Part shown: in pieces, positions 1 through 38,693 of the stretch
Layout: the number at the start of each line of letters is the position of its first letter
Position numbering within the stretch: the stretch's first letter is position 1
DNA from: Polyangiaceae bacterium
GTDB taxonomy: Bacteria > Myxococcota_A > Polyangia > Polyangiales > Polyangiaceae
Direction of reading: 5' to 3'
NCBI GenBank assembly: GCA_025934595.1
Contig: JAICXU010000001.1
Coordinates: forward strand, 1-38,693
Length of the DNA: 38,693 bases
Program-made: the position numbers and the translations under genes
The notes under the pieces: model-generated
The model's database searches: none
Seen by the model: only the letters and a program-made list of their open reading frames with translations
Told to the model about the DNA's origin: nothing

Positions 1-50
1 ACGCGAATCTTCTATAATAACGAGGCGTCACGGAATCAAGAGAGGCCGGG

Positions 51-332
51 TCACGTGCCTCGAAACGTCTGCACGAGCGTGTAGATCCCCATGCCGATGA
101 GCAGGATGCCGGCGGCGCCCTCGACATAGCGGAGGTTGATTCGTTTTTCGATTTGCTCGGCCAGGATGACGGCGAGGAGCGAGCTCGTGACGAGCGCGAG
201 CGCCGACCCTGCAAACACCGACCACTTGGCGTTCGAGCTCGCCGCCATCGTAAGAGTCATCACTTGCGTTTTGTCGCCGAGCTCCGCGAGAAAGATCGCG
301 GCGAACGCGCTGCCGAAGAGGCGAAGATCCAT
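51..332 (-). CDS. UPF0016/GDT1 (TMEM165-like) family membrane protein, single-repeat 93-aa form; putative divalent cation (Mn2+/Ca2+) transporter
   Basis: Internal ATG at 332 of tracked ORF 51..539. Product MDLRLFGSAFAAIFLAELGDKTQ... carries the E-x-G-D-K-T family signature and three hydrophobic helices. The upstream part of the tracked ORF is Arg-rich and runs into the neighbouring gene. Confidence 0.75.
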   Translation of the reverse strand: MDLRLFGSAFAAIFLAELGDKTQVMTLTMAASSNAKWSVFAGSALALVTSSLLAVILAEQIEKRINLRYVEGAAGILLIGMGIYTLVQTFRGT

Positions 333-373
333 TGGAGGATTGTAGCCTGATCGCGACGGCGCGGAGACGCCAG

Positions 374-3064
374 CTAGCGCGCAGCGAAGAACGCGTCGGG
401 CTCCAAGCCGAACGCAGAAATTTTGAGCCTCGCGAAAATCTCTTCCGCGCGCTTCGCATACGTCGCCGCTTCGCGGATGATGTTCGGGTCGGTGGCGTAT
501 TCGGCCGTATTTCGCAGGAGATCGGCGTACGCGCGGCAACTTCTCGCGAGCTCCACTTCGTTTCCGATTTCTTCGAAGATCTTGATCGCCTTGAGTAGAT
601 AGCCGCGCGCGTTCTTGATGCCTTCGCCCCCGGCGCTGGCGGCGGCCGTGACCTCGCCGAGCGATCGCAATGCGACGCCCATGTGCACCTTGCTCTGGAC
701 CTCACCGAAAATTTCCACCGCGCGTGCGGTGCATTCGCGCGCCTTCGTGTATTCGCGTTGCGCGAGGTAGGCCTTGCCGAGACCGCGCACCGCTTCGGCG
801 AGACCCATCTTGTCGCCGAGCTCGTCGGCGAGCTCCTCGGCTTGCTTCAAAAAATTCACCGCCGCCGATGCATCACCCAGACGATTGTGCGTCTCGCCGA
901 GATTCGTGAGGACGAGCGCGATGCGATTGCGGTCTCCGGTCTCGAGCGCGACCTCGTAGGCCTCTTGGAAAAGCTTGAGCGCGCGTTTGTCGTCGCGTTG
1001 ATCTTGCGCGACCGTGCCGAGGTTGTTCAGCGAGATCGAGACGCCGACGAGATCACCGATTTCACGGCGAATGCGGAGCGCCTGCTCGAAGGCGTCGAGC
1101 GCTTGCACGTATTGCCCGGAGTCTTGGTAGACGAGGCCGAGGTTGTTGAGCGAGAGCGCGATCGATCGCCGATCGCCTATTTTTCTGCGCATCGCGAGCG
1201 CGCGCTGCGTGTATTCGAGCGCCTTGTGATAGTCGCCGCGGAGCCAATGGAGCTTGCCGATGTCGTCGACGGTGCTCGCGATGCCGCGCTCGTCTTTCGC
1301 TTCCTCGAAGAGCAAGAGCGCGGCGTCGAGGTGGCGTGACGCTTCTTCGAGGTCGCCCGTGTCGCGATAGAGCCTTCCGATGCGTCCGTGCGCCGCGCCG
1401 CCTTTCGTGCGCTGATCGAGCTTGTACGAACGACCGAGCATCTCGCGGAACGCCTTGAGCGCGTCTTCGGTGCGACCGAGCGCTTGCAGCACGTCGCCGT
1501 AATGATGGAGCGCGAGGAGGCGCGCGTTCGGATCGACCTCGGCGCCGACCTCACCGAGAAGCGCGAGCCCGGTGGCGTAATATTCGGCGGCTTTTGCGTT
1601 CGCATAACGCGATCGCGCGACGTCGGCCGCTTCGAGATACGCGCTCGCGGCCTGCCATTTCGAGCCCGCCTTCTCGCGATGTCGCGCGAGCATCGCCACG
1701 TACTCTTCGTGCGTGCGTACGTACTCTTTGAACGAAAGCCAGTCGCCGACGGCGGCGTGATAGCGGCGCGCGATGGCGGTGGGCGTGATCTTCGCGAAGG
1801 CCTCACGCTCCAAGTTGTGCTTGAAGACGTATTCCTCGTCGCCCGCGAACGTGCTGTCGGGGAGCTTCAAGATGTAGTCGCGCTGAGCGAGCTCCTCGAG
1901 CCGCTCGCGCAACGTGACGGTGTCGAGCAGCGCGCCTTTGCTCCAAATCTCGGGCGATTGCGTGCCGAGCCGCGCGATCGCGACGAGGCCTCCGAGCCAA
2001 AATACGCCGCCCATCACCGCCGCGCGCTCGAGCAGCTCTCGCTCCTCGGGAGCGAGCGAAGCGATTCGCGCCTGGACGGCGTCCTCGATCGTGAGCGGCA
2101 ACCGCACGGTGCCGAGCTTGTCGGCATGAACGCGCCACCTCTCTTGCTCGGCGAGCTCGTCCTCCACTTCGAGCACGCCCATGTCGAGGAAGATCCGAAC
2201 CATCTGCTCGAGGAGCGCCGGATTTCCTCCGGCGAGCGTGCACGCCGCGTCGATGAGCTCGTCGACGTCGACGTCGTCTCCGCAGGGCGCGAGCAAATCC
2301 TGCATCACCGCGGAGGCGTCCGTCTCGGACAGCGGCGAGAGCTCGATGATTTGATGGCGCCCGTCGTCGGCTTTCACCCATGCGTCACGGCGTGCCATCA
2401 CCTCGGGACGCGCGATGCAGACGAACAAGATCGGCGCCGTGACGTTCTCGATCAAATAGGCGAGGAGCTCCAGCGAGTCGTCGCGCGCCCAATGCAGATC
2501 ATCGAACACGAGGACGAGCGGACCACCGCCGCCGGCAAGCGCATCGGCCTCGAAAAACCGCTTGATGACCGCGCGTCGCAGACGGAGAGCCTCTTGCGGG
2601 TCGGCAAGGACGGCGCGAATGAGCGGCGAGTCTTGGAACGCGAGCTCGAGGATCTGCCCCAGAAAATAAATGACGTCGCCGACTTTTCGATCCTCGAGGA
2701 CCTCGGCGCACTGGGCGCGGATTTGTGCTTTCGCTACCTCCGCGTCCATGCCTTCGACGATCCCGAATCGGGCGCGGAGGACGCGCGCGAAGACGCCGTA
2801 CGAGGGGCCGTGATCGCGCGCCGAGCCGCGGAACACGCGCGGCGTTTTTTCGCCGAGCCCGCGCATCTTCACGAGGAAGTCGCGCACGAGGCGCGTCTTG
2901 CCGATGCCGGTGGCGCCGAGCACGGTGACGATGCGCGGCGTCCCCTTGTCGCGCACGGCGCGAAGAGCGTCCTCGAGCTCGTTCATGTCCGCCTGGCGCC
3001 CGACGAGCGTGGCTCGTCTCTCGCTTACCCCGAAACCGGGTGCGAAGCTGGGTCGGTCGGCCAT
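374..3064 (-). CDS. STAND-type P-loop NTPase (AAA_16-like) fused to a long TPR array; regulatory ATPase with no recognisable output domain
   Basis: 896-aa ORF with ATG at 3064. Walker A GATGIGKT, Walker B-like LVLVFDDLHW. The C-terminal half has repeated TPR_12-type units (SLNNLGLVYQDSG, SLNNLGTVAQDQ, VLTNLGETHNRLG, AEAVRGLGKAY). Confidence 0.85.
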   Translation of the reverse strand: MADRPSFAPGFGVSERRATLVGRQADMNELEDALRAVRDKGTPRIVTVLGATGIGKTRLVRDFLVKMRGLGEKTPRVFRGSARDHGPSYGVFARVLRARFGIVEGMDAEVAKAQIRAQCAEVLEDRKVGDVIYFLGQILELAFQDSPLIRAVLADPQEALRLRRAVIKRFFEADALAGGGGPLVLVFDDLHWARDDSLELLAYLIENVTAPILFVCIARPEVMARRDAWVKADDGRHQIIELSPLSETDASAVMQDLLAPCGDDVDVDELIDAACTLAGGNPALLEQMVRIFLDMGVLEVEDELAEQERWRVHADKLGTVRLPLTIEDAVQARIASLAPEERELLERAAVMGGVFWLGGLVAIARLGTQSPEIWSKGALLDTVTLRERLEELAQRDYILKLPDSTFAGDEEYVFKHNLEREAFAKITPTAIARRYHAAVGDWLSFKEYVRTHEEYVAMLARHREKAGSKWQAASAYLEAADVARSRYANAKAAEYYATGLALLGEVGAEVDPNARLLALHHYGDVLQALGRTEDALKAFREMLGRSYKLDQRTKGGAAHGRIGRLYRDTGDLEEASRHLDAALLLFEEAKDERGIASTVDDIGKLHWLRGDYHKALEYTQRALAMRRKIGDRRSIALSLNNLGLVYQDSGQYVQALDAFEQALRIRREIGDLVGVSISLNNLGTVAQDQRDDKRALKLFQEAYEVALETGDRNRIALVLTNLGETHNRLGDASAAVNFLKQAEELADELGDKMGLAEAVRGLGKAYLAQREYTKARECTARAVEIFGEVQSKVHMGVALRSLGEVTAAASAGGEGIKNARGYLLKAIKIFEEIGNEVELARSCRAYADLLRNTAEYATDPNIIREAATYAKRAEEIFARLKISAFGLEPDAFFAAR

Positions 3065-3086
3065 GGAAGCCGAAGTCTACATCAGC

Positions 3087-4112
3087 TCAATCGCCTTCGA
3101 CCGGATCGTTCGGCGCGGCGAGGACGGCAGAGGAATTCGAGACGTCGTCCGCATCCGGGCTCGACGAAGAATCGCCTGCATTTTGCGGTGAATCGTCATT
3201 CATCGGCTTCGCGGGCTGAGGCTCCGCTCGGCTCGGCGCATCCGTCTTGACGTGGTCGGTCGGCGGCGCGGGCGGCTCGGTTCGCTCGCGATGCTTCGGC
3301 GTCGGAACATGTGTAATATGCATCTTCTTTCGCGGCGCCGGATTTTCGATGCATGCGCGCTGGCCCGCGGGGCAACCGATGCGCACGTGGAAGTGATCGT
3401 CGTGCGGCAAGCTCCCGTGCGGTTGCATCATGAGCTCGGCCGCGCGCGCGCGAACGGATTCGGGCGCGCCGACCTTCGCCGCATAGGCGAGGAGCCTTGC
3501 ACGGAGGGGTGAGGACACGAAGATGTGCGTGACGTTCGCGTTGTCCTGGACGATCGAAGAGATGAGCGTCCAGTTGCGCGCGTCATCGAAGCGCGCGCCG
3601 GGCCACGTGGACGCGGTGCCGTCACCTGCGAACTTGACCATGCTGTCGGAGAAGACCTGCTTGCCCTCGCTATTTTTCACGTAAAACGCGAGGTCCGCGT
3701 CGCGTCCGCTTTCGTGTGAGGCGTGATCGCCGACGTCGCCACCTCCGCTTCGAGAGAGGTGGCCGACCTCGAGCACGGAGCCTGGAAACTTCTTCGTGAC
3801 CGTCCTTGCCGCGCGGTCGATCATCGAAACGAGCGGAGACAAACCCCATCGCACGTCGCCCGGCGCGTCGTGCGCCATCACCTTCACGTACGAGGTGTCT
3901 TCGAGACGCTCGCCGCCGACGAGGTGCCCGTCCGTCGGCGACCCGACGCTTTTTCCGAATCGCAGCGCCGCGGCATTCGCGACGACGCGCGCCGTCACCA
4001 TCTTCGGCGCGGAGTTCGGCGACGCCACGACCGACGACGTGATGAGGGTGATCGCCACCGAGAAGAAGACGGCCGAGCGCATGGGCAACTCGCAACCAAG
4101 CACGCCCCGCAT
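3087..4112 (-). CDS. mepA: Penicillin-insensitive murein endopeptidase (MepA-like, peptidase M74) with signal peptide and low-complexity C-terminal tail
   Basis: Zn-ligand motifs [16 protein letters not shown] and [12 protein letters not shown] resemble MepA. Hydrophobic signal [20 protein letters not shown]. Start is uncertain: TTG 4160 (track), first ATG 4112, ATG 4082 directly before the signal peptide. Confidence 0.7.
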
Positions 4113-4180
4113 TTTCGGGCCAAATTTGCGGCCATCGGGGAGCGTTTCGGTGCGCGCCAAAATCCGCTAGCGTCCGCGCC

Positions 4181-4945
4181 ATGCAGAAAGTGTTCAAAAG
4201 CGCGCAAGAGGCGTGCGCGGGTGTTCCCGACGGCTGCACGCTCCTCGCAGGTGGCTTCGGTCTTTGCGGCATTCCCGAAAATTCGATTCGCGCCTTGGCC
4301 GACCTCGGCGTGAAGGGCATCACGGTCGTCTCCAACAATTGCGGCGTCGACGACTTCGGTCTCGGGATCCTTCTTCGCAACAAGCAGATCGTGAAGATGA
4401 TCTCGAGCTACGTCGGCGAGAACAAAGAGTTCGAGCGGCAATATTTGTCCGGCGAGCTCGAAGTGGAGCTCTGTCCGCAAGGCACGCTCGCCGAGCGCAT
4501 TCGCGCGGGCGGCGCAGGAATTCCGGCCTTTTATACGCCCACCGGCGCGGGCACCGCGATCAGCGACGGCGGGCTGCCGTTGAAATATGCGAGCGACGGC
4601 AGCGTCGCGAAGTCGTCACCGAAGAAAGAGCAGCGCGAGTTCCACGGCCGCACGTACGTGCTCGAGCCCGCGATCACGGGTGACTTCGCCATCGTCAAAG
4701 CGTGGAAAGGCGATCGCTACGGCAACCTCGTCTACCGGCACACGGCCATGAACTTCAATCCCATGATGGCAATGGCCGCGAAGACGACGATCGCGGAGGT
4801 CGAGGTGCTCGTCGAGCCCGGCGAGCTCGATCCCGATCACATCCACACGCCGGGAATTTTCGTGCAGCGAATCTACAAGGGCGAAAATTTCGAAAAGCGC
4901 ATCGAGCGACGCACGGTGACGCAAGCTGTAGGAGGTGCGAAATGA
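4181..4945 (+). CDS. scoA: 3-oxoacid CoA-transferase subunit A
   Basis: 254-aa ORF. The N-terminus ...[20 protein letters not shown]...VVSNNCG... is typical of CoA-transferase family I alpha subunits. ATGA overlap with the B subunit. Confidence 0.9.
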
Positions 4946-5601
4946 GCGGCCTCTCCCGAGAGCAAATCGCGCAGCGCGCCGCACAAGAATTGCGCGACGG
5001 CTTTTACGTGAACCTCGGCATCGGCATGCCGACGCTCGTCGCGAACTACATTCCGCCGGGCGTCGAGGTCGTCTTGCAATCGGAGAACGGCCTCCTCGGC
5101 ATCGGCCCGTGGCCGGTCGCTGGAAAAGAAGACGCCGATCTCATCAACGCCGGAAAAGAGACGGTCACGATGCTGAAGGGCTCGGCGATCTTTTCGAGCT
5201 CCGACAGCTTCGCGATGATCCGCGGCGGTCACATCGACCTCGCGATCCTCGGCGCGATGCAAGTCTCGGCTCGCGGCGATCTCGCGAACTGGATGATCCC
5301 AGGCAAAATGGTGAAGGGCATGGGCGGCGCGATGGACCTCGTCGCTTCCGCCAAGCGCGTCGTCGTGATCATGGAGCACACCGCGAAAGGCGGCGCGCCG
5401 AAGATCTTGAACGAGTGCAACTTGCCGCTCACCGGTCTTCACGTCGTGCACCGCATCATCACCGAGCTCGCGACGATCGACGTCACGAAAGACGGTCTCG
5501 TTCTGCGTGAAGTGGCGCCCGGCGTCAGCGCGAAAGACGTGCAAGAGCGCACGGAGCCCACGCTCCTCGTGCCGAGCGACCTCGCGACGATGAAAGTGTA
5601 G
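4942..5601 (+). CDS. scoB: 3-oxoacid CoA-transferase subunit B
   Basis: ATG at 4942 follows GGAGG (4931-4935) and overlaps the scoA stop. Product [33 protein letters not shown]...SENG... has the beta-subunit glutamate motif. The upstream 80 codons of tracked ORF 4702..5601 are out-of-frame scoA sequence. Confidence 0.9.
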
Positions 5602-5608
5602 GGCCGCG

Positions 5609-6721
5609 ATGGCGTCCCGAGCGATCCCGCGTCCCGCCAAGAAGACGCGGAAAAAGAAGCCTGTTCGCGAGCCGGCGCCACAGCGTGACTCCAGCAAAAA
5701 GGCGCTGCTGACGCTGCTCGAGCTCACGCAAACCCTCACCGACGATCATCCGCTCGAAGCCTCGCTTCGCCATGTGACCGAAGCCGCGCTTCATTTGGTG
5801 CCCGGCGATCACGCGTCGATTCGTTTGCTCGACGGCACGCACACCGAGCTCCTCTCAGGCGCGCGTTCGGGCGCGGGAGAGACGTTGCCCCCGATGACGT
5901 TCCGCCGCGGCGAAGGCATGATCGGTTGGGTCGTCGAGCACCGCAAAGGCGTGCGCGCCGGTGAGGTCTCGAAGGATCCGCGCTTCAAGCCCGCCACCGG
6001 GCTTCGTAAGTCGCTCGCGATCAAATCGATCGTCGCCGAGCCTTTGTGGTCGGCAGGAAACGTGATCGGAGTCGTGTCCGTGTCGTCGCCGAAGGCGCAC
6101 GCGTTCACGGCCGATCACGAGCTCCTCGTGCGCCTCCTCGCGAACTGTTCTTCGCCGCCGATCGAGCGCGTGCGTTTGCGCCGGCTCGCGATGACCGACG
6201 ACCTCACGCTCGCGTACAACCAACGTTACCTCGCGCCGCGTTTTTACGAAGAGATCGAGCGCGCGCGGCGCACGGGGACCGACATGAGCGTGCTCATGAT
6301 GGATCTCGATCACTTCAAGATCGTCAACGACAACTATGGCCACGCGGTGGGCGACTCCGTGCTGCGCTATTTCGCAGACCGCGTGCGAAGCGTCGTGCGA
6401 AAAATGGACATCTTCATTCGCCGTGGCGGTGAGGAGTTCAACCTCGTGATGCCCGGCACCTCGCTCGATCACGCTCGCGCAACGGCCGAGCGCATTCGTC
6501 GGATCATGAGCGATTCGCCATTCGAGATCGGCGACCAATCGATTCGCCAAACCGTGAGCATCGGCGTCGCCACGTGGGACGGTGAAGAGCCGCCCGAAGA
6601 GCTCCAGCGCCGCGCCGACATGGCGATGTATCGCGCGAAAGAAAACGGCAGAAATCGAGCCGAAATCGCGCTTCCCGAAGAAGCGCCCGCGCCGGTCACG
6701 CAGCGTCGCGGCACGACATGA
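5609..6721 (+). CDS. GAF-domain diguanylate cyclase (GGDEF); active-site GGEEF and intact RxxD I-site
   Basis: 370-aa ORF. GAF-like N-terminal half, then ...LTLAYNQRYL...MDLDHFKIVNDNYGH..GD...RKMDIFIRRGGEEF. The RxxD lies 5 residues before GGEEF. Confidence 0.85.
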   Translation: MASRAIPRPAKKTRKKKPVREPAPQRDSSKKALLTLLELTQTLTDDHPLEASLRHVTEAALHLVPGDHASIRLLDGTHTELLSGARSGAGETLPPMTFRRGEGMIGWVVEHRKGVRAGEVSKDPRFKPATGLRKSLAIKSIVAEPLWSAGNVIGVVSVSSPKAHAFTADHELLVRLLANCSSPPIERVRLRRLAMTDDLTLAYNQRYLAPRFYEEIERARRTGTDMSVLMMDLDHFKIVNDNYGHAVGDSVLRYFADRVRSVVRKMDIFIRRGGEEFNLVMPGTSLDHARATAERIRRIMSDSPFEIGDQSIRQTVSIGVATWDGEEPPEELQRRADMAMYRAKENGRNRAEIALPEEAPAPVTQRRGTT

Positions 6722-8598
6722 CCCGATCGCGGCGAGCCGCGGCGTTCTCGTGCGGAGCGTCAGGACGCGCACGAGCCTGCGCGCTATTCGCGATCGCGTG
6801 CGGAGCGGCGTCGTGCAGCTCGTCAGCGCCCTCGATCGTCGTCGGAGTCACCACACAGATGCGCGTGCCCAAAGATCTGCGCAGCGTCCGCATCGTCGCT
6901 CACGTCGGCGGAAGCACGACGTGTGAATCGCACGCGATCGACACGGCGGGCAGCTCGCTCCCGATCGCGCTCACGCTCGAAGGCAACGCGAACGACGTCG
7001 TGAAGGTCACCGTCGCAGGTTTCTCGGACGCTACGACTGCCCTGCCCTCGGATCCTTGCTCCACCGCCGGCGCGCTCGTCGTGCGGAGCGCCACCTCGCA
7101 TTTGATCGACGGCCAATCGCTCTACCTTCCCATGCCTCTCAAATATTTGTGCGAGAACGTCGCGTGCGACGACGGGCAAAGTTGCTTCGCGGGAGCATGC
7201 GATTCGGATGTCGTCGATCCCACCGCGCTCGTTCGCTATTCGGATCCGCTTCTCTACGGGAACACGAGCTTCTGCATTTCGAACGGCACGTGCATGAACC
7301 ATACGTCGCCCGTGCTCATGTCGGATCCCGATCACTGCACGTTCACGTTCGCGATCGACGACGTCGCGTTCGACAATCAAGGCGTCAACATCCAGCTCGT
7401 GCACGACGACCTCGAACGCGAGGTGATCGATCTCGGCGATCCCCGCGAAGGATTTTCGTACGACCCGAAGACGCCCAAAGAGTTCACGATCGCGCCACGC
7501 CTCTGCGACGACGTGAAATCCGGAAAGATCACCGTCGTATCTTCCGGTGTCGGCTGTCCCGCGAAGACGGTGCTGAACCCGATGTGTGATCCCGCGCACG
7601 ACGGCGACAACGGTCGGCCCAAAGAAGGCGCGACTATTTGCACGTCGACGGCGGACGTCATGCCCGCACCAAATGCCTATTATTTCCTGCTCGATCGCTC
7701 GTCGAGCATGGCTGCATTCTACACGCAATCGCAAGGCACGCTCGCGGAGGTGCTCCGCCTTCTGTTGTCTGCACCCACGTTTTCGACGGCTAACGTGGCG
7801 CTCGATTACTTGCCGGCGAGCGCCGGCGATTGCACGGCGAGCTCGAGCTCGCTCGCGTCACCGCTCGTTCCGATGGGCAAAGCGAATCGATCCGCGGACG
7901 CGATTTCGGGAGCGCTCGATCCGAGCGCAGTGCTCGCGGACGATCCCCCGCTCTTCATGGACGCGGCGCTGCGTTCGCCGGCGGCGTACGCCGTGCTCGA
8001 AGCGCTCGATCCGTCTGCGTTCGATCGACGCACGCTCGTCCTCGTCGGCAATCGCGATTTTTATGGCGATTGCGCGCCGCCGATCGGGACCACGAACGGC
8101 CTCGGCTTCAACGAGCACGACGCGACCGGCATCGACACCGGCGCGATCGTGCTCAAGGCACCACCGACGACCGATCAAGGAGGCCACGATGCGTTCGTCG
8201 ACGCGGTCGCCATCGCTCGCGCCGGCTTCGGTCCCTTTGCGGACGGCACCGTCGACGACAAAACCGCGGCGATCGCCGTGCTCTCGGCGTTCGACATTCA
8301 ACAGAGCTGCACGTACGACGTGCCCGCTGACGCCGATCTGACGCACGTGGCCGGCAGCTTCCTCACGTACTTCGACGTCGTCGCTCAAAATCGAATCGAT
8401 ATCCCGTTCGACGCGGGATGCGTCGACGCAACGTCACCCGTCGATGGCTTCAACGTCGTCGGATCGAGGATCGTGGTGTGCGGCGCGCCGTGCGGAGGGC
8501 TTCGTTTCGTGCTCGATACGAGCGGCCTCTACGCCATCCAACATCACGCCGCGCCACCGCTCGTTCCGATCCGATGGTCCCCGCCGTGCAGCCATTAA
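6718..8598 (+). CDS. Cys-rich secreted lipoprotein with a possible vWA-like (MIDAS DxSxS) domain; function unknown
   Basis: ATG 6718 overlaps the cyclase stop (ATGA). Lipobox-like LFAIAC. Cys-rich motif CDDGQSCFAGAC. YYFLLDRSSSM resembles a vWA MIDAS motif, followed later by TLVLVGNRD. Confidence 0.6.
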   Translation: MTRSRRAAAFSCGASGRARACALFAIACGAASCSSSAPSIVVGVTTQMRVPKDLRSVRIVAHVGGSTTCESHAIDTAGSSLPIALTLEGNANDVVKVTVAGFSDATTALPSDPCSTAGALVVRSATSHLIDGQSLYLPMPLKYLCENVACDDGQSCFAGACDSDVVDPTALVRYSDPLLYGNTSFCISNGTCMNHTSPVLMSDPDHCTFTFAIDDVAFDNQGVNIQLVHDDLEREVIDLGDPREGFSYDPKTPKEFTIAPRLCDDVKSGKITVVSSGVGCPAKTVLNPMCDPAHDGDNGRPKEGATICTSTADVMPAPNAYYFLLDRSSSMAAFYTQSQGTLAEVLRLLLSAPTFSTANVALDYLPASAGDCTASSSSLASPLVPMGKANRSADAISGALDPSAVLADDPPLFMDAALRSPAAYAVLEALDPSAFDRRTLVLVGNRDFYGDCAPPIGTTNGLGFNEHDATGIDTGAIVLKAPPTTDQGGHDAFVDAVAIARAGFGPFADGTVDDKTAAIAVLSAFDIQQSCTYDVPADADLTHVAGSFLTYFDVVAQNRIDIPFDAGCVDATSPVDGFNVVGSRIVVCGAPCGGLRFVLDTSGLYAIQHHAAPPLVPIRWSPPCSH

Positions 8599-9401
8599 GG
8601 ACCGAAAGCCAAGCCGACGTGAGGCAAAAACAAAACTTGTGGGCCTGACGCCATCGCGTAGGCCGGGGTCGCGATGGGAGCGACTTGCCCATTTCCGGCG
8701 AGCTGCCTGCCGTCGTCGGCGGCGGAACGCGTGCCCGTTCCCGCGTTCTCGATCCAAATCCCGAGACCGAATGCGAACGCGAGGGTGGGTGTCGTTCGAT
8801 ATTGGAGGCTTGCGTCGAGGCTGAGCGCCGGCGAGAAATAGTGCGTTCCGGTCGGGAAATAAGGGCGATCCTCGAGACCCGAAGTGCTCGTCGCTTCCCG
8901 CTCGAGCGCCATGTAGCGATACGCGAGGCCGATGCCCGCGGCGACGCTCTCGCGCCATCGTTTGCCGTCGATCGTGTACCTGCCGCGCGCTGCGAGCATG
9001 CCGCCGCTTCGCAAGATGATGAACGTCTCTTCGCGCGGCGGATTCGCGAGGAGCGGATTGCCGAAGGGCTGGTGCGTGACACCGTCGTACTGCGCGGAGG
9101 GCAATTGAAAATCTCCGAGCGCGCCGATCATGAGCTCGACGCCGTAACGCCCGCGCATCGTGCCGACGTGGCCCATGAAGCCGCCGCCGATCGGTTGCGC
9201 ACGCGAGCAATCCGCCGCGCCGAGATCCTGACAGCTGGTTTGCAGCTCGTTGCCGGCGCCGAACGGCTCGAGCATGCCGGTGAAATCGAGCTCCCCATAA
9301 ATTCCCTGCGAGGGCCGCGACCATGAGTCATCGTCTGCGCGAGCGTCGAACGAAAGCCAGGGCACGCCCACGAGGACGAGCGCGAAGAGCCGTCGTCGCA
9401 T
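8595..9401 (-). CDS. Secreted protein, probable small outer-membrane beta-barrel; function unknown
   Basis: 268-aa ORF. Signal peptide MRRRLFALVLVGVPWLSFDARA. Alternating hydrophobic beta-strand patterns (AAGIGLAYRY, TLAFAFGLGIWIE, VLFLPHVGLAF). Its stop overlaps the convergent gene's stop (TTAA at 8595-8598). Confidence 0.5.
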   Translation of the reverse strand: MRRRLFALVLVGVPWLSFDARADDDSWSRPSQGIYGELDFTGMLEPFGAGNELQTSCQDLGAADCSRAQPIGGGFMGHVGTMRGRYGVELMIGALGDFQLPSAQYDGVTHQPFGNPLLANPPREETFIILRSGGMLAARGRYTIDGKRWRESVAAGIGLAYRYMALEREATSTSGLEDRPYFPTGTHYFSPALSLDASLQYRTTPTLAFAFGLGIWIENAGTGTRSAADDGRQLAGNGQVAPIATPAYAMASGPQVLFLPHVGLAFGP

Positions 9402-9410
9402 ACGAGCGAT

Positions 9411-10937
9411 CTATTTGCCGCGCTCGGCAGCGGCAGTGACAGCGCCGCTCGAAGAATCCGGCCAGCGGGCCTGCTGCTGCTCGGATTTCGGAACCGGCGG
9501 GATCGCTTTCCACGCATCCCAGTACGAGCAGCCCGGATTCCACATCAGCCAACCGACGCCGCCGCCTTTGTCCGCCTCTCTCGTTTCTTGCGCGAGGTAC
9601 TTCGGACCGTACTCGGGCGAGCGCCACATGAACGCTTGTAGCCATGGCCGGATGATCACGTCCTTGTCGCCGGCCTTTTCGAGTCGATGAATCCCCGATC
9701 TCGTTCCGATCGCGATGATCTCGGGATGATTGCCGGGCTCGTCGAATCCCAAAAATCCCTTGTCGTAGTGCGACGGGTACACCATCGGCGAGAGCGCCTC
9801 GCATTCCTTACCGAGCTGTCCGATATCTTGTCCGAGGTTGTGCGTGTCGACGATGGTGCCCGTGGTCGTGACGCCGAAGATGTCGAGCGAGAGCGGCACG
9901 TGGTGCGCGTTGCTGATCTCGTGCGCCTTGTGCACGAACGCAGTCAGCACCTTCTCGCGAGACCCGTCGGCCGGAGGCAAAACGGCGTTTCCGAGGCCTT
10001 TTTGTACGGGAAAACGCACGTAATCGAGCTGAATCTCGTCGGCCCCGAGCGCGATCTCCTCCTCCTCTAGATCGAGGACGTATTGCTGCGCGTCGGGGTT
10101 CGCCGGATCGAGCCAGTCGATCGGATACGCTTTTCCGAACTTGCTCTGGATGGAGAGCTTCGGCGTCTTCACGCTCGTCCACGGATCGTGGAAGCACGAG
10201 ATGCGCATGATGACGTACACGCCATATTTGTGCGCGAAGCGGATCGTGCGCGCGAGATCCGCGATGGGCGGATGTGCGGCAGCGCCGTTGTCGATCGCGA
10301 TCTGCACCTTGGTCGGATACGTGATCGGGCCCATGTAGTCTTTGCCGTCGAGAACGATCGCATTGATGTTGCGCGCCTGCATGCGCTCGAGCGTCTGCTG
10401 CAAGGGATGCACGGCGTAGATGCCCCCCAAATAAATTCCACGGAGCGCTTTGTCGGCGGGCCATGACCACCGCTCTTCATCGGGCGATTTGTAGGCTTCG
10501 GTAATGAGATGCGGGATTTTGATCTTCTTCCCCGGGAAGACGGCGCCCTGCTTCGAGAGCTCCATCATGAGGTCGTCCCACAAGTAGATGTCGGTGAGGT
10601 CGAGGTACTCCTTCGCAATCGCTTGGATGGATTCTTTTGCCTGCACCGTGTGCGTCACGGTGACCTTGCCGTTTTCCTCGACCGCGACTCCGCCTTTCGG
10701 CAGCTTCGCTTTCACCCAGTCGATGAATGCGACCTTCGGCGCGGTCGGTTGCGCGGGCGCGCTCGAATCGGCCGGTGCCGCGAGCGCGGATGCGGTGTCG
10801 GTCGATGCCGACGGGACGGCGGGTCCGACATCGTGGACGACAGGCGACTCCGCATCGCCCGGACGACTGCTCGCCCGATCTCCCGCGCACGAGGACGTGA
10901 ACAAACCGACGAGCACGAGAGCCGACAAGCGCTTCAT
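9411..10937 (-). CDS. Lipoprotein with LysM-like segment and putative glycoside-hydrolase-like TIM-barrel domain (GHL10/DUF4015-type)
   Basis: 508-aa ORF. Lipobox LFTSSC. The LysM-like stretch is HTVQAKESIQAIAKEY...PGKKIKIP. Motifs NAIVLDGKDY, YVIMRISCFHD and EIQLDYVRFP are as I recall for the DUF4015 putative hydrolase family. Confidence 0.6.
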   Translation of the reverse strand: MKRLSALVLVGLFTSSCAGDRASSRPGDAESPVVHDVGPAVPSASTDTASALAAPADSSAPAQPTAPKVAFIDWVKAKLPKGGVAVEENGKVTVTHTVQAKESIQAIAKEYLDLTDIYLWDDLMMELSKQGAVFPGKKIKIPHLITEAYKSPDEERWSWPADKALRGIYLGGIYAVHPLQQTLERMQARNINAIVLDGKDYMGPITYPTKVQIAIDNGAAAHPPIADLARTIRFAHKYGVYVIMRISCFHDPWTSVKTPKLSIQSKFGKAYPIDWLDPANPDAQQYVLDLEEEEIALGADEIQLDYVRFPVQKGLGNAVLPPADGSREKVLTAFVHKAHEISNAHHVPLSLDIFGVTTTGTIVDTHNLGQDIGQLGKECEALSPMVYPSHYDKGFLGFDEPGNHPEIIAIGTRSGIHRLEKAGDKDVIIRPWLQAFMWRSPEYGPKYLAQETREADKGGGVGWLMWNPGCSYWDAWKAIPPVPKSEQQQARWPDSSSGAVTAAAERGK

Positions 10938-11006
10938 ATGTTTCTCAATCGTAGAATCTCAAACCCGAGATTTTTTCGCCATTATTTGCGCTATAAGGAT
11001 CACGCT

Positions 11007-11876
11007 TTGGATTGGCCGAAGAAAAATCCCAGCGAGCTCGACGCCAGCGAGAAGAAGAGCTTCGGTAAAGGTGTTTTCCGCAAGTGCGACGGTTGCTCGG
11101 CCACCCTTCCCGTCGAGGCGCTGCATGCGAGCTTCGAGGTATGTCCCGAGTGCGGACAGCATCACAAATTGTCCGCCCCGCGATGGCGCGATCTCTTGCT
11201 CGACGACGGCCGCTTCGAGGAATGGGACGCGCATCTCGCTCCCGCCGACCCGCTGAATTTTTCGGACGGTAAATCGTACCGCGATCGGATCGCCTCCGCG
11301 CAGAAGTCGTCGCACACGAAGGAAGCGATGGTCATCGGACGCGGCGCGATCGAGGGCCACGCCGTCGCGTACGGTGCGTTCGTGTTTTCGTTCATGGGCG
11401 GATCCATGGGGTCGGTCGTCGGCGAAAAAATCACGCGGCTCTTCGAGCGTGCTTCGAGCGAGCGCATCCCCGTCATTTTGCTGCAAGCCTCGGGCGGCGC
11501 GCGCATGCAGGAAGGCATCTTGAGCCTCATGCAAATGGCGAAGACCGTCTCGGCGCTCGAGCGATTTCGCGCGACGAAGATCCCGTTCTTCAGCGTCCTC
11601 CTTCATCCGACGACCGGCGGCGTCGCGGCGAGCTTCGCGCTCCTCGGTGACGTGAACATCGCGGAGCCGAACGCGCTCATCGGCTTCGCGGGCCCCCGTG
11701 TCATCGAGCAGACGATCCGCCAAAAATTGCCCGAGGGGTTTCAGCGGAGCGAGTTCTTGCTCACGCACGGCATGATCGATCGCATCGTGAGCCGGCTCGA
11801 CATGCGACGTGAGCTTGCGATGATGATGAGCCACCTGTCGCCGAAGCTCGAACGCGTCAGCGGTCCTCAAGCTTGA
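11007..11876 (+). CDS. accD: Acetyl-CoA carboxylase carboxyltransferase beta subunit
   Basis: Zn-ribbon CDGC-x15-CPEC, then an AccD-like carboxyltransferase core (GGSMG, LLQASGGARMQEG). Preferred start is TTG 11007, preceded by AAGGA. An alternative ATG at 10938 abuts the divergent gene's start codon. The tracked ORF start at 10509 is antisense read-through. Confidence 0.85.
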   Translation: MDWPKKNPSELDASEKKSFGKGVFRKCDGCSATLPVEALHASFEVCPECGQHHKLSAPRWRDLLLDDGRFEEWDAHLAPADPLNFSDGKSYRDRIASAQKSSHTKEAMVIGRGAIEGHAVAYGAFVFSFMGGSMGSVVGEKITRLFERASSERIPVILLQASGGARMQEGILSLMQMAKTVSALERFRATKIPFFSVLLHPTTGGVAASFALLGDVNIAEPNALIGFAGPRVIEQTIRQKLPEGFQRSEFLLTHGMIDRIVSRLDMRRELAMMMSHLSPKLERVSGPQA

Positions 11877-13090
11877 ACGATCTGGCAGCACGGCTCGCCG
11901 ATCTGTATTCACGCGTGCCACGGGGCATGGAGCTCGGGCTGGAGAAGATGCGTGCATCATGCACGCGTTTCGATCATCCCGAAGCCAAATTCAAGGCGAT
12001 CCATGTCGCGGGCACGAACGGCAAAGGCTCGGTATGCGCCACGGTCGAATCGGTGGCGCGCGCGGCGGGGATGAAGACGGGCCTCTATACGTCGCCGCAT
12101 CTCTCGAAATTCTCGGAGCGCATTCGCATCTCGGGTGAGCCGATTTCGGACGACGCGCTCTCTTCCACGCTGGGTCACGTGCTCGGCAGCGCGCCCGAGC
12201 TTTCGTTCTTCGAGGTCGCCACGATGACGGCATTCGTCGCGTTCGCGGAAGCAAACGTGGACCTCGCGGTCGTCGAGGTCGGCATCGGCGGGCGGCTCGA
12301 TGCGACGAACGTGCTCCCTTCCCCGCTCGCCACCGGCATCACGACGATCGCGTTCGATCACATGGACAAGCTCGGAAATTCTCTCGCGGAGATCGCGCGC
12401 GAAAAAGCGGGCATCGTGAAGCCGGGCGTTCCGCTCGTCGTCGGCGGCCGGGTCGAAGGCGAAGCGCTGTCGGCCATCGAATCGGTCGCACGCGAGCGCG
12501 GCGCACCGCTGAAGAGGGCGACGCACACGAATTTCGCGAACGGAACGGCGCTCGCGGGCGCGCATCAAGACGACAACGCCGACACGGCGCTCTGGCTCCT
12601 CTTCGAATCGAAAATTTTGAAGGGCAGGCCGAACCCGCAGCGTGACGTCTTCGAGGGATTCCAGAACGTGAGATGGCCGGGCCGCCTCGAGCGCGTGGAC
12701 ACGCCCGAAGGTCCGTGGCTCTTCGACGCCGCGCACAATCCCGAGGGCGCGCGCGCGCTCGCGACATATCTCGCGCGCGTGAAAGAACCTGTCGCGCTCG
12801 TGTTCGGCACGCTCGCCGACAAGGCGTGGCCCGAGATGCTCGACGTGCTCGCGCCGCTCGCGCAAAATCGCGTGTATCTTGCACCCAAAGGCCGCACCCC
12901 CTCGCCGACGGCTCTGCTCGGGGCACGTCACCCGCGAAAAATCGGCGAAAACGCGCAGGTTGCGATGCCTGCCGCGCGCGCGCTTGCGGGCGAAAAAGGC
13001 ATCGTCGTGGTCGCCGGCTCCATCTTTTTGGTCGGTGAGATTCGCAGCAAGCTCTTGGGCTTGCCGGTCGATCCGCCAGTCGCGCTTTGA
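11873..13090 (+). CDS. folC: Bifunctional folylpolyglutamate synthase / dihydrofolate synthase
   Basis: P-loop HVAGTNGKGS and a Mur-ligase-like layout. TTG start overlaps the accD stop (cTTGA). The accD-folC order is the classical one. Confidence 0.85.
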   Translation: MNDLAARLADLYSRVPRGMELGLEKMRASCTRFDHPEAKFKAIHVAGTNGKGSVCATVESVARAAGMKTGLYTSPHLSKFSERIRISGEPISDDALSSTLGHVLGSAPELSFFEVATMTAFVAFAEANVDLAVVEVGIGGRLDATNVLPSPLATGITTIAFDHMDKLGNSLAEIAREKAGIVKPGVPLVVGGRVEGEALSAIESVARERGAPLKRATHTNFANGTALAGAHQDDNADTALWLLFESKILKGRPNPQRDVFEGFQNVRWPGRLERVDTPEGPWLFDAAHNPEGARALATYLARVKEPVALVFGTLADKAWPEMLDVLAPLAQNRVYLAPKGRTPSPTALLGARHPRKIGENAQVAMPAARALAGEKGIVVVAGSIFLVGEIRSKLLGLPVDPPVAL

Positions 13091-13115
13091 CCGAAAAAAA
13101 TTGTATCCTCCCGCC

Positions 13116-13598
13116 ATGCCGAGCTTCGACATCGTCTCGAAAGTGCAGTGGAACGAGGTCGAGAACGCCTTGAACCAGGCGCAGAAGGAAATCGGACAGC
13201 GCTACGATTTCAAAGACACCGAGACCTCGCTCGAACGCAGCGAAGAAGGCATCACTCTCCGCTCGACGACCGAGGACCGCGTGAAGGCCGCGTTCGGCGT
13301 TTTGCAAGAAAAGCTCATCAAACGAAAAGTGAGCTTGAAGCAAGTCGAGGTGGGCGAGCCGGAGCCGTCCGGAAAAGGGCAGCGCCTCGTCGTGAAGATC
13401 AAAGAAGGCATCGAGGCCGAGCACGCGCGCAAAATCGTCGGGCGCATCAAGGAGTCGAAGCTCAAGGTGCAGGCGTCGATGCAAGAGCAGCAGATTCGTG
13501 TGACCGGAAAGAACAAAGACGATCTGCAGCAAGTGATTCAATTGGCGCGCGGCATCGATCTCCCGCTCGATCTTCAATTCATCAATTTCCGCGATTGA
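13116..13598 (+). CDS. yajQ: YajQ family (UPF0234) nucleotide-binding protein
   Basis: ATG at 13116. Product MPSFDIVSKVQWNEVENALNQAQKEIGQRYDFKD...KLKVQASMQEQQIRVTGKNKDDLQ...FINFRD is collinear with E. coli YajQ as I recall it. Confidence 0.9.
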   Translation: MPSFDIVSKVQWNEVENALNQAQKEIGQRYDFKDTETSLERSEEGITLRSTTEDRVKAAFGVLQEKLIKRKVSLKQVEVGEPEPSGKGQRLVVKIKEGIEAEHARKIVGRIKESKLKVQASMQEQQIRVTGKNKDDLQQVIQLARGIDLPLDLQFINFRD

Positions 13599-14992
13599 AA
13601 AAGCCCTCGAAGAGAGTCGAAGCGAAGGAAGCACCGCACGAGCGGCACCTGTTCGGCACGGACGGCATTCGCGGCGTCGCGAACGTGCATCCGATCACGC
13701 CGGATCTTTGCTTGCGCCTCGGTCGCGCGGTGGCGTCATTTGCAGGGAAAAACAAGGGGGATCCGCCGCGCATCCTGATCGGCAAGGACACGCGTCTCTC
13801 GGGTTACATGATCGAGCAGGCGCTCGCGGCGGGCATCTGCTCGATGGGCGGTCGCGTGATCTTGTGCGGTCCGATGCCCACTCCTGCCATCGCGCATCTC
13901 ACGACGAGCATGCGCGCCGACGCCGGCATCGTCATCAGCGCGAGCCACAATCCGTACGACGACAACGGCATCAAGATCTTCGGACGCGACGGATTCAAGC
14001 TTCCCGACGCTGCCGAAGCCGAGCTCGAATGGCTGATGTCGCACGAGCAGGAGCTCGCACGGCCCACGGGTCCCGGCATCGGACGCGCGGAGCGACTCGA
14101 GGACGCGCGCGGACGATACGTCGTCTTCGTGCGCAACACCTTCCCGGCCGATCTCTCCCTCACCGGTTTGCGGGTCGTCGTGGACGCGGCACACGGCGCG
14201 GCCTACAAAACGGCGCCGCTCGTCTTCTCGGAGCTCGGCGCCACGGTGTTCGCGATCGGCGTGAAGCCGAACGGCACCAACATCAACAAAGACGCGGGCG
14301 CGCTTCATCCGGACAACGTGCGCGCGGAGGTCGTGAAACGCGGCGCGGACATCGGAGTGGCGCTCGATGGCGACGCGGACCGGCTCATCGTCGTCGACGA
14401 AAAAGGCCAAATCGTCGACGGAGACGCGGTGATGGCGATGTGCGCCACGCGCATGATGAAAGAAGGCGCGCTGAAAAAAAAGACGCTCGTCTCCACCGTG
14501 ATGAGCAACCTCGGGCTCGAGCGCGCGATGGAAGCGCAAGGCGGCAAGCTCCTTCGCACCGCCGTCGGCGACCGCTACGTCGTCGAGGCGATGCGCGCCG
14601 GCGGATACAATCTCGGCGGCGAGCAATCCGGCCATCTCATTTTTCTGGATCACGCGTCCACGGGAGACGGCACCATCGCGGCGTTGCAGGTGCTCGCGCT
14701 CATGATGCGCGCCGAAAAACCGCTCTCGACGCTCGCGCACACGTGCATGACTCGCGTGCCGCAAATTTTGGAGAACGTCGTGCTTCGGGCGAGGAGGCCC
14801 ATCGACGAGATGAAGACGATGAACGCCGAGGCGGAGCGGGTGCGGCGCGCGCTCGGCGACGAAGGTCGCGTCTTCATTCGCTGGAGCGGCACCGAGCCGA
14901 AGCTGCGCATCATGATCGAAGGTCCGGACGAAGAACGCCTAGCCGATTGGGCGCGCGACCTCGCACGCGCAGCCAAACGCGACACGGCATGA
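13595..14992 (+). CDS. glmM: Phosphoglucosamine mutase
   Basis: FGTDGIRG near the N-terminus; phosphoserine loop SASHNPYDDNGIK; metal loop ALDGDADR. The only in-frame start just upstream of FGTDGIRG is TTG 13595, which overlaps the yajQ stop (aTTGA). The tracked start at 13148 lies inside yajQ. Confidence 0.88.
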   Translation: MKKPSKRVEAKEAPHERHLFGTDGIRGVANVHPITPDLCLRLGRAVASFAGKNKGDPPRILIGKDTRLSGYMIEQALAAGICSMGGRVILCGPMPTPAIAHLTTSMRADAGIVISASHNPYDDNGIKIFGRDGFKLPDAAEAELEWLMSHEQELARPTGPGIGRAERLEDARGRYVVFVRNTFPADLSLTGLRVVVDAAHGAAYKTAPLVFSELGATVFAIGVKPNGTNINKDAGALHPDNVRAEVVKRGADIGVALDGDADRLIVVDEKGQIVDGDAVMAMCATRMMKEGALKKKTLVSTVMSNLGLERAMEAQGGKLLRTAVGDRYVVEAMRAGGYNLGGEQSGHLIFLDHASTGDGTIAALQVLALMMRAEKPLSTLAHTCMTRVPQILENVVLRARRPIDEMKTMNAEAERVRRALGDEGRVFIRWSGTEPKLRIMIEGPDEERLADWARDLARAAKRDTA

Positions 14993-15555
14993 AGTGGCTT
15001 ATTTTTGCTTGTATTTTATGTGCAGGGTGCAACCATTCACCCGCGAGCTCGACGCCTGTGACGACCACCGCGTCGATTCCGAGCGCGACGGCGTCCACGC
15101 CGGCAAGCGCAGACCCGGCTCCGAGCGCGACGGCGACCGTGGCTTCGAACGGGGATCCCTGCGCGCACGCATCCGCATGGGCGGTCGATCGAGCGCTCGA
15201 TCAAAAGGGCGGCGACATCCAGATCCTCGCGTGGCGTCAGAAGTCCGACGATCGCCCCCTTTACGTCGACGAAGCGCTCGTGTGGCAACACGGCGAAGCC
15301 GGCTGGACGCTCGCGCAAGTGTATCGCCACCCGAAAGAAGACAACGCGTTCCATCTCTCGATCGTGTGCGATGCGCCGTATCAGCCCGAGAAATCGTACG
15401 ACCATGCGCCCAAGGTGAAAGACGTGAAAGATTTTTTGAAGAACACGACGTGGGCCGATGGGCTCGTCGGGTTCAAGCTCGACGCAGGCAAGGCGTGCAC
15501 GGACAACTGGTCGCGCGTGATCGGCGCCCCACCGCCTGCGAACGTTCTCGAGTAA
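14989..15555 (+). CDS. Lipoprotein, function unknown
   Basis: ATG 14989 overlaps the glmM stop (ATGA). MKWLIFACILCAGC lipobox, then a Thr/Ser/Pro/Ala linker and a globular domain. It is the only credible part of the Arg-rich tracked ORF 13708..15555. Confidence 0.65.
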   Translation: MKWLIFACILCAGCNHSPASSTPVTTTASIPSATASTPASADPAPSATATVASNGDPCAHASAWAVDRALDQKGGDIQILAWRQKSDDRPLYVDEALVWQHGEAGWTLAQVYRHPKEDNAFHLSIVCDAPYQPEKSYDHAPKVKDVKDFLKNTTWADGLVGFKLDAGKACTDNWSRVIGAPPPANVLE

Positions 15556-15594
15556 GGAAGCTTTCGGCGCGCGGCCCGTAGAACGGGGCGGGCC

Positions 15595-16170
15595 ATGTCG
15601 ATCGCGCGATTTGCCGTATTTTCTGCCGTTCTAGCGATCGCAGGTGTAGCGCTCGTCGCATGCGGCGCAGCCCACGGCGCGGATTTCCAGTCCGCGGACG
15701 CGAGCGCCGAGTCGGGCCACCGATGGCCGGGCTCGACCGACGACTCCGGCACGACGAACGGCGGTGACGGATCGAGCGTCGAAACCGACGGCGGCACGGA
15801 GCTCGACGGCGCGATCGTCGATGGCCCGACCGCGGACGAGTGCCTCGAAGGTTGGGCGGCATATGATGGCGGGTGCCCTGCCCCGACCATCACCGACTCG
15901 TATGTGGGCAACGGGTGCGTGGGTACCACGGGATGGTTCGTGGACGGCGCGAACTTCCAAGTCCGCCAGCACAACACCGGCGTCGCCGATGACGGGCCGC
16001 AATCGTTCGGCGCGAACGGCAATCAGATGATGTGGAACGTCATCACGACGACGCAGCTCTGCGTGACGGTGTCGGCGGGCGCGAAGGACGCGTGGGTGGG
16101 ACACACCATCTACGTCGTGAATCCCGACGGCAAATCCTCGAACTCCGTCATCGTCGGCGACAGGCTCTGA
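15595..16170 (+). CDS. Lipoprotein with Gly/Asp-rich linker and C-terminal beta-rich (Ig-like?) domain, function unknown
   Basis: 191-aa ORF. Signal peptide with lipobox AGVALVAC. Non-Arg-biased composition. Confidence 0.6.
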   Translation: MSIARFAVFSAVLAIAGVALVACGAAHGADFQSADASAESGHRWPGSTDDSGTTNGGDGSSVETDGGTELDGAIVDGPTADECLEGWAAYDGGCPAPTITDSYVGNGCVGTTGWFVDGANFQVRQHNTGVADDGPQSFGANGNQMMWNVITTTQLCVTVSAGAKDAWVGHTIYVVNPDGKSSNSVIVGDRL

Positions 16171-16266
16171 ACCGCCTATTTTTGGCTCGATCCGCTATCC
16201 TCGAGGGATCGTTCGAGTCCCGGTGTGGAAGCGGAATAGGCCTCGGATGCCCAGTTTCATGGGACT

Positions 16267-17013
16267 TCAGAAGCTGAGGCCGCCGTCGACGTCCATCGTC
16301 CGGGCGTTGAAGTAGTCGCACTCGATCGTGAACTTCACCGCGCGCCAGATGTCGTCGGGCTCGCCGATGCGCCCGCTCGGGATCATCGCGACCACCGCAT
16401 CGCGCGCTTTTTGATTCATGCCGCGTGTCATCGGCGTCTCGATCATGCCGGGCGCGATCGCCGTGCAGCGAATTCCGAATTGTGCCCATTCGCGCGCCCA
16501 CGTGAGCGTGTTCGCGGCGAGCGCGGCTTTCGCGGCCACGTAGTTCGATTGCCCGCGATTGCCGTGCCGCGAGATCGACGAGATGTTGACGACGACGCCG
16601 GGCCTCACGTTTTTCTCGGCCATGTAGGCGACGACCTCTTGCGCCATGAACGTGGCACCCGAGAGATTCACGTCCAGCACGACCTTCCAGTCTTGCTTCG
16701 ACAATTTTTTGATCGCGCCGGTCTCGCGATCTTTTTTCACGAGCAGGCCGTCGCGAAGGATGCCCGCGCAATTCACGAGCGCGTTCAATCCACCCATTTT
16801 TTCCGCCGCCCATGCGACGAACGCCTCGCAATGGTGCGGGTCGGACACGTCGAGCTTGCGCTGATGAATGCTCTGCGGCAGCTCCGACAAAAGCGATTCG
16901 TTGATGTCGCCGGCGGCGACTTGCGCGCCTTCGGCGGCGAGCTGACGCGCGAAATGGGCGCCCATGCCCGAAGCCGCGCCGGTGACGATGACTTTCAATT
17001 CGGAAAGCTTCAC
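16267..17013 (-). CDS. Short-chain dehydrogenase/reductase, 3-hydroxyacyl-CoA dehydrogenase / acetoacetyl-CoA reductase-like (PhaB-like role inferred from context)
   Basis: GTG 17013 is preceded by GGAG and overlaps the phaC stop (GTGA). TGAASGMG Rossmann motif, NISS...YVAAK catalytic motif. The upstream 145 codons of the tracked ORF overlap phaC out of frame. Confidence 0.8.
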   Translation of the reverse strand: MKLSELKVIVTGAASGMGAHFARQLAAEGAQVAAGDINESLLSELPQSIHQRKLDVSDPHHCEAFVAWAAEKMGGLNALVNCAGILRDGLLVKKDRETGAIKKLSKQDWKVVLDVNLSGATFMAQEVVAYMAEKNVRPGVVVNISSISRHGNRGQSNYVAAKAALAANTLTWAREWAQFGIRCTAIAPGMIETPMTRGMNQKARDAVVAMIPSGRIGEPDDIWRAVKFTIECDYFNARTMDVDGGLSF

Positions 17014-18050
17014 GAGAGATCTCCTGAGTGGATGAATGATTGCGCCGGCGCGTCGGCGTGCTCTTCGAGCCACGCGGCAACGGCGGGATACAAAACCTTC
17101 GATGCTTTCGATCCCACGACCGCGCCGACGTCGCCGCCGGACACGCGGAGCACGTCCTTCACGCTGGCGCCCGAAAAATCTCCGAGCGCGGTCGCGGCGT
17201 CGGGCGGACAAATCGCATCGCGGTCGGCCACGATGGACATCACGGGAGCCTTGATTTTCCCTAGATCCACGCGTTTTCCGGCCACGCGATGCTCGCCGCG
17301 AACGAGCGCGTTCGATTGATAGAGGTCTCGGATGTACGTGGCGTACGCGGCGCCGGGAAACGGCACGTTGTCCTGCGACCAAGCCTCGAGCGCGTCGAAC
17401 GCTTCGCGCGCCTTCGGATCGTGCATGCGAAGGGCGATGCCGATCCACTTCGCGATCGGGAGCGTCGGCCGCATCGCGGAAAATCCGCTTTGCATTTGCC
17501 AGGCAGGCAGATTTCCTGCGTCGGCGATCGCCTGCGCATCGAAGTGCTTCGGATCGACGAGCTCACCGAGCAGACCCGCCTTCGAAAAGTCGATGGGCCC
17601 GAGCAAGTTGACGAGCGCCGCGATCTCGCCGGGATGGAGCGCAGCGTGAATGGCGGCGAGCGTGCCGCCCATGCAGTAGCCGAGGAGCGCGTATTTCTGC
17701 GCGCCCGAATCTCTCCGCACGGCGCGCGCCGCATGACGAAGGCGCGCGAGCACGTCGTCCCAGGAAAAGTAACGGTCCTCGTCCTCGGCGATACCCCAAT
17801 CGAGCAGATACACCGAGCGCTGCGGACGCGCGCGTACGAGCGACTCCACGAGGCTCGCGCCGGGCCTGAGATCGAGCACGAACCACCGGTTGATCATCGA
17901 TGGCACGAGGAAGAGCGGCGTCGCGTTCGAACGAAGCGGCACACCTGCCGCGTCCTGAGGCTGTGCGCCGCGGAATCGGTAGAGCGTGGCCGTGCCGATC
18001 TTCAGGATCGCGTCTTTGGGCGTCGCCGCGACGGTGACCGCGCTCGTCAT
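17010..18050 (-). CDS. phaC: Class III/IV-type PHA synthase catalytic subunit PhaC (copy 1), with Asp in place of the conserved catalytic His
   Basis: ATG 18050 lies 2 nt after the upstream gene's stop. Lipase-box-like GYCMGG (Cys nucleophile), ADRDAICPP (Asp). The expected GGH(I/V)G reads SGGDVGAVVG (codon GAC). 346 aa, typical of class III/IV size. Confidence 0.85.
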   Translation of the reverse strand: MTSAVTVAATPKDAILKIGTATLYRFRGAQPQDAAGVPLRSNATPLFLVPSMINRWFVLDLRPGASLVESLVRARPQRSVYLLDWGIAEDEDRYFSWDDVLARLRHAARAVRRDSGAQKYALLGYCMGGTLAAIHAALHPGEIAALVNLLGPIDFSKAGLLGELVDPKHFDAQAIADAGNLPAWQMQSGFSAMRPTLPIAKWIGIALRMHDPKAREAFDALEAWSQDNVPFPGAAYATYIRDLYQSNALVRGEHRVAGKRVDLGKIKAPVMSIVADRDAICPPDAATALGDFSGASVKDVLRVSGGDVGAVVGSKASKVLYPAVAAWLEEHADAPAQSFIHSGDLS

Positions 18051-18052
18051 CG

Positions 18053-18322
18053 TCAGCCCCCGACCGTGAACATCTCCGACGAGCGCTTGACGGCCTCGAG
18101 CGAGAGCCGGCGCCACTCGGCGTTCAGCGCCGATGCGTACGCGAACGACTCTTTCGTGAGCTTCGCGAGCTCGTCGACCACCTGCGTCGCCTGCTCGTTC
18201 CGCTTCGTCTCCATCTTTGCGAGCTCGTCGTAGAAAGCCGTGGTGCGCGAGACCGCGTCTTCCATCGATTTCTTCCAAAACGCCTGGAATTGCTGCAACT
18301 GCACATTTTCTTTGTCGGCCAT
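18053..18322 (-). CDS. Small coiled-coil PHA granule-associated protein (phasin / PhaE-like)
   Basis: ATG 18322 is preceded by GGAGGA. The 89-aa helical product MADKENVQLQQFQAFWKKSMED... sits between phaR and phaC. The WKKS[MF] motif is shared with the small protein at 24816. Confidence 0.6.
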   Translation of the reverse strand: MADKENVQLQQFQAFWKKSMEDAVSRTTAFYDELAKMETKRNEQATQVVDELAKLTKESFAYASALNAEWRRLSLEAVKRSSEMFTVGG

Positions 18323-18363
18323 GATGTCCTCCGTTCGCCGCACATTCCTGCGGAACGCGCGGG

Positions 18364-18392
18364 AACATACGAACCGCGCATCGGACCGTCAA
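18364..18392 (-). promoter_or_regulatory. Sigma70-like promoter for the phasin-phaC-SDR operon: TTGACG-17 nt-TATGTT
   Basis: Minus strand reads TTGACG gtccgatgcgcggttcg TATGTT, about 40 nt upstream of the GGAGGA-ATG at 18322. Confidence 0.5.
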
Positions 18393-18401
18393 GGCATTTT
18401 G

Positions 18402-18416
18402 TGTTGCAGTGCAACA
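18402..18416 (-). promoter_or_regulatory. Putative PhaR operator: perfect 7-1-7 palindrome TGTTGCA-G-TGCAACA (core TGC-N3-GCA) upstream of phasin-phaC-SDR
   Basis: Read directly from the sequence. It sits in an AT-rich patch 9 nt upstream of the -35 element below. The TGC-N3-GCA core matches my recollection of alphaproteobacterial PhaR boxes. Confidence 0.55.
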
Positions 18417-18420
18417 AAAT

Positions 18421-18969
18421 CTATTTTCGACGCGCGCGTACGGTCTTCTTCAGCTTTTCGAGCTCGCGGCGAAGCTCGGCGACTTGATCCGCAGACGAAG
18501 CCGTCGAGACTGGCGGCGGCGGCGGCATCGGCGCGGCTTGCGGCGGCGGCCCCGGCTCCTGCGCTTGCGCCCATGGGTTCGATCCCATCATCATGCGAGC
18601 CAGCGCGTTGCCCGCGGAGAACGGCGCGGTCGCGAGCGGAACGTACGGCGAGAGCGCCTGCGCTTGCGAGCGCGCGCGCATGTAGATCTCGAGCGCCCAG
18701 GACATGTATCGGCCAAAAAACTCGGCCAATGCTTCGTTTTCGAGGCGGATCAACTGCGTCAGAAACGGCACCGGCAAGAGCCGCGCGCCGCCCCGGCTCT
18801 CGAGGATGATCTGCGTGAGTGTCGCCGCTGTCAGATCTTCGTCGGTCTTCGCGTCGACCACCGTGACATCGGCGCCGACTTTGATCTTGTGAGCGAGCTC
18901 GTCGAGCGTGATGTACTTGCTGTCGACGGTGTCGTAGAGGCGGCGGTTCGAATATTTTTTGACGATCAT
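18421..18969 (-). CDS. phaR: Polyhydroxyalkanoate synthesis repressor PhaR
   Basis: MIVKKYSNRRLYDTVDSKYITLDEL...VVDAKTDEDLT...LTQIILE matches the conserved PhaR N-terminal DNA-binding domain. Confidence 0.9.
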   Translation of the reverse strand: MIVKKYSNRRLYDTVDSKYITLDELAHKIKVGADVTVVDAKTDEDLTAATLTQIILESRGGARLLPVPFLTQLIRLENEALAEFFGRYMSWALEIYMRARSQAQALSPYVPLATAPFSAGNALARMMMGSNPWAQAQEPGPPPQAAPMPPPPPVSTASSADQVAELRRELEKLKKTVRARRK

Positions 18970-19050
18970 GCGCGGCAGCCACTATCGCACAAGGGTCCGA
19001 CACCGCAACCTGCACCTCGATCCGAGACCGGACGACCAAGGCGTGCATTT

Positions 19051-19065
19051 TTGTGCATTGCAACA
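19051..19065. promoter_or_regulatory. Putative PhaR operator 2 (TTGTGCA-T-TGCAACA; 12/15 identical to site 1) in the phaR / MFS divergent region
   Basis: TGCATTGCA is a 4-1-4 palindrome. The right half, TGCAACA, is identical to site 1. It is flanked by a GTGCATT direct repeat (19043-19049 and 19053-19059). Confidence 0.45.
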
Positions 19066-19069
19066 TTTT

Positions 19070-19102
19070 TGGCTTGACGATTGCGGTCGCCGGCCGTATT
19101 TC
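19070..19102 (+). promoter_or_regulatory. Candidate promoter for the 19164-28444 gene block: sigma54-like TGGC-N7-TTGC (19070-19084), overlapping a sigma70-like TTGACG-17 nt-TATTTC (19074-19102)
   Basis: TGGCTTGACGATTGC has GG and GC at the -24/-12 spacing. Alternatively TTGACG, then 17 nt, then TATTTC. The two readings are mutually exclusive and neither is verified. Confidence 0.3.
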
Positions 19103-19117
19103 ACGCCTCGCTCGGCT

Positions 19118-19132
19118 TGTTGCAGCGCACTA
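19118..19132. promoter_or_regulatory. Putative PhaR operator 3 (TGTTGCA-G-CGCACTA; left half identical to site 1), 32 nt upstream of the MFS start codon
   Basis: Contains TGCAGCGCA (TGC-N3-GCA). 12/15 identical to site 1. Confidence 0.35.
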
Positions 19133-19163
19133 GAGCGCCGCGTCGAGCCCCGGAGATCGCCCG

Positions 19164-20381
19164 ATGAATGCTCGCCCGCGTACGACCCTCGGCCTTTCCG
19201 CGCTCCTCCAAGCCGTCGGCGGCGGCCTCGGCTGGTCGCTGGTTCCTGCCGTGATGCCCGACATCGCAAAGGATCTGACGTTCGGGCACGCGAGCGCAGG
19301 TGCGGTCTTCGGCGCCGCGTCTCTCGGCATCGCGCTCGCCTCGCCCTTCGGAGGCAGCGCGGTCGATCGCTTCGGCGCGCGTCGCACGGCCGGATTCGCG
19401 ATGCTGTTCGGGGCGGTGACGTGCGGTTTGAGGGCGTTTGCGCATACGCCGGCCATTCTCGCGGCGTGCATGTTTCTCTTCGGGCTGCACATCGGATTCG
19501 TGGCGCCGGCCCTTCCCAAGGCTCTCTCTGCGCACGTGCCGCCGGCTCGCTTCGCGCGAGCGAACGGTCTCACCGTGCTCGCGTACACGTTCGGCACGGC
19601 GATCACGATGGTGACGGCGCGCACGTGGCTCTTGCCGTATCTCGGTGGTTGGCGACACGCGATGCTGTTTGCGGCCGGGGCAATGGCGCTCGCAGGCGTG
19701 GCGTGGCTCGTCTGCATTCGTGACGGATTTATTGCGACGCACCATGCGACCTTGCGATCGTCGTTCGCGCTTCTCGGAAATGGCGCCGTTCGGCGCGTCG
19801 CCGCCGCGCACTTTCTGCTCTTCGGGGGCTACCTCGCGCTCCTCTCGTCGCTCCCGCATCTGTTGATCGAAGCCGGCGTAGACAAGACGAAGGTCGGCAT
19901 TTCGATCGCGGCGTGGCTCGCAACGGCCGGTCTCGCGAATTTCGTGGGACCGTCATTTTCCGACCGCATGGAACGTCGCAAGCCCGTGATTTTAGGAGGA
20001 GCAGCGTTGGCGGGCCTCGCCCTGACCGCCGTCGCGTTCGCTCCGGCAGCACAAAAGCCCTTGTTTTTGGCGGTCGCGGCGATCGGTGGCGGCGCATTCG
20101 CTCCTCTTCTTTTGACGATCCCGTTTGAGCTGCCGGGCGTTGGCTTGGCGCGAGGCGGAGCGGCGCTCGGTCTCTTGATGATGCTCGGCCAGGTCGGTGG
20201 GTTCTTGCTCCCCGTCTTGGTTGGTGGAACATCTGAGGCCGCCGGTTTTCGGGCGGCGATCCTGACCCTCGCCATGCTCCATGCGTTCATCTTGATCCCC
20301 GCTCTCGGTCTGCCCGAGACGGGCCGTGCGGGCGATCATTCGGGCAGCGCTTGGCAAAAGAACACGGGCGACGTCGCGTGA
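19164..20381 (+). CDS. MFS transporter
   Basis: 405 aa, about 12 hydrophobic segments. MFS motif A-like GGSAVDRFGARRT between TM2 and TM3. Confidence 0.8.
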   Translation: MNARPRTTLGLSALLQAVGGGLGWSLVPAVMPDIAKDLTFGHASAGAVFGAASLGIALASPFGGSAVDRFGARRTAGFAMLFGAVTCGLRAFAHTPAILAACMFLFGLHIGFVAPALPKALSAHVPPARFARANGLTVLAYTFGTAITMVTARTWLLPYLGGWRHAMLFAAGAMALAGVAWLVCIRDGFIATHHATLRSSFALLGNGAVRRVAAAHFLLFGGYLALLSSLPHLLIEAGVDKTKVGISIAAWLATAGLANFVGPSFSDRMERRKPVILGGAALAGLALTAVAFAPAAQKPLFLAVAAIGGGAFAPLLLTIPFELPGVGLARGGAALGLLMMLGQVGGFLLPVLVGGTSEAAGFRAAILTLAMLHAFILIPALGLPETGRAGDHSGSAWQKNTGDVA

Positions 20382-20386
20382 AGATC

Positions 20387-21346
20387 ATGAAACGCGCGCG
20401 ATCGATTTGGCTTCTCGCGACATTCGGCGTCGCGATCGGCGCGCTCCTCGCGTGCTCGAGTGGATCGGATCGTCAGTGCACGGTCGGCGCGGACTGCGCG
20501 AGCGGCGCATGCAACGCCGACGGCACGTGCGTCGCGGTGGCGAGCGGCAGCACCGACGGCGGCACGAGCCTCGGTGACGGAGGATCCACCACCGGATCCG
20601 ACGGCAGCACGTTTCCGATCGACGCGTCGCCTCTCGCATGTGCGACGGACGGCGGCGCGCTCGGCCACGACAACGTCCCGATCGCAGCGGGTCTCACCGC
20701 GACCTTCGAGGTCGCGACGAACGAGACGGTAGATACGGCCGGCACCGACAACGGCGATGGCTCCAAAACATGGGATTTTACCGTATCGTTCGCGTCGGAC
20801 CAAAGCGTGATCGTGCAAACGCTCTCGCCGTCCGGCGCATGGTGGGCTCCCGACTTCACGACCGCCACGTACGCGTCGAAGCTCGTGCAAGCACAGAGCA
20901 CGCTCGGTGTCTTCGACTACGGCGCGAATTCGCTCGATCTCGTCGGCGTCGTTTCACCGACGAGCGACGGCGTCACCGAGACCGAGCTCACCTACGCGAC
21001 GCCGATCCCCATCCTCGCGTTCCCGCTCCACATGGCGCAGACGTGGTCGACGACGTCGAACGTCAGCGGCAAGTTGAACGGCGTCACGGCGCTCTACTCC
21101 GAGACCTACGACTCGAAGGTCGACGCGTACGGCACGGTGAAGACGCCCTATGGAAATTTTGCTGCACTGCGAGTAGGAACGTTGCTGACGCAAAATGCAG
21201 GCGCCGTCACGAAGACGCGCACCTACGCGTGGGTCACCGCGTGCTTCGGCACGATCGCGAAGGCCACGTCGACGTCGATGACGAACACGGGCACACCCGG
21301 CGAGAACTTCACGCAGACCGCGGAGCTCATGAGGCTTGCCCCGTGA
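20387..21346 (+). CDS. Lipoprotein A of an envelope module (paralog of 23918..24784), function unknown
   Basis: ATG 20387 gives MKRARSIWLLATFGVAIGALLAC (lipobox). Cys-rich CTVGADCASGACNADGTC, Gly/Ser/Thr linker. The conserved core shares WDF[TS]V, TYDxKVDAxGT, ALRVxT, CFGxxAxATS and F-T-x-[TA]-A-E-[LV]-x-R-L motifs with the downstream paralog. Confidence 0.7.
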   Translation: MKRARSIWLLATFGVAIGALLACSSGSDRQCTVGADCASGACNADGTCVAVASGSTDGGTSLGDGGSTTGSDGSTFPIDASPLACATDGGALGHDNVPIAAGLTATFEVATNETVDTAGTDNGDGSKTWDFTVSFASDQSVIVQTLSPSGAWWAPDFTTATYASKLVQAQSTLGVFDYGANSLDLVGVVSPTSDGVTETELTYATPIPILAFPLHMAQTWSTTSNVSGKLNGVTALYSETYDSKVDAYGTVKTPYGNFAALRVGTLLTQNAGAVTKTRTYAWVTACFGTIAKATSTSMTNTGTPGENFTQTAELMRLAP

Positions 21347-22323
21347 ATGCGGTACGCGAGCTGCTCTTTCGCCTAGGTCTGGGTCTAGGCCTCGGTCTTC
21401 TTCTCTGTCTCGAAGCAGGGTGCATGACTTTCCATCAAGGTCCGATGCCGGGCGAGCCGAAAACTGCGTCGTTCGCGAACGTCGAAGGCGTGCGCGTTCG
21501 CTACGTCGACACGGGCGGTGACAAGCCGGCCGTCGTTCTCATTCATGGATTCGCGTCGTCGCTCGATGCATGGGCCACCGTCATCCCCGAGCTCGCGAAG
21601 ACCCACCGCGTGCTCGCCCTCGATCTCAAAGGGTTCGGTTGGACCGATCGACCCGAGGGTGACTATTCGCCCGACGCCGAAGCGCAGCTCGTGCTGGCGC
21701 TCATGTCGCAGCGCAACATTCCACGCGCGGATCTCGTCGGGCATTCCTGGGGCGCGTCGGTGGCGCTCGCGGCGGCGATGCGCGCGCCCGATCGCGTGAA
21801 GCGTCTCGCGCTCTATGACGCGTGGGTCTACGAAGGCCAGCTTCCGGCGACGTTTCACTGGTCGCGCACGGGCGGCGTCGGCGAGATGCTGTTCGGTCTG
21901 TATTACAAGCAGCGCGCCGACGAGAAGATGGCGATGGCCTTCTACGATCAGAGGTACGTGACCGAGGAGCTCGTCGACGCGGTGGAAGAAGCGCTCGACA
22001 GGCCAGGCACCGTGGCGGCGGCGCTCGCGGCGGTGCGCGGACAGCGCTTCGCGGGCGTCGAGGCGAATTACCGTAAAATTCAGCAGAAAACGTTGCTTCT
22101 GTGGGGACGCGAGGATGCCGTCGCCACGCTCGATTTCGGCGAGCGGCTCGCGCGCGATCTGCCGAACGCACACCTCGTGGTGTATCCGCGCTGCGGACAT
22201 TTTCCGATGATCGAGGCGCGCGCGGAGTCGAATCGCGACCTCGTCGCCTTCTTGAGCGACGCGCCCGAGCCGACGACGACTAGCGAGAAACCCGCGCCTG
22301 GATCGAGCGAGGCCACGCCGTGA
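21343..22323 (+). CDS. Secreted alpha/beta-fold hydrolase (esterase/lipase-like), possible lipoprotein
   Basis: GTG 21343 overlaps the upstream stop (GTGA). (LG)4-containing signal peptide ending LEAGC. HGFASS oxyanion region, nucleophile elbow GHSWG, C-terminal CGHFPMIE His motif. Confidence 0.8.
   Translation: MNAVRELLFRLGLGLGLGLLLCLEAGCMTFHQGPMPGEPKTASFANVEGVRVRYVDTGGDKPAVVLIHGFASSLDAWATVIPELAKTHRVLALDLKGFGWTDRPEGDYSPDAEAQLVLALMSQRNIPRADLVGHSWGASVALAAAMRAPDRVKRLALYDAWVYEGQLPATFHWSRTGGVGEMLFGLYYKQRADEKMAMAFYDQRYVTEELVDAVEEALDRPGTVAAALAAVRGQRFAGVEANYRKIQQKTLLLWGREDAVATLDFGERLARDLPNAHLVVYPRCGHFPMIEARAESNRDLVAFLSDAPEPTTTSEKPAPGSSEATP
21373..21396 (+). repeat. Degenerate hexamer repeat CTAGGT CTGGGT CTAGGC CTCGGT, encoding (Leu-Gly)4 in the hydrolase signal peptide
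   Basis: Read directly. It shares the ttcgcCTAGGTCT lead-in with the 23951 repeat. Confidence 0.85.
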
Positions 22324-23915
22324 GAGGGTCGGCGCCGTTCGCTCATGCTCTCGCGCTCGGCGTGTTCGCGCTCGTGCTTGCGCAATCGAAGCGCGCGCGC
22401 GCGACGGGCTTCAGCGACCTCGGCGAGGACATCGTGCAGCGCGACAAAGTCGCGGTCACCGTCGACGGTTACTTGCGCACGCGCGGCACGGCCTACGGCA
22501 ACCTCGATCTCGATCGCGGCCCCACGCCTTCCGGGCAGCTCCTCTTTCCGGTCTCGCAGGCCGACCCGAAAGCGCAGTGGCTGACGAATTGGGACATGCG
22601 CCTTCGCACCGACATCGCGATCTATGCGCCCGGGCAAACCCTCGCCGTGAAGGTCCGCATGGACGCGCTCGACAATCTCGTTCTCGGGAGCTTGCCGAAC
22701 GGCGCGCCGTCCGCGACCACGTCACAAAACGCTCCAAATCAAGCGCTTTCGTTGAAACGCGCCTACGGCGAGGCGCTCCTTCCATTCGGTCTCCTCGCCG
22801 CAGGTCGCATGGGATCGCATTGGGGCCTCGGCATTCTCACGAACGGCGGCGACTGCCTCGATTGCGACAGCGGCGACGCGGCCGATCGCATCGCGCTCGT
22901 GACGCCGCTCGCGGATCACATCTTCGCGCTCGCCTACGATTTCTCCGCGATCGGTCCGCTGCAAGGAACGACGACGCAGCCGAATCACGTCGTCGACGTC
23001 GAGCCATCGGTGGACGTGCACACGCTCACGTTTGCTGCGATGCACTATAAAAACGATGCATCGCGAGAGCGGCGTCGACGTGCCGGTCGCACGACGGTGG
23101 AATATGGCGCGTACTTTTCGCATCGTTGGCAGAACGACGACATCCCTGCTTCGTATCTCCCCGTCGCGACGCCGGTCGCGGTCACGCCGGCGGAGGTGAT
23201 GCATCGCGGATATCAAGCGAACGCCGCCGACGCATGGGGACGCCTCACCTTCCCGGTCGCGCGCGTCGAGTTCGAGATCGCGTATTTGCAAGCATCGGTC
23301 GATCAAGCGTCGCTCCTGCCGGGCGCGCTCCTCCGCGATCCGGTGACGAGCCATCAGCTCGGCGCGGCGCTCGAGAGCGATGTCGGCGCGCCGGCGGATC
23401 GATTCGGGTTCGGGCTCGATATGGGTTACGCGAGCGGCGACCCGGCGCCGGGGTTCGGCGTGAATACGCCGGCAAACGCGCAGCAGCCGAAGCCGGGCGA
23501 CCTCGACGGGCCGCAAGCTTCGCCGCCGAACGACACGCGCGTCGACAACTTCCGCTTTCATCCGGACTACCGCATCGATCAAATTCTCTTTCGCGAGATC
23601 ATTGGCACCGTGACCGACGCCGCCTACGTTCGTCCGCACGTGCGCGCGCGCGTCGCGCAATGGACGAGCGCGCAAATCACGACGAGCCTCGCGGGCATCG
23701 CATCGACGGCAGCGAATGCGTCCTCGACGCCCGGAGGAGCGGCGCCGCTCGGCGTGGAGCTCGATCCGCAAATCGCCTATTCGGGCAGAGAAGGCCTCTT
23801 CGTCGCGCTCGAAGGCGGATGGCTTTTGCCGCTCGCCGGTCTCGACAATCCGCAACTTCACATGGACGCAAAAATGGTAGGCCTCGTGCGCCTGCGAATC
23901 GCGTTTCTGTTCTGA
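22320..23915 (+). CDS. Outer-membrane beta-barrel protein (porin/channel-like), function unknown
   Basis: GTG 22320 overlaps the upstream stop (GTGA). Signal peptide ALALGVFALVLAQS. Many amphipathic beta-strand segments. C-terminal ...LRIAFLF ends in Phe as in OM barrels. Confidence 0.65.
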   Translation: MRGSAPFAHALALGVFALVLAQSKRARATGFSDLGEDIVQRDKVAVTVDGYLRTRGTAYGNLDLDRGPTPSGQLLFPVSQADPKAQWLTNWDMRLRTDIAIYAPGQTLAVKVRMDALDNLVLGSLPNGAPSATTSQNAPNQALSLKRAYGEALLPFGLLAAGRMGSHWGLGILTNGGDCLDCDSGDAADRIALVTPLADHIFALAYDFSAIGPLQGTTTQPNHVVDVEPSVDVHTLTFAAMHYKNDASRERRRRAGRTTVEYGAYFSHRWQNDDIPASYLPVATPVAVTPAEVMHRGYQANAADAWGRLTFPVARVEFEIAYLQASVDQASLLPGALLRDPVTSHQLGAALESDVGAPADRFGFGLDMGYASGDPAPGFGVNTPANAQQPKPGDLDGPQASPPNDTRVDNFRFHPDYRIDQILFREIIGTVTDAAYVRPHVRARVAQWTSAQITTSLAGIASTAANASSTPGGAAPLGVELDPQIAYSGREGLFVALEGGWLLPLAGLDNPQLHMDAKMVGLVRLRIAFLF

Positions 23916-23917
23916 TC

Positions 23918-24784
23918 ATGATCACCAAGCGCACACAAACCCGTCTTCGCCTAGGTCTAGGTCTAGGTCTAGGTCTGAGTCTTCTCGCCTGCGGCGAGAA
24001 CCAAACCCACCCTGTTCGTGACGACTACGACGCCGGCGTCCCTGCTCCTCTCGCATGCGTCCCGAATCTCGATGGCAAGATCGACGCGAACGAAATTCAG
24101 CCTGCGATCGGAATCCCGCTTTCCTACTTGGTGTCGCCGGCGGGCGTCACGCGTGACGTGAACGTCGCGGGCACCGTCGACTCCGATGGCCATACGGTGT
24201 GGGATTTTTCGGTGGACTACGCGAACGACGAAGTCGCGCGGATCCAAGCGCAAAATCTCGCCGGAAAGTGGTACGCGTCGTCGTTTCCCGCGAGCGGATT
24301 CGTCGTCGCGCAAGACGCGGGTGACCGGCTCGAAGGCGTCATTCTCTTCGACGCGAGCGGATATCGGCTCGCCGGGCTCGCGTCGACCGACGAGAACCCG
24401 CCCGAGGGAAAGACGCTTTATGTGTATGATACACCTGTCGATCTGTTTCGATTTCCGATGACGCCCGGAGTCTCGTTCACGTCGACAGGAAACGTGCAGA
24501 ATGCAACTTTGCGCGGGCTGCCGTACGCCGGAAAGGACACGTACGACGTGAAGGTCGACGCGGCCGGCACGTTGATCTTGCCGTCGGTCACGTTCACGCA
24601 AGCGCTTCGCGTGCGCACGACGCTTACGGCGACGCCCGCGGCGGGACAACCGGCAACGACGCGCCAAGTTTCATTTCTCTTCGAATGCTTCGGTGAGGTG
24701 GCGCGTGCCACGAGCCAGACGAACGAGACGCAAGACGATTTCACGACGGCGGCCGAAGTTCGCCGCCTCGGACTTTTGCCATGA
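23918..24784 (+). CDS. Lipoprotein B of the envelope module (paralog of 20387..21346), function unknown
   Basis: ATG 23918 lies 2 nt after the barrel gene's stop. MITKRTQTRLRLGLGLGLGLSLLAC lipobox. Core collinear with lipoprotein A (see that entry). Confidence 0.7.
   Translation: MITKRTQTRLRLGLGLGLGLSLLACGENQTHPVRDDYDAGVPAPLACVPNLDGKIDANEIQPAIGIPLSYLVSPAGVTRDVNVAGTVDSDGHTVWDFSVDYANDEVARIQAQNLAGKWYASSFPASGFVVAQDAGDRLEGVILFDASGYRLAGLASTDENPPEGKTLYVYDTPVDLFRFPMTPGVSFTSTGNVQNATLRGLPYAGKDTYDVKVDAAGTLILPSVTFTQALRVRTTLTATPAAGQPATTRQVSFLFECFGEVARATSQTNETQDDFTTAAEVRRLGLLP
23951..23980 (+). repeat. Tandem hexamer (CTAGGT)x4 plus a degenerate fifth unit CTGAGT, encoding (Leu-Gly)n in the lipoprotein B signal peptide
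   Basis: Read directly: ctaggtctaggtctaggtctaggtctgagt. Confidence 0.9.
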
Positions 24785-24815
24785 CTAGCCTGACGAAGAG
24801 GCGCGGAGAAAAATC

Positions 24816-25103
24816 ATGATGACGTGGGACAGCTGGAAAAAAAGCTTCGACGTGTGGGAGAACGAGACCGCGAAATTTCTCGAGACGTGGGTGAAGAGCC
24901 CGCTCGTGCTCGGCCCGAGCGGCATGATGCTCACGCAGGCGATGAAGGCGAAGGCGCAATACGACAAAGCCCTCGCGCAATTTTGGGGCAGCGTCGGCTT
25001 GCCCACCAAGCGCGATCAAGAGCGCACGCTCCATCTCTTGAACAAGCTCGAATCGCGTCTGCTCGATCTCGAGGAGCAGCTGGAAGAGCAGCAGAAGGCC
25101 TAG
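24816..25103 (+). CDS. Small PHA synthase accessory subunit, PhaR(class IV)/PhaE C-terminal-like
   Basis: GGAG, then 7 nt, then ATG. The 95-aa product has [18 protein letters not shown] and [31 protein letters not shown]. This resembles the ...NVPTKEDIANV...LEEKVDRIEE region of Bacillus PhaR / PhaE as I recall it. Confidence 0.6.
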
Positions 25104-25122
25104 CCCTCGACCTCGACCTAGG
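25104..25122 (-). repeat. Inverted, degenerate copy of the same hexamer family (minus strand CCTAGGT CGAGGT CGAGGG) in the gap between the PhaR/E-like gene and the acyl-CoA synthetase gene
   Basis: Plus strand reads ccctcgacctcgacctagg, directly after the TAG stop at 25101-25103. Confidence 0.6.
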
Positions 25123-25141
25123 CAAAGACGGAGAACCCATC

Positions 25142-26920
25142 ATGGACATCACGCCCTACCTCGACATGAAGCCCGCGCCTCGCGCCGTGTTCGATTCGCT
25201 CTCGACCCGCGCGCACCTTCCGCGATTTTACGTACCGACGCCGGACGGCGGATATTCGCTCGTCACGTGGCAGGCGTTCGCGGACGAGATCCGCGACGTC
25301 GCGCTCTTCTTGCAGCCAATCCTCGGGAAAGAAGATCGCGCATGCGTGCTCGCGCCGAACTCGGTGGCCTGGGCCAGCGCGGCGCTCGCGATTCAAGCCG
25401 CGGCCGGCGTCATGGTGCCGATCTACCCGGCGTCGACGGCGGCGCAGATTGGTTATGTTGCAGCGCACAGTGACGCGAAGGTGGTCTTCGTCGACACGGC
25501 CGCTCTTCTGTCGCGCCTCTTCGACTGTTGGAGCGAGCTCGCGCACGTCGAGAAGATCGTGCTCCTGTCCGCTGCGGTGGACGCGCGAAAGACATTCGAC
25601 GACTGGCGCACGAAGACGAGCTCGAGCCAAAAAGAAGCTATTTCATCGGCGGACATCGCTGCTCGTGTCGTGTCGTGGCGCGAAGCGAAGGCGGCCGGGC
25701 GCGCCGCCCACGAGAAGAATTCGAGCGCGTTCGACGCGATGCTCTCGTCGGTGTCGCTCGATCAGCTCGGCATGATGCTCTACACGAGCGGCACGTCGGG
25801 CAATCCGAAGGGCGTTCCTTTGTCGCACCGCAACGTAGCGGTGAACGGGCAAGATTGGCTCGTCTGCAACGGACCGCAGCTCGGGGAAAACAACGTCGAC
25901 ATCCTGTGGCTTCCCATGAGCCACATCTTCGGCTTCGGGGAGATGTGCCTCGGCAACACGCTCGGGTTCACCACGTACCTCTCGGATCCGGCGACCTGCC
26001 TCACGAAGATGCCGGCGCTGAGACCGACGGTGTTCATGAGCGTGCCTTCGCATTGGGAGAAGCTCGCGCAAATGAGCATGCACGAGCCGACGCAAGAAGG
26101 TCGCGTGAAAAAATTCGTCGAGACGACGGGCGGCCGGCTTCGGTTTTGTTTGTCGGGTGGCGCGGGCCTCAAACGCGAGGTGAAGGATTTCTTCTACGCG
26201 TGCGGCGTACTCATCATCGAGGGCTATGGTCTCACCGAGACGTCGCCCACGCTCACCCTCAATCGCCCCGACGCATTTCGTTTCGATTCGGTCGGCAAGC
26301 CCTTGCCGAGCGTGGAGCTCAAGCTCGCCGAAGACGGGGAAATTCTCGCGCGCGGAGCGAGTGTGTTTCGCGGCTACCACAAGGACGAACCGGCGACGCG
26401 CGAAGCGTTCACCGCCGACGGCTGGTTCCAAACCGGCGACGTCGGCCGCTTCACCGACGACGGCTTTCTCCAGATCATCGATCGCAAGAAGGACATCTTG
26501 GTGACGGCCGGCGGCAAGAACGTGCCTCCTGCCAACATCGAGGTTCGCTTCGGGGGCGATCCGCTCCTCGCCCATGTCGTCGTCTACGGCGACGCGAAGA
26601 AGTTCCTCGTCGCGGGCGTGTGGCTGAACGAAGCGGTCGTGCGCGCCGAGCTCGAGTCGAAAGGCACGACGCCCGATCACATGAGCGCCGCGCGACGGGA
26701 GATCGTCGCCCAACGGATCGAGCGCGTGAACCAAGGGCTCGCGAGCTACGAGTCAATCAAGAAGTTCGCGATCATGAGCGAGCCGCTCACCGTCGAAGGC
26801 GGCCTTCTCACCGCGTCGTTCAAGGTGCGCCGCAAGAAGGTCTACGAGGCGTTCAAGCCGGCGTTCGAAGCGATGTACGCCGAAAATGATGCTCCGCGTC
26901 CCGCAGTGCAACATGCCTGA
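25142..26920 (+). CDS. AMP-forming long-chain acyl-CoA synthetase (FadD/FAA1-type)
   Basis: ATG 25142 follows GGAG. AMP-binding motif [12 protein letters not shown]; GYGLTETS; WFQTGDVG...DRKKD; C-terminal K in FKVRRKKV. The tracked start at 24824 overlaps the preceding gene out of frame. Confidence 0.85.
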
Positions 26921-27986
26921 GCAAGCGTTCTCGCGAATCAAAAATCTTTTGGGGCTTGCCGCTCGCAAGCGCCCGGAGGTCGGAGTCACGCCCGCGGACG
27001 TGGTCCATCGCGAGAACAAATGGTCTCTGCTTCATTATCGACGCGCGACGCCGGCGCGTTACAAAACACCTATTTTGTTCGTGCCGTCGCTCATCAATCG
27101 GCACTACGTGATGGATCTCGTGCCGGGCAAGAGCATGGCGGAGTGGCTCCTCGCGCAAGGCCACGACGTGTACTGCATCGACTGGGGCACTCCCGGCGAC
27201 GAGGATCGGTACCTGAGCTTCGACTCTATCTGCGACAAATATCTCGGTCGCGCGCTTCGCATTGCAGCAAAGAGCTCGCCGCGCGGCCAGGCCCATGTGC
27301 TCGGCTATTGCCTCGGCGGCACGCTGGCCGTCATCCACGCCGCTGCGCACCAAGAGAAAATCGCCTCGATGGCCCTTCTCGCGGCGCCCGTGAGCTTCAA
27401 AGACGAGGGGCCTCTCGCGGCGTGGACCCAATCGCCCGACTTCGATCCGGAGGCGATCACGCGTGCATGGGGAAATGCGCCGTGGCCGCTGCTTCAAAGT
27501 GCATTCCACATGCTGCGGCCGACGTTGAATCTCGCAAAGGCCATGCACCTCGTCGATCGCGCGTGGAACGACGAGTTCCTCGACGGCTTTCTCGCCGTGG
27601 AGACGTGGGGCAACGACAACGTGTCGTTCCCCGGCGCGGCGTTCGTTCGCTACATCGAGGATTTGTATCGAAAGGACGCGCTCGTGAACGGCGACATGAC
27701 GCTGTCCGGAAAGCCCGCGAAGCTGGAGTCGATCGCGTGTCCGCTCCTCGCGGTCACGTTCGAGCACGACAACATCGTGCCGTGGAGGAGCGCGGCGCTC
27801 GTCGTCGATCGCGTCGCATCGACCGACAAAACGCACGTGAAGCTCCCGGGCGGTCACGTCGGCGCGGTCGTGTCCAAGTCGGCGTCGAAAGGGCTCTGGC
27901 CCATGCTGTCGAAGTTCTTCGTCGATCACGAAGCGAGAGGCGTGAAGACGCGCGGCGCGCGGTCGGCTAACGTCGCTCGTCGATGA
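26913..27986 (+). CDS. phaC: Class III/IV-type PHA synthase catalytic subunit PhaC (copy 2), full Cys-Asp-His set present
   Basis: GYCLGG (Cys), FEHDNIVPW (Asp), [10 protein letters not shown] (His). Collinear with copy 1. Start is ATG 26913 (8-nt overlap with the ligase) or ATG 26886. Confidence 0.85.
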
Positions 27987-28444
27987 CGATTTACATCTTC
28001 GGCTTCCTCATCGGATTCGTGGCCGGCCTGCGATCGATGACGCCGCTGGCGGCCGTGAGCATCGGCGCGTTCATCGGCCATCTCAAGGTCGACAAGTCCG
28101 CGGTCGCGTTTCTCGCCGAATCGCCGGCTCCTTACATTCTGAGCGCGCTCGCGCTCGTCGAGCTGGTGTTCGACAAGCTGCCGGTCACGCCGAGCCGGAA
28201 AGCGATCGGGCCATTTTTAGCGCGAATCGTGACAGGCGGTCTATCCGGCGCGGCCCTCGGCGCGGCGGGCGACGCTCTCCTCGGATGCGCGTTCGTCGCC
28301 GCTGCCGGCGCGGCGTTCGGCACGCTCGTCGGAGGCTCGGCACGCGCGAGCCTCGCGGCAGGGTTCCGAAAAGATTTTCCCGCTGCGCTCATCGAAGATG
28401 CGTTCGCGATCGGCGGCGCGGCGATGCTCGTCGCGCTGGCGTAG
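27983..28444 (+). CDS. DUF4126-like integral membrane protein
   Basis: ATG 27983 overlaps the phaC2 stop (ATGA). 153 aa, 4 hydrophobic helices. ELVFDKLPVTPSR resembles the DUF4126 signature as I recall it. Confidence 0.6.
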   Translation: MTIYIFGFLIGFVAGLRSMTPLAAVSIGAFIGHLKVDKSAVAFLAESPAPYILSALALVELVFDKLPVTPSRKAIGPFLARIVTGGLSGAALGAAGDALLGCAFVAAAGAAFGTLVGGSARASLAAGFRKDFPAALIEDAFAIGGAAMLVALA

Positions 28445-28455
28445 CGATCACGCGC

Positions 28456-29670
28456 TCATCCGAGCACGATGAGCGGTGCTTCGGCCGGACAGCCGACGCG
28501 AAATGGAAACCAGTGCCCCCAGCCGCTCGTCGTGTAGAGCGTCGATGCGCCGCGCTCGTAACGTCCCCACAAATATCCATCGGGAAAAAGCGGCTGGAAC
28601 GCGCTCTTGCCGTGAAAGCCGATCTGTCCTCCGTGCGTGTGTCCGGAGAGCGTGAGATCCACGTTTGCGTCGGCGGCGGGGATGAAGCCCTCCGGTCGAT
28701 GCGACATCAAGATCGAGAAGGCGCCGGACGGCCGATCGCGCATGGCTCGCTCGGTCCCCCGTCGCAGGAAGCCGTAGAAATCGCCGCCGGCCAGGAAGGG
28801 ATCGTCGATGCCGCCGAGATAGAGCGTGGACCCGCCGACACGAATCGGAACCCCCGCGTCGACGAGCAAATTCGCGCGCGCCTTCTCGAGGTAGCGACGC
28901 GCGACCGCAGCGTCGTGGATGTATTCGTGATTGCCGAGCGCCGAGAACACGCCGAGGCGCGGCTTCAATCTTCGCGCCGCTTCGATGGCGGGGCCGATCT
29001 GCGAGAGATCGTCGGCGACGTCTCCCGTGAAGAGAACGAGATCCGGCTGAATTCCGCGGTCGCCGAGGCGATCGACGAATTTGTCGAGATCGCACGCCTG
29101 CCGCGAGATCCCGAGATGCAGATCGCTGAGCTGCAGAATGGTGAGGCCTTGGAGGTCCTCGGGAAGCGAAGGCGCGTGCAACATGATGCGCGGGACCTCC
29201 GCCGGCGCGATCCCGTCGAGGAATCCCCGGGCGCTCACCCCCAAGGCGACGACGGGCGCTACCGCGGTGATCGCCCCGAGGACTTGTCGTCGCGTGACGG
29301 CGGATTCGTCGACGGATTTTTCCGGCCGCGACGACGCGCTCGCGGCGATCGGCGACGATTTTTTTCGAAGCAGCAAGGGCTTCGCGACCCCTCGCAAGAT
29401 CGCGGCGACGGGCAGGCTTGCCGCGACAATCATCGACGTCAGAAGACCGCAGACCGTGAGGCATGCTCCCGAGTAGCGAATCGGATACGTAGGTCCGAGC
29501 TGCCACATCGCGTGCGTGATGAAGAAGAAGCTCGCGAGCGCAGCGTAGAAAAGGATCATCCGCTTCGTGCGGAAGACGTCGCGCATCGCGATCGAGCCGA
29601 ACAGAAATGAGAGGGCGAGAAGAAGGATGGTGCCTTCCACGGAGTGCCGCCACACGATCGGGGGCATCAT
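28456..29670 (-). CDS. Membrane-anchored metallophosphoesterase (YkuE/YaeI-like calcineurin-fold)
   Basis: 404 aa. About 4 N-terminal TM helices, a twin-arginine-like TRRQVLGAITAV segment, then LSDLHLG, FTGD, GNHE and GHTHGGQ metallophosphoesterase motifs. Confidence 0.8.
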   Translation of the reverse strand: MMPPIVWRHSVEGTILLLALSFLFGSIAMRDVFRTKRMILFYAALASFFFITHAMWQLGPTYPIRYSGACLTVCGLLTSMIVAASLPVAAILRGVAKPLLLRKKSSPIAASASSRPEKSVDESAVTRRQVLGAITAVAPVVALGVSARGFLDGIAPAEVPRIMLHAPSLPEDLQGLTILQLSDLHLGISRQACDLDKFVDRLGDRGIQPDLVLFTGDVADDLSQIGPAIEAARRLKPRLGVFSALGNHEYIHDAAVARRYLEKARANLLVDAGVPIRVGGSTLYLGGIDDPFLAGGDFYGFLRRGTERAMRDRPSGAFSILMSHRPEGFIPAADANVDLTLSGHTHGGQIGFHGKSAFQPLFPDGYLWGRYERGASTLYTTSGWGHWFPFRVGCPAEAPLIVLG

Positions 29671-29822
29671 GATTCACCTATATTTTGGCTGTATTTGTCG
29701 TATTCCGCGCGAAGGATGCGGTCGGCCTCTTCTTCTTCGACGCTGCGCGAGAAGCGCCGGATCGCAAGCACGCAGACCACGACGACGACGCCGAGAGCGA
29801 TGAAGCCGAACGCGAGGATCAT
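29667..29822 (-). CDS. 51-aa single-pass membrane protein (not listed as its own ORF in the track)
   Basis: MILAFGFIALGVVVVVCVLAIRRFSRSVEEEEADRILRAEYDKYSQNIGES. Its ATG overlaps the upstream stop (ATGA at 29819-29822) and its stop overlaps the downstream ATG (ATGA at 29667-29670). It is the only non-Arg-rich part of tracked ORF 29667..30326. Confidence 0.6.
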   Translation of the reverse strand: MILAFGFIALGVVVVVCVLAIRRFSRSVEEEEADRILRAEYDKYSQNIGES

Positions 29823-30466
29823 GGCTCCTGGCTTTCGCTCGAAGGCTGCGATAGCGCGTCGATGCCGTGACCGATGCTCGTGCGCTGACCGAAGAGCGGA
29901 TGCGACAGCGACGCGAGCTGGACGATCGCGGCGCCCTGCAACAAAACCAAAAGCACCACCGGCACGATCAACGCGCCGGCCGACGCTCCTCTTCCGACGA
30001 GCTTCGCGTTCGCACGCACGAACACCGCGGCGCCGACCACGAACGCCAGAAACGCGGACGCCGGACCGACGGCGCTCCCGACGAGCGAGCTCGATTGTTG
30101 ATAGATCGCGACGAGCGGCGAGAGCAGAAGCAACGCCGTGCATCCGGCGAATGCGGACGAAACGTAAGCGAGAAGAAGGTCGGTGACGCGCAAGGAGGAC
30201 GACGTGAGCTTCGCGACGAAGAGCGCGAGCGGCAAAGACGCGAGCGCGGAGGCCGTGATCAACATCGGCACCGTGAGCACGTTCGCGATCGACAGATGAC
30301 CGTGCGCACCGACGACGACGCCCCACATCGCCGACGCGCCGAGCGCGAGAAGAGCGGCGACAGCGGTGGCGAGCAGCTTGTGCGACGAAGATTCATCTTT
30401 CAGGAAATCCGGCGAGGCGGCGCGAGGTCCGACGAAATCGAAGAGTCGAGAAACGATCGTTTGCAT
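29819..30466 (-). CDS. Polytopic membrane protein (5-6 TM), function unknown
   Basis: ATG 30466 is preceded by GGAGG (cccacGGAGGaaacATG). Product MQTIVSRLFDFVG... has several Ala/Leu/Val-rich helices. The tracked start at 30544 adds 26 Arg-rich residues. Confidence 0.65.
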   Translation of the reverse strand: MQTIVSRLFDFVGPRAASPDFLKDESSSHKLLATAVAALLALGASAMWGVVVGAHGHLSIANVLTVPMLITASALASLPLALFVAKLTSSSLRVTDLLLAYVSSAFAGCTALLLLSPLVAIYQQSSSLVGSAVGPASAFLAFVVGAAVFVRANAKLVGRGASAGALIVPVVLLVLLQGAAIVQLASLSHPLFGQRTSIGHGIDALSQPSSESQEP

Positions 30467-30527
30467 GTTTCCTCCGTGGGTTCGAAGAGCACGATGGCGC
30501 GCGCGATCGAACGGAGCGCAAAAACGC

Positions 30528-30567
30528 GGTGAAACACGCGTCAATTGCGTGTGAACACGGTGTGAAC
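30528..30567 (-). promoter_or_regulatory. Three phased direct repeats (GGTGAAAC / GTGTGAAC / GTGTGAAC; spacing 21 and 11 nt): candidate OmpR-family response-regulator binding site
   Basis: Located in the 104-nt gap between the kinase stop (30571) and the membrane-protein start (30466). The unit GTGAA(A)C(A)CGCGTCA also occurs twice. Confidence 0.4.
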
Positions 30568-30570
30568 GCG

Positions 30571-32052
30571 TCAGCTCGTGACGGCGCGTGGCAAAGACAC
30601 CGTGAACGTCGTGCCCTTTTCGCGCGCGGAAGACACGCTCACCGACCCGCCGTGCGCTTCGGCGACCGCCTTCACGAGGGCGAGGCCGAGCCCGCTGCCG
30701 TGCTCTCTCCCGCGTGTCGTGAAGAAGCGATCGAAGACGCGCGGCAAATCCGCCTCGTCGATGCCCGGGCCTTCGTCACGCACGAGGACGACGACGCGAT
30801 CCTCGGCGGATTTTACTTCGACGTTCACATGCACGCCGGGCTTCGAGAACGAGGCCGCATTGGCGATGAGCTCGCGGAAAAGCGACTCGAGACGATAGTC
30901 GACGCCGCGCACGACGACGTCTCGATCGGGCGCGACGACTTCGAATGCGATGCCGCGATAGCGCTCGTCGTCGGCGGCGCTGCGCGTGAGCCCTTGCAGG
31001 AGCGCTCCGACGTCGACCACGGCGCGGGCCTCGTTCGGCATGCCCGCCTCGGCCCGAGCGAGCTCGAGAAACTGCGTGACGAGACGATCCATTTTTCCGG
31101 TGCTGTCGCGGAGCACGCGGGAAATGCGCGCGGCGCGCTCTTCGGTCAGATCCGCAGTGACGCTGTCGGCGGTCGCGCGCACGGCCGCGACCGGATTTTT
31201 CAGCTCGTGCACGAGGTCGGCGATGAACGCCTCATTTTCTCGGCGTTTCGTGTCGAGCGTGCCGAGCAGCTCGTTCAATGCGTTCGCGAGATCCCCCACT
31301 TCGTCGGCATGGCGATACGAGAGCGCGACGTTGCGGGTGGCGAGCGACGACTGCGCGAGCGCCTCGGTGCGCAGCTCCTCGAGCGGACGCACGACGCGAC
31401 GACTCATGTAGAATGCAAGTATCGCGGCGAGCGGCACGGTGACGAGCGCGATCCGTACGAGCTGATAGCGGAGCGCATACACCGTCTGCACGGCGCGCAG
31501 CGAGCTGCGCTGCGCGAGCGCCACGTCCGAGCTGGCATGCGATGCGGGCGCTGCGCGCAGCACGGCTTGGCAGAACACCAACCCGACGTACTGGCATCCG
31601 ACGTGCGGAAGATCGGTCGCCGCCGTACGTACCTCGGCGCGATCGGCGGGCGCTCCCATCGTGTCGTCGAGCTCCGCGAGCGAAGGGGGATGCTGATCGC
31701 CGAGAAAAAAAGCCTCGAATCGATCGAACGGATCGGCGGGGTCCTCGTAGTCGCGATCAAACCAAACCGTACCGCCCGGTCCGACCATGCGCAAACGAAC
31801 GTGCTCACGGCGCGCGAGCCGGTCGAGCGACGCGTCGCGATCGGCCGCGTTCGACGTCTTCGCGTCGATGGCCGCGGCTTCGACGACGGCATTGCGCACC
31901 GACGTCCACAAGTGACCGGGCACGTTCCGATCGACTTGGCTCCAGGCGACGAGAAATAACTGCGGTGCTACTGCGACGGCGAGGACGACGAGCACCACGC
32001 GCACGCGCAGCGAAAAGCGCCGCCGTAATCGAGGCTCGGTCAGCGGCGCCAA
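30571..32052 (-). CDS. Sensor histidine kinase (periplasmic sensor, HisKA, HATPase_c)
   Basis: N-terminal TM VVLVVLAVAVAP and a second TM VTVPLAAILAFY. H-box LVHELKNPVAAV. N, G1 and G2 boxes (ELIANAASF, DEGPGI, GSGLGLALV). TTG start overlaps the regulator gene by 13 nt. Confidence 0.88.
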   Translation of the reverse strand: MAPLTEPRLRRRFSLRVRVVLVVLAVAVAPQLFLVAWSQVDRNVPGHLWTSVRNAVVEAAAIDAKTSNAADRDASLDRLARREHVRLRMVGPGGTVWFDRDYEDPADPFDRFEAFFLGDQHPPSLAELDDTMGAPADRAEVRTAATDLPHVGCQYVGLVFCQAVLRAAPASHASSDVALAQRSSLRAVQTVYALRYQLVRIALVTVPLAAILAFYMSRRVVRPLEELRTEALAQSSLATRNVALSYRHADEVGDLANALNELLGTLDTKRRENEAFIADLVHELKNPVAAVRATADSVTADLTEERAARISRVLRDSTGKMDRLVTQFLELARAEAGMPNEARAVVDVGALLQGLTRSAADDERYRGIAFEVVAPDRDVVVRGVDYRLESLFRELIANAASFSKPGVHVNVEVKSAEDRVVVLVRDEGPGIDEADLPRVFDRFFTTRGREHGSGLGLALVKAVAEAHGGSVSVSSAREKGTTFTVSLPRAVTS

Positions 32053-32729
32053 CGATATCCGGCTCCGACGACCGTCTCGAGATCTGCGAAGCTCGCGTCA
32101 ATCGTCTCGATTTTCTTCCGCAGGCGTCGCACGTACGTGTCGACGATGCGATCGGCGACGACCGAGTCGTCTCCGCGCACGAGCTCGAGCAAACGCGTCC
32201 GCGAGAGGACGATGCCGGGCCGCGACGCGAGCGCTTCGAGCATGCGAAATTCGGTGAGCGTCAAGGTCAGCGCCGCGCCGGCGTATTTCGCCTCGAGACA
32301 ATCGGAGTCGAGCGTGAGCTTTCCGAGCGCGACGTGCGAGACATCGCCGCGCTTGGCCGTGCGGAGCGATTCGCGGCGCAAAAGAGCGGAAATTCGCGCG
32401 AGAAGAATGCGGGTGTGGAATGGCTTCGTGACGTAATCGTCCGCACCGAGCTCGAGACCGAGCGCTTCGTCGATCTCGGAGTCGCGCGACGTGAGAAGAA
32501 CGATGGGAACGTCGATCTTCCGATCGCGCAGGCGCTTGCAAAGCGCGAAGCCGTCGAGGCCGGGCATCGTGATGTCGGAGACGATGACGTCGGGCTTTTC
32601 GCGCTCGGCCGCGGCGAGACCTTCGATGCCGTCGGTCGCGGTCACGATCTCGTGCCGTTCGTTCTCGAGCGCGAGGGAAAGCGCGTCCAAAAGCGCGCGA
32701 TCGTCGTCGACGAGGAGAACTTTCGCCAT
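32040..32729 (-). CDS. OmpR/PhoB-family response regulator
   Basis: MAKVLLVDDD...DVIVSDITMPGLDG receiver domain, plus a winged-helix C-terminus (LTLTEFRMLEAL...VDTYVRRLRKKIE...GAGYRW). ATG 32729 is preceded by AGGA; the tracked TTG at 32735 is an alternative. Confidence 0.9.
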   Translation of the reverse strand: MAKVLLVDDDRALLDALSLALENERHEIVTATDGIEGLAAAEREKPDVIVSDITMPGLDGFALCKRLRDRKIDVPIVLLTSRDSEIDEALGLELGADDYVTKPFHTRILLARISALLRRESLRTAKRGDVSHVALGKLTLDSDCLEAKYAGAALTLTLTEFRMLEALASRPGIVLSRTRLLELVRGDDSVVADRIVDTYVRRLRKKIETIDASFADLETVVGAGYRWRR

Positions 32730-32765
32730 GGCCAATCCTACACATTCTCTGCGAGAGTCTCATCG

Positions 32766-33947
32766 ATGACGCAAGAGAGGCCGGTCGCAGGCGCATCGAC
32801 GCGCAACACGTCGATCGACCTTCTGCGTGGCCTCGCCATGATCGTGATGGCGCTCGATCACGTGCGTGATTTTTTCGCGTCGAAGCCCTACGAGCCGACC
32901 GACCTCGATCACACGACGCCCGCGCTCTTCTTCACGCGTTGGGTGACGCATTATTGCGCGCCCATTTTCGTATTTCTCGCCGGCACCGCGGCGTGGCTCT
33001 CGCGATCGAAGAAGAGCGACGCCGAGCTCACGCGCTTTCTCGTGACGCGCGGCATTTGGCTCGTGGTGCTCGAGGTCACCGCGAACAATTTTTTCTGGTC
33101 GTTCCGTTCGCCATTCAGCTTCGTCGTCTTGCAGGTTTTGTGGGCGCTCGGCGTCTCGATGGTGGTCCTCGCCGCCGTCGTGCGCATGCCGGTGAAGGTC
33201 ATCGCGGTGATCGGCGCCGCGCTCGTCGTCTTCCACGATGCGCTCGACCACGTCCATCCATTTCCGACAGGGCCTTCGCACGTCGCGTGGTCGATGTTTC
33301 ACGAGCGCGATTGGGATTTGCCGGCGTTCGGCACGCACGTCGCGCTCGTCTACCCCATCGTGCCGTGGTGCGGCGTGATGATGCTCGGCTACGCGTTCGG
33401 CGCTTTTTTCCGGTCGCGCTCGACCGAGCACCGCGCGCGCGACGTGCTGCGTGTCGGCGTCGCGATCACCCTATTTTTCGTGGTGCTCCGCGCATCGAAC
33501 GTCTACGGCGATCCGAAGCCGTGGGAGCATCGCGCGGGCATCGGCGCGCTTCTCTCGTTTCTCGACTGCGAAAAATATCCGCCGTCGCTTTGTTACCTCG
33601 CGATGACCCTCGGCCCCGCGCTCGTGCTCCTCGCGATCTTCGATCGAACGCGCGTCGGCGATTCGAATCCGCTCGCGCAGATGGTCGTCATCTACGGACG
33701 CGTGCCGATGTTCTACTACTTGATTCACGTGCTCCTCATCCACCTCGCGTCGAACGCGATTTTTTACGAAGAGCATCACGTGTGGCGTGCGACATTTTTC
33801 GGCCCGAATAGGCTCGATATCGGTTTGCCGTGGGCCTACGTCGCGTGGGTCGCGATCGTGGCCGGCCTCTACCTCCCCTGCCGCTCGTACGCCGATTTGA
33901 AATTCAGCGCGTGGGGCAAGAAGCAATGGTGGCTGTCGTATCTGTAA
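32766..33947 (+). CDS. DUF1624 / heparan-alpha-glucosaminide N-acetyltransferase-like polytopic membrane protein
   Basis: ATG 32766. RNTSIDLLRGLAMIVMALDHVRDFF and about 9 TM helices are typical of the acyltransferase-like DUF1624 family. The upstream 408 codons of the tracked ORF are antisense to the two-component genes. Confidence 0.7.
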   Translation: MTQERPVAGASTRNTSIDLLRGLAMIVMALDHVRDFFASKPYEPTDLDHTTPALFFTRWVTHYCAPIFVFLAGTAAWLSRSKKSDAELTRFLVTRGIWLVVLEVTANNFFWSFRSPFSFVVLQVLWALGVSMVVLAAVVRMPVKVIAVIGAALVVFHDALDHVHPFPTGPSHVAWSMFHERDWDLPAFGTHVALVYPIVPWCGVMMLGYAFGAFFRSRSTEHRARDVLRVGVAITLFFVVLRASNVYGDPKPWEHRAGIGALLSFLDCEKYPPSLCYLAMTLGPALVLLAIFDRTRVGDSNPLAQMVVIYGRVPMFYYLIHVLLIHLASNAIFYEEHHVWRATFFGPNRLDIGLPWAYVAWVAIVAGLYLPCRSYADLKFSAWGKKQWWLSYL

Positions 33948-34037
33948 TTTCCCTCGCGTCCGAAGGACGTTCGGCGAAGTCAGGCGAGGCCTCGCGCCGA
34001 AAGCGAAGCCCCGCCTTCTCGTTGAGACCTAAAGCCG

Positions 34038-35369
34038 TCAGTACCGATAGTGGTCCGGCTTGAACGGTCCTTCGACCGGCACGCCGAGGTACGCCGCCTG
34101 CTCCTTCGTGAGCTTCGTCAGCTCGACGCCGAGCTTCGGCAAATGGAGCGCCGCGACTTTTTCGTCGAGGTGCTTCGGGAGCACGTGCACGCCGAGCGGA
34201 TATTTCTGAGGCTCGGTCCAGAGCGCGATCTGCGCGAGCGTCTGGTTCGTGAACGACGAGCTCATGACGAACGACGGATGTCCGTTCGCGCAGCCGAGGT
34301 TGACGAGACGACCGCGCGCGAGGAGCGTGATGCGCTTGCCGTCCGGGAAGACGAACTGGTCGACTTGCGGCTTCACGTTCTCTTCTTTGATCTCCGGGTT
34401 TTTCTCGAGCCACGCGACGTCGATCTCGCAGTCGAAGTGACCGATGTTGCAGACGATGGCTTGGTCTTTCATCGCCTTCAAGTGCTCGGCGCGGATGATC
34501 CCCATGCAGCCCGTCGCCGTGACGAAGATGTCGCCGCGCGGAGCCGCTTTTTCCATCGTCGTGACCTCGTAACCTTCCATCGCGGCTTGCAGCGCGATGA
34601 TCGGATCGATTTCGGTGATGAGCACGCGTGCGCCGAGACCGCGGAGCGACTGCGCGCAGCCCTTGCCGACGTCGCCGTAACCCGCGACGACGGCGACCTT
34701 GCCCGCGAACATGACGCCGGTCGCGCGCTTCAATCCGTCGCCGAGCGATTCACGGCAGCCGTAGAGATTGTCGAACTTCGATTTCGTGACCGAGTCGTTG
34801 ACGTTGATCGCGGGGACCATGAGCTCACCCTTCTTGTGCATGTCGTAGAGACGGTGCACGCCCGTCGTGGTCTCTTCCGAGATGCCGCGGACGGGATCGT
34901 TGCCGGTGAAGAGCTCGGGATGTTTCTTGTGCGCGATGAGCGTGAGATCGCCGCCGTCGTCCAAGATCATGTTCGGACCTTTTCCGCCCGCGAATGCTTT
35001 GAGCTGCATCTCGATGCAGTCGTCGTATTCGGCTTCCGTTTCGCCCTTCCATGCGAAGACGGGGACACCGGTCACCGCGATCGCCGCGGCAGCTTGATCT
35101 TGCGTCGAGTAGATGTTGCACGAGGTCCACGTGACCTCGGCGCCGAGCGCAGTGAGCGTCTCGATGAGGACCGCGGTCTGCGTCGTCATGTGAAGACAGC
35201 CAGCGATGCGCGCGCCCTTCAGCGGCTTCGAGGTTCCGTATTCCTTGCGGAGCGCCATGAGGCCGGGCATCTCGCTCTCGGCGATCGCGATCTCTTTGCG
35301 ACCCCAGTCGGCGAGCTTGATGTCGCGAACCTTGTAGTTTTTCCCAGTCGAAAATGAGCCGTCAGCCAT
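34038..35369 (-). CDS. ahcY: Adenosylhomocysteinase
   Basis: 443 aa. [30 protein letters not shown]-terminus, NAD site [16 protein letters not shown]-terminal ...[10 protein letters not shown]. Confidence 0.95.
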
Positions 35370-36393
35370 GATGATCGTTCCTTGTGGTTTGTTTTTTTCG
35401 AAACACGAGAGTTTGCCAAGGCAGATGCGCGTCCGGCCCTTCGGGCACGAACGGCGGTGAGAGAGGAGCTACGCCTTCGAGATCGACGCGAGCTTCCCGT
35501 GCGATTTTCGCGAGCGCGCGCGCGTCGAATCCGAGCCACACGTCGCCGGCGTCGCGCATTTTCTCGTCGTCGTGACGCTCGTAGTCGAGCACGACGATGC
35601 GACCGCCCGGCGCGAGGAGGCTCGCCATCGTCTTCACGAGCTCGGCGGGCTTGCTCGCGTGATGCAGCATGCGCACGGCGAAGATGACGTCGACGCCTTT
35701 GCCCGCGGCCTTCTTCGCCTCTTGTTTGACCTGCGGCGAATCGAGATCGCCCTCGATGATCTTCACGTTGCGATACCCGCGCATGGCGACACGCGCACGC
35801 GCACCTTGCAGCTGCGCGCCGGAGCGATCGACGGCGATGACTTTCGCGAACGCGGGTGCGAGCACATCGAGGAGACCGCCGTCGCCCGTGCCGGCGTCGA
35901 GCGCGACTTGATCGCGATACGGCGACACCGCGAAGAGATAGGCCGCGAGCTCCGCAGGCGGGGCCTTCAACGTCTCCGGATCGCGATCGCGCGGCGCATC
36001 GAAGTACGCGCGCGCGGCGAGATCACGCGCGGCCACGATCTCGGCAACGCGAGCGATGCTCCCGTCTTTCTCCGCGAGCATGCGCCCCTGCGCGAGCGCG
36101 TCTTGCACGACTGCGTCCTTTTCTGCTTCCTCGCGCAGGCGCAAAAACACACGCGTGCCTTCGCGACGCGCGACGACGAGGCCAGCATCGCGTAGCGGAG
36201 TCCACGCGCGCGACACGTTCGGCTGGCTCTCTCGCAAGAGATCGGCGAGCTCACCGACCGCGAGCTCTTCTTCCGCGACGAGCGCCAAGAGACGCAAGCG
36301 AAGCGGCTCGGCGAGCGTTCGATAGAGGTCCCATCGGTCGAGCGACGGAGCTTGCGCGCGACGGGAGGTCTCGGAATTGCCGTTTTGCAGCAT
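35362..36393 (-). CDS. ArsR-family HTH regulator fused to a class I SAM-dependent methyltransferase domain
   Basis: N-terminal [47 protein letters not shown] (ArsR wHTH). C-terminal [16 protein letters not shown]...VIAVDRS (SAM motif I). 8-nt overlap with the ahcY start. Confidence 0.8.
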
Positions 36394-36401
36394 GTTTTAT
36401 G

Positions 36402-36430
36402 TATATATGCATATTTGCGTATGGATGCAA
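36402..36430 (-). promoter_or_regulatory. Sigma70-like promoter TTGCAT-17 nt-TATATA with overlapping palindrome ATATGCATAT; only 8 nt separate the -10 element from the ATG (leaderless-type)
   Basis: Minus strand reads TTGCAT ccatacgcaaatatgca TATATA cataaaac ATG. This is the most AT-rich patch in the window. The palindrome lies at 36405-36414. Confidence 0.45.
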
Positions 36431-36468
36431 GTCTAGCCAAGCCAAGCACGCCGCCCCATGCTCGATAG

Positions 36469-36870
36469 GTGCGAACGAAGTGGGCGGTCCTCTACGACGG
36501 CAATTGCCGAATTTGCACGGACGGCGCCGAAAAGCTGAAAAAGCTCGCCGGCGACAAAGTCGACCTCCGCAATTTTCAGGACCCCAAAAATCTCGAAGGC
36601 TTGCCCGAGATTCCTTACGCCGACTTGATGGACAAGATGCACGTGGTCTCGCCCGAGAACGGAAAACCGCCTCGCATCTACAAAGGAGCGGCGGCCATCG
36701 CGCGCGTCGCAGCGCTCACGCCCGTCGTCGGTCCCCTCGCCCTCCTCTATTACGTGCCGGGACTCAGGCAGCTCGCCGATTTGGGTTATTCGCAAATCGC
36801 AAAACGTCGCTATCGGCTGTCCGGCGGCGAATGCGAAAACGGCACATGTAAGCTGCACGCACATGAGTGA
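36469..36870 (+). CDS. Thiol-disulfide oxidoreductase DCC family (DUF393) protein
   Basis: GTG start. WAVLYDGNCRICTDG CxxC motif and a C-terminal hydrophobic segment, as in the DCC family. Confidence 0.7.
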   Translation: MRTKWAVLYDGNCRICTDGAEKLKKLAGDKVDLRNFQDPKNLEGLPEIPYADLMDKMHVVSPENGKPPRIYKGAAAIARVAALTPVVGPLALLYYVPGLRQLADLGYSQIAKRRYRLSGGECENGTCKLHAHE

Positions 36871-37846
36871 CGAGGCCGTGTCGATTTTGCAGATGCCGCA
36901 CAAGAAAGCGCGCGCGCTCGTGCAGTCGGGCGCGCCGATTTATTTGCCGGTGAACCCCGTCGAATATCACGGGCCGCATTTGTCGCTAAGAAACGACGGG
37001 CTGATTTCGTCGGGACTGATTCGCGACCTCGGCGCGCGTCTTCAGAAGAAACACGACTGGCCAATCCTCGTCGCGCCCGATCTCGAGATCGGCGTGGAGC
37101 CTTCGCCGGGCGTCGGCTCGCGTTGGACGCATCTGCCAGTCGCGCGCACGATCGTGAAAGAAGCCTGTCGCGCGCTCGCGGAGCTCGGCGCGAAGCGCGT
37201 CGTCTTGATGACGTTCCACGGCGCGCCGCTGCATGCGCTCGGGATCGAAGCGGGCGTGGCGCTCTTGCGCGATCACGGCGTGAAGGCGCTCGCGCCGTTC
37301 AACGCGATTTTACGCGAGCTTCTCGGCAACGCCGGCGCCGATCACGCGGCCGCGTTTCGACACGTCGACGACGCGCTGGAACGCGAACAGATGCAGTCGA
37401 ATCTGCATCGTGATTTCCACGCGGGATTTTTCGAGACGTGCGTGGCCCTGCATTGCGTGCCCGAATCGGTAGATGCAAAATACACGGAATTGCCGCCGTG
37501 CCCGCCGGTGACGCCGAACGCGAATTGGGCGCGAGCGGCACGCGCGGCGGAGCGCGCGGGACGACACGGGCTCGCCCAGGAGCTCGATCTGATTTCGTAT
37601 GCGATGGGATGGCACGCGCTCGATCCGTTCCCGGGCTACACGGGACGACCTCACCGCGCGACCCGAGCCGCGGGAGATTATTTCGCGAACGTGATCGTCG
37701 ACATCTACGAGAAGCTGGCGGAGAGCGTGCTCGTGGGCGACGCAAAGTCGCCGGAGCCGATCCTCGGGTGGACGGGCGCGTTCACGCTGTCGGGACGAAT
37801 CGTTCCGCCGCGCAAATCGGCGAAGTTCGCCGAGCGCCTCGCGTGA
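36863..37846 (+). CDS. Creatininase-family (creatinine amidohydrolase / MftE-like) metal-dependent hydrolase
   Basis: LPVNPVEYHGPHLSLRNDG, TFHGAPLHA and DFHAGFFETCV parallel the E-x-H-G-x-H-L, HGG and HAG..ETS family motifs. ATG overlaps the DCC gene end (ATGAGTGA). Confidence 0.65.
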   Translation: MSDEAVSILQMPHKKARALVQSGAPIYLPVNPVEYHGPHLSLRNDGLISSGLIRDLGARLQKKHDWPILVAPDLEIGVEPSPGVGSRWTHLPVARTIVKEACRALAELGAKRVVLMTFHGAPLHALGIEAGVALLRDHGVKALAPFNAILRELLGNAGADHAAAFRHVDDALEREQMQSNLHRDFHAGFFETCVALHCVPESVDAKYTELPPCPPVTPNANWARAARAAERAGRHGLAQELDLISYAMGWHALDPFPGYTGRPHRATRAAGDYFANVIVDIYEKLAESVLVGDAKSPEPILGWTGAFTLSGRIVPPRKSAKFAERLA

Positions 37847-37855
37847 GGAGCGCGG

Positions 37856-38467
37856 TCAATTCGAAAGATCCCGCGCGTCCGTGACGCACGCAAACGGCGA
37901 CTGGTAGTTGCAGCGGACGCTCACCGCGCGCGTCACCCCGCAGCGCTCGACCTCGTAGAACGAAGTGGCGTAGTCGGCGGACAACGGAACCTGCGGCGCG
38001 GTGCGTTCGTCGTAGCGACGAATCGTGATGCCGTCCTCGACGCAGCGTTCTCGGTCCCTGAGACAGCTTTTTTCACGCGGGCACCGAGGCGCGAGGTCGA
38101 TCACGACGGCGAGCTCGTGCGACACCTCGTTGCCGGTCCGCGCCTCGAACGGGAGCGGCCACTCGTGCGCCGCGCAAAAATAGCCTTCGCCGTGATCGCT
38201 GCAATCGAGAACGAACGACATCGCGTCCGTACACGTCTTCAATTCCCATCCGGACTCCTCGATCGCCGGCAGCGTGAGGATGACGTACGCGGGTCGATCC
38301 TTCAACGTGAGCTCGAAAACGCGACCTTCGCAGGACGTCGATCGCGCGTAAACGTACGGCGCCAAGAACGTCGTCTCGGCCTGCAAATGCGTGGGCCGCT
38401 CGCGAGGCGCGCCGCAGCCGAATAGCGCGACGGAAATCGTCGCGAGGGCGAGCGACCGGCCGATCAC
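37856..38467 (-). CDS. Cys-rich lipoprotein, function unknown
   Basis: GTG 38467 (or 38470) gives (V)VIGRSLALATISVALFGC (lipobox) and overlaps the stop of the upstream aldo/keto reductase (GTGA). At least 12 Cys in the mature part. The tracked start at 38650 is out-of-frame reductase sequence. Confidence 0.6.
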   Translation of the reverse strand: MIGRSLALATISVALFGCGAPRERPTHLQAETTFLAPYVYARSTSCEGRVFELTLKDRPAYVILTLPAIEESGWELKTCTDAMSFVLDCSDHGEGYFCAAHEWPLPFEARTGNEVSHELAVVIDLAPRCPREKSCLRDRERCVEDGITIRRYDERTAPQVPLSADYATSFYEVERCGVTRAVSVRCNYQSPFACVTDARDLSN

Positions 38468-38693
38468 CACGCTTGCTGGCGGCCGATGAACGAATACGGA
38501 TACGCCCAGTCGGGCGCCGACGCTTCGTCGAGCGCTTTCATGTCTTCGTCGGTGAGCTTCACGTCGAGCGCTTTCAAATTGTCGTCGAGCTGCGTCGTCG
38601 TGCGCGCGCCGAGGATCACGCTCGTCGTTTCCTTCTTCGCCATGAGCCACGCGATCGCGACCGCCGCGCGCGACGTCTCGCGGGGCTGCGCGA
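38464..38693 (-). CDS. Aldo/keto reductase, C-terminal fragment (5' end outside the window)
   Basis: Not in the ORF track. My manual translation of the minus strand gives ...AAVAIAWLMAKKETTSVILGARTTTQLDDNLKALDVKLTDEDMKALDEASAPDWAYPYSFIGRQQAW*, a typical AKR C-terminus. Confidence 0.7.
   Translation of the reverse strand, partial: AQPRETSRAAVAIAWLMAKKETTSVILGARTTTQLDDNLKALDVKLTDEDMKALDEASAPDWAYPYSFIGRQQAW

Follow-up and report, generated by a model that had tools for sequence, protein, structure and literature searches.

Position 307 of PhaC1 is the catalytic His column

PHA synthases (PhaC) use a Cys-Asp-His triad. In the 38,693-nt stretch of Polyangiaceae DNA analyzed here (hereafter the window), which contains two PhaC genes, a first reading of the sequence had suggested that the copy located downstream of the repressor gene phaR carries Asp in place of the catalytic His. 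This raises the questions of whether the Asp is real, whether it sits in the catalytic column, and what it would mean for the enzyme and its host. Re-reading the codon gave the same result: within phaC1, the minus strand from 17144 to 17124 reads GTG TCC GGC GGC GAC GTC GGC, with GAC as the codon of residue 307 (Table 1). The polymorphic base is 17132, where C on the plus strand leads to Asp and G to His. In a BLASTP alignment of the two copies (38% identity, E 1e-69), Asp307, within the stretch VSGGDVGAVV of copy 1, pairs with the His of GGHVG in copy 2. The other two triad residues, reported in the same first reading as part of GYCMGG and ADRDAICPP, were both found (GYC126MGG and DRD278AICPP).

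Table 1. Genes, codons and variable sites of the two PhaC modules (coordinates in the window)
Feature	Position	Strand	Evidence
SDR / FabG-PhaB-like 3-oxoacyl reductase	16267..17013	-	family search; synteny
phaC1, 346-aa short (class III/IV-like) PHA synthase homolog, window allele H307D	17010..18050	-	TIGR01836, PDB PhaC, AF2 model
GAC codon, Asp307, catalytic His position	17130..17132	-	direct reading and contig alleles
Asp278 codon, catalytic Asp, DRD-AICPP	17217..17219	-	Asp in 122/122 homologs; pairs with D480 of 5hz2
Cys126 codon, nucleophile, lipase-box GYCMGG	17673..17675	-	Cys in 123/123 homologs; pairs with C319 of 5hz2
89-aa conserved small ORF	18053..18322	-	no family match; 95.5% identical in L001
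phaR, PHA synthesis repressor	18421..18969	-	PF07879 88.7 bits; TIGR01848 98.2 bits, below the 109.45 cut-off
Intergenic T/C SNP upstream of phaR, co-varying with Asp/His	19082		contig comparison
95-aa small ORF, second module, weakly like PhaE / class IV PhaR	24816..25103	+	sub-threshold profile scores
Acyl-CoA synthetase (AMP-binding), second module	25142..26920	+	PF00501 E 1.4e-65; syntenic in L002, L003, L005
phaC2, paralog of phaC1 (38% identity)	26886..27986	+	intact triad: GYCLGG, EHDNIVP, GGHVG

For a comparison with characterized PhaC proteins, as the earlier note had proposed, we used P0121, a database protein that differs from the window PhaC1 by D307H alone. Its phmmer alignment with PDB entry 5hz2 (C. 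necator PhaC) was anchored by GGH on S-GH(508)IAG and paired His307 with His508, Cys126 with Cys319 and Asp278 with Asp480. When the Asp allele itself was aligned to 5hz2, HMMER slipped by one residue at the motif because the anchor was lost; this shifted register was rejected on the basis of the anchored alignment of P0121. The spacing from the triad Asp to residue 307 is 29 residues, likewise the distance between D310 and H339 in the triad of the class III Arthrospira PhaC (PMC10215190). Both the pairing with His508 and this spacing confirm the column.

In an AlphaFold2 model based on 56 homologs (pLDDT 90, pTM 0.90), C126 and D278 follow the strands 120-125 and 270-275, respectively, and residue 307 opens a helix that comes after strand 298-303; these are the topological positions that the triad residues have in Chromobacterium PhaC (PMC5509742). 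Alignment, spacing and model topology agree that the column of residue 307 is that of the catalytic His.

PhaC1 belongs to the PhaC superfamily by its resemblance, in sequence and in fold, to PhaC domains of known structure: the phmmer match of the His allele to 5hz2 had an E value of 3.4e-26 (range over the PhaC entries in PDB, 1e-26 to 1e-16), and crystal structures of PhaC took all of the first 15 places in the Foldseek search with the model (E 1e-20 to 6e-16), with other alpha/beta hydrolases following at 1e-12 or weaker. The nucleophile elbow, G124-Y-C126-M-G128, comes directly after strand 120-125, and the invariant D278, on D480 of 5hz2, occupies the place of the catalytic Asp after strand beta8. 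At the place of the general base after strand beta9, P0121 and the orthologs have His and the window allele has Asp307. The window phaC1 product is thus a PhaC by descent that departs from the functional definition at the His.

Relationship to known PhaC classes

The best-scoring family for PhaC1 was TIGR01836 (class III). Copy 1 reached 226.9 bits and copy 2 253.3 bits, both below the cut-off of 365.3, and the two copies are members of a class III-related clade that has diverged. As in the class III enzymes of Allochromatium vinosum (PhaEC) and Arthrospira platensis (PhaC), PhaC1 is a protein of ~38 kDa without the class I N-terminal domain, has a lipase box of the form G-X-C-X-G and the Asp 29 residues before the His column, and its orthologs all have GGH(V/I)G as the C-terminal motif. 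Unlike in these systems, the phaC1 locus lacks a ~40-kDa PhaE and has an unclassified 89-aa ORF translationally coupled upstream instead, and the catalytic His is missing from the window allele.

The class I structures (C. necator 5HZ2/5T6O, Chromobacterium 5XAV/6K3C, Aeromonas caviae 9KNJ-L) superimpose on the AF2 model with TM scores of ~0.7-0.75, and the triad positions of the His allele correspond to theirs one to one; PhaC1, however, shares only ~20-24% identity with them, has no N-terminal domain, and carries Ala279 where class I and class II enzymes have a His after the catalytic Asp (D480-H481). In sum, the phaC1 product is a diverged class III-like PhaC, an enzyme of a known kind with a natural active-site allele.

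The Asp allele in soil metagenomes

Alleles were called at contig level from near-identical public soil metagenome contigs, each run assembled independently, which were placed on the window. Position 17132 was C (Asp) in unbroken contigs of 11 runs (X1, X2, X3, X9, X11, X12, X13, X16, X19, X20, X26) and G (His) in seven runs from four studies (X4, X5, X6, X7, X8, X10, X14); the contigs of X15, X17 and X18 break at 17132 and stand outside both counts. Among the runs read from contigs, Asp was therefore at least as common as His (11 vs 7). The exact Asp protein also occurred in two ENA assemblies, on a SPAdes NODE contig (L010) and on a MEGAHIT k141 contig (L011).

A k-mer index was queried with an Asp-specific 61-mer of which every 31-mer spans the SNP, and it was found in at least 20 listed runs, adding the studies P15, P16 and P17 as well as run X28 of study P4, in which four other runs have His. 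The index contributed 14 runs beyond the 11 contig runs, bringing Asp to at least 25 runs, at least 13 studies and three assemblers; this total combines contigs with the k-mer index and the His total comes from contigs only, hence the figures are not an unbiased allele frequency. Both alleles were present within the studies P1, P4 and P5.

The allele at 17132 co-varies with two other sites. At 19082, T was found in the window and in the Asp runs X1 and X9, and C in the His runs X4, X7, X8 and X14, and the contigs L006 and L007 carry this SNP phased with His. The second site is a SNP at 24487. Around 19082, upstream of phaR, a search for consensus promoters and terminators returned nothing. An argument for recombination based on four gametes in cross-contig haplotypes was dropped, as contigs of one metagenome are unphased.

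GGCGGC-type motifs provoke systematic Illumina miscalls, and the variable base sits after GGCGGC on the coding strand; moreover, the Asp contigs are all of low depth (2-7x) and the deep runs of study P4 (11-43x) have His. That Asp307 is a sequencing or assembly artefact, i.e., a systematic C-to-G miscall after this motif, is nevertheless hardly credible, as Asp is the sole or majority path in the unbroken contigs of the 11 runs, recurs in the 14 further runs of the k-mer index and in the SPAdes and MEGAHIT assemblies, low-depth runs with His exist, too (X8, X10, X14), a strand-specific error cannot repeatedly turn into the majority allele, and SNPs at distances of 2 and 7 kb co-vary with the allele. 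Independent assembly across these runs, studies and assemblers rejects the sequencing error that the earlier note had considered. Its other suggestion, a single-base CAC/GAC strain variant, is borne out by P0121, with D307H as the only difference, and by the split of the metagenomes between C and G at 17132.

Ancestral state and selection on phaC1

A pattern search found GGH[VI]G in 118 of the 120 top-ranking homologs (55-91% identity), and the window protein was the sole one with Asp. Aligned with MAFFT, 123 homologs gave 122 rows without a gap at this column, all of them with His, including the orthologs at 89-91% identity. The 90%-identity cluster of the window protein has a single other member, P0121. 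Extending the survey to 150 diverse representatives of 50%-identity clusters, we found His in ~137 and Asp in none; the non-His rows were mostly truncated or frameshifted tails in which homology ends before the C-terminus, and one full-length representative, P0204, has Gln. Asp at this column was thus not found in any of the ~270 relatives searched (close homologs and diverse representatives).

Since His is invariant in the family and P0121 is identical apart from D307H, His is the ancestral state and Asp was derived by the one-base change from CAC to GAC. Whether the Asp is conserved in orthologs, as had been asked when it was first noticed, can be answered: it is not, every ortholog and paralog surveyed having His. 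A substitution kept across orthologs, the hallmark of a conserved pseudoenzyme, is not what we see; Asp belongs to one sublineage of one population. The Asp allele is real, derived and segregating naturally. The closest named relatives are Polyangiaceae MAGs, and the search of genome contigs yielded only relatives of ~60% identity.

Apart from residue 307, phaC1 is intact, as are the other genes of its operon. The window PhaC1 deviates at this one alone of the 91 columns with a conservation of 95% or more, and the Asp and His alleles of phaC1 show no further difference within the population. Relative to the nearest ortholog, in L001 (89% amino-acid identity), dN/dS was 0.14 for phaC1, 0.04 for the 89-aa ORF and 0.10 for the downstream reductase. 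The population is near-clonal (about 99.8% identical), with sublineages that differ by ~0.1-0.3%. The 62 SNPs listed between 9000 and 28900 comprise 39 synonymous, 20 nonsynonymous and three intergenic ones, and the population SNPs within phaC2 are five synonymous and one nonsynonymous. What phaC1 displays is long purifying selection followed by a very recent single lesion at a catalytic residue, without signs of decay.

Gene neighborhood and the second PhaC module

The genes around phaC1 are tightly packed: the stop codon of the 89-aa ORF lies 2 nt before the phaC1 ATG, and the GTG start of the reductase overlaps the phaC1 TGA stop (GTGA). A small ORF upstream of phaC1 exists also in L002-L005, and the reductase follows phaC1 in the lineage of the window and L001 only. 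The 89-aa ORF, which is conserved, tightly coupled to phaC1 and strongly constrained, is a putative partner of the synthase. It had been taken for a phasin at first, an assignment that we could not confirm, as searches against Pfam and NCBIfam gave no match to phasin, PhaE or any other family. In the search of RNA data, it was the sole part of the operon seen, with two soil metatranscriptome contigs of 151 nt over the ORF and none over phaC1.

The second module consists of a 95-aa ORF, an acyl-CoA synthetase gene and phaC2. The profile matches of the 95-aa ORF, to PF09712 (E 0.002) and TIGR02132 (PhaR_Bmeg; E 0.025), are both below cut-off, and a comparison with the 89-aa ORF revealed no detectable similarity. 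The 95-aa ORF adjoins the synthetase gene in L002, L003 and L005 as well, and the last two have phaC2 orthologs (61-64% identity) next to those of phaC1. The second module directly adjoins the genes phaR, small ORF and phaC1, in divergent orientation, in three MAG loci of Myxococcota; the window has the same divergent pair of modules ~5.8 kb apart, with other genes between them. This synteny of the second module with the phaR locus in Myxococcota indicates that the two PhaCs are ancient, co-conserved paralogs.

The contrast that had first seemed striking, with the deviant enzyme in the canonical locus and the intact one in an unusual block, dissolves accordingly: the block is the normal Myxococcota partner of the phaR locus, and the deviation of phaC1 is a young polymorphism. 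The joint conservation of the PhaC paralogs across Myxococcota also argues against simple redundancy of the two.

Predicted consequence of the Asp allele

The triad His of PhaC, hydrogen-bonded to the Asp, deprotonates the Cys for its attack on the acyl-CoA thioester, and each of the triad residues of Chromobacterium PhaC is essential for P(3HB) production (PMC5509742). In the class II PhaC1 of P. aeruginosa, His453, next to the catalytic Asp, can replace the triad His480 (PMC1636056). The equivalent position here is Ala279, in a column that is Ala, Thr or Ser across the family, and the back-up of class II is consequently not available to the window enzyme.

With a probability of about 75%, we consider the PhaC1 of the window the product of a recent, naturally segregating missense allele, presumably a loss-of-function allele or a strong hypomorph, that is tolerated in one sublineage in which PhaC2 is intact. 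The change from CAC to GAC would have arisen recently in one near-clonal, uncultured soil Polyangiaceae population and would by now be common in many soils. Lacking the imidazole that deprotonates Cys126 and having a second carboxylate beside Asp278, the enzyme is predicted to have lost thioester loading or to perform it orders of magnitude more slowly, which would make PhaC1-D307 a null PHA synthase or a strong hypomorph. The intact PhaC2 module (small ORF, acyl-CoA synthetase and PhaC2), whose divergence is ancient, may then be what the lineage relies on, and the allele could persist either through tolerance of the loss or through hitch-hiking in the Asp sublineage.

The Asp allele is commoner and wider (11 vs 7 runs; at least 13 studies) than would be expected for a strongly deleterious mutation. 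Such a wide and frequent allele fits a simple deleterious loss uneasily, and two functional explanations therefore stay alive. According to the first, which we regard as quite unlikely, PhaC1-D307 still works, using Asp307, Asp278 or His254 as the base for Cys126, as a Cys-Asp-Asp synthase with an altered rate, chain length or a bias toward hydrolase or thioesterase activity. Carboxylates can sometimes act as a general base, and His254 (Met in copy 2) is a conceivable other one. The frequency and spread of the allele, the protein free of other degeneration, the ability of a second His to replace the triad His in class II PhaC (PMC1636056) and the invariance of His254 in 122 of 122 clade members would all be compatible with a working enzyme; its probability is lowered by the count of zero Asp among ~270 relatives, by the Ala279 at the class II back-up position and by the essential triad of the class I enzyme tested (PMC5509742), and the change is so young that its persistence says little.

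According to the second explanation, the Asp allele was selected as a non-catalytic pseudo-synthase that binds granules, the 89-aa partner, PhaR or PhaC2 and thereby tunes or suppresses PHA storage, either as a loss that is adaptive or as a polymorphism balanced between ecotypes. The intermediate-to-high frequency with both alleles in three studies, a missense change that leaves fold and operon intact, and the linked SNP upstream of phaR at 19082 point in this direction. Conservation of the Asp in no other lineage makes it very unlikely, however, as do sublineages so close (~0.1-0.3%) that drift or hitch-hiking suffices and an expression record of two metatranscriptome contigs over the small ORF only. 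The regulatory pseudo-synthase or alternative-base enzyme envisaged in the earlier note is, as an evolved trait of this locus, not supported, given that the orthologs and paralogs surveyed have His and sister strains have His at the same locus. Catalytic impairment, which that note had considered as well, is the likely outcome.

It seems unlikely that selection maintains Asp307, be it in a dead PhaC1 that still forms assemblies with granule proteins or PhaC2 and diverts carbon from the storage polymer or alters the polymer type (a PHA-low ecotype), or in a functional Cys-Asp-Asp synthase, a chemistry seen in no other PhaC.

If the allele is a natural knock-out, as in the reading we prefer, a carbon-storage enzyme varies between close relatives among the wild strains of a soil myxobacterium, and the two alleles form an isogenic pair for addressing the roles of both conserved Myxococcota PhaC modules. 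If the Asp enzyme were active, it would be the first PhaC to work without the triad His at this position and relevant to synthase engineering. For annotation, the case illustrates that an active-site lesion can go unnoticed behind the label "PHA synthase" in a MAG, and that population data should be consulted before such a lesion is taken for the biology of a species.

The triad His has also been a target of mutagenesis. Older literature reportedly describes the mutants H508Q for class I and H331Q for class III, and among the engineered triad-His mutants in the literature that we looked at, no His-to-Asp exchange was found. The natural Asp307 allele concerns the same residue as the laboratory mutants of the triad His, such as those of Chromobacterium His477; the latter were engineered, whereas Asp307 occurs at appreciable frequency in wild populations.

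Paired PhaC modules

The two PhaC modules are conserved as a divergent gene pair in three loci (L002, L003 and L005) from metagenome-assembled genomes of other Myxococcota. The acyl-CoA synthetase dedicated to the phaC2 module suggests that the putative substrates of PhaC2 are hydroxy acids that are converted directly to their CoA esters and then polymerised. The FabG/PhaB-like reductase (SDR) gene 3′ of phaC1 is confined to the lineage of the window and its nearest ortholog locus, L001. In the window, the phaC1 and phaC2 modules lie about 5.8 kb apart, and in relatives they are adjacent. Among the genes in the separating stretch (19164..24784), the two lipoprotein-like ORFs are paralogs of each other (32% identity, E 1e-30), and neither has a match in Pfam.

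The 89-aa ORF is kept upstream of phaC1 in the orthologs and is under very strong constraint (dN/dS 0.04), and it alone was recovered from the phaR-phaC1 operon in a soil metatranscriptome. It matched none of the known families; it is a candidate for either a phasin or a small synthase partner of a new kind.

Features in and around the two PhaC modules (window coordinates)
Feature	Position	Strand	Remark
SNP cluster	12902..12970		3′ end of folC-like gene 11873..13090
phaC1 side of divergent pair	16267..18969		phaR, 89-aa ORF, phaC1
His254 of phaC1	17289..17291		motif GEH-RVAG
89-aa ORF	18053..18322	-	translational coupling with phaC1
SNP 19082	19082		intergenic, 113 bp upstream of phaR start; divergent phaR/MFS promoter region
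MFS transporter	within 19164..24784
Lipoprotein-like ORF, first	20351..21346
Alpha/beta hydrolase	21424..22323
531-aa ORF	within 19164..24784
Lipoprotein-like ORF, second	23918..24784
phaC2 side of divergent pair	24816..27986		95-aa ORF, acyl-CoA synthetase, phaC2

Catalytic and invariant residues

Among 150 diverse PhaC-like relatives (P0126-P0275), 21 have Ser in place of Cys at the nucleophile position, and judging from this exchange these proteins may be hydrolases rather than synthases. One full-length representative, P0204, carries Gln at the column of the catalytic His. His254 of phaC1 is present in all PhaC1-clade homologs (122/122); it is replaced by Met in phaC2 and is missing from class I enzymes.

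Sequence variation at and near the operon

The SNP at 19082 tracks the phaC1 alleles, with T accompanying Asp and C accompanying His; no sigma-70-like consensus was found in the divergent promoter region around it. In L010, an assembly with the Asp allele (ENA ERZ25417748), one nucleotide is deleted from a T6 run (equivalent to window 16705..16710), which breaks the SDR gene into ORFs of 114 and 137 aa. This deletion may be an assembly error, since the coverage of L010 is only 4.4x and no deletion was seen at this place in other Asp-allele contigs. Further away, the folC-like gene harbours 10 SNPs within 70 bp in the runs of P4, one of the soil metagenome studies, compared with a background of about 0.2%. 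Six of the 10 are nonsynonymous, and the cluster resembles a short tract that is divergent or has recombined.

Follow-up and report, generated by a model that had tools for sequence, protein, structure and literature searches.

Why would a PHA synthase be encoded behind an outer-membrane channel, a lipoprotein hydrolase and two further lipoproteins? This question was raised by a 38,693-nt stretch of contig JAICXU010000001.1 from a Polyangiaceae bacterium, here called the window. An initial interpretation of the DNA, the sequence-only reading, had described nine plus-strand genes with almost no spacing. All nine open reading frames were found to translate cleanly, at a GC3 of 0.70-0.84 (Table 1). 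Every junction was confirmed as well: a 5-nt gap between the MFS transporter and lipoprotein A genes (20382-20386), GTGA overlaps at 21343 (lipoprotein A/hydrolase) and 22320 (hydrolase/barrel), a 2-nt gap between barrel and lipoprotein B (23916-23917), gaps of 31 nt (24785-24815) and 38 nt (25104-25141) around the small PhaE-like gene, an 8-nt overlap of ligase and PhaC2 (26913-26920), and an ATGA overlap of PhaC2 with the DUF4126-like gene at 27983. The analysis below suggests that scavenged external acids or esters may be channelled by this cluster straight into storage polymer.

Table 1 Genes and PhaR-box-like sites of the locus, in window coordinates.
Feature	Position	Strand	Evidence or remark
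PhaC1, class-III-like PHA synthase paralogue, 346 aa	17010..18050	-	TIGR01836 227 bits, cutoff 365
Small phasin-like or partner protein, 89 aa	18053..18322	-	tblastn match to L001 gene
Palindrome TGTTGCAGTGCAACA, PhaR-box-like	18402..18416	.	Between phaR and small phasin-like gene
PhaR, PHA-granule-binding repressor	18421..18981	-	PF07879 E 2.8e-25; TIGR01848 98 bits
PhaR-box-like site TGCATTGCAACA	19054..19065	.	Upstream of weak -35-like TTGACG 19074-19079
PhaR-box-like site TGCAGCGCACTA	19121..19132	.	Downstream of weak -10-like TATTTC 19097-19102
MFS transporter, accessory	19164..20381	+	MFS_1 E 1.5e-34
Lipoprotein A	20387..21346	+	Lipobox, Cys-rich motif, low-complexity linker, then beta-rich domain
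Alpha/beta-hydrolase lipoprotein	21343..22323	+	Abhydrolase_1 E 1.3e-31; GHSWG box
Outer-membrane beta-barrel, TIGR04551	22320..23915	+	327.9 bits vs cutoff 300
Lipoprotein B	23918..24784	+	Lipoprotein A paralogue without Cys-rich module; conserved lipobox
PhaE-like mini-subunit, 95 aa	24816..25103	+	Weak PF09712 C-terminal match
Acyl-CoA synthetase, long-chain or FadD11-like type	25142..26920	+	AMP-binding E 1.4e-65 and AMP-binding_C_3
PhaC2, class-III-like PHA synthase catalytic subunit	26913..27986	+	PhaC_N and Abhydrolase_1; GYCLGG, Asp, GGH
DUF4126-like membrane protein	27983..28444	+	PF13548 27.4 bits vs cutoff 27.5, borderline

A scan with the barrel protein retrieved 80 species-level loci, exclusively from Myxococcota, and by sequence comparison the cluster is conserved across Polyangia-type myxobacteria. 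Lipoprotein B, the PhaE-like mini-protein, the ligase and PhaC2 were kept in 54 of the 63 loci with sufficient downstream DNA, and the divergent upstream phaR in 62 of the 65 having upstream DNA. Junctions were short in almost all loci, with median gaps of -22 to +30 nt. Gene order and short junctions recur in dozens of genomes at the species level, at protein identities of only 40-80%, so the arrangement reflects more than chance. The proposal that envelope genes, ligase and PhaC2 form one unit had been tied beforehand to synteny, and gene order proved to be conserved among related genomes. The tightly packed unit comprises a core of seven genes rather than the nine first proposed, as the MFS and DUF4126-like genes do not belong to it. 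An MFS transporter fills the slot before lipoprotein A in just 9 related loci and is accessory; the best NCBIfam matches of the window copy were organic-anion symporter families, all far below cutoff. In locus L069 an SSF symporter takes this slot, and in most loci the cluster has no inner-membrane transporter gene. The DUF4126-like protein had no match among the tblastn matches listed for 85 loci, and, not being detected in any related locus, it probably lies outside the system, despite its translational coupling here.

Other gene orders were found as well. In loci L040, L069 and L089 the four envelope genes sit after a PhaC1-like gene and are neighboured by PhaR, by a PhaC and by an AMP-binding ligase that is not an orthologue. 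A distant subfamily, L088, whose barrel is 40% identical, has the order hydrolase, barrel, two lipoproteins and orthologous-type ligase, followed by two extremely divergent Cys-box paralogues with GYCGLG/Asp/His motifs. Judged from these genomes, the envelope module stays linked to PhaC-like genes and to a ligase through three gene orders, down to 40% protein identity. Minicystis rosea has kept the envelope genes and ligase and has no phaC2, and more distant TIGR04551 members lie in unrelated gene contexts. The view that the locus differs from known pha loci was upheld, as no description of a pha locus with this arrangement was found in the searched literature.

The barrel protein carries a signal peptide and a C-terminal Phe, and gave no Pfam match at E <= 0.01. 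Its AlphaFold2 model (pLDDT 64.5, pTM 0.64) has 18 strands and low-confidence loops. The top Foldseek match was AlgE (E 1e-11, TM 0.45/0.53), followed by porins and OpdK/OccK, and no FadL-like match appeared in this search. The invariant loop motifs (GGDCLDCDSGDAADR and DNFRFHPDYRIDxILFREIIG) include an invariant Cys pair. Many of the invariant positions are charged, as would be more in keeping with a charged, hydrophilic pore than with a channel of the FadL type that opens laterally.

Two paralogous lipoproteins and the lipoprotein hydrolase always flank the barrel, and the lipobox Cys is conserved in all three. Lipoprotein A, in which the motif C-x-VGADC-x-SG-x-C-xxDG-x-C is conserved together with the lipobox, had no match in Pfam or NCBIfam. 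Its proposed paralogy with lipoprotein B was borne out (32% identity, E 1e-30). The AlphaFold2 model of lipoprotein B (pLDDT 87.8) had no significant fold match in the PDB, the best being a YmcC-like lipoprotein (E 6e-3, TM 0.31/0.39); its weak, non-significant matches include the lipid-binding folds CRABP II (cellular retinoic-acid-binding protein II) and LprG. The searches placed neither the lipoproteins nor the barrel in any well-characterised pathway, and TIGR04551 is mentioned in no searched paper. The alpha/beta hydrolase, with its GHSWG box, had been described as secreted; with its conserved lipobox Cys it is instead a lipoprotein and not an enzyme that is secreted freely. Its Ser-Asp-His triad and an HGF motif are conserved in 78/78 orthologues. 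A lipobox-like L-x-G-C followed by SFHxGPMPGEP is conserved too. The closest solved sequences were CumD (E 3.5e-31) and entry 6i8w (E 1e-24), labelled merely 'alpha/beta fold hydrolase', which we take to be P. aeruginosa PlaF, a phospholipase A1. The hydrolase scored far below the cutoff of every PHA-depolymerase model.

PhaC2 aligns over its full length with solved PHA synthases, with the triad aligned in the case of C. necator PhaC (5hz2, E 6e-31), and scores 253 bits on TIGR01836, below the class-III cutoff of 365. The Cys-Asp-His set noted in the sequence-only reading is indeed intact in the window copy and present in all 63 distinct sequences aligned. PhaC1 is 38% identical to PhaC2, and in the window Asp (GGD; GAC codon, 17130-17132) stands in place of its catalytic His. 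This C-D-D set occurs in the window copy only, its orthologues having C-D-H (25) or S-D-H (6). Both synthases match the N-terminal part of NF005898 ('acyl-CoA synthetase', a 994-aa model) at 55-91 bits. The 95-aa protein matches positions 229-295 of 311 in PF09712 (E 2e-3, below the gathering score), and 25 of 42 orthologues match this profile at E <= 0.01 (best 7.6e-6); of the earlier label "PhaR/PhaE-like", weak similarity to the PhaE C-terminus holds, whereas no similarity to PhaR was found. The ligase, which adjoins PhaC2 in a conserved arrangement, has its best family matches among long-chain or FadD11-type enzymes. No signal or transmembrane segments are present in PhaC2, the ligase or the mini-PhaE. 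Genes for beta-oxidation or PhaJ are missing from the cluster core, as is a hydratase or epimerase for making (R)-3-hydroxyacyl-CoA from fatty acids; an SDR of the 3-ketoacyl-reductase type adjoins PhaC1 in ~31 loci and follows lipoprotein B in L089.

On the regulatory side, PhaR scores slightly under the TIGR01848 cutoff of 109. The phasin-like gene ends 2 nt before the phaC1 start; its product had no match in Pfam or NCBIfam and is 35% identical (tblastn, E 1e-11) to the 90-aa counterpart encoded at this place in L001. Such a gene adjoins phaR in 49 loci, with a PhaR box between them in 49/49. In the window this intervening palindrome is perfect, and its TGCAGTGCAACA fits the published PhaR consensus, TGCRNYGCASMA, at 11/12 positions, as does each of the sites at 19054 and 19121. 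Among equivalent intergenic regions of about 60 loci, TGC-N3-GCA occurs at 7.8 per kb in phaR-operon intergenic DNA vs 0.48 per kb elsewhere, a 16-fold enrichment; the internal gaps of the window operon hold no PhaR box. The sequence-only reading had seen PhaR-box-like palindromes flanking a promoter-like sequence and taken them as support for a PHA-control link. Match quality and enrichment support the boxes and this link, but the promoter is weak: TTGACG-17-TATTTC is visible by eye at 19074-19102, and a sigma-70 scan of 18982-19163 detected no promoter at its thresholds. In S. meliloti phaP promoters, comparably, two PhaR-box copies flank the -35 element. The boxes could also serve phaR autoregulation alone.

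A PhaR-controlled route of import, activation and polymerisation is our tentative best explanation, a serious possibility that we place just short of probable. The analysis shows directly which genes are present, that their order and spacing are conserved, that catalytic residues are intact, and that there are lipoboxes, a barrel of a given fold class and operator-like sites; transport direction, a physical complex, the substrate, PhaR binding and polymerisation are inferred. At the outer membrane, the 18-stranded TIGR04551 channel, the two paralogous beta-rich lipoproteins and the Ser-Asp-His esterase lipoprotein would form a complex for an external ester or carboxylic acid; capture and hydrolysis of an external ester or polymer would thereby precede re-polymerisation of its acid. 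The acid would be freed by the hydrolase, admitted by the charged channel and carried to the cytoplasm by an inner-membrane symporter (MFS here, SSF in one relative, presumably encoded elsewhere in most genomes). The acyl-CoA synthetase would activate the free (hydroxy)acid as a CoA thioester, and a two-component class-III-like synthase of PhaE-like mini-subunit and PhaC2 would polymerise this into PHA, directly or after conversion to (R)-3-hydroxyacyl-CoA. PhaR, encoded divergently with the phasin-like gene and often PhaC1 and the SDR, would repress both operons via TGC-N3-GCA boxes until titrated by nascent polymer.

Import is favoured over export, on indirect evidence, because the variable slot holds uptake-type symporters, a ligase that activates free acids is never missing and the core lacks an inner-membrane exporter, and because the fold matches of the barrel beyond AlgE include porins and OpdK/OccK. 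A granule-associated acyl-CoA synthase of P. putida offers a precedent for coupling a ligase to PHA (PMC11103573). The scavenging route is weakened by the top structural match of the barrel, AlgE, being an exporter, with TM-scores of only ~0.5, by the absence of an inner-membrane transporter gene from most clusters, by the lack of a hydratase or epimerase in the core with an SDR nearby in only ~31 loci, by the low depolymerase scores of the hydrolase, by the sub-cutoff class-III scores of PhaC2 and mini-PhaE, by the possibly autoregulatory boxes, and by Minicystis rosea. A further weakness is the long-chain-like ligase, as short-chain 3-hydroxyacyl-CoAs are the classical substrates of class-III-type synthases.

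If the hydrolase were instead a lipase or phospholipase with prey or environmental lipids as its substrates, barrel and lipoproteins would import ordinary fatty acids, the ligase would be a FadD, and PHA precursors would arise indirectly via beta-oxidation and 3-ketoacyl reductase. The module would then serve fatty-acid acquisition co-regulated with PHA storage, not direct hydroxy-acid salvage. We consider this unlikely. The family matches of the ligase, the 6i8w similarity and the SDR genes fit it, as do the CRABP II and LprG folds, although these matches are not significant; the charged invariant residues of the barrel, the absence of a FadL-like match and the lack of beta-oxidation or PhaJ genes in the core speak against it. 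Very unlikely, in our view, is an export system in which ligase and PhaC2 make an oligo- or polyester or esterified lipid that is deposited in the envelope after crossing the outer membrane through the AlgE-like barrel, while the lipoproteins provide a scaffold and the hydrolase trims, comparable to synthase-dependent exopolymer secretion. AlgE is the best match of the barrel, whose conserved loop motifs hold the Cys pair, and lipoprotein B weakly resembles YmcC; in capsule loci, lipoproteins of the YmcC/GfcB type occur together with an outer-membrane barrel. Nonetheless, the core has neither an inner-membrane exporter nor a membrane-embedded synthase, its PhaC2, ligase and mini-PhaE have no signal or transmembrane segments, the transporters present are of uptake-type families, and an endogenous product needs no free-acid ligase. 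PHA is moreover hydrophobic, and we know of no PHA secretion system.

The block might also join two modules, the envelope genes being a general outer-membrane maintenance or nutrient-channel module in a pleiotropic PhaR regulon, and the small protein, ligase and PhaC2 an independent cytoplasmic PHA cycle that re-activates acids from the cell's own granules. Rhizobial PhaR regulons are broad and include transport, envelope or exopolysaccharide genes, the P. putida enzyme is a granule-associated counterpart, distant TIGR04551 members occur in unrelated contexts, and internal promoters could lie in the gaps of 31 and 38 nt. The linkage that survives three gene orders, the short junctions and the absence of PhaR boxes from the internal gaps make this reading improbable. 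Finally, the PhaC-like proteins may be Cys-nucleophile acyltransferases or thioesterases that act on the acyl-CoA of the ligase, for instance in storage-lipid or lipoprotein/lipid esterification. The NF005898 matches would then echo actinobacterial Rv1683-type fusions, which this model presumably represents; Rv1683 is described as a lipid-inclusion-associated acyl-CoA synthase/lipase (PMC10699116). Both synthases fall under the curated class-III cutoff, six PhaC1 orthologues have Ser for Cys, and the Cys-box paralogues of L088 are extremely divergent. Against this, PhaC2 aligns whole-length with solved PHA synthases, triad included, and the PhaE-like partner, PhaR, phasin-like gene and PhaR boxes amount to a full PHA toolkit, so we give this possibility little weight.

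Among known systems, class III loci (phaEC, for instance of the Allochromatium vinosum type) with the PhaR/phasin circuit share a PhaC of ~40 kDa that has a G-x-C-x-G-G box and the Cys-Asp-His triad, a PhaE-related partner encoded by its own gene upstream in the operon, the PhaR repressor with TGC-N3-GCA operators, and a small phasin-like gene next to it. Here, in contrast, the partner has only 95 aa and corresponds to no more than ~67 positions at the C-terminal end of the PhaE profile, PhaC2 stays below the class-III cutoff, an acyl-CoA synthetase lies between partner and synthase, and four envelope genes precede them within one operon, an arrangement in no searched paper. The PHA cycle of P. 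putida, with granule-associated ACS1/FadD, likewise couples a (hydroxy)acid-reactivating ligase functionally to a PHA synthase; its ligase, however, is encoded outside the pha cluster, its acids come from its own granules via PhaZ, and the system is class II without an envelope module. Mycobacterial Rv1683/BCG1721, presumably related through NF005898, also ties a PhaC-like alpha/beta-hydrolase fold to an acyl-CoA synthetase in carbon storage. It is a single fused protein on lipid inclusions that has a GXSXG serine motif and acts on triacylglycerol, whereas the present locus has separate proteins, a Cys nucleophile and a PHA-type setting.

For the envelope part, the substrate-specific OprD/Occ channels and the alginate exporter AlgE, the best Foldseek matches, share the predicted 18-stranded barrel, long loops and prominent charged invariant residues. 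Unlike them, the barrel lies outside their sequence families, reaches TM-scores of only ~0.45-0.55, and has its own invariant loop motifs and a constant lipoprotein pair and lipoprotein hydrolase as flanks. Sus-like polysaccharide-utilisation loci of Bacteroidota similarly combine an outer-membrane channel, binding-type lipoproteins and a lipoprotein hydrolase with genes for cytoplasmic processing and a regulator of their own. This is an analogy of function only: the barrel is not a TonB-dependent SusC-type protein, nor are the lipoproteins related to SusD/E/F, and the route would presumably start from an ester or acid instead of a glycan and end in storage polymer rather than catabolism.

All nine plus-strand open reading frames (ORFs) of the block at 19164-28444 are free of internal stops, with GC3 values of 0.70-0.84, as expected (window G+C ~64%). 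The sequence-only reading had described nine plus-strand genes with almost no spacing, and each of these ORFs and junctions was found: a gap of 5 nt between the MFS transporter and lipoprotein A (lipoA), GTGA overlaps at 21343 and 22320, a 2-nt gap at 23916-23917 between the barrel and lipoprotein B (lipoB), gaps of 31 nt and 38 nt flanking the small gene, an 8-nt overlap of ligase and phaC2 and an ATGA overlap of phaC2 and the DUF4126 gene at 27983. Most of the gene content it had proposed was recovered by profile search, with the small gene PhaE-like rather than PhaR-like. The transporter matched MFS_1 and the DUF4126 match was borderline (27.4 bits vs a cutoff of 27.5). A sigma-70 scan of the phaR-MFS intergenic region found no promoter, terminator-like sites showed no excess over background, and Rfam and tRNA scans of the window returned nothing. 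Two CoA-transferase subunit genes (Pfam CoA_trans) are located at 4052-5601 on the plus strand, ~14 kb upstream of the cluster, and show no synteny to it in the related locus L004; should they be of the 3-oxoacid type (ScoA/ScoB-like), a role in the breakdown of ketone bodies or 3-hydroxybutyrate would be conceivable.

Homologues of the barrel protein were plentiful in metagenomes, their named source organisms were Polyangiaceae, Myxococcales or Labilithrix, and the identical gene order was seen already in the first contigs inspected. Scanning one genome per GTDB species yielded 253 relatives, of which the best 80 loci were analyzed for gene content by tblastn with all window proteins. These best 80 of 253 loci all belong to Myxococcota; among the sources are Labilithrix luteola DSM 27648, Minicystis rosea DSM 24000 and MAGs under the names Sandaracinaceae and Byssovorax. 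The L. luteola locus spans ~1,847,416-1,868,927 of CP012333.1. LipoB, small gene, ligase and phaC2 followed in that order in 54/63 loci whose sequence extends 5.2 kb or more beyond the barrel. Where upstream DNA was available, phaR was present in 62 of 65 loci, and phaR and/or a PhaC-like gene in 64 of 65. The median gap at every junction was within -22 to +30 nt. The MFS gene occurred in 9 loci only, each time immediately 5' of lipoA, and DUF4126 was not detected by tblastn in any related locus; both were therefore rejected as core members. From this conserved order, the short junctions and the upstream phaR, the core thus consists of lipoA, hydrolase, barrel, lipoB, mini-PhaE, ligase and PhaC2 with a divergent phaR. 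The structural claim of the earlier reading is borne out by this linkage across related loci, its nine-gene unit being reduced to seven genes. The cluster is real, widely conserved and uncharacterized.

Six loci lacked the small gene, ligase and phaC2 3' of lipoB. In L040, L069 and L089, the last more distant with a barrel 42% identical, the four envelope genes (lipoA, hydrolase, barrel, lipoB) are located downstream of a PhaC1-like gene with a DUF3141/PHB_depo_C signature; their neighbors are PhaR, a class-III-like PhaC of greater length and a ligase from another AMP-binding subfamily. L069 carries an SSF sodium:solute symporter in the exact slot of the window's MFS. In the L088 locus, whose barrel shares 40% identity, the genes for hydrolase, barrel and two lipoproteins precede a ligase of the orthologous type (40% identity); 3' of this ligase are two paralogous 460-aa proteins (u458 and u460; 14286-15662 and 15662-17044), which are 46% identical to each other and contain the motifs GYCGLG, Asp and Gly-His. 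Searches of Pfam and of PDB sequences gave no match for this pair, and BLASTP gave only a weak alignment (E 0.005) to the C-terminal Asp/His region of PhaC2; they may be extremely divergent PhaC-like enzymes. The complete genome of Minicystis rosea DSM 24000 (CP016211.1, ~6,166,031-6,187,548) retains PhaC1 and PhaR along with envelope genes, small gene and ligase; after the ligase, a 1006-aa minus-strand ORF takes the place of phaC2.

The ligase combines AMP-binding (E 1.4e-65) and AMP-binding_C_3 domains. FadD11 was its best equivalog-level model, at 231 bits vs a cutoff of 950; the proteins most similar to the ligase are those of the long-chain/FadD11 type and carboxylic-acid reductases in their adenylation domains. 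PhaC2 consists of PhaC_N and Abhydrolase_1. Its full-length alignment to PHA synthases of known structure brings Cys, Asp and His into register; its GYCLGG, Asp and GGH match the catalytic domain of C. necator PhaC (5hz2, E 6e-31), and the triad was present in all 63 distinct sequences aligned. Class III was the best PhaC class model (class I 161 bits, class II 68), with PhaC2 remaining below the cutoff of TIGR01836 (PHA_synth_III_C; 253.1 bits vs 365.3). The 95-aa small protein showed a weak match to PhaE PF09712 at the C-terminal positions 229-295 of 311 (17.9 bits vs a cutoff of 25.7), and 25/42 of its orthologues matched PF09712 at E <= 0.01; PDB sequences searched with a profile of this protein gave no match. 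It falls short of a full-length PhaE (~300 or more aa, PF09712 above gathering score) and is at best a putative PhaE-derived mini-subunit. Together with PhaC2 it would form a class-III-like synthase for which polymerization of (R)-3-hydroxyacyl-CoA to PHA is predicted.

Upstream of the block, the ORF at 17010-18392 was rejected as a single 460-aa protein, because ~110 aa at its N-terminus are Arg-rich and out of frame; two genes share the region, one of 89 aa and one for the 346-aa PhaC1, which is 38% identical to PhaC2. In the window, the catalytic His of PhaC1 is changed to Asp (GGDVGA vs GGHVGA; codon GAC at 17130-17132, minus strand), a change restricted to this copy among 32 distinct PhaC1 sequences. 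PhaC1 is missing altogether from L004, L006 and L007, the nearest relatives. The change may reflect decay of the paralogue in the window's lineage or a sequencing error. In six PhaC1 orthologues the nucleophilic Cys is replaced by Ser (GYSMGA/GYSLGA), a hint that synthase-like chemistry has given way to hydrolase-like chemistry inside a single orthologous group.

Positions of phaR, PhaC1, the phasin-like gene and candidate PhaR boxes in the window
Feature	Position	Strand	Remark
phaR	18421-18981	-	PHB_acc_N
89-aa phasin-like gene	18053-18322	-	between phaR and phaC1; homologous to a small gene at the equivalent place in relatives
PhaC1, 346 aa	17010-18050	-	starts two nt after the phasin-like gene
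Candidate PhaR box TGCATTGCAACA	19054		phaR-MFS intergenic region
Candidate PhaR box TGCAGCGCACTA	19121		phaR-MFS intergenic region
Candidate PhaR box TGTTGCAGTGCAACA	18402-18416		perfect palindrome; between phaR and phasin-like gene

PhaR scored 88.6 bits with PF07879, the PHB_acc_N DNA-binding domain, above the cutoff of 25, and 98.2 bits with TIGR01848, slightly under the cutoff of 109.45. In Bradyrhizobium, a footprint-derived PhaR consensus, TGCRNYGCASMA, has been reported (PMC6201568), and in Sinorhizobium two copies of the palindrome YGCRNYGCR surround the -35 element of phasin promoters (PMC12542648). The candidate sites at 19054, 19121 and 18405 each agree with the former at 11/12 positions and fit the latter. 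Those at 19054 and 19121 flank a weak TTGACG-17-TATTTC, where the promoter scan was negative. Across ~60 orthologous intergenic regions between phaR and the operon, TGC-N3-GCA was 16-fold enriched (7.8 per kb vs 0.48 per kb elsewhere), usually with two sites per region, and at least one box was found between phaR and the adjoining phasin-like gene in 49/49 loci. The link to PHA control that had been proposed from PhaR-box-like palindromes gains from both the conserved phaR and this enrichment, and the predicted control of the operon by PhaR is well supported at the sequence level.

The barrel scored above the curated TIGR04551 cutoff in the NCBIfam profile search (327.9 bits vs 300). This family, of 1306 50%-identity clusters at E <= 1e-3, has no assigned function, and no mention of it was found in the literature searched. 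Its much more distant members of 650-750 aa occur in unrelated gene contexts. A PHA link of the whole family was therefore rejected; the link belongs to a subfamily of ~525-560 aa. The protein carries a signal peptide and a C-terminal Phe, and its AlphaFold2 model (pLDDT 64.5, pTM 0.64) has 18 strands, which are confident, and poorly modeled loops. A Foldseek search with this model returned AlgE as top match (E 1e-11, TM 0.45/0.53), with general porins and OpdK/OccK channels ranking next. Set beside OprD/Occ or AlgE channels, the model shows 18 strands and TM values of only 0.45-0.55, and the protein has no Pfam match at E <= 0.01; Pfam matches to TonB-dependent receptor, plug or SusD were likewise absent. 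Invariant positions include many Arg, Asp and Glu residues and two loop motifs, DNFRFHPDYRIDxILFREIIG and GGDCLDCDSGDAADR, the latter an Asp-rich loop with an invariant Cys pair at residues ~175-190. We infer a charged, substrate-specific pore.

LipoA and lipoB are paralogues (32% identity, E 1e-30), and neither these two nor the small proteins could be assigned to a family in Pfam or NCBIfam. The AlphaFold2 model of lipoB is a confident beta-rich domain (pLDDT 87.8) for which Foldseek found nothing significant in the PDB, the best match being a YmcC-like lipoprotein at E 6e-3; thus no function can be assigned by fold. LipoA (20387-21346) has an extra Cys-rich N-terminal motif after the lipobox, with four conserved Cys (C-x-VGADC-x-SG-x-C-xxDG-x-C). 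These and the Cys pair of the barrel may be disulfide or metal-binding elements. The lipoA homologue in L089 shows a weak DUF7107 match. The lipobox Cys is conserved in lipoA, lipoB and the hydrolase, the last being an Abhydrolase_1 protein with a GHSWG box and with Ser-Asp-His and an HGF motif in 78/78 sequences. Among proteins of solved structure, C-C hydrolases such as CumD are nearest to it, along with entry 6i8w, which we take to be the phospholipase PlaF; it scored far under all PHA-depolymerase cutoffs (NF050089 78.7 bits vs 300; TIGR02240 35 vs 250.6). The signal peptides of hydrolase and lipoB contain an in-frame hexanucleotide repeat, (GGTCTR)n encoding (Gly-Leu)n, at 21376-21389 and 23954-23979. 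The pattern occurs nowhere else in the window (chance expectation 0), and the orthologues inspected do not have it. A tract prone to slippage, or gene conversion between both signal sequences, may account for it.

Most economically, the cluster can be read as a PhaR-gated line of import, activation and polymerization, a tentative reading from sequence to which we give somewhat less than an even chance. An external ester or acid would be handled by an envelope complex of channel, two binding-type lipoproteins and an esterase lipoprotein, and the acid would be moved inward by a symporter that is encoded by the cluster in some genomes only. The ligase would then form the CoA thioester, and mini-PhaE and PhaC2 would convert it to polymer. 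Of the earlier model of capture, import, activation and polymerization, the linkage is conserved and the function itself is a plausible hypothesis. A weak point of the import line is that the top fold match, AlgE, is an exporter. Import is favored over export, which we regard as very improbable, because the transporters in the variable slot are of uptake-type families, a free-acid ligase is never missing and may be replaced by a non-orthologous one, the core has no inner-membrane exporter, and ligase, PhaC2 and mini-PhaE are soluble proteins.

Two further weak points are that a long-chain-like ligase suits a class-III-like synthase poorly, and that the core encodes no enzyme that would turn plain fatty acids into (R)-3-hydroxyacyl-CoA; in ~31 loci, a 3-ketoacyl-reductase-type SDR was found nearby. 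A variant in which fatty acids or lipids are acquired would be in line with the ligase type; we consider it unlikely. Co-regulated but separate modules are less probable again. A non-PHA acyltransferase role of the PhaC-like proteins would agree with the sub-cutoff score of PhaC2; against it are the triad of PhaC2, aligned with that of solved PHA synthases, and the neighboring phaR, and we regard it as no more probable than export.

A more specific and rather doubtful form of the import line is a dedicated 'polyester utilization locus' in Polyangia-type myxobacteria, which would capture hydroxyalkanoates and directly re-polymerize them into the cell's own granules, with PhaR sensing the polymer. 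A surface or periplasmic esterase lipoprotein, the two binding lipoproteins and the TIGR04551 channel would capture hydroxyalkanoate oligomers or monomers, with the PHA granules of prey after lysis, or polyesters in the environment, as conceivable sources, and ligase and minimal PhaE/PhaC synthase would rebuild the polymer in the granules of the predator. If true, carbon would pass from polymer to polymer, bypassing central metabolism, and a first function would be assigned to TIGR04551 and the twin lipoprotein family.

PHA loci have for decades been catalogued as purely cytoplasmic gene sets. In this cluster, synthase, ligase and PHA-sensing regulator are, in many species, linked with an outer-membrane channel and with three lipoproteins that have no assigned function. 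If the import, activation and polymerization route is right, it would provide the first functional handle on TIGR04551 (~1,300 sequence clusters, no literature) and likewise on a new lipoprotein fold family. Storage polyester could then be built directly from scavenged acids, with bearing on carbon flow in predatory soil and activated-sludge Myxococcota, and the cluster would be a compact uptake-activation-polymerization cassette of possible interest for bioplastic recycling and upcycling. Since L. luteola DSM 27648 and M. rosea DSM 24000, a natural phaC2-less variant, are cultured carriers, the hypothesis is directly testable. The literature searched (TIGR04551; PHA with Polyangiaceae or myxobacteria; Labilithrix, Minicystis or Sandaracinus with PHB) contained no account of the cluster and no PHA phenotype for these three genera; PHA genes in Myxococcota MAGs are mentioned generically only (PMC11821767).

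The envelope half has no characterized relative. It is similar in logic to a Sus-like utilization locus, as a functional analogy only: a TonB-dependent SusC-type barrel and a SusD-type lipoprotein are missing, the barrel model being 18-stranded, and the cluster is not a member. The envelope half is also alike in logic to Occ-type specific channels, of which it is probably not a member. The actinobacterial Rv1683-type fusion (PMC10699116) offers a loose parallel; PhaC1 and PhaC2 gave matches to NF005898. The cytoplasmic half resembles class III PhaEC with its PhaR/phasin circuit, from which the cluster differs by a PhaC below the curated cutoff and by the lack of a full-length PhaE. For the coupling of ligase and PHA, the granule-associated acyl-CoA synthase of P. 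putida represents a functional precedent (PMC11103573).

Follow-up and report, generated by a model that had tools for sequence, protein, structure and literature searches.

Paralogous lipoproteins, a hydrolase and a beta-barrel form the envelope half of a conserved PHA operon in Myxococcota

Four coupled genes and two paralogous lipoproteins

We analysed a 38,693-nt stretch of DNA from a Polyangiaceae bacterium (GCA_025934595.1 JAICXU010000001.1:1-38693), which is referred to as the window. Four genes, designated A, H, Bar and B, lie next to genes for PHA synthesis (Table 1). GTGA overlaps were found at the A/H and H/Bar junctions and a gap of 2 nt (TGA-TC-ATG) between Bar and B, and the four genes are translationally coupled. 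These junctions, as well as the flanking of an alpha/beta hydrolase and a 531-aa barrel by two lipoproteins, had been described in an earlier note made from the sequence alone, and all of them were reproduced.

Table 1. Features of the PHA locus in the window (coordinates from the first nucleotide of the window)
Feature	Position	Strand	Remarks
phaB-like short-chain dehydrogenase (FabG/acetoacetyl-CoA reductase type)	16267-17016	-	Pfam adh_short_C2, E=3.5e-48; last gene of the divergent operon
PhaC1, class III-like PHA synthase paralogue	17010-18080	-	TIGR01836, 228 bits (cutoff 365.3)
p96, small helical protein upstream of phaC1	18053-18343	-	position conserved across loci
Perfect PhaR-type palindrome TGTTGCAGTGCAACA	18402-18416		9 nt from the -35 of the p96 promoter
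phaR, repressor that responds to PHA, divergent to the envelope operon	18421-18969	-	Pfam PHB_acc_N, E=2.7e-25; TIGR01848, 98 bits (cutoff 109)
PhaR-type box TTGTGCATTGCAACA	19051-19065		a -35-like hexamer, TTGACG (19074-19079), follows after 8 nt
Second PhaR-type box TGTTGCAGCGCACTA	19118-19132		follows the putative -10 and precedes the MFS start codon
MFS transporter	19164-20381	+	Pfam MFS_1, E=1.5e-34; stop 5 nt before the A start
A, predicted lipoprotein	20387-21346	+	319 aa, ATG start; no Pfam/NCBIfam match
H, predicted lipoprotein serine hydrolase, alpha/beta fold	21343-22323	+	326 aa, GTG start; Pfam Abhydrolase_1, E=1.3e-31
Bar, outer-membrane beta-barrel, TIGR04551	22320-23915	+	531 aa, GTG start; ends in ...RIAFLF
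B, predicted lipoprotein	23918-24784	+	288 aa, ATG start; no Pfam/NCBIfam match
p95, small protein	24816-25103	+	weakly similar to the C-terminal region of PhaE (Pfam PHA_synth_III_E, E=0.002, under the gathering score)
AMP-forming acyl-CoA synthetase	25142-26920	+	Pfam AMP-binding, E=1.4e-65; FadD11/long-chain type by best matches; start codon checked
PhaC2, class III-like PHA synthase	26886-27986	+	TIGR01836, 253 bits (cutoff 365.3); start uncertain (26886 or 26913)

BLASTP with compositional adjustment aligned residues 81-317 of A with residues 43-284 of B, and 80 of the 247 positions were identical (32%, E=1e-30). The homology claimed in the earlier note is thus borne out. The seven collinear motifs that it had listed (PLAC, AGT..D..G..WDF, Y.TP..L.FP, TYD.KVDA.GT, ALRV.T, CFG..A.ATS and FT..AE..RL) all lie inside this alignment in the same order, and the similarity is not low complexity, an explanation that was checked and not borne out. 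A and B are true paralogues. In 68 genomes, the A-type and B-type proteins formed separate orthologous groups, with mean identities of 48% among A proteins, 56% among B proteins and 31% between the types (37% at most). Given the separation into two groups and the low A-B identity, the duplication is old.

The A protein is composed of a signal peptide, a lipobox, a Cys-rich unit (CTVGADCASGACNADGTC), a G/S/T linker and an all-beta domain of ~240 aa that is common to B. The N-terminal extension made up of the Cys-rich unit and the linker, which had been reported to be absent from B, proved to be A-specific and recurs in A orthologues. In B, the lipobox is followed by the all-beta domain in common with A, which contains two invariant Cys and an EF-hand-like loop, CxPNLDGxIDxxE. 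Invariant Cys pairs were noted along with the export signals. A signal peptide ending in [LVI][ASTVI][GAS]C was used as the lipobox criterion. The lipobox reads LLAC followed by S in A and LLAC followed by G in B, and the lipobox Cys was invariant among 32 aligned homologues.

Searches of Pfam and NCBIfam returned nothing for A and B, and Pfam returned nothing for 30 homologues either. The structure model of B was all-beta with 13 strands (pLDDT 88.8). Its top Foldseek matches were weak, namely the YmcC-fold lipoproteins 3fzx, 4fvs and 2in5 (best E=1.3e-2, probability 0.84-0.96), with TM-scores of 0.3-0.44, rmsd of 8-11 A and 8-9% identity, where TM>0.5 was taken as a clear fold match for the YmcC/GfcB/YjbF family. 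The lipid binders LprG and CRABP were other weak neighbours (E>0.2, TM<0.3). Foldseek gave no clue to a ligand from the fold of A and B.

A conserved serine hydrolase and an 18-stranded barrel

H scored 110.6 bits against Abhydrolase_1 (cutoff 25.8) and possesses the elements that define a serine hydrolase of the alpha/beta-hydrolase fold, that is, the HMM match with a G-x-S-x-G elbow, an acid and a His. Conservation was 97% or more across 71 sequences for the HG68-69 oxyanion motif, the nucleophile Ser135 in GHSWG, Asp258 and His286. In the orthologues of H, a canonical lipobox, L-x-G-C, precedes xFHxGxMPGEP; H of the window has EAGC at the lipobox. Since the orthologous lipobox is canonical, H appears to be a third lipoprotein, and A, B and H are all predicted to be lipoproteins of the Lgt/LspA type. 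The hydrolase had been called secreted in the earlier note; its export holds, but it is more than secreted, being itself a predicted lipoprotein.

The closest relatives of H are generic and include MCP hydrolases, esterases and haloalkane dehalogenases. Among PDB sequences the MCP hydrolases were nearest (E=3.5e-31), and 6i8w aligned with residues 16-305, the N-terminal hydrophobic segment included (E=1.1e-24). We take 6i8w to be PlaF of Pseudomonas aeruginosa, its depositors' title being only alpha/beta fold hydrolase. A transmembrane helix anchors the phospholipase A PlaF in the inner membrane, whereas a conserved lipobox is found in H. The two proteins share the fold and a hydrophobic anchor region at the N-terminus, and the likeness is generic to the Abhydrolase_1 superfamily, with MCP hydrolases scoring higher. 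An assignment of H as a PHA depolymerase was rejected, as its scores were far below the cutoffs (NF050089, 78.7 bits vs 300; TIGR02240, 35 bits vs 250.6).

Bar matched NCBIfam TIGR04551 over model positions 2-519 of 519 (327.9 bits, cutoff 300, E=1.3e-97), and homologues bear this name in JGI and NCBI records. TIGR04551 is a named family without known function, and no functionally defined family in Pfam or NCBIfam takes A, B or Bar, in line, for the lipoproteins, with the earlier note. No mention of TIGR04551 or of the A-H-Bar-B module was found in the literature searched. Bar starts with a type I signal peptide and ends in Phe. Its structure model, of moderate confidence (pLDDT 65.8), has 18 strands and no plug, lateral gate or FadL-like hatch. 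Foldseek gave AlgE as the best match (E=2e-9, TM 0.43/0.53), with MOMP and E. coli ChiP also among the best (TM 0.43/0.51 for ChiP), the latter presumably an OprD-family protein. A SusC/TonB-dependent transporter, which would have an N-terminal plug domain, a TonB box and a barrel of 22 strands and against which the earlier note had also argued, was rejected because there was no Plug or TonB_dep_Rec match at E<=10 and the modelled barrel is plug-less with 18 strands. Membership in the OprD/Occ family by sequence was rejected since no Pfam porin family was matched by Bar or by 30 homologues at E<=5-10. Membership in the AlgE family was rejected as well, because no alginate-export Pfam match was obtained and the conserved cluster lacks the genes for a polymer synthase and a periplasmic scaffold that go with AlgE; the likeness is one of fold only.

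Charged residues occupy 42 of the 107 invariant positions of Bar. Conserved charges share the same parity within strands (R53/R55, D92/R94/R96/D98, R113/D115, R147/E151, R524/R526), and the conserved Arg have a common parity on strands b1-b5 and b18, which would fit a lumen lined by conserved Arg/Asp charges. Loops L1, L3 and L7 were more conserved than the strands, and L7 comprises 62 residues. Because L3 and L7 were modelled at pLDDT<50, the putative constriction and Arg ladder are deduced from the parity of residues in the sequence and not from model coordinates. Occ channels are 18-stranded, with an L3/L7 constriction and a basic ladder selecting carboxylates, including medium-chain fatty acids (PMC3260308). 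Like the OprD/Occ channels of Pseudomonas, Bar is 18-stranded and plug-less in the model and presumably of the monomer type; it has basic residues on neighbouring strands with putatively lumen-facing parity, and L3 and L7 are among its most conserved loops. Unlike them, it is ~100 residues longer, with its long L7, shows no membership at the sequence level (no Pfam match at E<=10) and has conserved acidic residues accompanying the arginines. The gene for Bar invariably comes together with those for two dedicated lipoproteins and for a predicted lipoprotein esterase, whereas we know of no Occ channel that is encoded in this way.

A conserved PHA operon with PhaR-type operators

The gene order conserved in related loci is PhaB-PhaC1-p96-PhaR and, divergently, an MFS or SSF transporter in some loci, then A-H-Bar-B-p95-acyl-CoA synthetase-PhaC2. 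A, H, Bar and B were all present in 64 of the 64 Myxococcota loci with at least 4 kb upstream of B, a co-occurrence that the earlier note had set as a check. Among the 70 loci with room downstream, B was followed by p95 in 67 and by the synthetase in 66. A class III-like PHA synthase whose catalytic residues are intact completes the series in essentially every related genome. A-H-Bar-B is the 5' half of this conserved operon, the envelope half of a PHA operon. The four genes had been proposed to be a module; they are coupled and co-occur as such, but are not free-standing. Relatives of B were found in 287 species genomes, whose organism-level titles were all Myxococcota or unclassified delta-/Proteobacteria. 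The genomes bearing the operon are of the Polyangia type, for example Labilithrix luteola, and belong to soil myxobacteria. The tight gene order persists although the B proteins are only 51-68% identical to B of the window. In three loci (L081-L083) the same gene set occurs in a rearranged order, and in rearranged loci a B-type paralogue is still attached to p95 and the synthetase.

The transporter is the variable first gene of the operon and is missing from most loci. An MFS gene lies upstream of A in 8 of 80 loci, and an SSF symporter takes its place in L020 and in the three rearranged loci. One protein (P0359) reads as an MFS-A fusion. In another locus (L018), a gene for a PhaZ-like depolymerase is directly upstream of A. 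The tie to PHA genes is thus retained in the variant loci, the rearranged ones included.

Regarding the PHA genes themselves, the top NCBIfam matches of the phaB-like protein, syntenic in most loci, were 3-ketoacyl reductases, all under cutoff, and every NCBIfam match of the acyl-CoA synthetase was likewise under cutoff. PhaC1 and PhaC2 are 38% identical. The Cys-Asp-His triad motifs of PhaC2 are conserved in 68 orthologues. PhaC1 of the window has Asp at the presumed catalytic His (GGDVGA), a His that is kept in 36 of 37 orthologues, 32 of them with the exact GGHVGA. Family searches with p96 gave nothing significant; it may act as a phasin or a synthase partner. p95 is probably the partner of PhaC2.

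The candidate operators fit YTKNTGCRNYGCANMAR, which is the operator consensus of Ralstonia eutropha PhaR (PMC12849132). The palindrome TGTTGC-RNY-GCAACA was present in the PhaR/A spacer of 59 of 65 loci, and paired boxes ~60-100 bp apart were found in many loci as well as in the window. In 1.15 Mb of loci, palindromes of the TGC[AG]N[CT]GCAACA type occurred 257 times against ~1.7 expected, an enrichment of more than 100-fold. They are concentrated in two places, the PhaR/A(MFS) spacer (~97) and the region upstream of p96 (~82), and the p96-phaR interval of related loci contained the same box class 67 times. In the window, where 1.1 matches were expected, there are seven, and three of these lie at the two promoters. 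A sigma-70-like promoter with a PhaR box is located directly upstream of p96. On the other side, the promoter hexamers at 19074-19079 are putative, since they were read by eye. Judged by sequence, the candidate operators at the promoters are those of a PhaR regulon. Since the spacer is shared with phaR itself, which is also a known target of PhaR, the boxes could serve autoregulation only. As at phaP1 of R. eutropha (PMC12849132), the boxes lie close to the transcription start and immediately before the -35. A PhaR homologue and fitting operators are thus found here as in the R. eutropha regulon (phaP1, phaP3, phaR). The targets described there are phasin genes (PMC12849132), whereas the putative target operon here starts with outer-membrane and lipoprotein genes.

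A possible uptake role and its alternatives

As the envelope half of a PHA operon, the four genes may bring in the acids that are stored. We tentatively propose, at somewhat less than an even chance, that A-H-Bar-B is a PhaR-controlled uptake arm delivering carboxylates to the synthetase and the PHA synthase. When PHA synthesis starts, PhaR would leave its operators and the operon would be expressed. Acting as an esterase in the envelope or on the cell surface, the lipid-anchored H would free (hydroxy)carboxylic acids from an ester, candidate substrates being PHA oligomers, acyl esters and lipids of prey or of the cell itself. A and B may serve as substrate-binding proteins or as partners that dock on Bar at its conserved loops, and Bar would conduct the anionic product through its Arg/Asp-lined pore in the manner of the OprD/Occ carboxylate channels. 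Where present, the MFS or SSF symporter would carry the product across the inner membrane to the cytoplasm, where the synthetase would form the CoA thioester and PhaC2 with p95 would polymerise it to storage PHA. The import direction is suggested because a secondary transporter (MFS or SSF) directly precedes A in several lineages and because the next enzyme of the operon activates free acids. The substrate-capture system envisaged in the earlier note is compatible with this as an uptake function, but the channel is like 18-stranded specific porins (AlgE, OprD/Occ-like) and not of the Sus type. Counting against uptake are the top structural match AlgE, which is an exporter, the absence of the transporter gene from most loci, the lack of an OprD or alginate-export Pfam match for Bar, the moderate confidence of the barrel model, the generic closest relatives of H, a fold of A and B that points to no ligand, and the location of the PhaR boxes in a spacer shared with phaR.

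The same genes could take part in envelope lipid turnover, with H as a PlaF-like membrane-anchored phospholipase or lipid deacylase and A and B as lipid carriers working with the barrel. Freed fatty acids, such as 3-hydroxy acids, would then be reactivated by the long-chain-type synthetase and diverted into PHA, so that outer-membrane remodelling would be coupled to carbon storage. The alignment of H with 6i8w through the hydrophobic N-terminus, the long-chain FadD types as best NCBIfam matches of the synthetase, the LprG, CRABP and YmcC-like neighbours of B and a PhaB that is nearer to FabG-type reductases than to PhaB are in line with this. We nevertheless consider it unlikely, since the barrel has a conserved lining of charged residues (Arg/Asp/Glu) and not a hydrophobic one and the model offers neither a lateral gate nor a FadL-like hatch, small-solute MFS and SSF symporters recur upstream of A, the likeness of H to 6i8w is no stronger than to many other alpha/beta hydrolases, and the matches of B to lipid binders are marginal.

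Export or surface assembly of a polymer appears very unlikely. Here Bar would be a secretion porin like AlgE or Wzp, A and B docking lipoproteins like GfcB/YmcC, and H an enzyme trimming or modifying the exported material, a polymer or oligomer that might be a polyester or derive from PHA. AlgE structures are the best matches of Bar (TM ~0.5), 18 strands and a charged lumen are common to both, and AlgE works with a lipoprotein partner, AlgK. However, Bar has no alginate-export Pfam match, and nothing conserved in the cluster corresponds to a glycosyltransferase, OPX/Wza, PCP, flippase, ABC exporter or membrane-embedded synthase. The genes conserved around the module encode PHA enzymes of the cytoplasm, a ligase that activates acids, and importers. 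The product of PhaC, itself a soluble enzyme of the cytoplasm, has no route to the periplasm that we know of, which was also counted against export. In myxobacteria, 18-stranded Wzp porins do serve polysaccharide export (PMC9603273). In the group 4 capsule system a small all-beta lipoprotein gene likewise lies beside an outer-membrane barrel gene, and GfcB, of the YmcC family, binds the barrel GfcD together with GfcC (PMC8592465). Against this likeness, the match of B to the YmcC fold, its best one, is weak and comes with no HMM match, B is ~60-80 residues longer, GfcD is a far larger barrel (double or 26-strand), and the PHA cluster has no equivalents of GfcA, GfcC, GfcE, Etp and Etk.

Finally, the envelope genes might be co-expressed with the PHA genes for reasons other than carbon flow, as a general envelope adaptation, for example a general porin with structural lipoproteins under PHA-inducing nutrient imbalance, or a sensor. 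The demonstrated ties to PHA are linkage and shared operators only, and family and fold searches assign no substrate to A, H, Bar or B. This explanation is nonetheless quite improbable, because the gene order is very tight in spite of the divergence of B, a B-type paralogue is kept with p95 and the synthetase upon rearrangement, and the conserved H triad and Bar loops point to a specific activity.

Paralogous lipoproteins and a lipoprotein hydrolase

The open reading frames of A and B (paralogous lipoproteins), H (an alpha/beta hydrolase) and Bar (an outer-membrane barrel) were all reproduced at the positions reported in the earlier note. The coupling claimed there was also found: GTGA overlaps join A to H and H to Bar, and 2 nt separate Bar from B.

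Features of the envelope genes and the surrounding PHA locus
Feature	Position	Strand	Remarks
CoA-transferase family gene	4052-4945	+	Pfam CoA_trans, E=3e-76
phaB-like reductase			upstream of A-H-Bar-B, divergent
phaC1 (class III-like)	17010-18080	-	upstream of A-H-Bar-B, divergent
p96 (small protein)	18053-18343	-	upstream of A-H-Bar-B, divergent
Perfect PhaR-type box	18402-18416		9 nt from predicted sigma-70-like -35 hexamer of p96
phaR			upstream of A-H-Bar-B, divergent
PhaR-type boxes	19051-19065, 19118-19132		either side of putative MFS-A promoter
-35 hexamer TTGACG	19074-19079		putative MFS-A promoter, read by eye
MFS transporter	19164-20381	+	directly upstream of A; stop codon 5 nt before A
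A	20387-21346	+	319 aa, start ATG
H	21343-22323	+	326 aa, start GTG
(CTAGGT)n repeat in H	21373-21398		signal peptide
PhaR-type box, 1 mismatch	21704-21718		within H
Bar	22320-23915	+	531 aa, start GTG, C-terminal end RIAFLF
B	23918-24784	+	288 aa, start ATG
(CTAGGT)n repeat in B	23951-23976		signal peptide
p95 (small protein)	24816-25103	+	downstream of B, after a 31-nt gap
(CTAGGT)n-related copy	25105-25124	-	between p95 and synthetase genes
AMP-forming acyl-CoA synthetase			downstream of B
phaC2 (class III-like)			downstream of B
DUF4126 membrane protein	27983-28444	+	overlaps phaC2 stop codon (ATGA)

The homology of A and B, originally noticed by eye, was borne out by an alignment with compositional adjustment (32% identity over 247 residues, E=1e-30), which contains all seven of the listed motifs in the same order. 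The Cys-rich unit and Gly/Ser/Thr linker, described as peculiar to A, are also found in A orthologues and are missing from B. When the A- and B-position genes of 67 related loci and the window pair (68 genomes) were compared, the mean identity was 48% for A-A, 56% for B-B and 31% for A-B (maximum 37%), and A and B within one genome likewise shared 31% on average. These sequence comparisons thus indicate that the paralogy is real, and that A and B are ancient paralogues whose likeness is not maintained by gene conversion.

Both proteins carry the lipobox LLAC, the Cys of which was invariant in 32 aligned homologues. The earlier statement that they belong to no named domain holds: searches of Pfam and NCBIfam assigned no family to the A/B domain, and individual Pfam scans of 32 members (E<=10) gave scattered chance matches only. 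The family comprises 1,095 clusters (50% identity) at E<=1e-3 and conserves two invariant Cys and an EF-hand-like CxPNLDGxIDxxE loop. The model of B (pLDDT 88.8) is all-beta with 13 strands. No Foldseek match to it reached E<=1e-3, and the top matches, three YmcC-fold lipoproteins, were too weak to place B in the YmcC family (E about 1e-2, TM 0.31-0.44). When PDB sequences were searched with the A/B profile, the only matches were marginal ones to EF-hands and lanmodulin (E about 0.6) over the conserved loop, which may be a Ca2+ site. The loop follows the first conserved Cys at residues 47-59 of B (CVPNLDGKIDANE) and has an equivalent in A orthologues; its N, D, G, I and E are nearly invariant, and it is degenerate in the window's own A (CATDGGALGHDNV). 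Multi-domain fusions were considered as a functional clue and set aside, as they consisted of tandem A/B copies, Cys-rich DUF7107-like N-termini and MFS-A read-through and pointed to no enzyme.

H had been described as a secreted alpha/beta hydrolase. The hydrolase assignment is supported by a match to Pfam Abhydrolase_1 (E=1.3e-31), and the HG motif, Ser135 (in GHSWG), Asp258 and His286 were at least 97% conserved in 71 sequences. The N-terminus of the window copy is ambiguous (LEAGC). The orthologues keep a canonical L-x-G-C with a conserved xFHxGxMPGEP after it, which makes H the third lipoprotein of the set rather than a merely secreted enzyme. Its closest solved relatives were generic, namely meta-cleavage-product hydrolases (E=3.5e-31), and PDB 6i8w, which we take to be the phospholipase PlaF, matched across residues 16-305 (E=1.1e-24). 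H scored far under the cutoffs of the curated PHA-depolymerase models of NCBIfam. The signal peptides of H and B contain (Leu-Gly)n encoded by a (CTAGGT)n hexamer repeat with the rare codon CTA, of which a related copy lies downstream of p95. A 20-nt pattern of this type had 4 matches as against 0 expected, and the orthologous signal peptides were without the repeat.

The barrel protein

Bar passed the NCBIfam model TIGR04551 (327.9 bits, cutoff 300), a named but functionally unassigned family for which no paper was found in the literature searched. The AlphaFold model from 31 sequences is an 18-stranded barrel (pLDDT 65.8) with low-confidence loops and without a plug domain, in agreement with the earlier observation that a SusC/TonB-type plug signature is missing. 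Its closest structural neighbour was AlgE (E=2e-9, TM 0.43/0.53), with Campylobacter MOMP and E. coli ChiP, which is presumably OprD-type, also among the best. Searches with the single sequence and with 31 homologues (E<=10) gave no OprD or alginate-export Pfam match, only scattered chance matches, and a comparison with PDB sequences likewise gave chance matches only.

Bar has 107 invariant positions, of which 42 are charged. Charged invariant residues share the same parity within a strand (R53/R55, D92/R94/R96/D98, R113/D115, R147/E151, E317/E319, R524/R526), the pattern that lumen-facing residues would show. If Bar has the topology usual for outer-membrane proteins, conservation is higher in loops L1, L3 and L7 than in the strands; L7 spans 62 residues, 37 of them at least 90% conserved, and L3 (NGGDCLDCDSGD) holds an invariant CxxC. 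The acidic CxxC loop GGDCLDCDSGDAADR (residues 176-190, predicted L3, modelled at pLDDT<50) is itself invariant and could form a disulfide or metal site at the putative constriction.

The closest functional analogue is the Occ/OprD family, 18-stranded channels with an L3 and L7 constriction, whose basic ladder selects carboxylates including medium-chain fatty acids (PMC3260308). Bar is modelled with the same strand number, and its own L3 and L7 are highly conserved; the likeness is a functional analogy and not family membership. A FadL-type lipid channel was ruled out by the 18 strands, the charged lining and the lack of a hatch, and a Sus-like system by the missing plug and the missing SusD-like partner.

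PHA operon and PhaR-type operators

PHA genes lie on both flanks of A-H-Bar-B in the window annotation. p95 weakly matches the PhaE C-terminus, and no similarity between p95 and p96 was detectable. Relatives of B, scanned in one genome per species, occur in 287 species genomes, and the organisms named all point to Myxococcota, among them the isolate Labilithrix luteola DSM 27648, with its cluster at about 1.851-1.868 Mb of NZ_CP012333.1. In the 80 loci retrieved, the gene order was near-invariant: PhaB-PhaC1-p96-PhaR <> (MFS) A-H-Bar-B-p95-ACS-PhaC2, where ACS is the acyl-CoA synthetase. The four envelope genes were proposed to form a module, and all of them were present in 64/64 loci with enough upstream DNA; p95 and the synthetase were present in 67/70 and 66/70 loci with enough downstream DNA. 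Exceptional loci keep the PHA link. In L018, the gene immediately before A is PhaZ-like (DUF3141/PHB_depo_C). In the more distant L081-L083 the cluster is rearranged, with an SSF symporter instead of the MFS before A, as also in L020, and a third B-like paralogue is kept directly before p101-ACS; in L081 (8738-9700) and also in L082, this paralogue encodes 320 aa. No convincing terminator was detected between A and PhaC2 by the terminator/promoter scan, whose matches inside genes were weak consensus matches. Rfam and tRNA scans of the whole window found nothing.

Other features of the locus were also recorded. The window PhaC1 has Asp at the presumed catalytic His (GGDVGA, near residue 317), which is kept in 36/37 PhaC1 orthologues (32 with GGHVGA) and all PhaC2 copies; the Asp could reflect a sequencing error or an inactivated paralogue. 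The DUF4126 gene follows phaC2 in 0/80 related loci, so it looks like a lineage-specific operon addition. The CoA-transferase family gene, 15 kb upstream, may bear on the metabolism of ketone bodies or 3-hydroxybutyrate.

A palindrome, TGTTGC-RNY-GCAACA, is common to the phaR-adjacent spacers of 59/65 loci, often in two copies. A relaxed pattern had 257 copies in the 1.15 Mb that the loci span, where base composition predicts about 1.7, and was concentrated in the phaR-to-A/MFS interval (about 97) and upstream of p96 (about 82). The window contains seven palindrome matches (1.1 expected). The palindrome fits the consensus YTKNTGCRNYGCANMAR deduced for Ralstonia eutropha PhaR, the phaP1 sites of which lie just before the -35 and around the start of transcription (PMC12849132). 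The regulatory logic resembles the Ralstonia PhaR regulon, and we infer that the envelope operon is probably part of a PhaR regulon, with the caveat that phaR, too, is served by this spacer. About 16/71 loci (L007, L008, L010, L011, L013, L014, L017, L032-L034, L039, L042, L055, L057, L058, L072) have further PhaR-type boxes within H or at its 3' end and in the spacer between H and Bar, and the window H has one too; they may be internal operators or promoters. In some loci, a box runs into the opening codons of A or Bar (e.g. MLRRNI, VRCN).

Possible roles of the envelope genes

The genes for the three lipoproteins and the 18-stranded barrel show translational coupling, and the operon that they share with an acid-activating ligase and a PHA synthase is preceded by PhaR-type operators. 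Our preferred, still tentative explanation is that the envelope genes import carboxylic acids for PHA synthesis. The esterase H would free (hydroxy)carboxylic acids from an envelope ester substrate, A and B would bind either the substrate or Bar at its conserved loops, and Bar would conduct the anion. The MFS or SSF symporter, where present, would move the acid over the inner membrane, and the ligase would form the CoA ester for polymerization by PhaC2 with p95. Import is favoured because one transporter family replaces another at the same position (MFS/SSF) and because the downstream enzyme activates acids. The match of H to 6i8w and the long-chain type of the ligase are in line with envelope lipid turnover as the supply for PHA, which we consider unlikely, however, given the charged pore. 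Fold neighbours are the sole support for polymer export in the manner of AlgE or Gfc; since no polymer synthase or export genes are present, such export is highly improbable. It is also rather improbable that the genes serve an envelope function co-regulated with the PHA genes and metabolically unrelated to them.

The import of carboxylic acids could have a more specific form, a possible but doubtful one: a dedicated, PhaR-switched outer-membrane salvage route in predatory or saprophytic Myxococcota, leading from an esterase and two lipoproteins through a carboxylate channel to the synthetase and PHA synthase. H would act at the surface or in the periplasm, A and B would represent a previously undescribed all-beta lipoprotein family, and the 18-stranded carboxylate channels by which hydroxyalkanoate (or other acyl) units enter, to go directly to the synthetase, would be a new family. 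The cell would in this way fill its own storage granules by re-polymerizing esters from outside, which might be PHA of prey or of the environment. If so, a PHA regulon would for the first time be seen to include an outer-membrane component.

Family membership was found only for TIGR04551, lipoproteins in general and alpha/beta hydrolases; no functionally defined family that was tested could be assigned. We class the system as a presumed substrate-specific channel of the outer membrane that, together with accessory lipoproteins, was drawn into a PHA regulon. GfcB with GfcD provides a precedent for a lipoprotein-barrel pair (PMC8592465).

At least 64 loci with full coverage, among 287 species genomes with a relative of B, have a PHA operon behind PhaR-type operators to which an outer-membrane channel, a lipoprotein esterase and two lipoproteins from an unclassified family are firmly tied. 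PHA metabolism is described as cytoplasmic, comprising synthase, phasins, depolymerase and PhaR, and the literature searched contained no report of outer-membrane parts in any PHA operon or system. For myxobacteria, PhaC and the outer membrane, it yielded nothing beyond a survey that found PHA genes in most Myxococcota genomes examined there (PMC11821767). If the proposed function is right, the PhaR regulon reaches the cell envelope, TIGR04551 and a lipoprotein family of about 1,100 clusters (50% identity) gain a function, and there is a hint at how abundant soil and activated-sludge Myxococcota get carbon for storage. The system is real and widespread in a major soil phylum, and the question is directly testable because a cultured isolate, Labilithrix luteola DSM 27648, has the complete cluster (L023).
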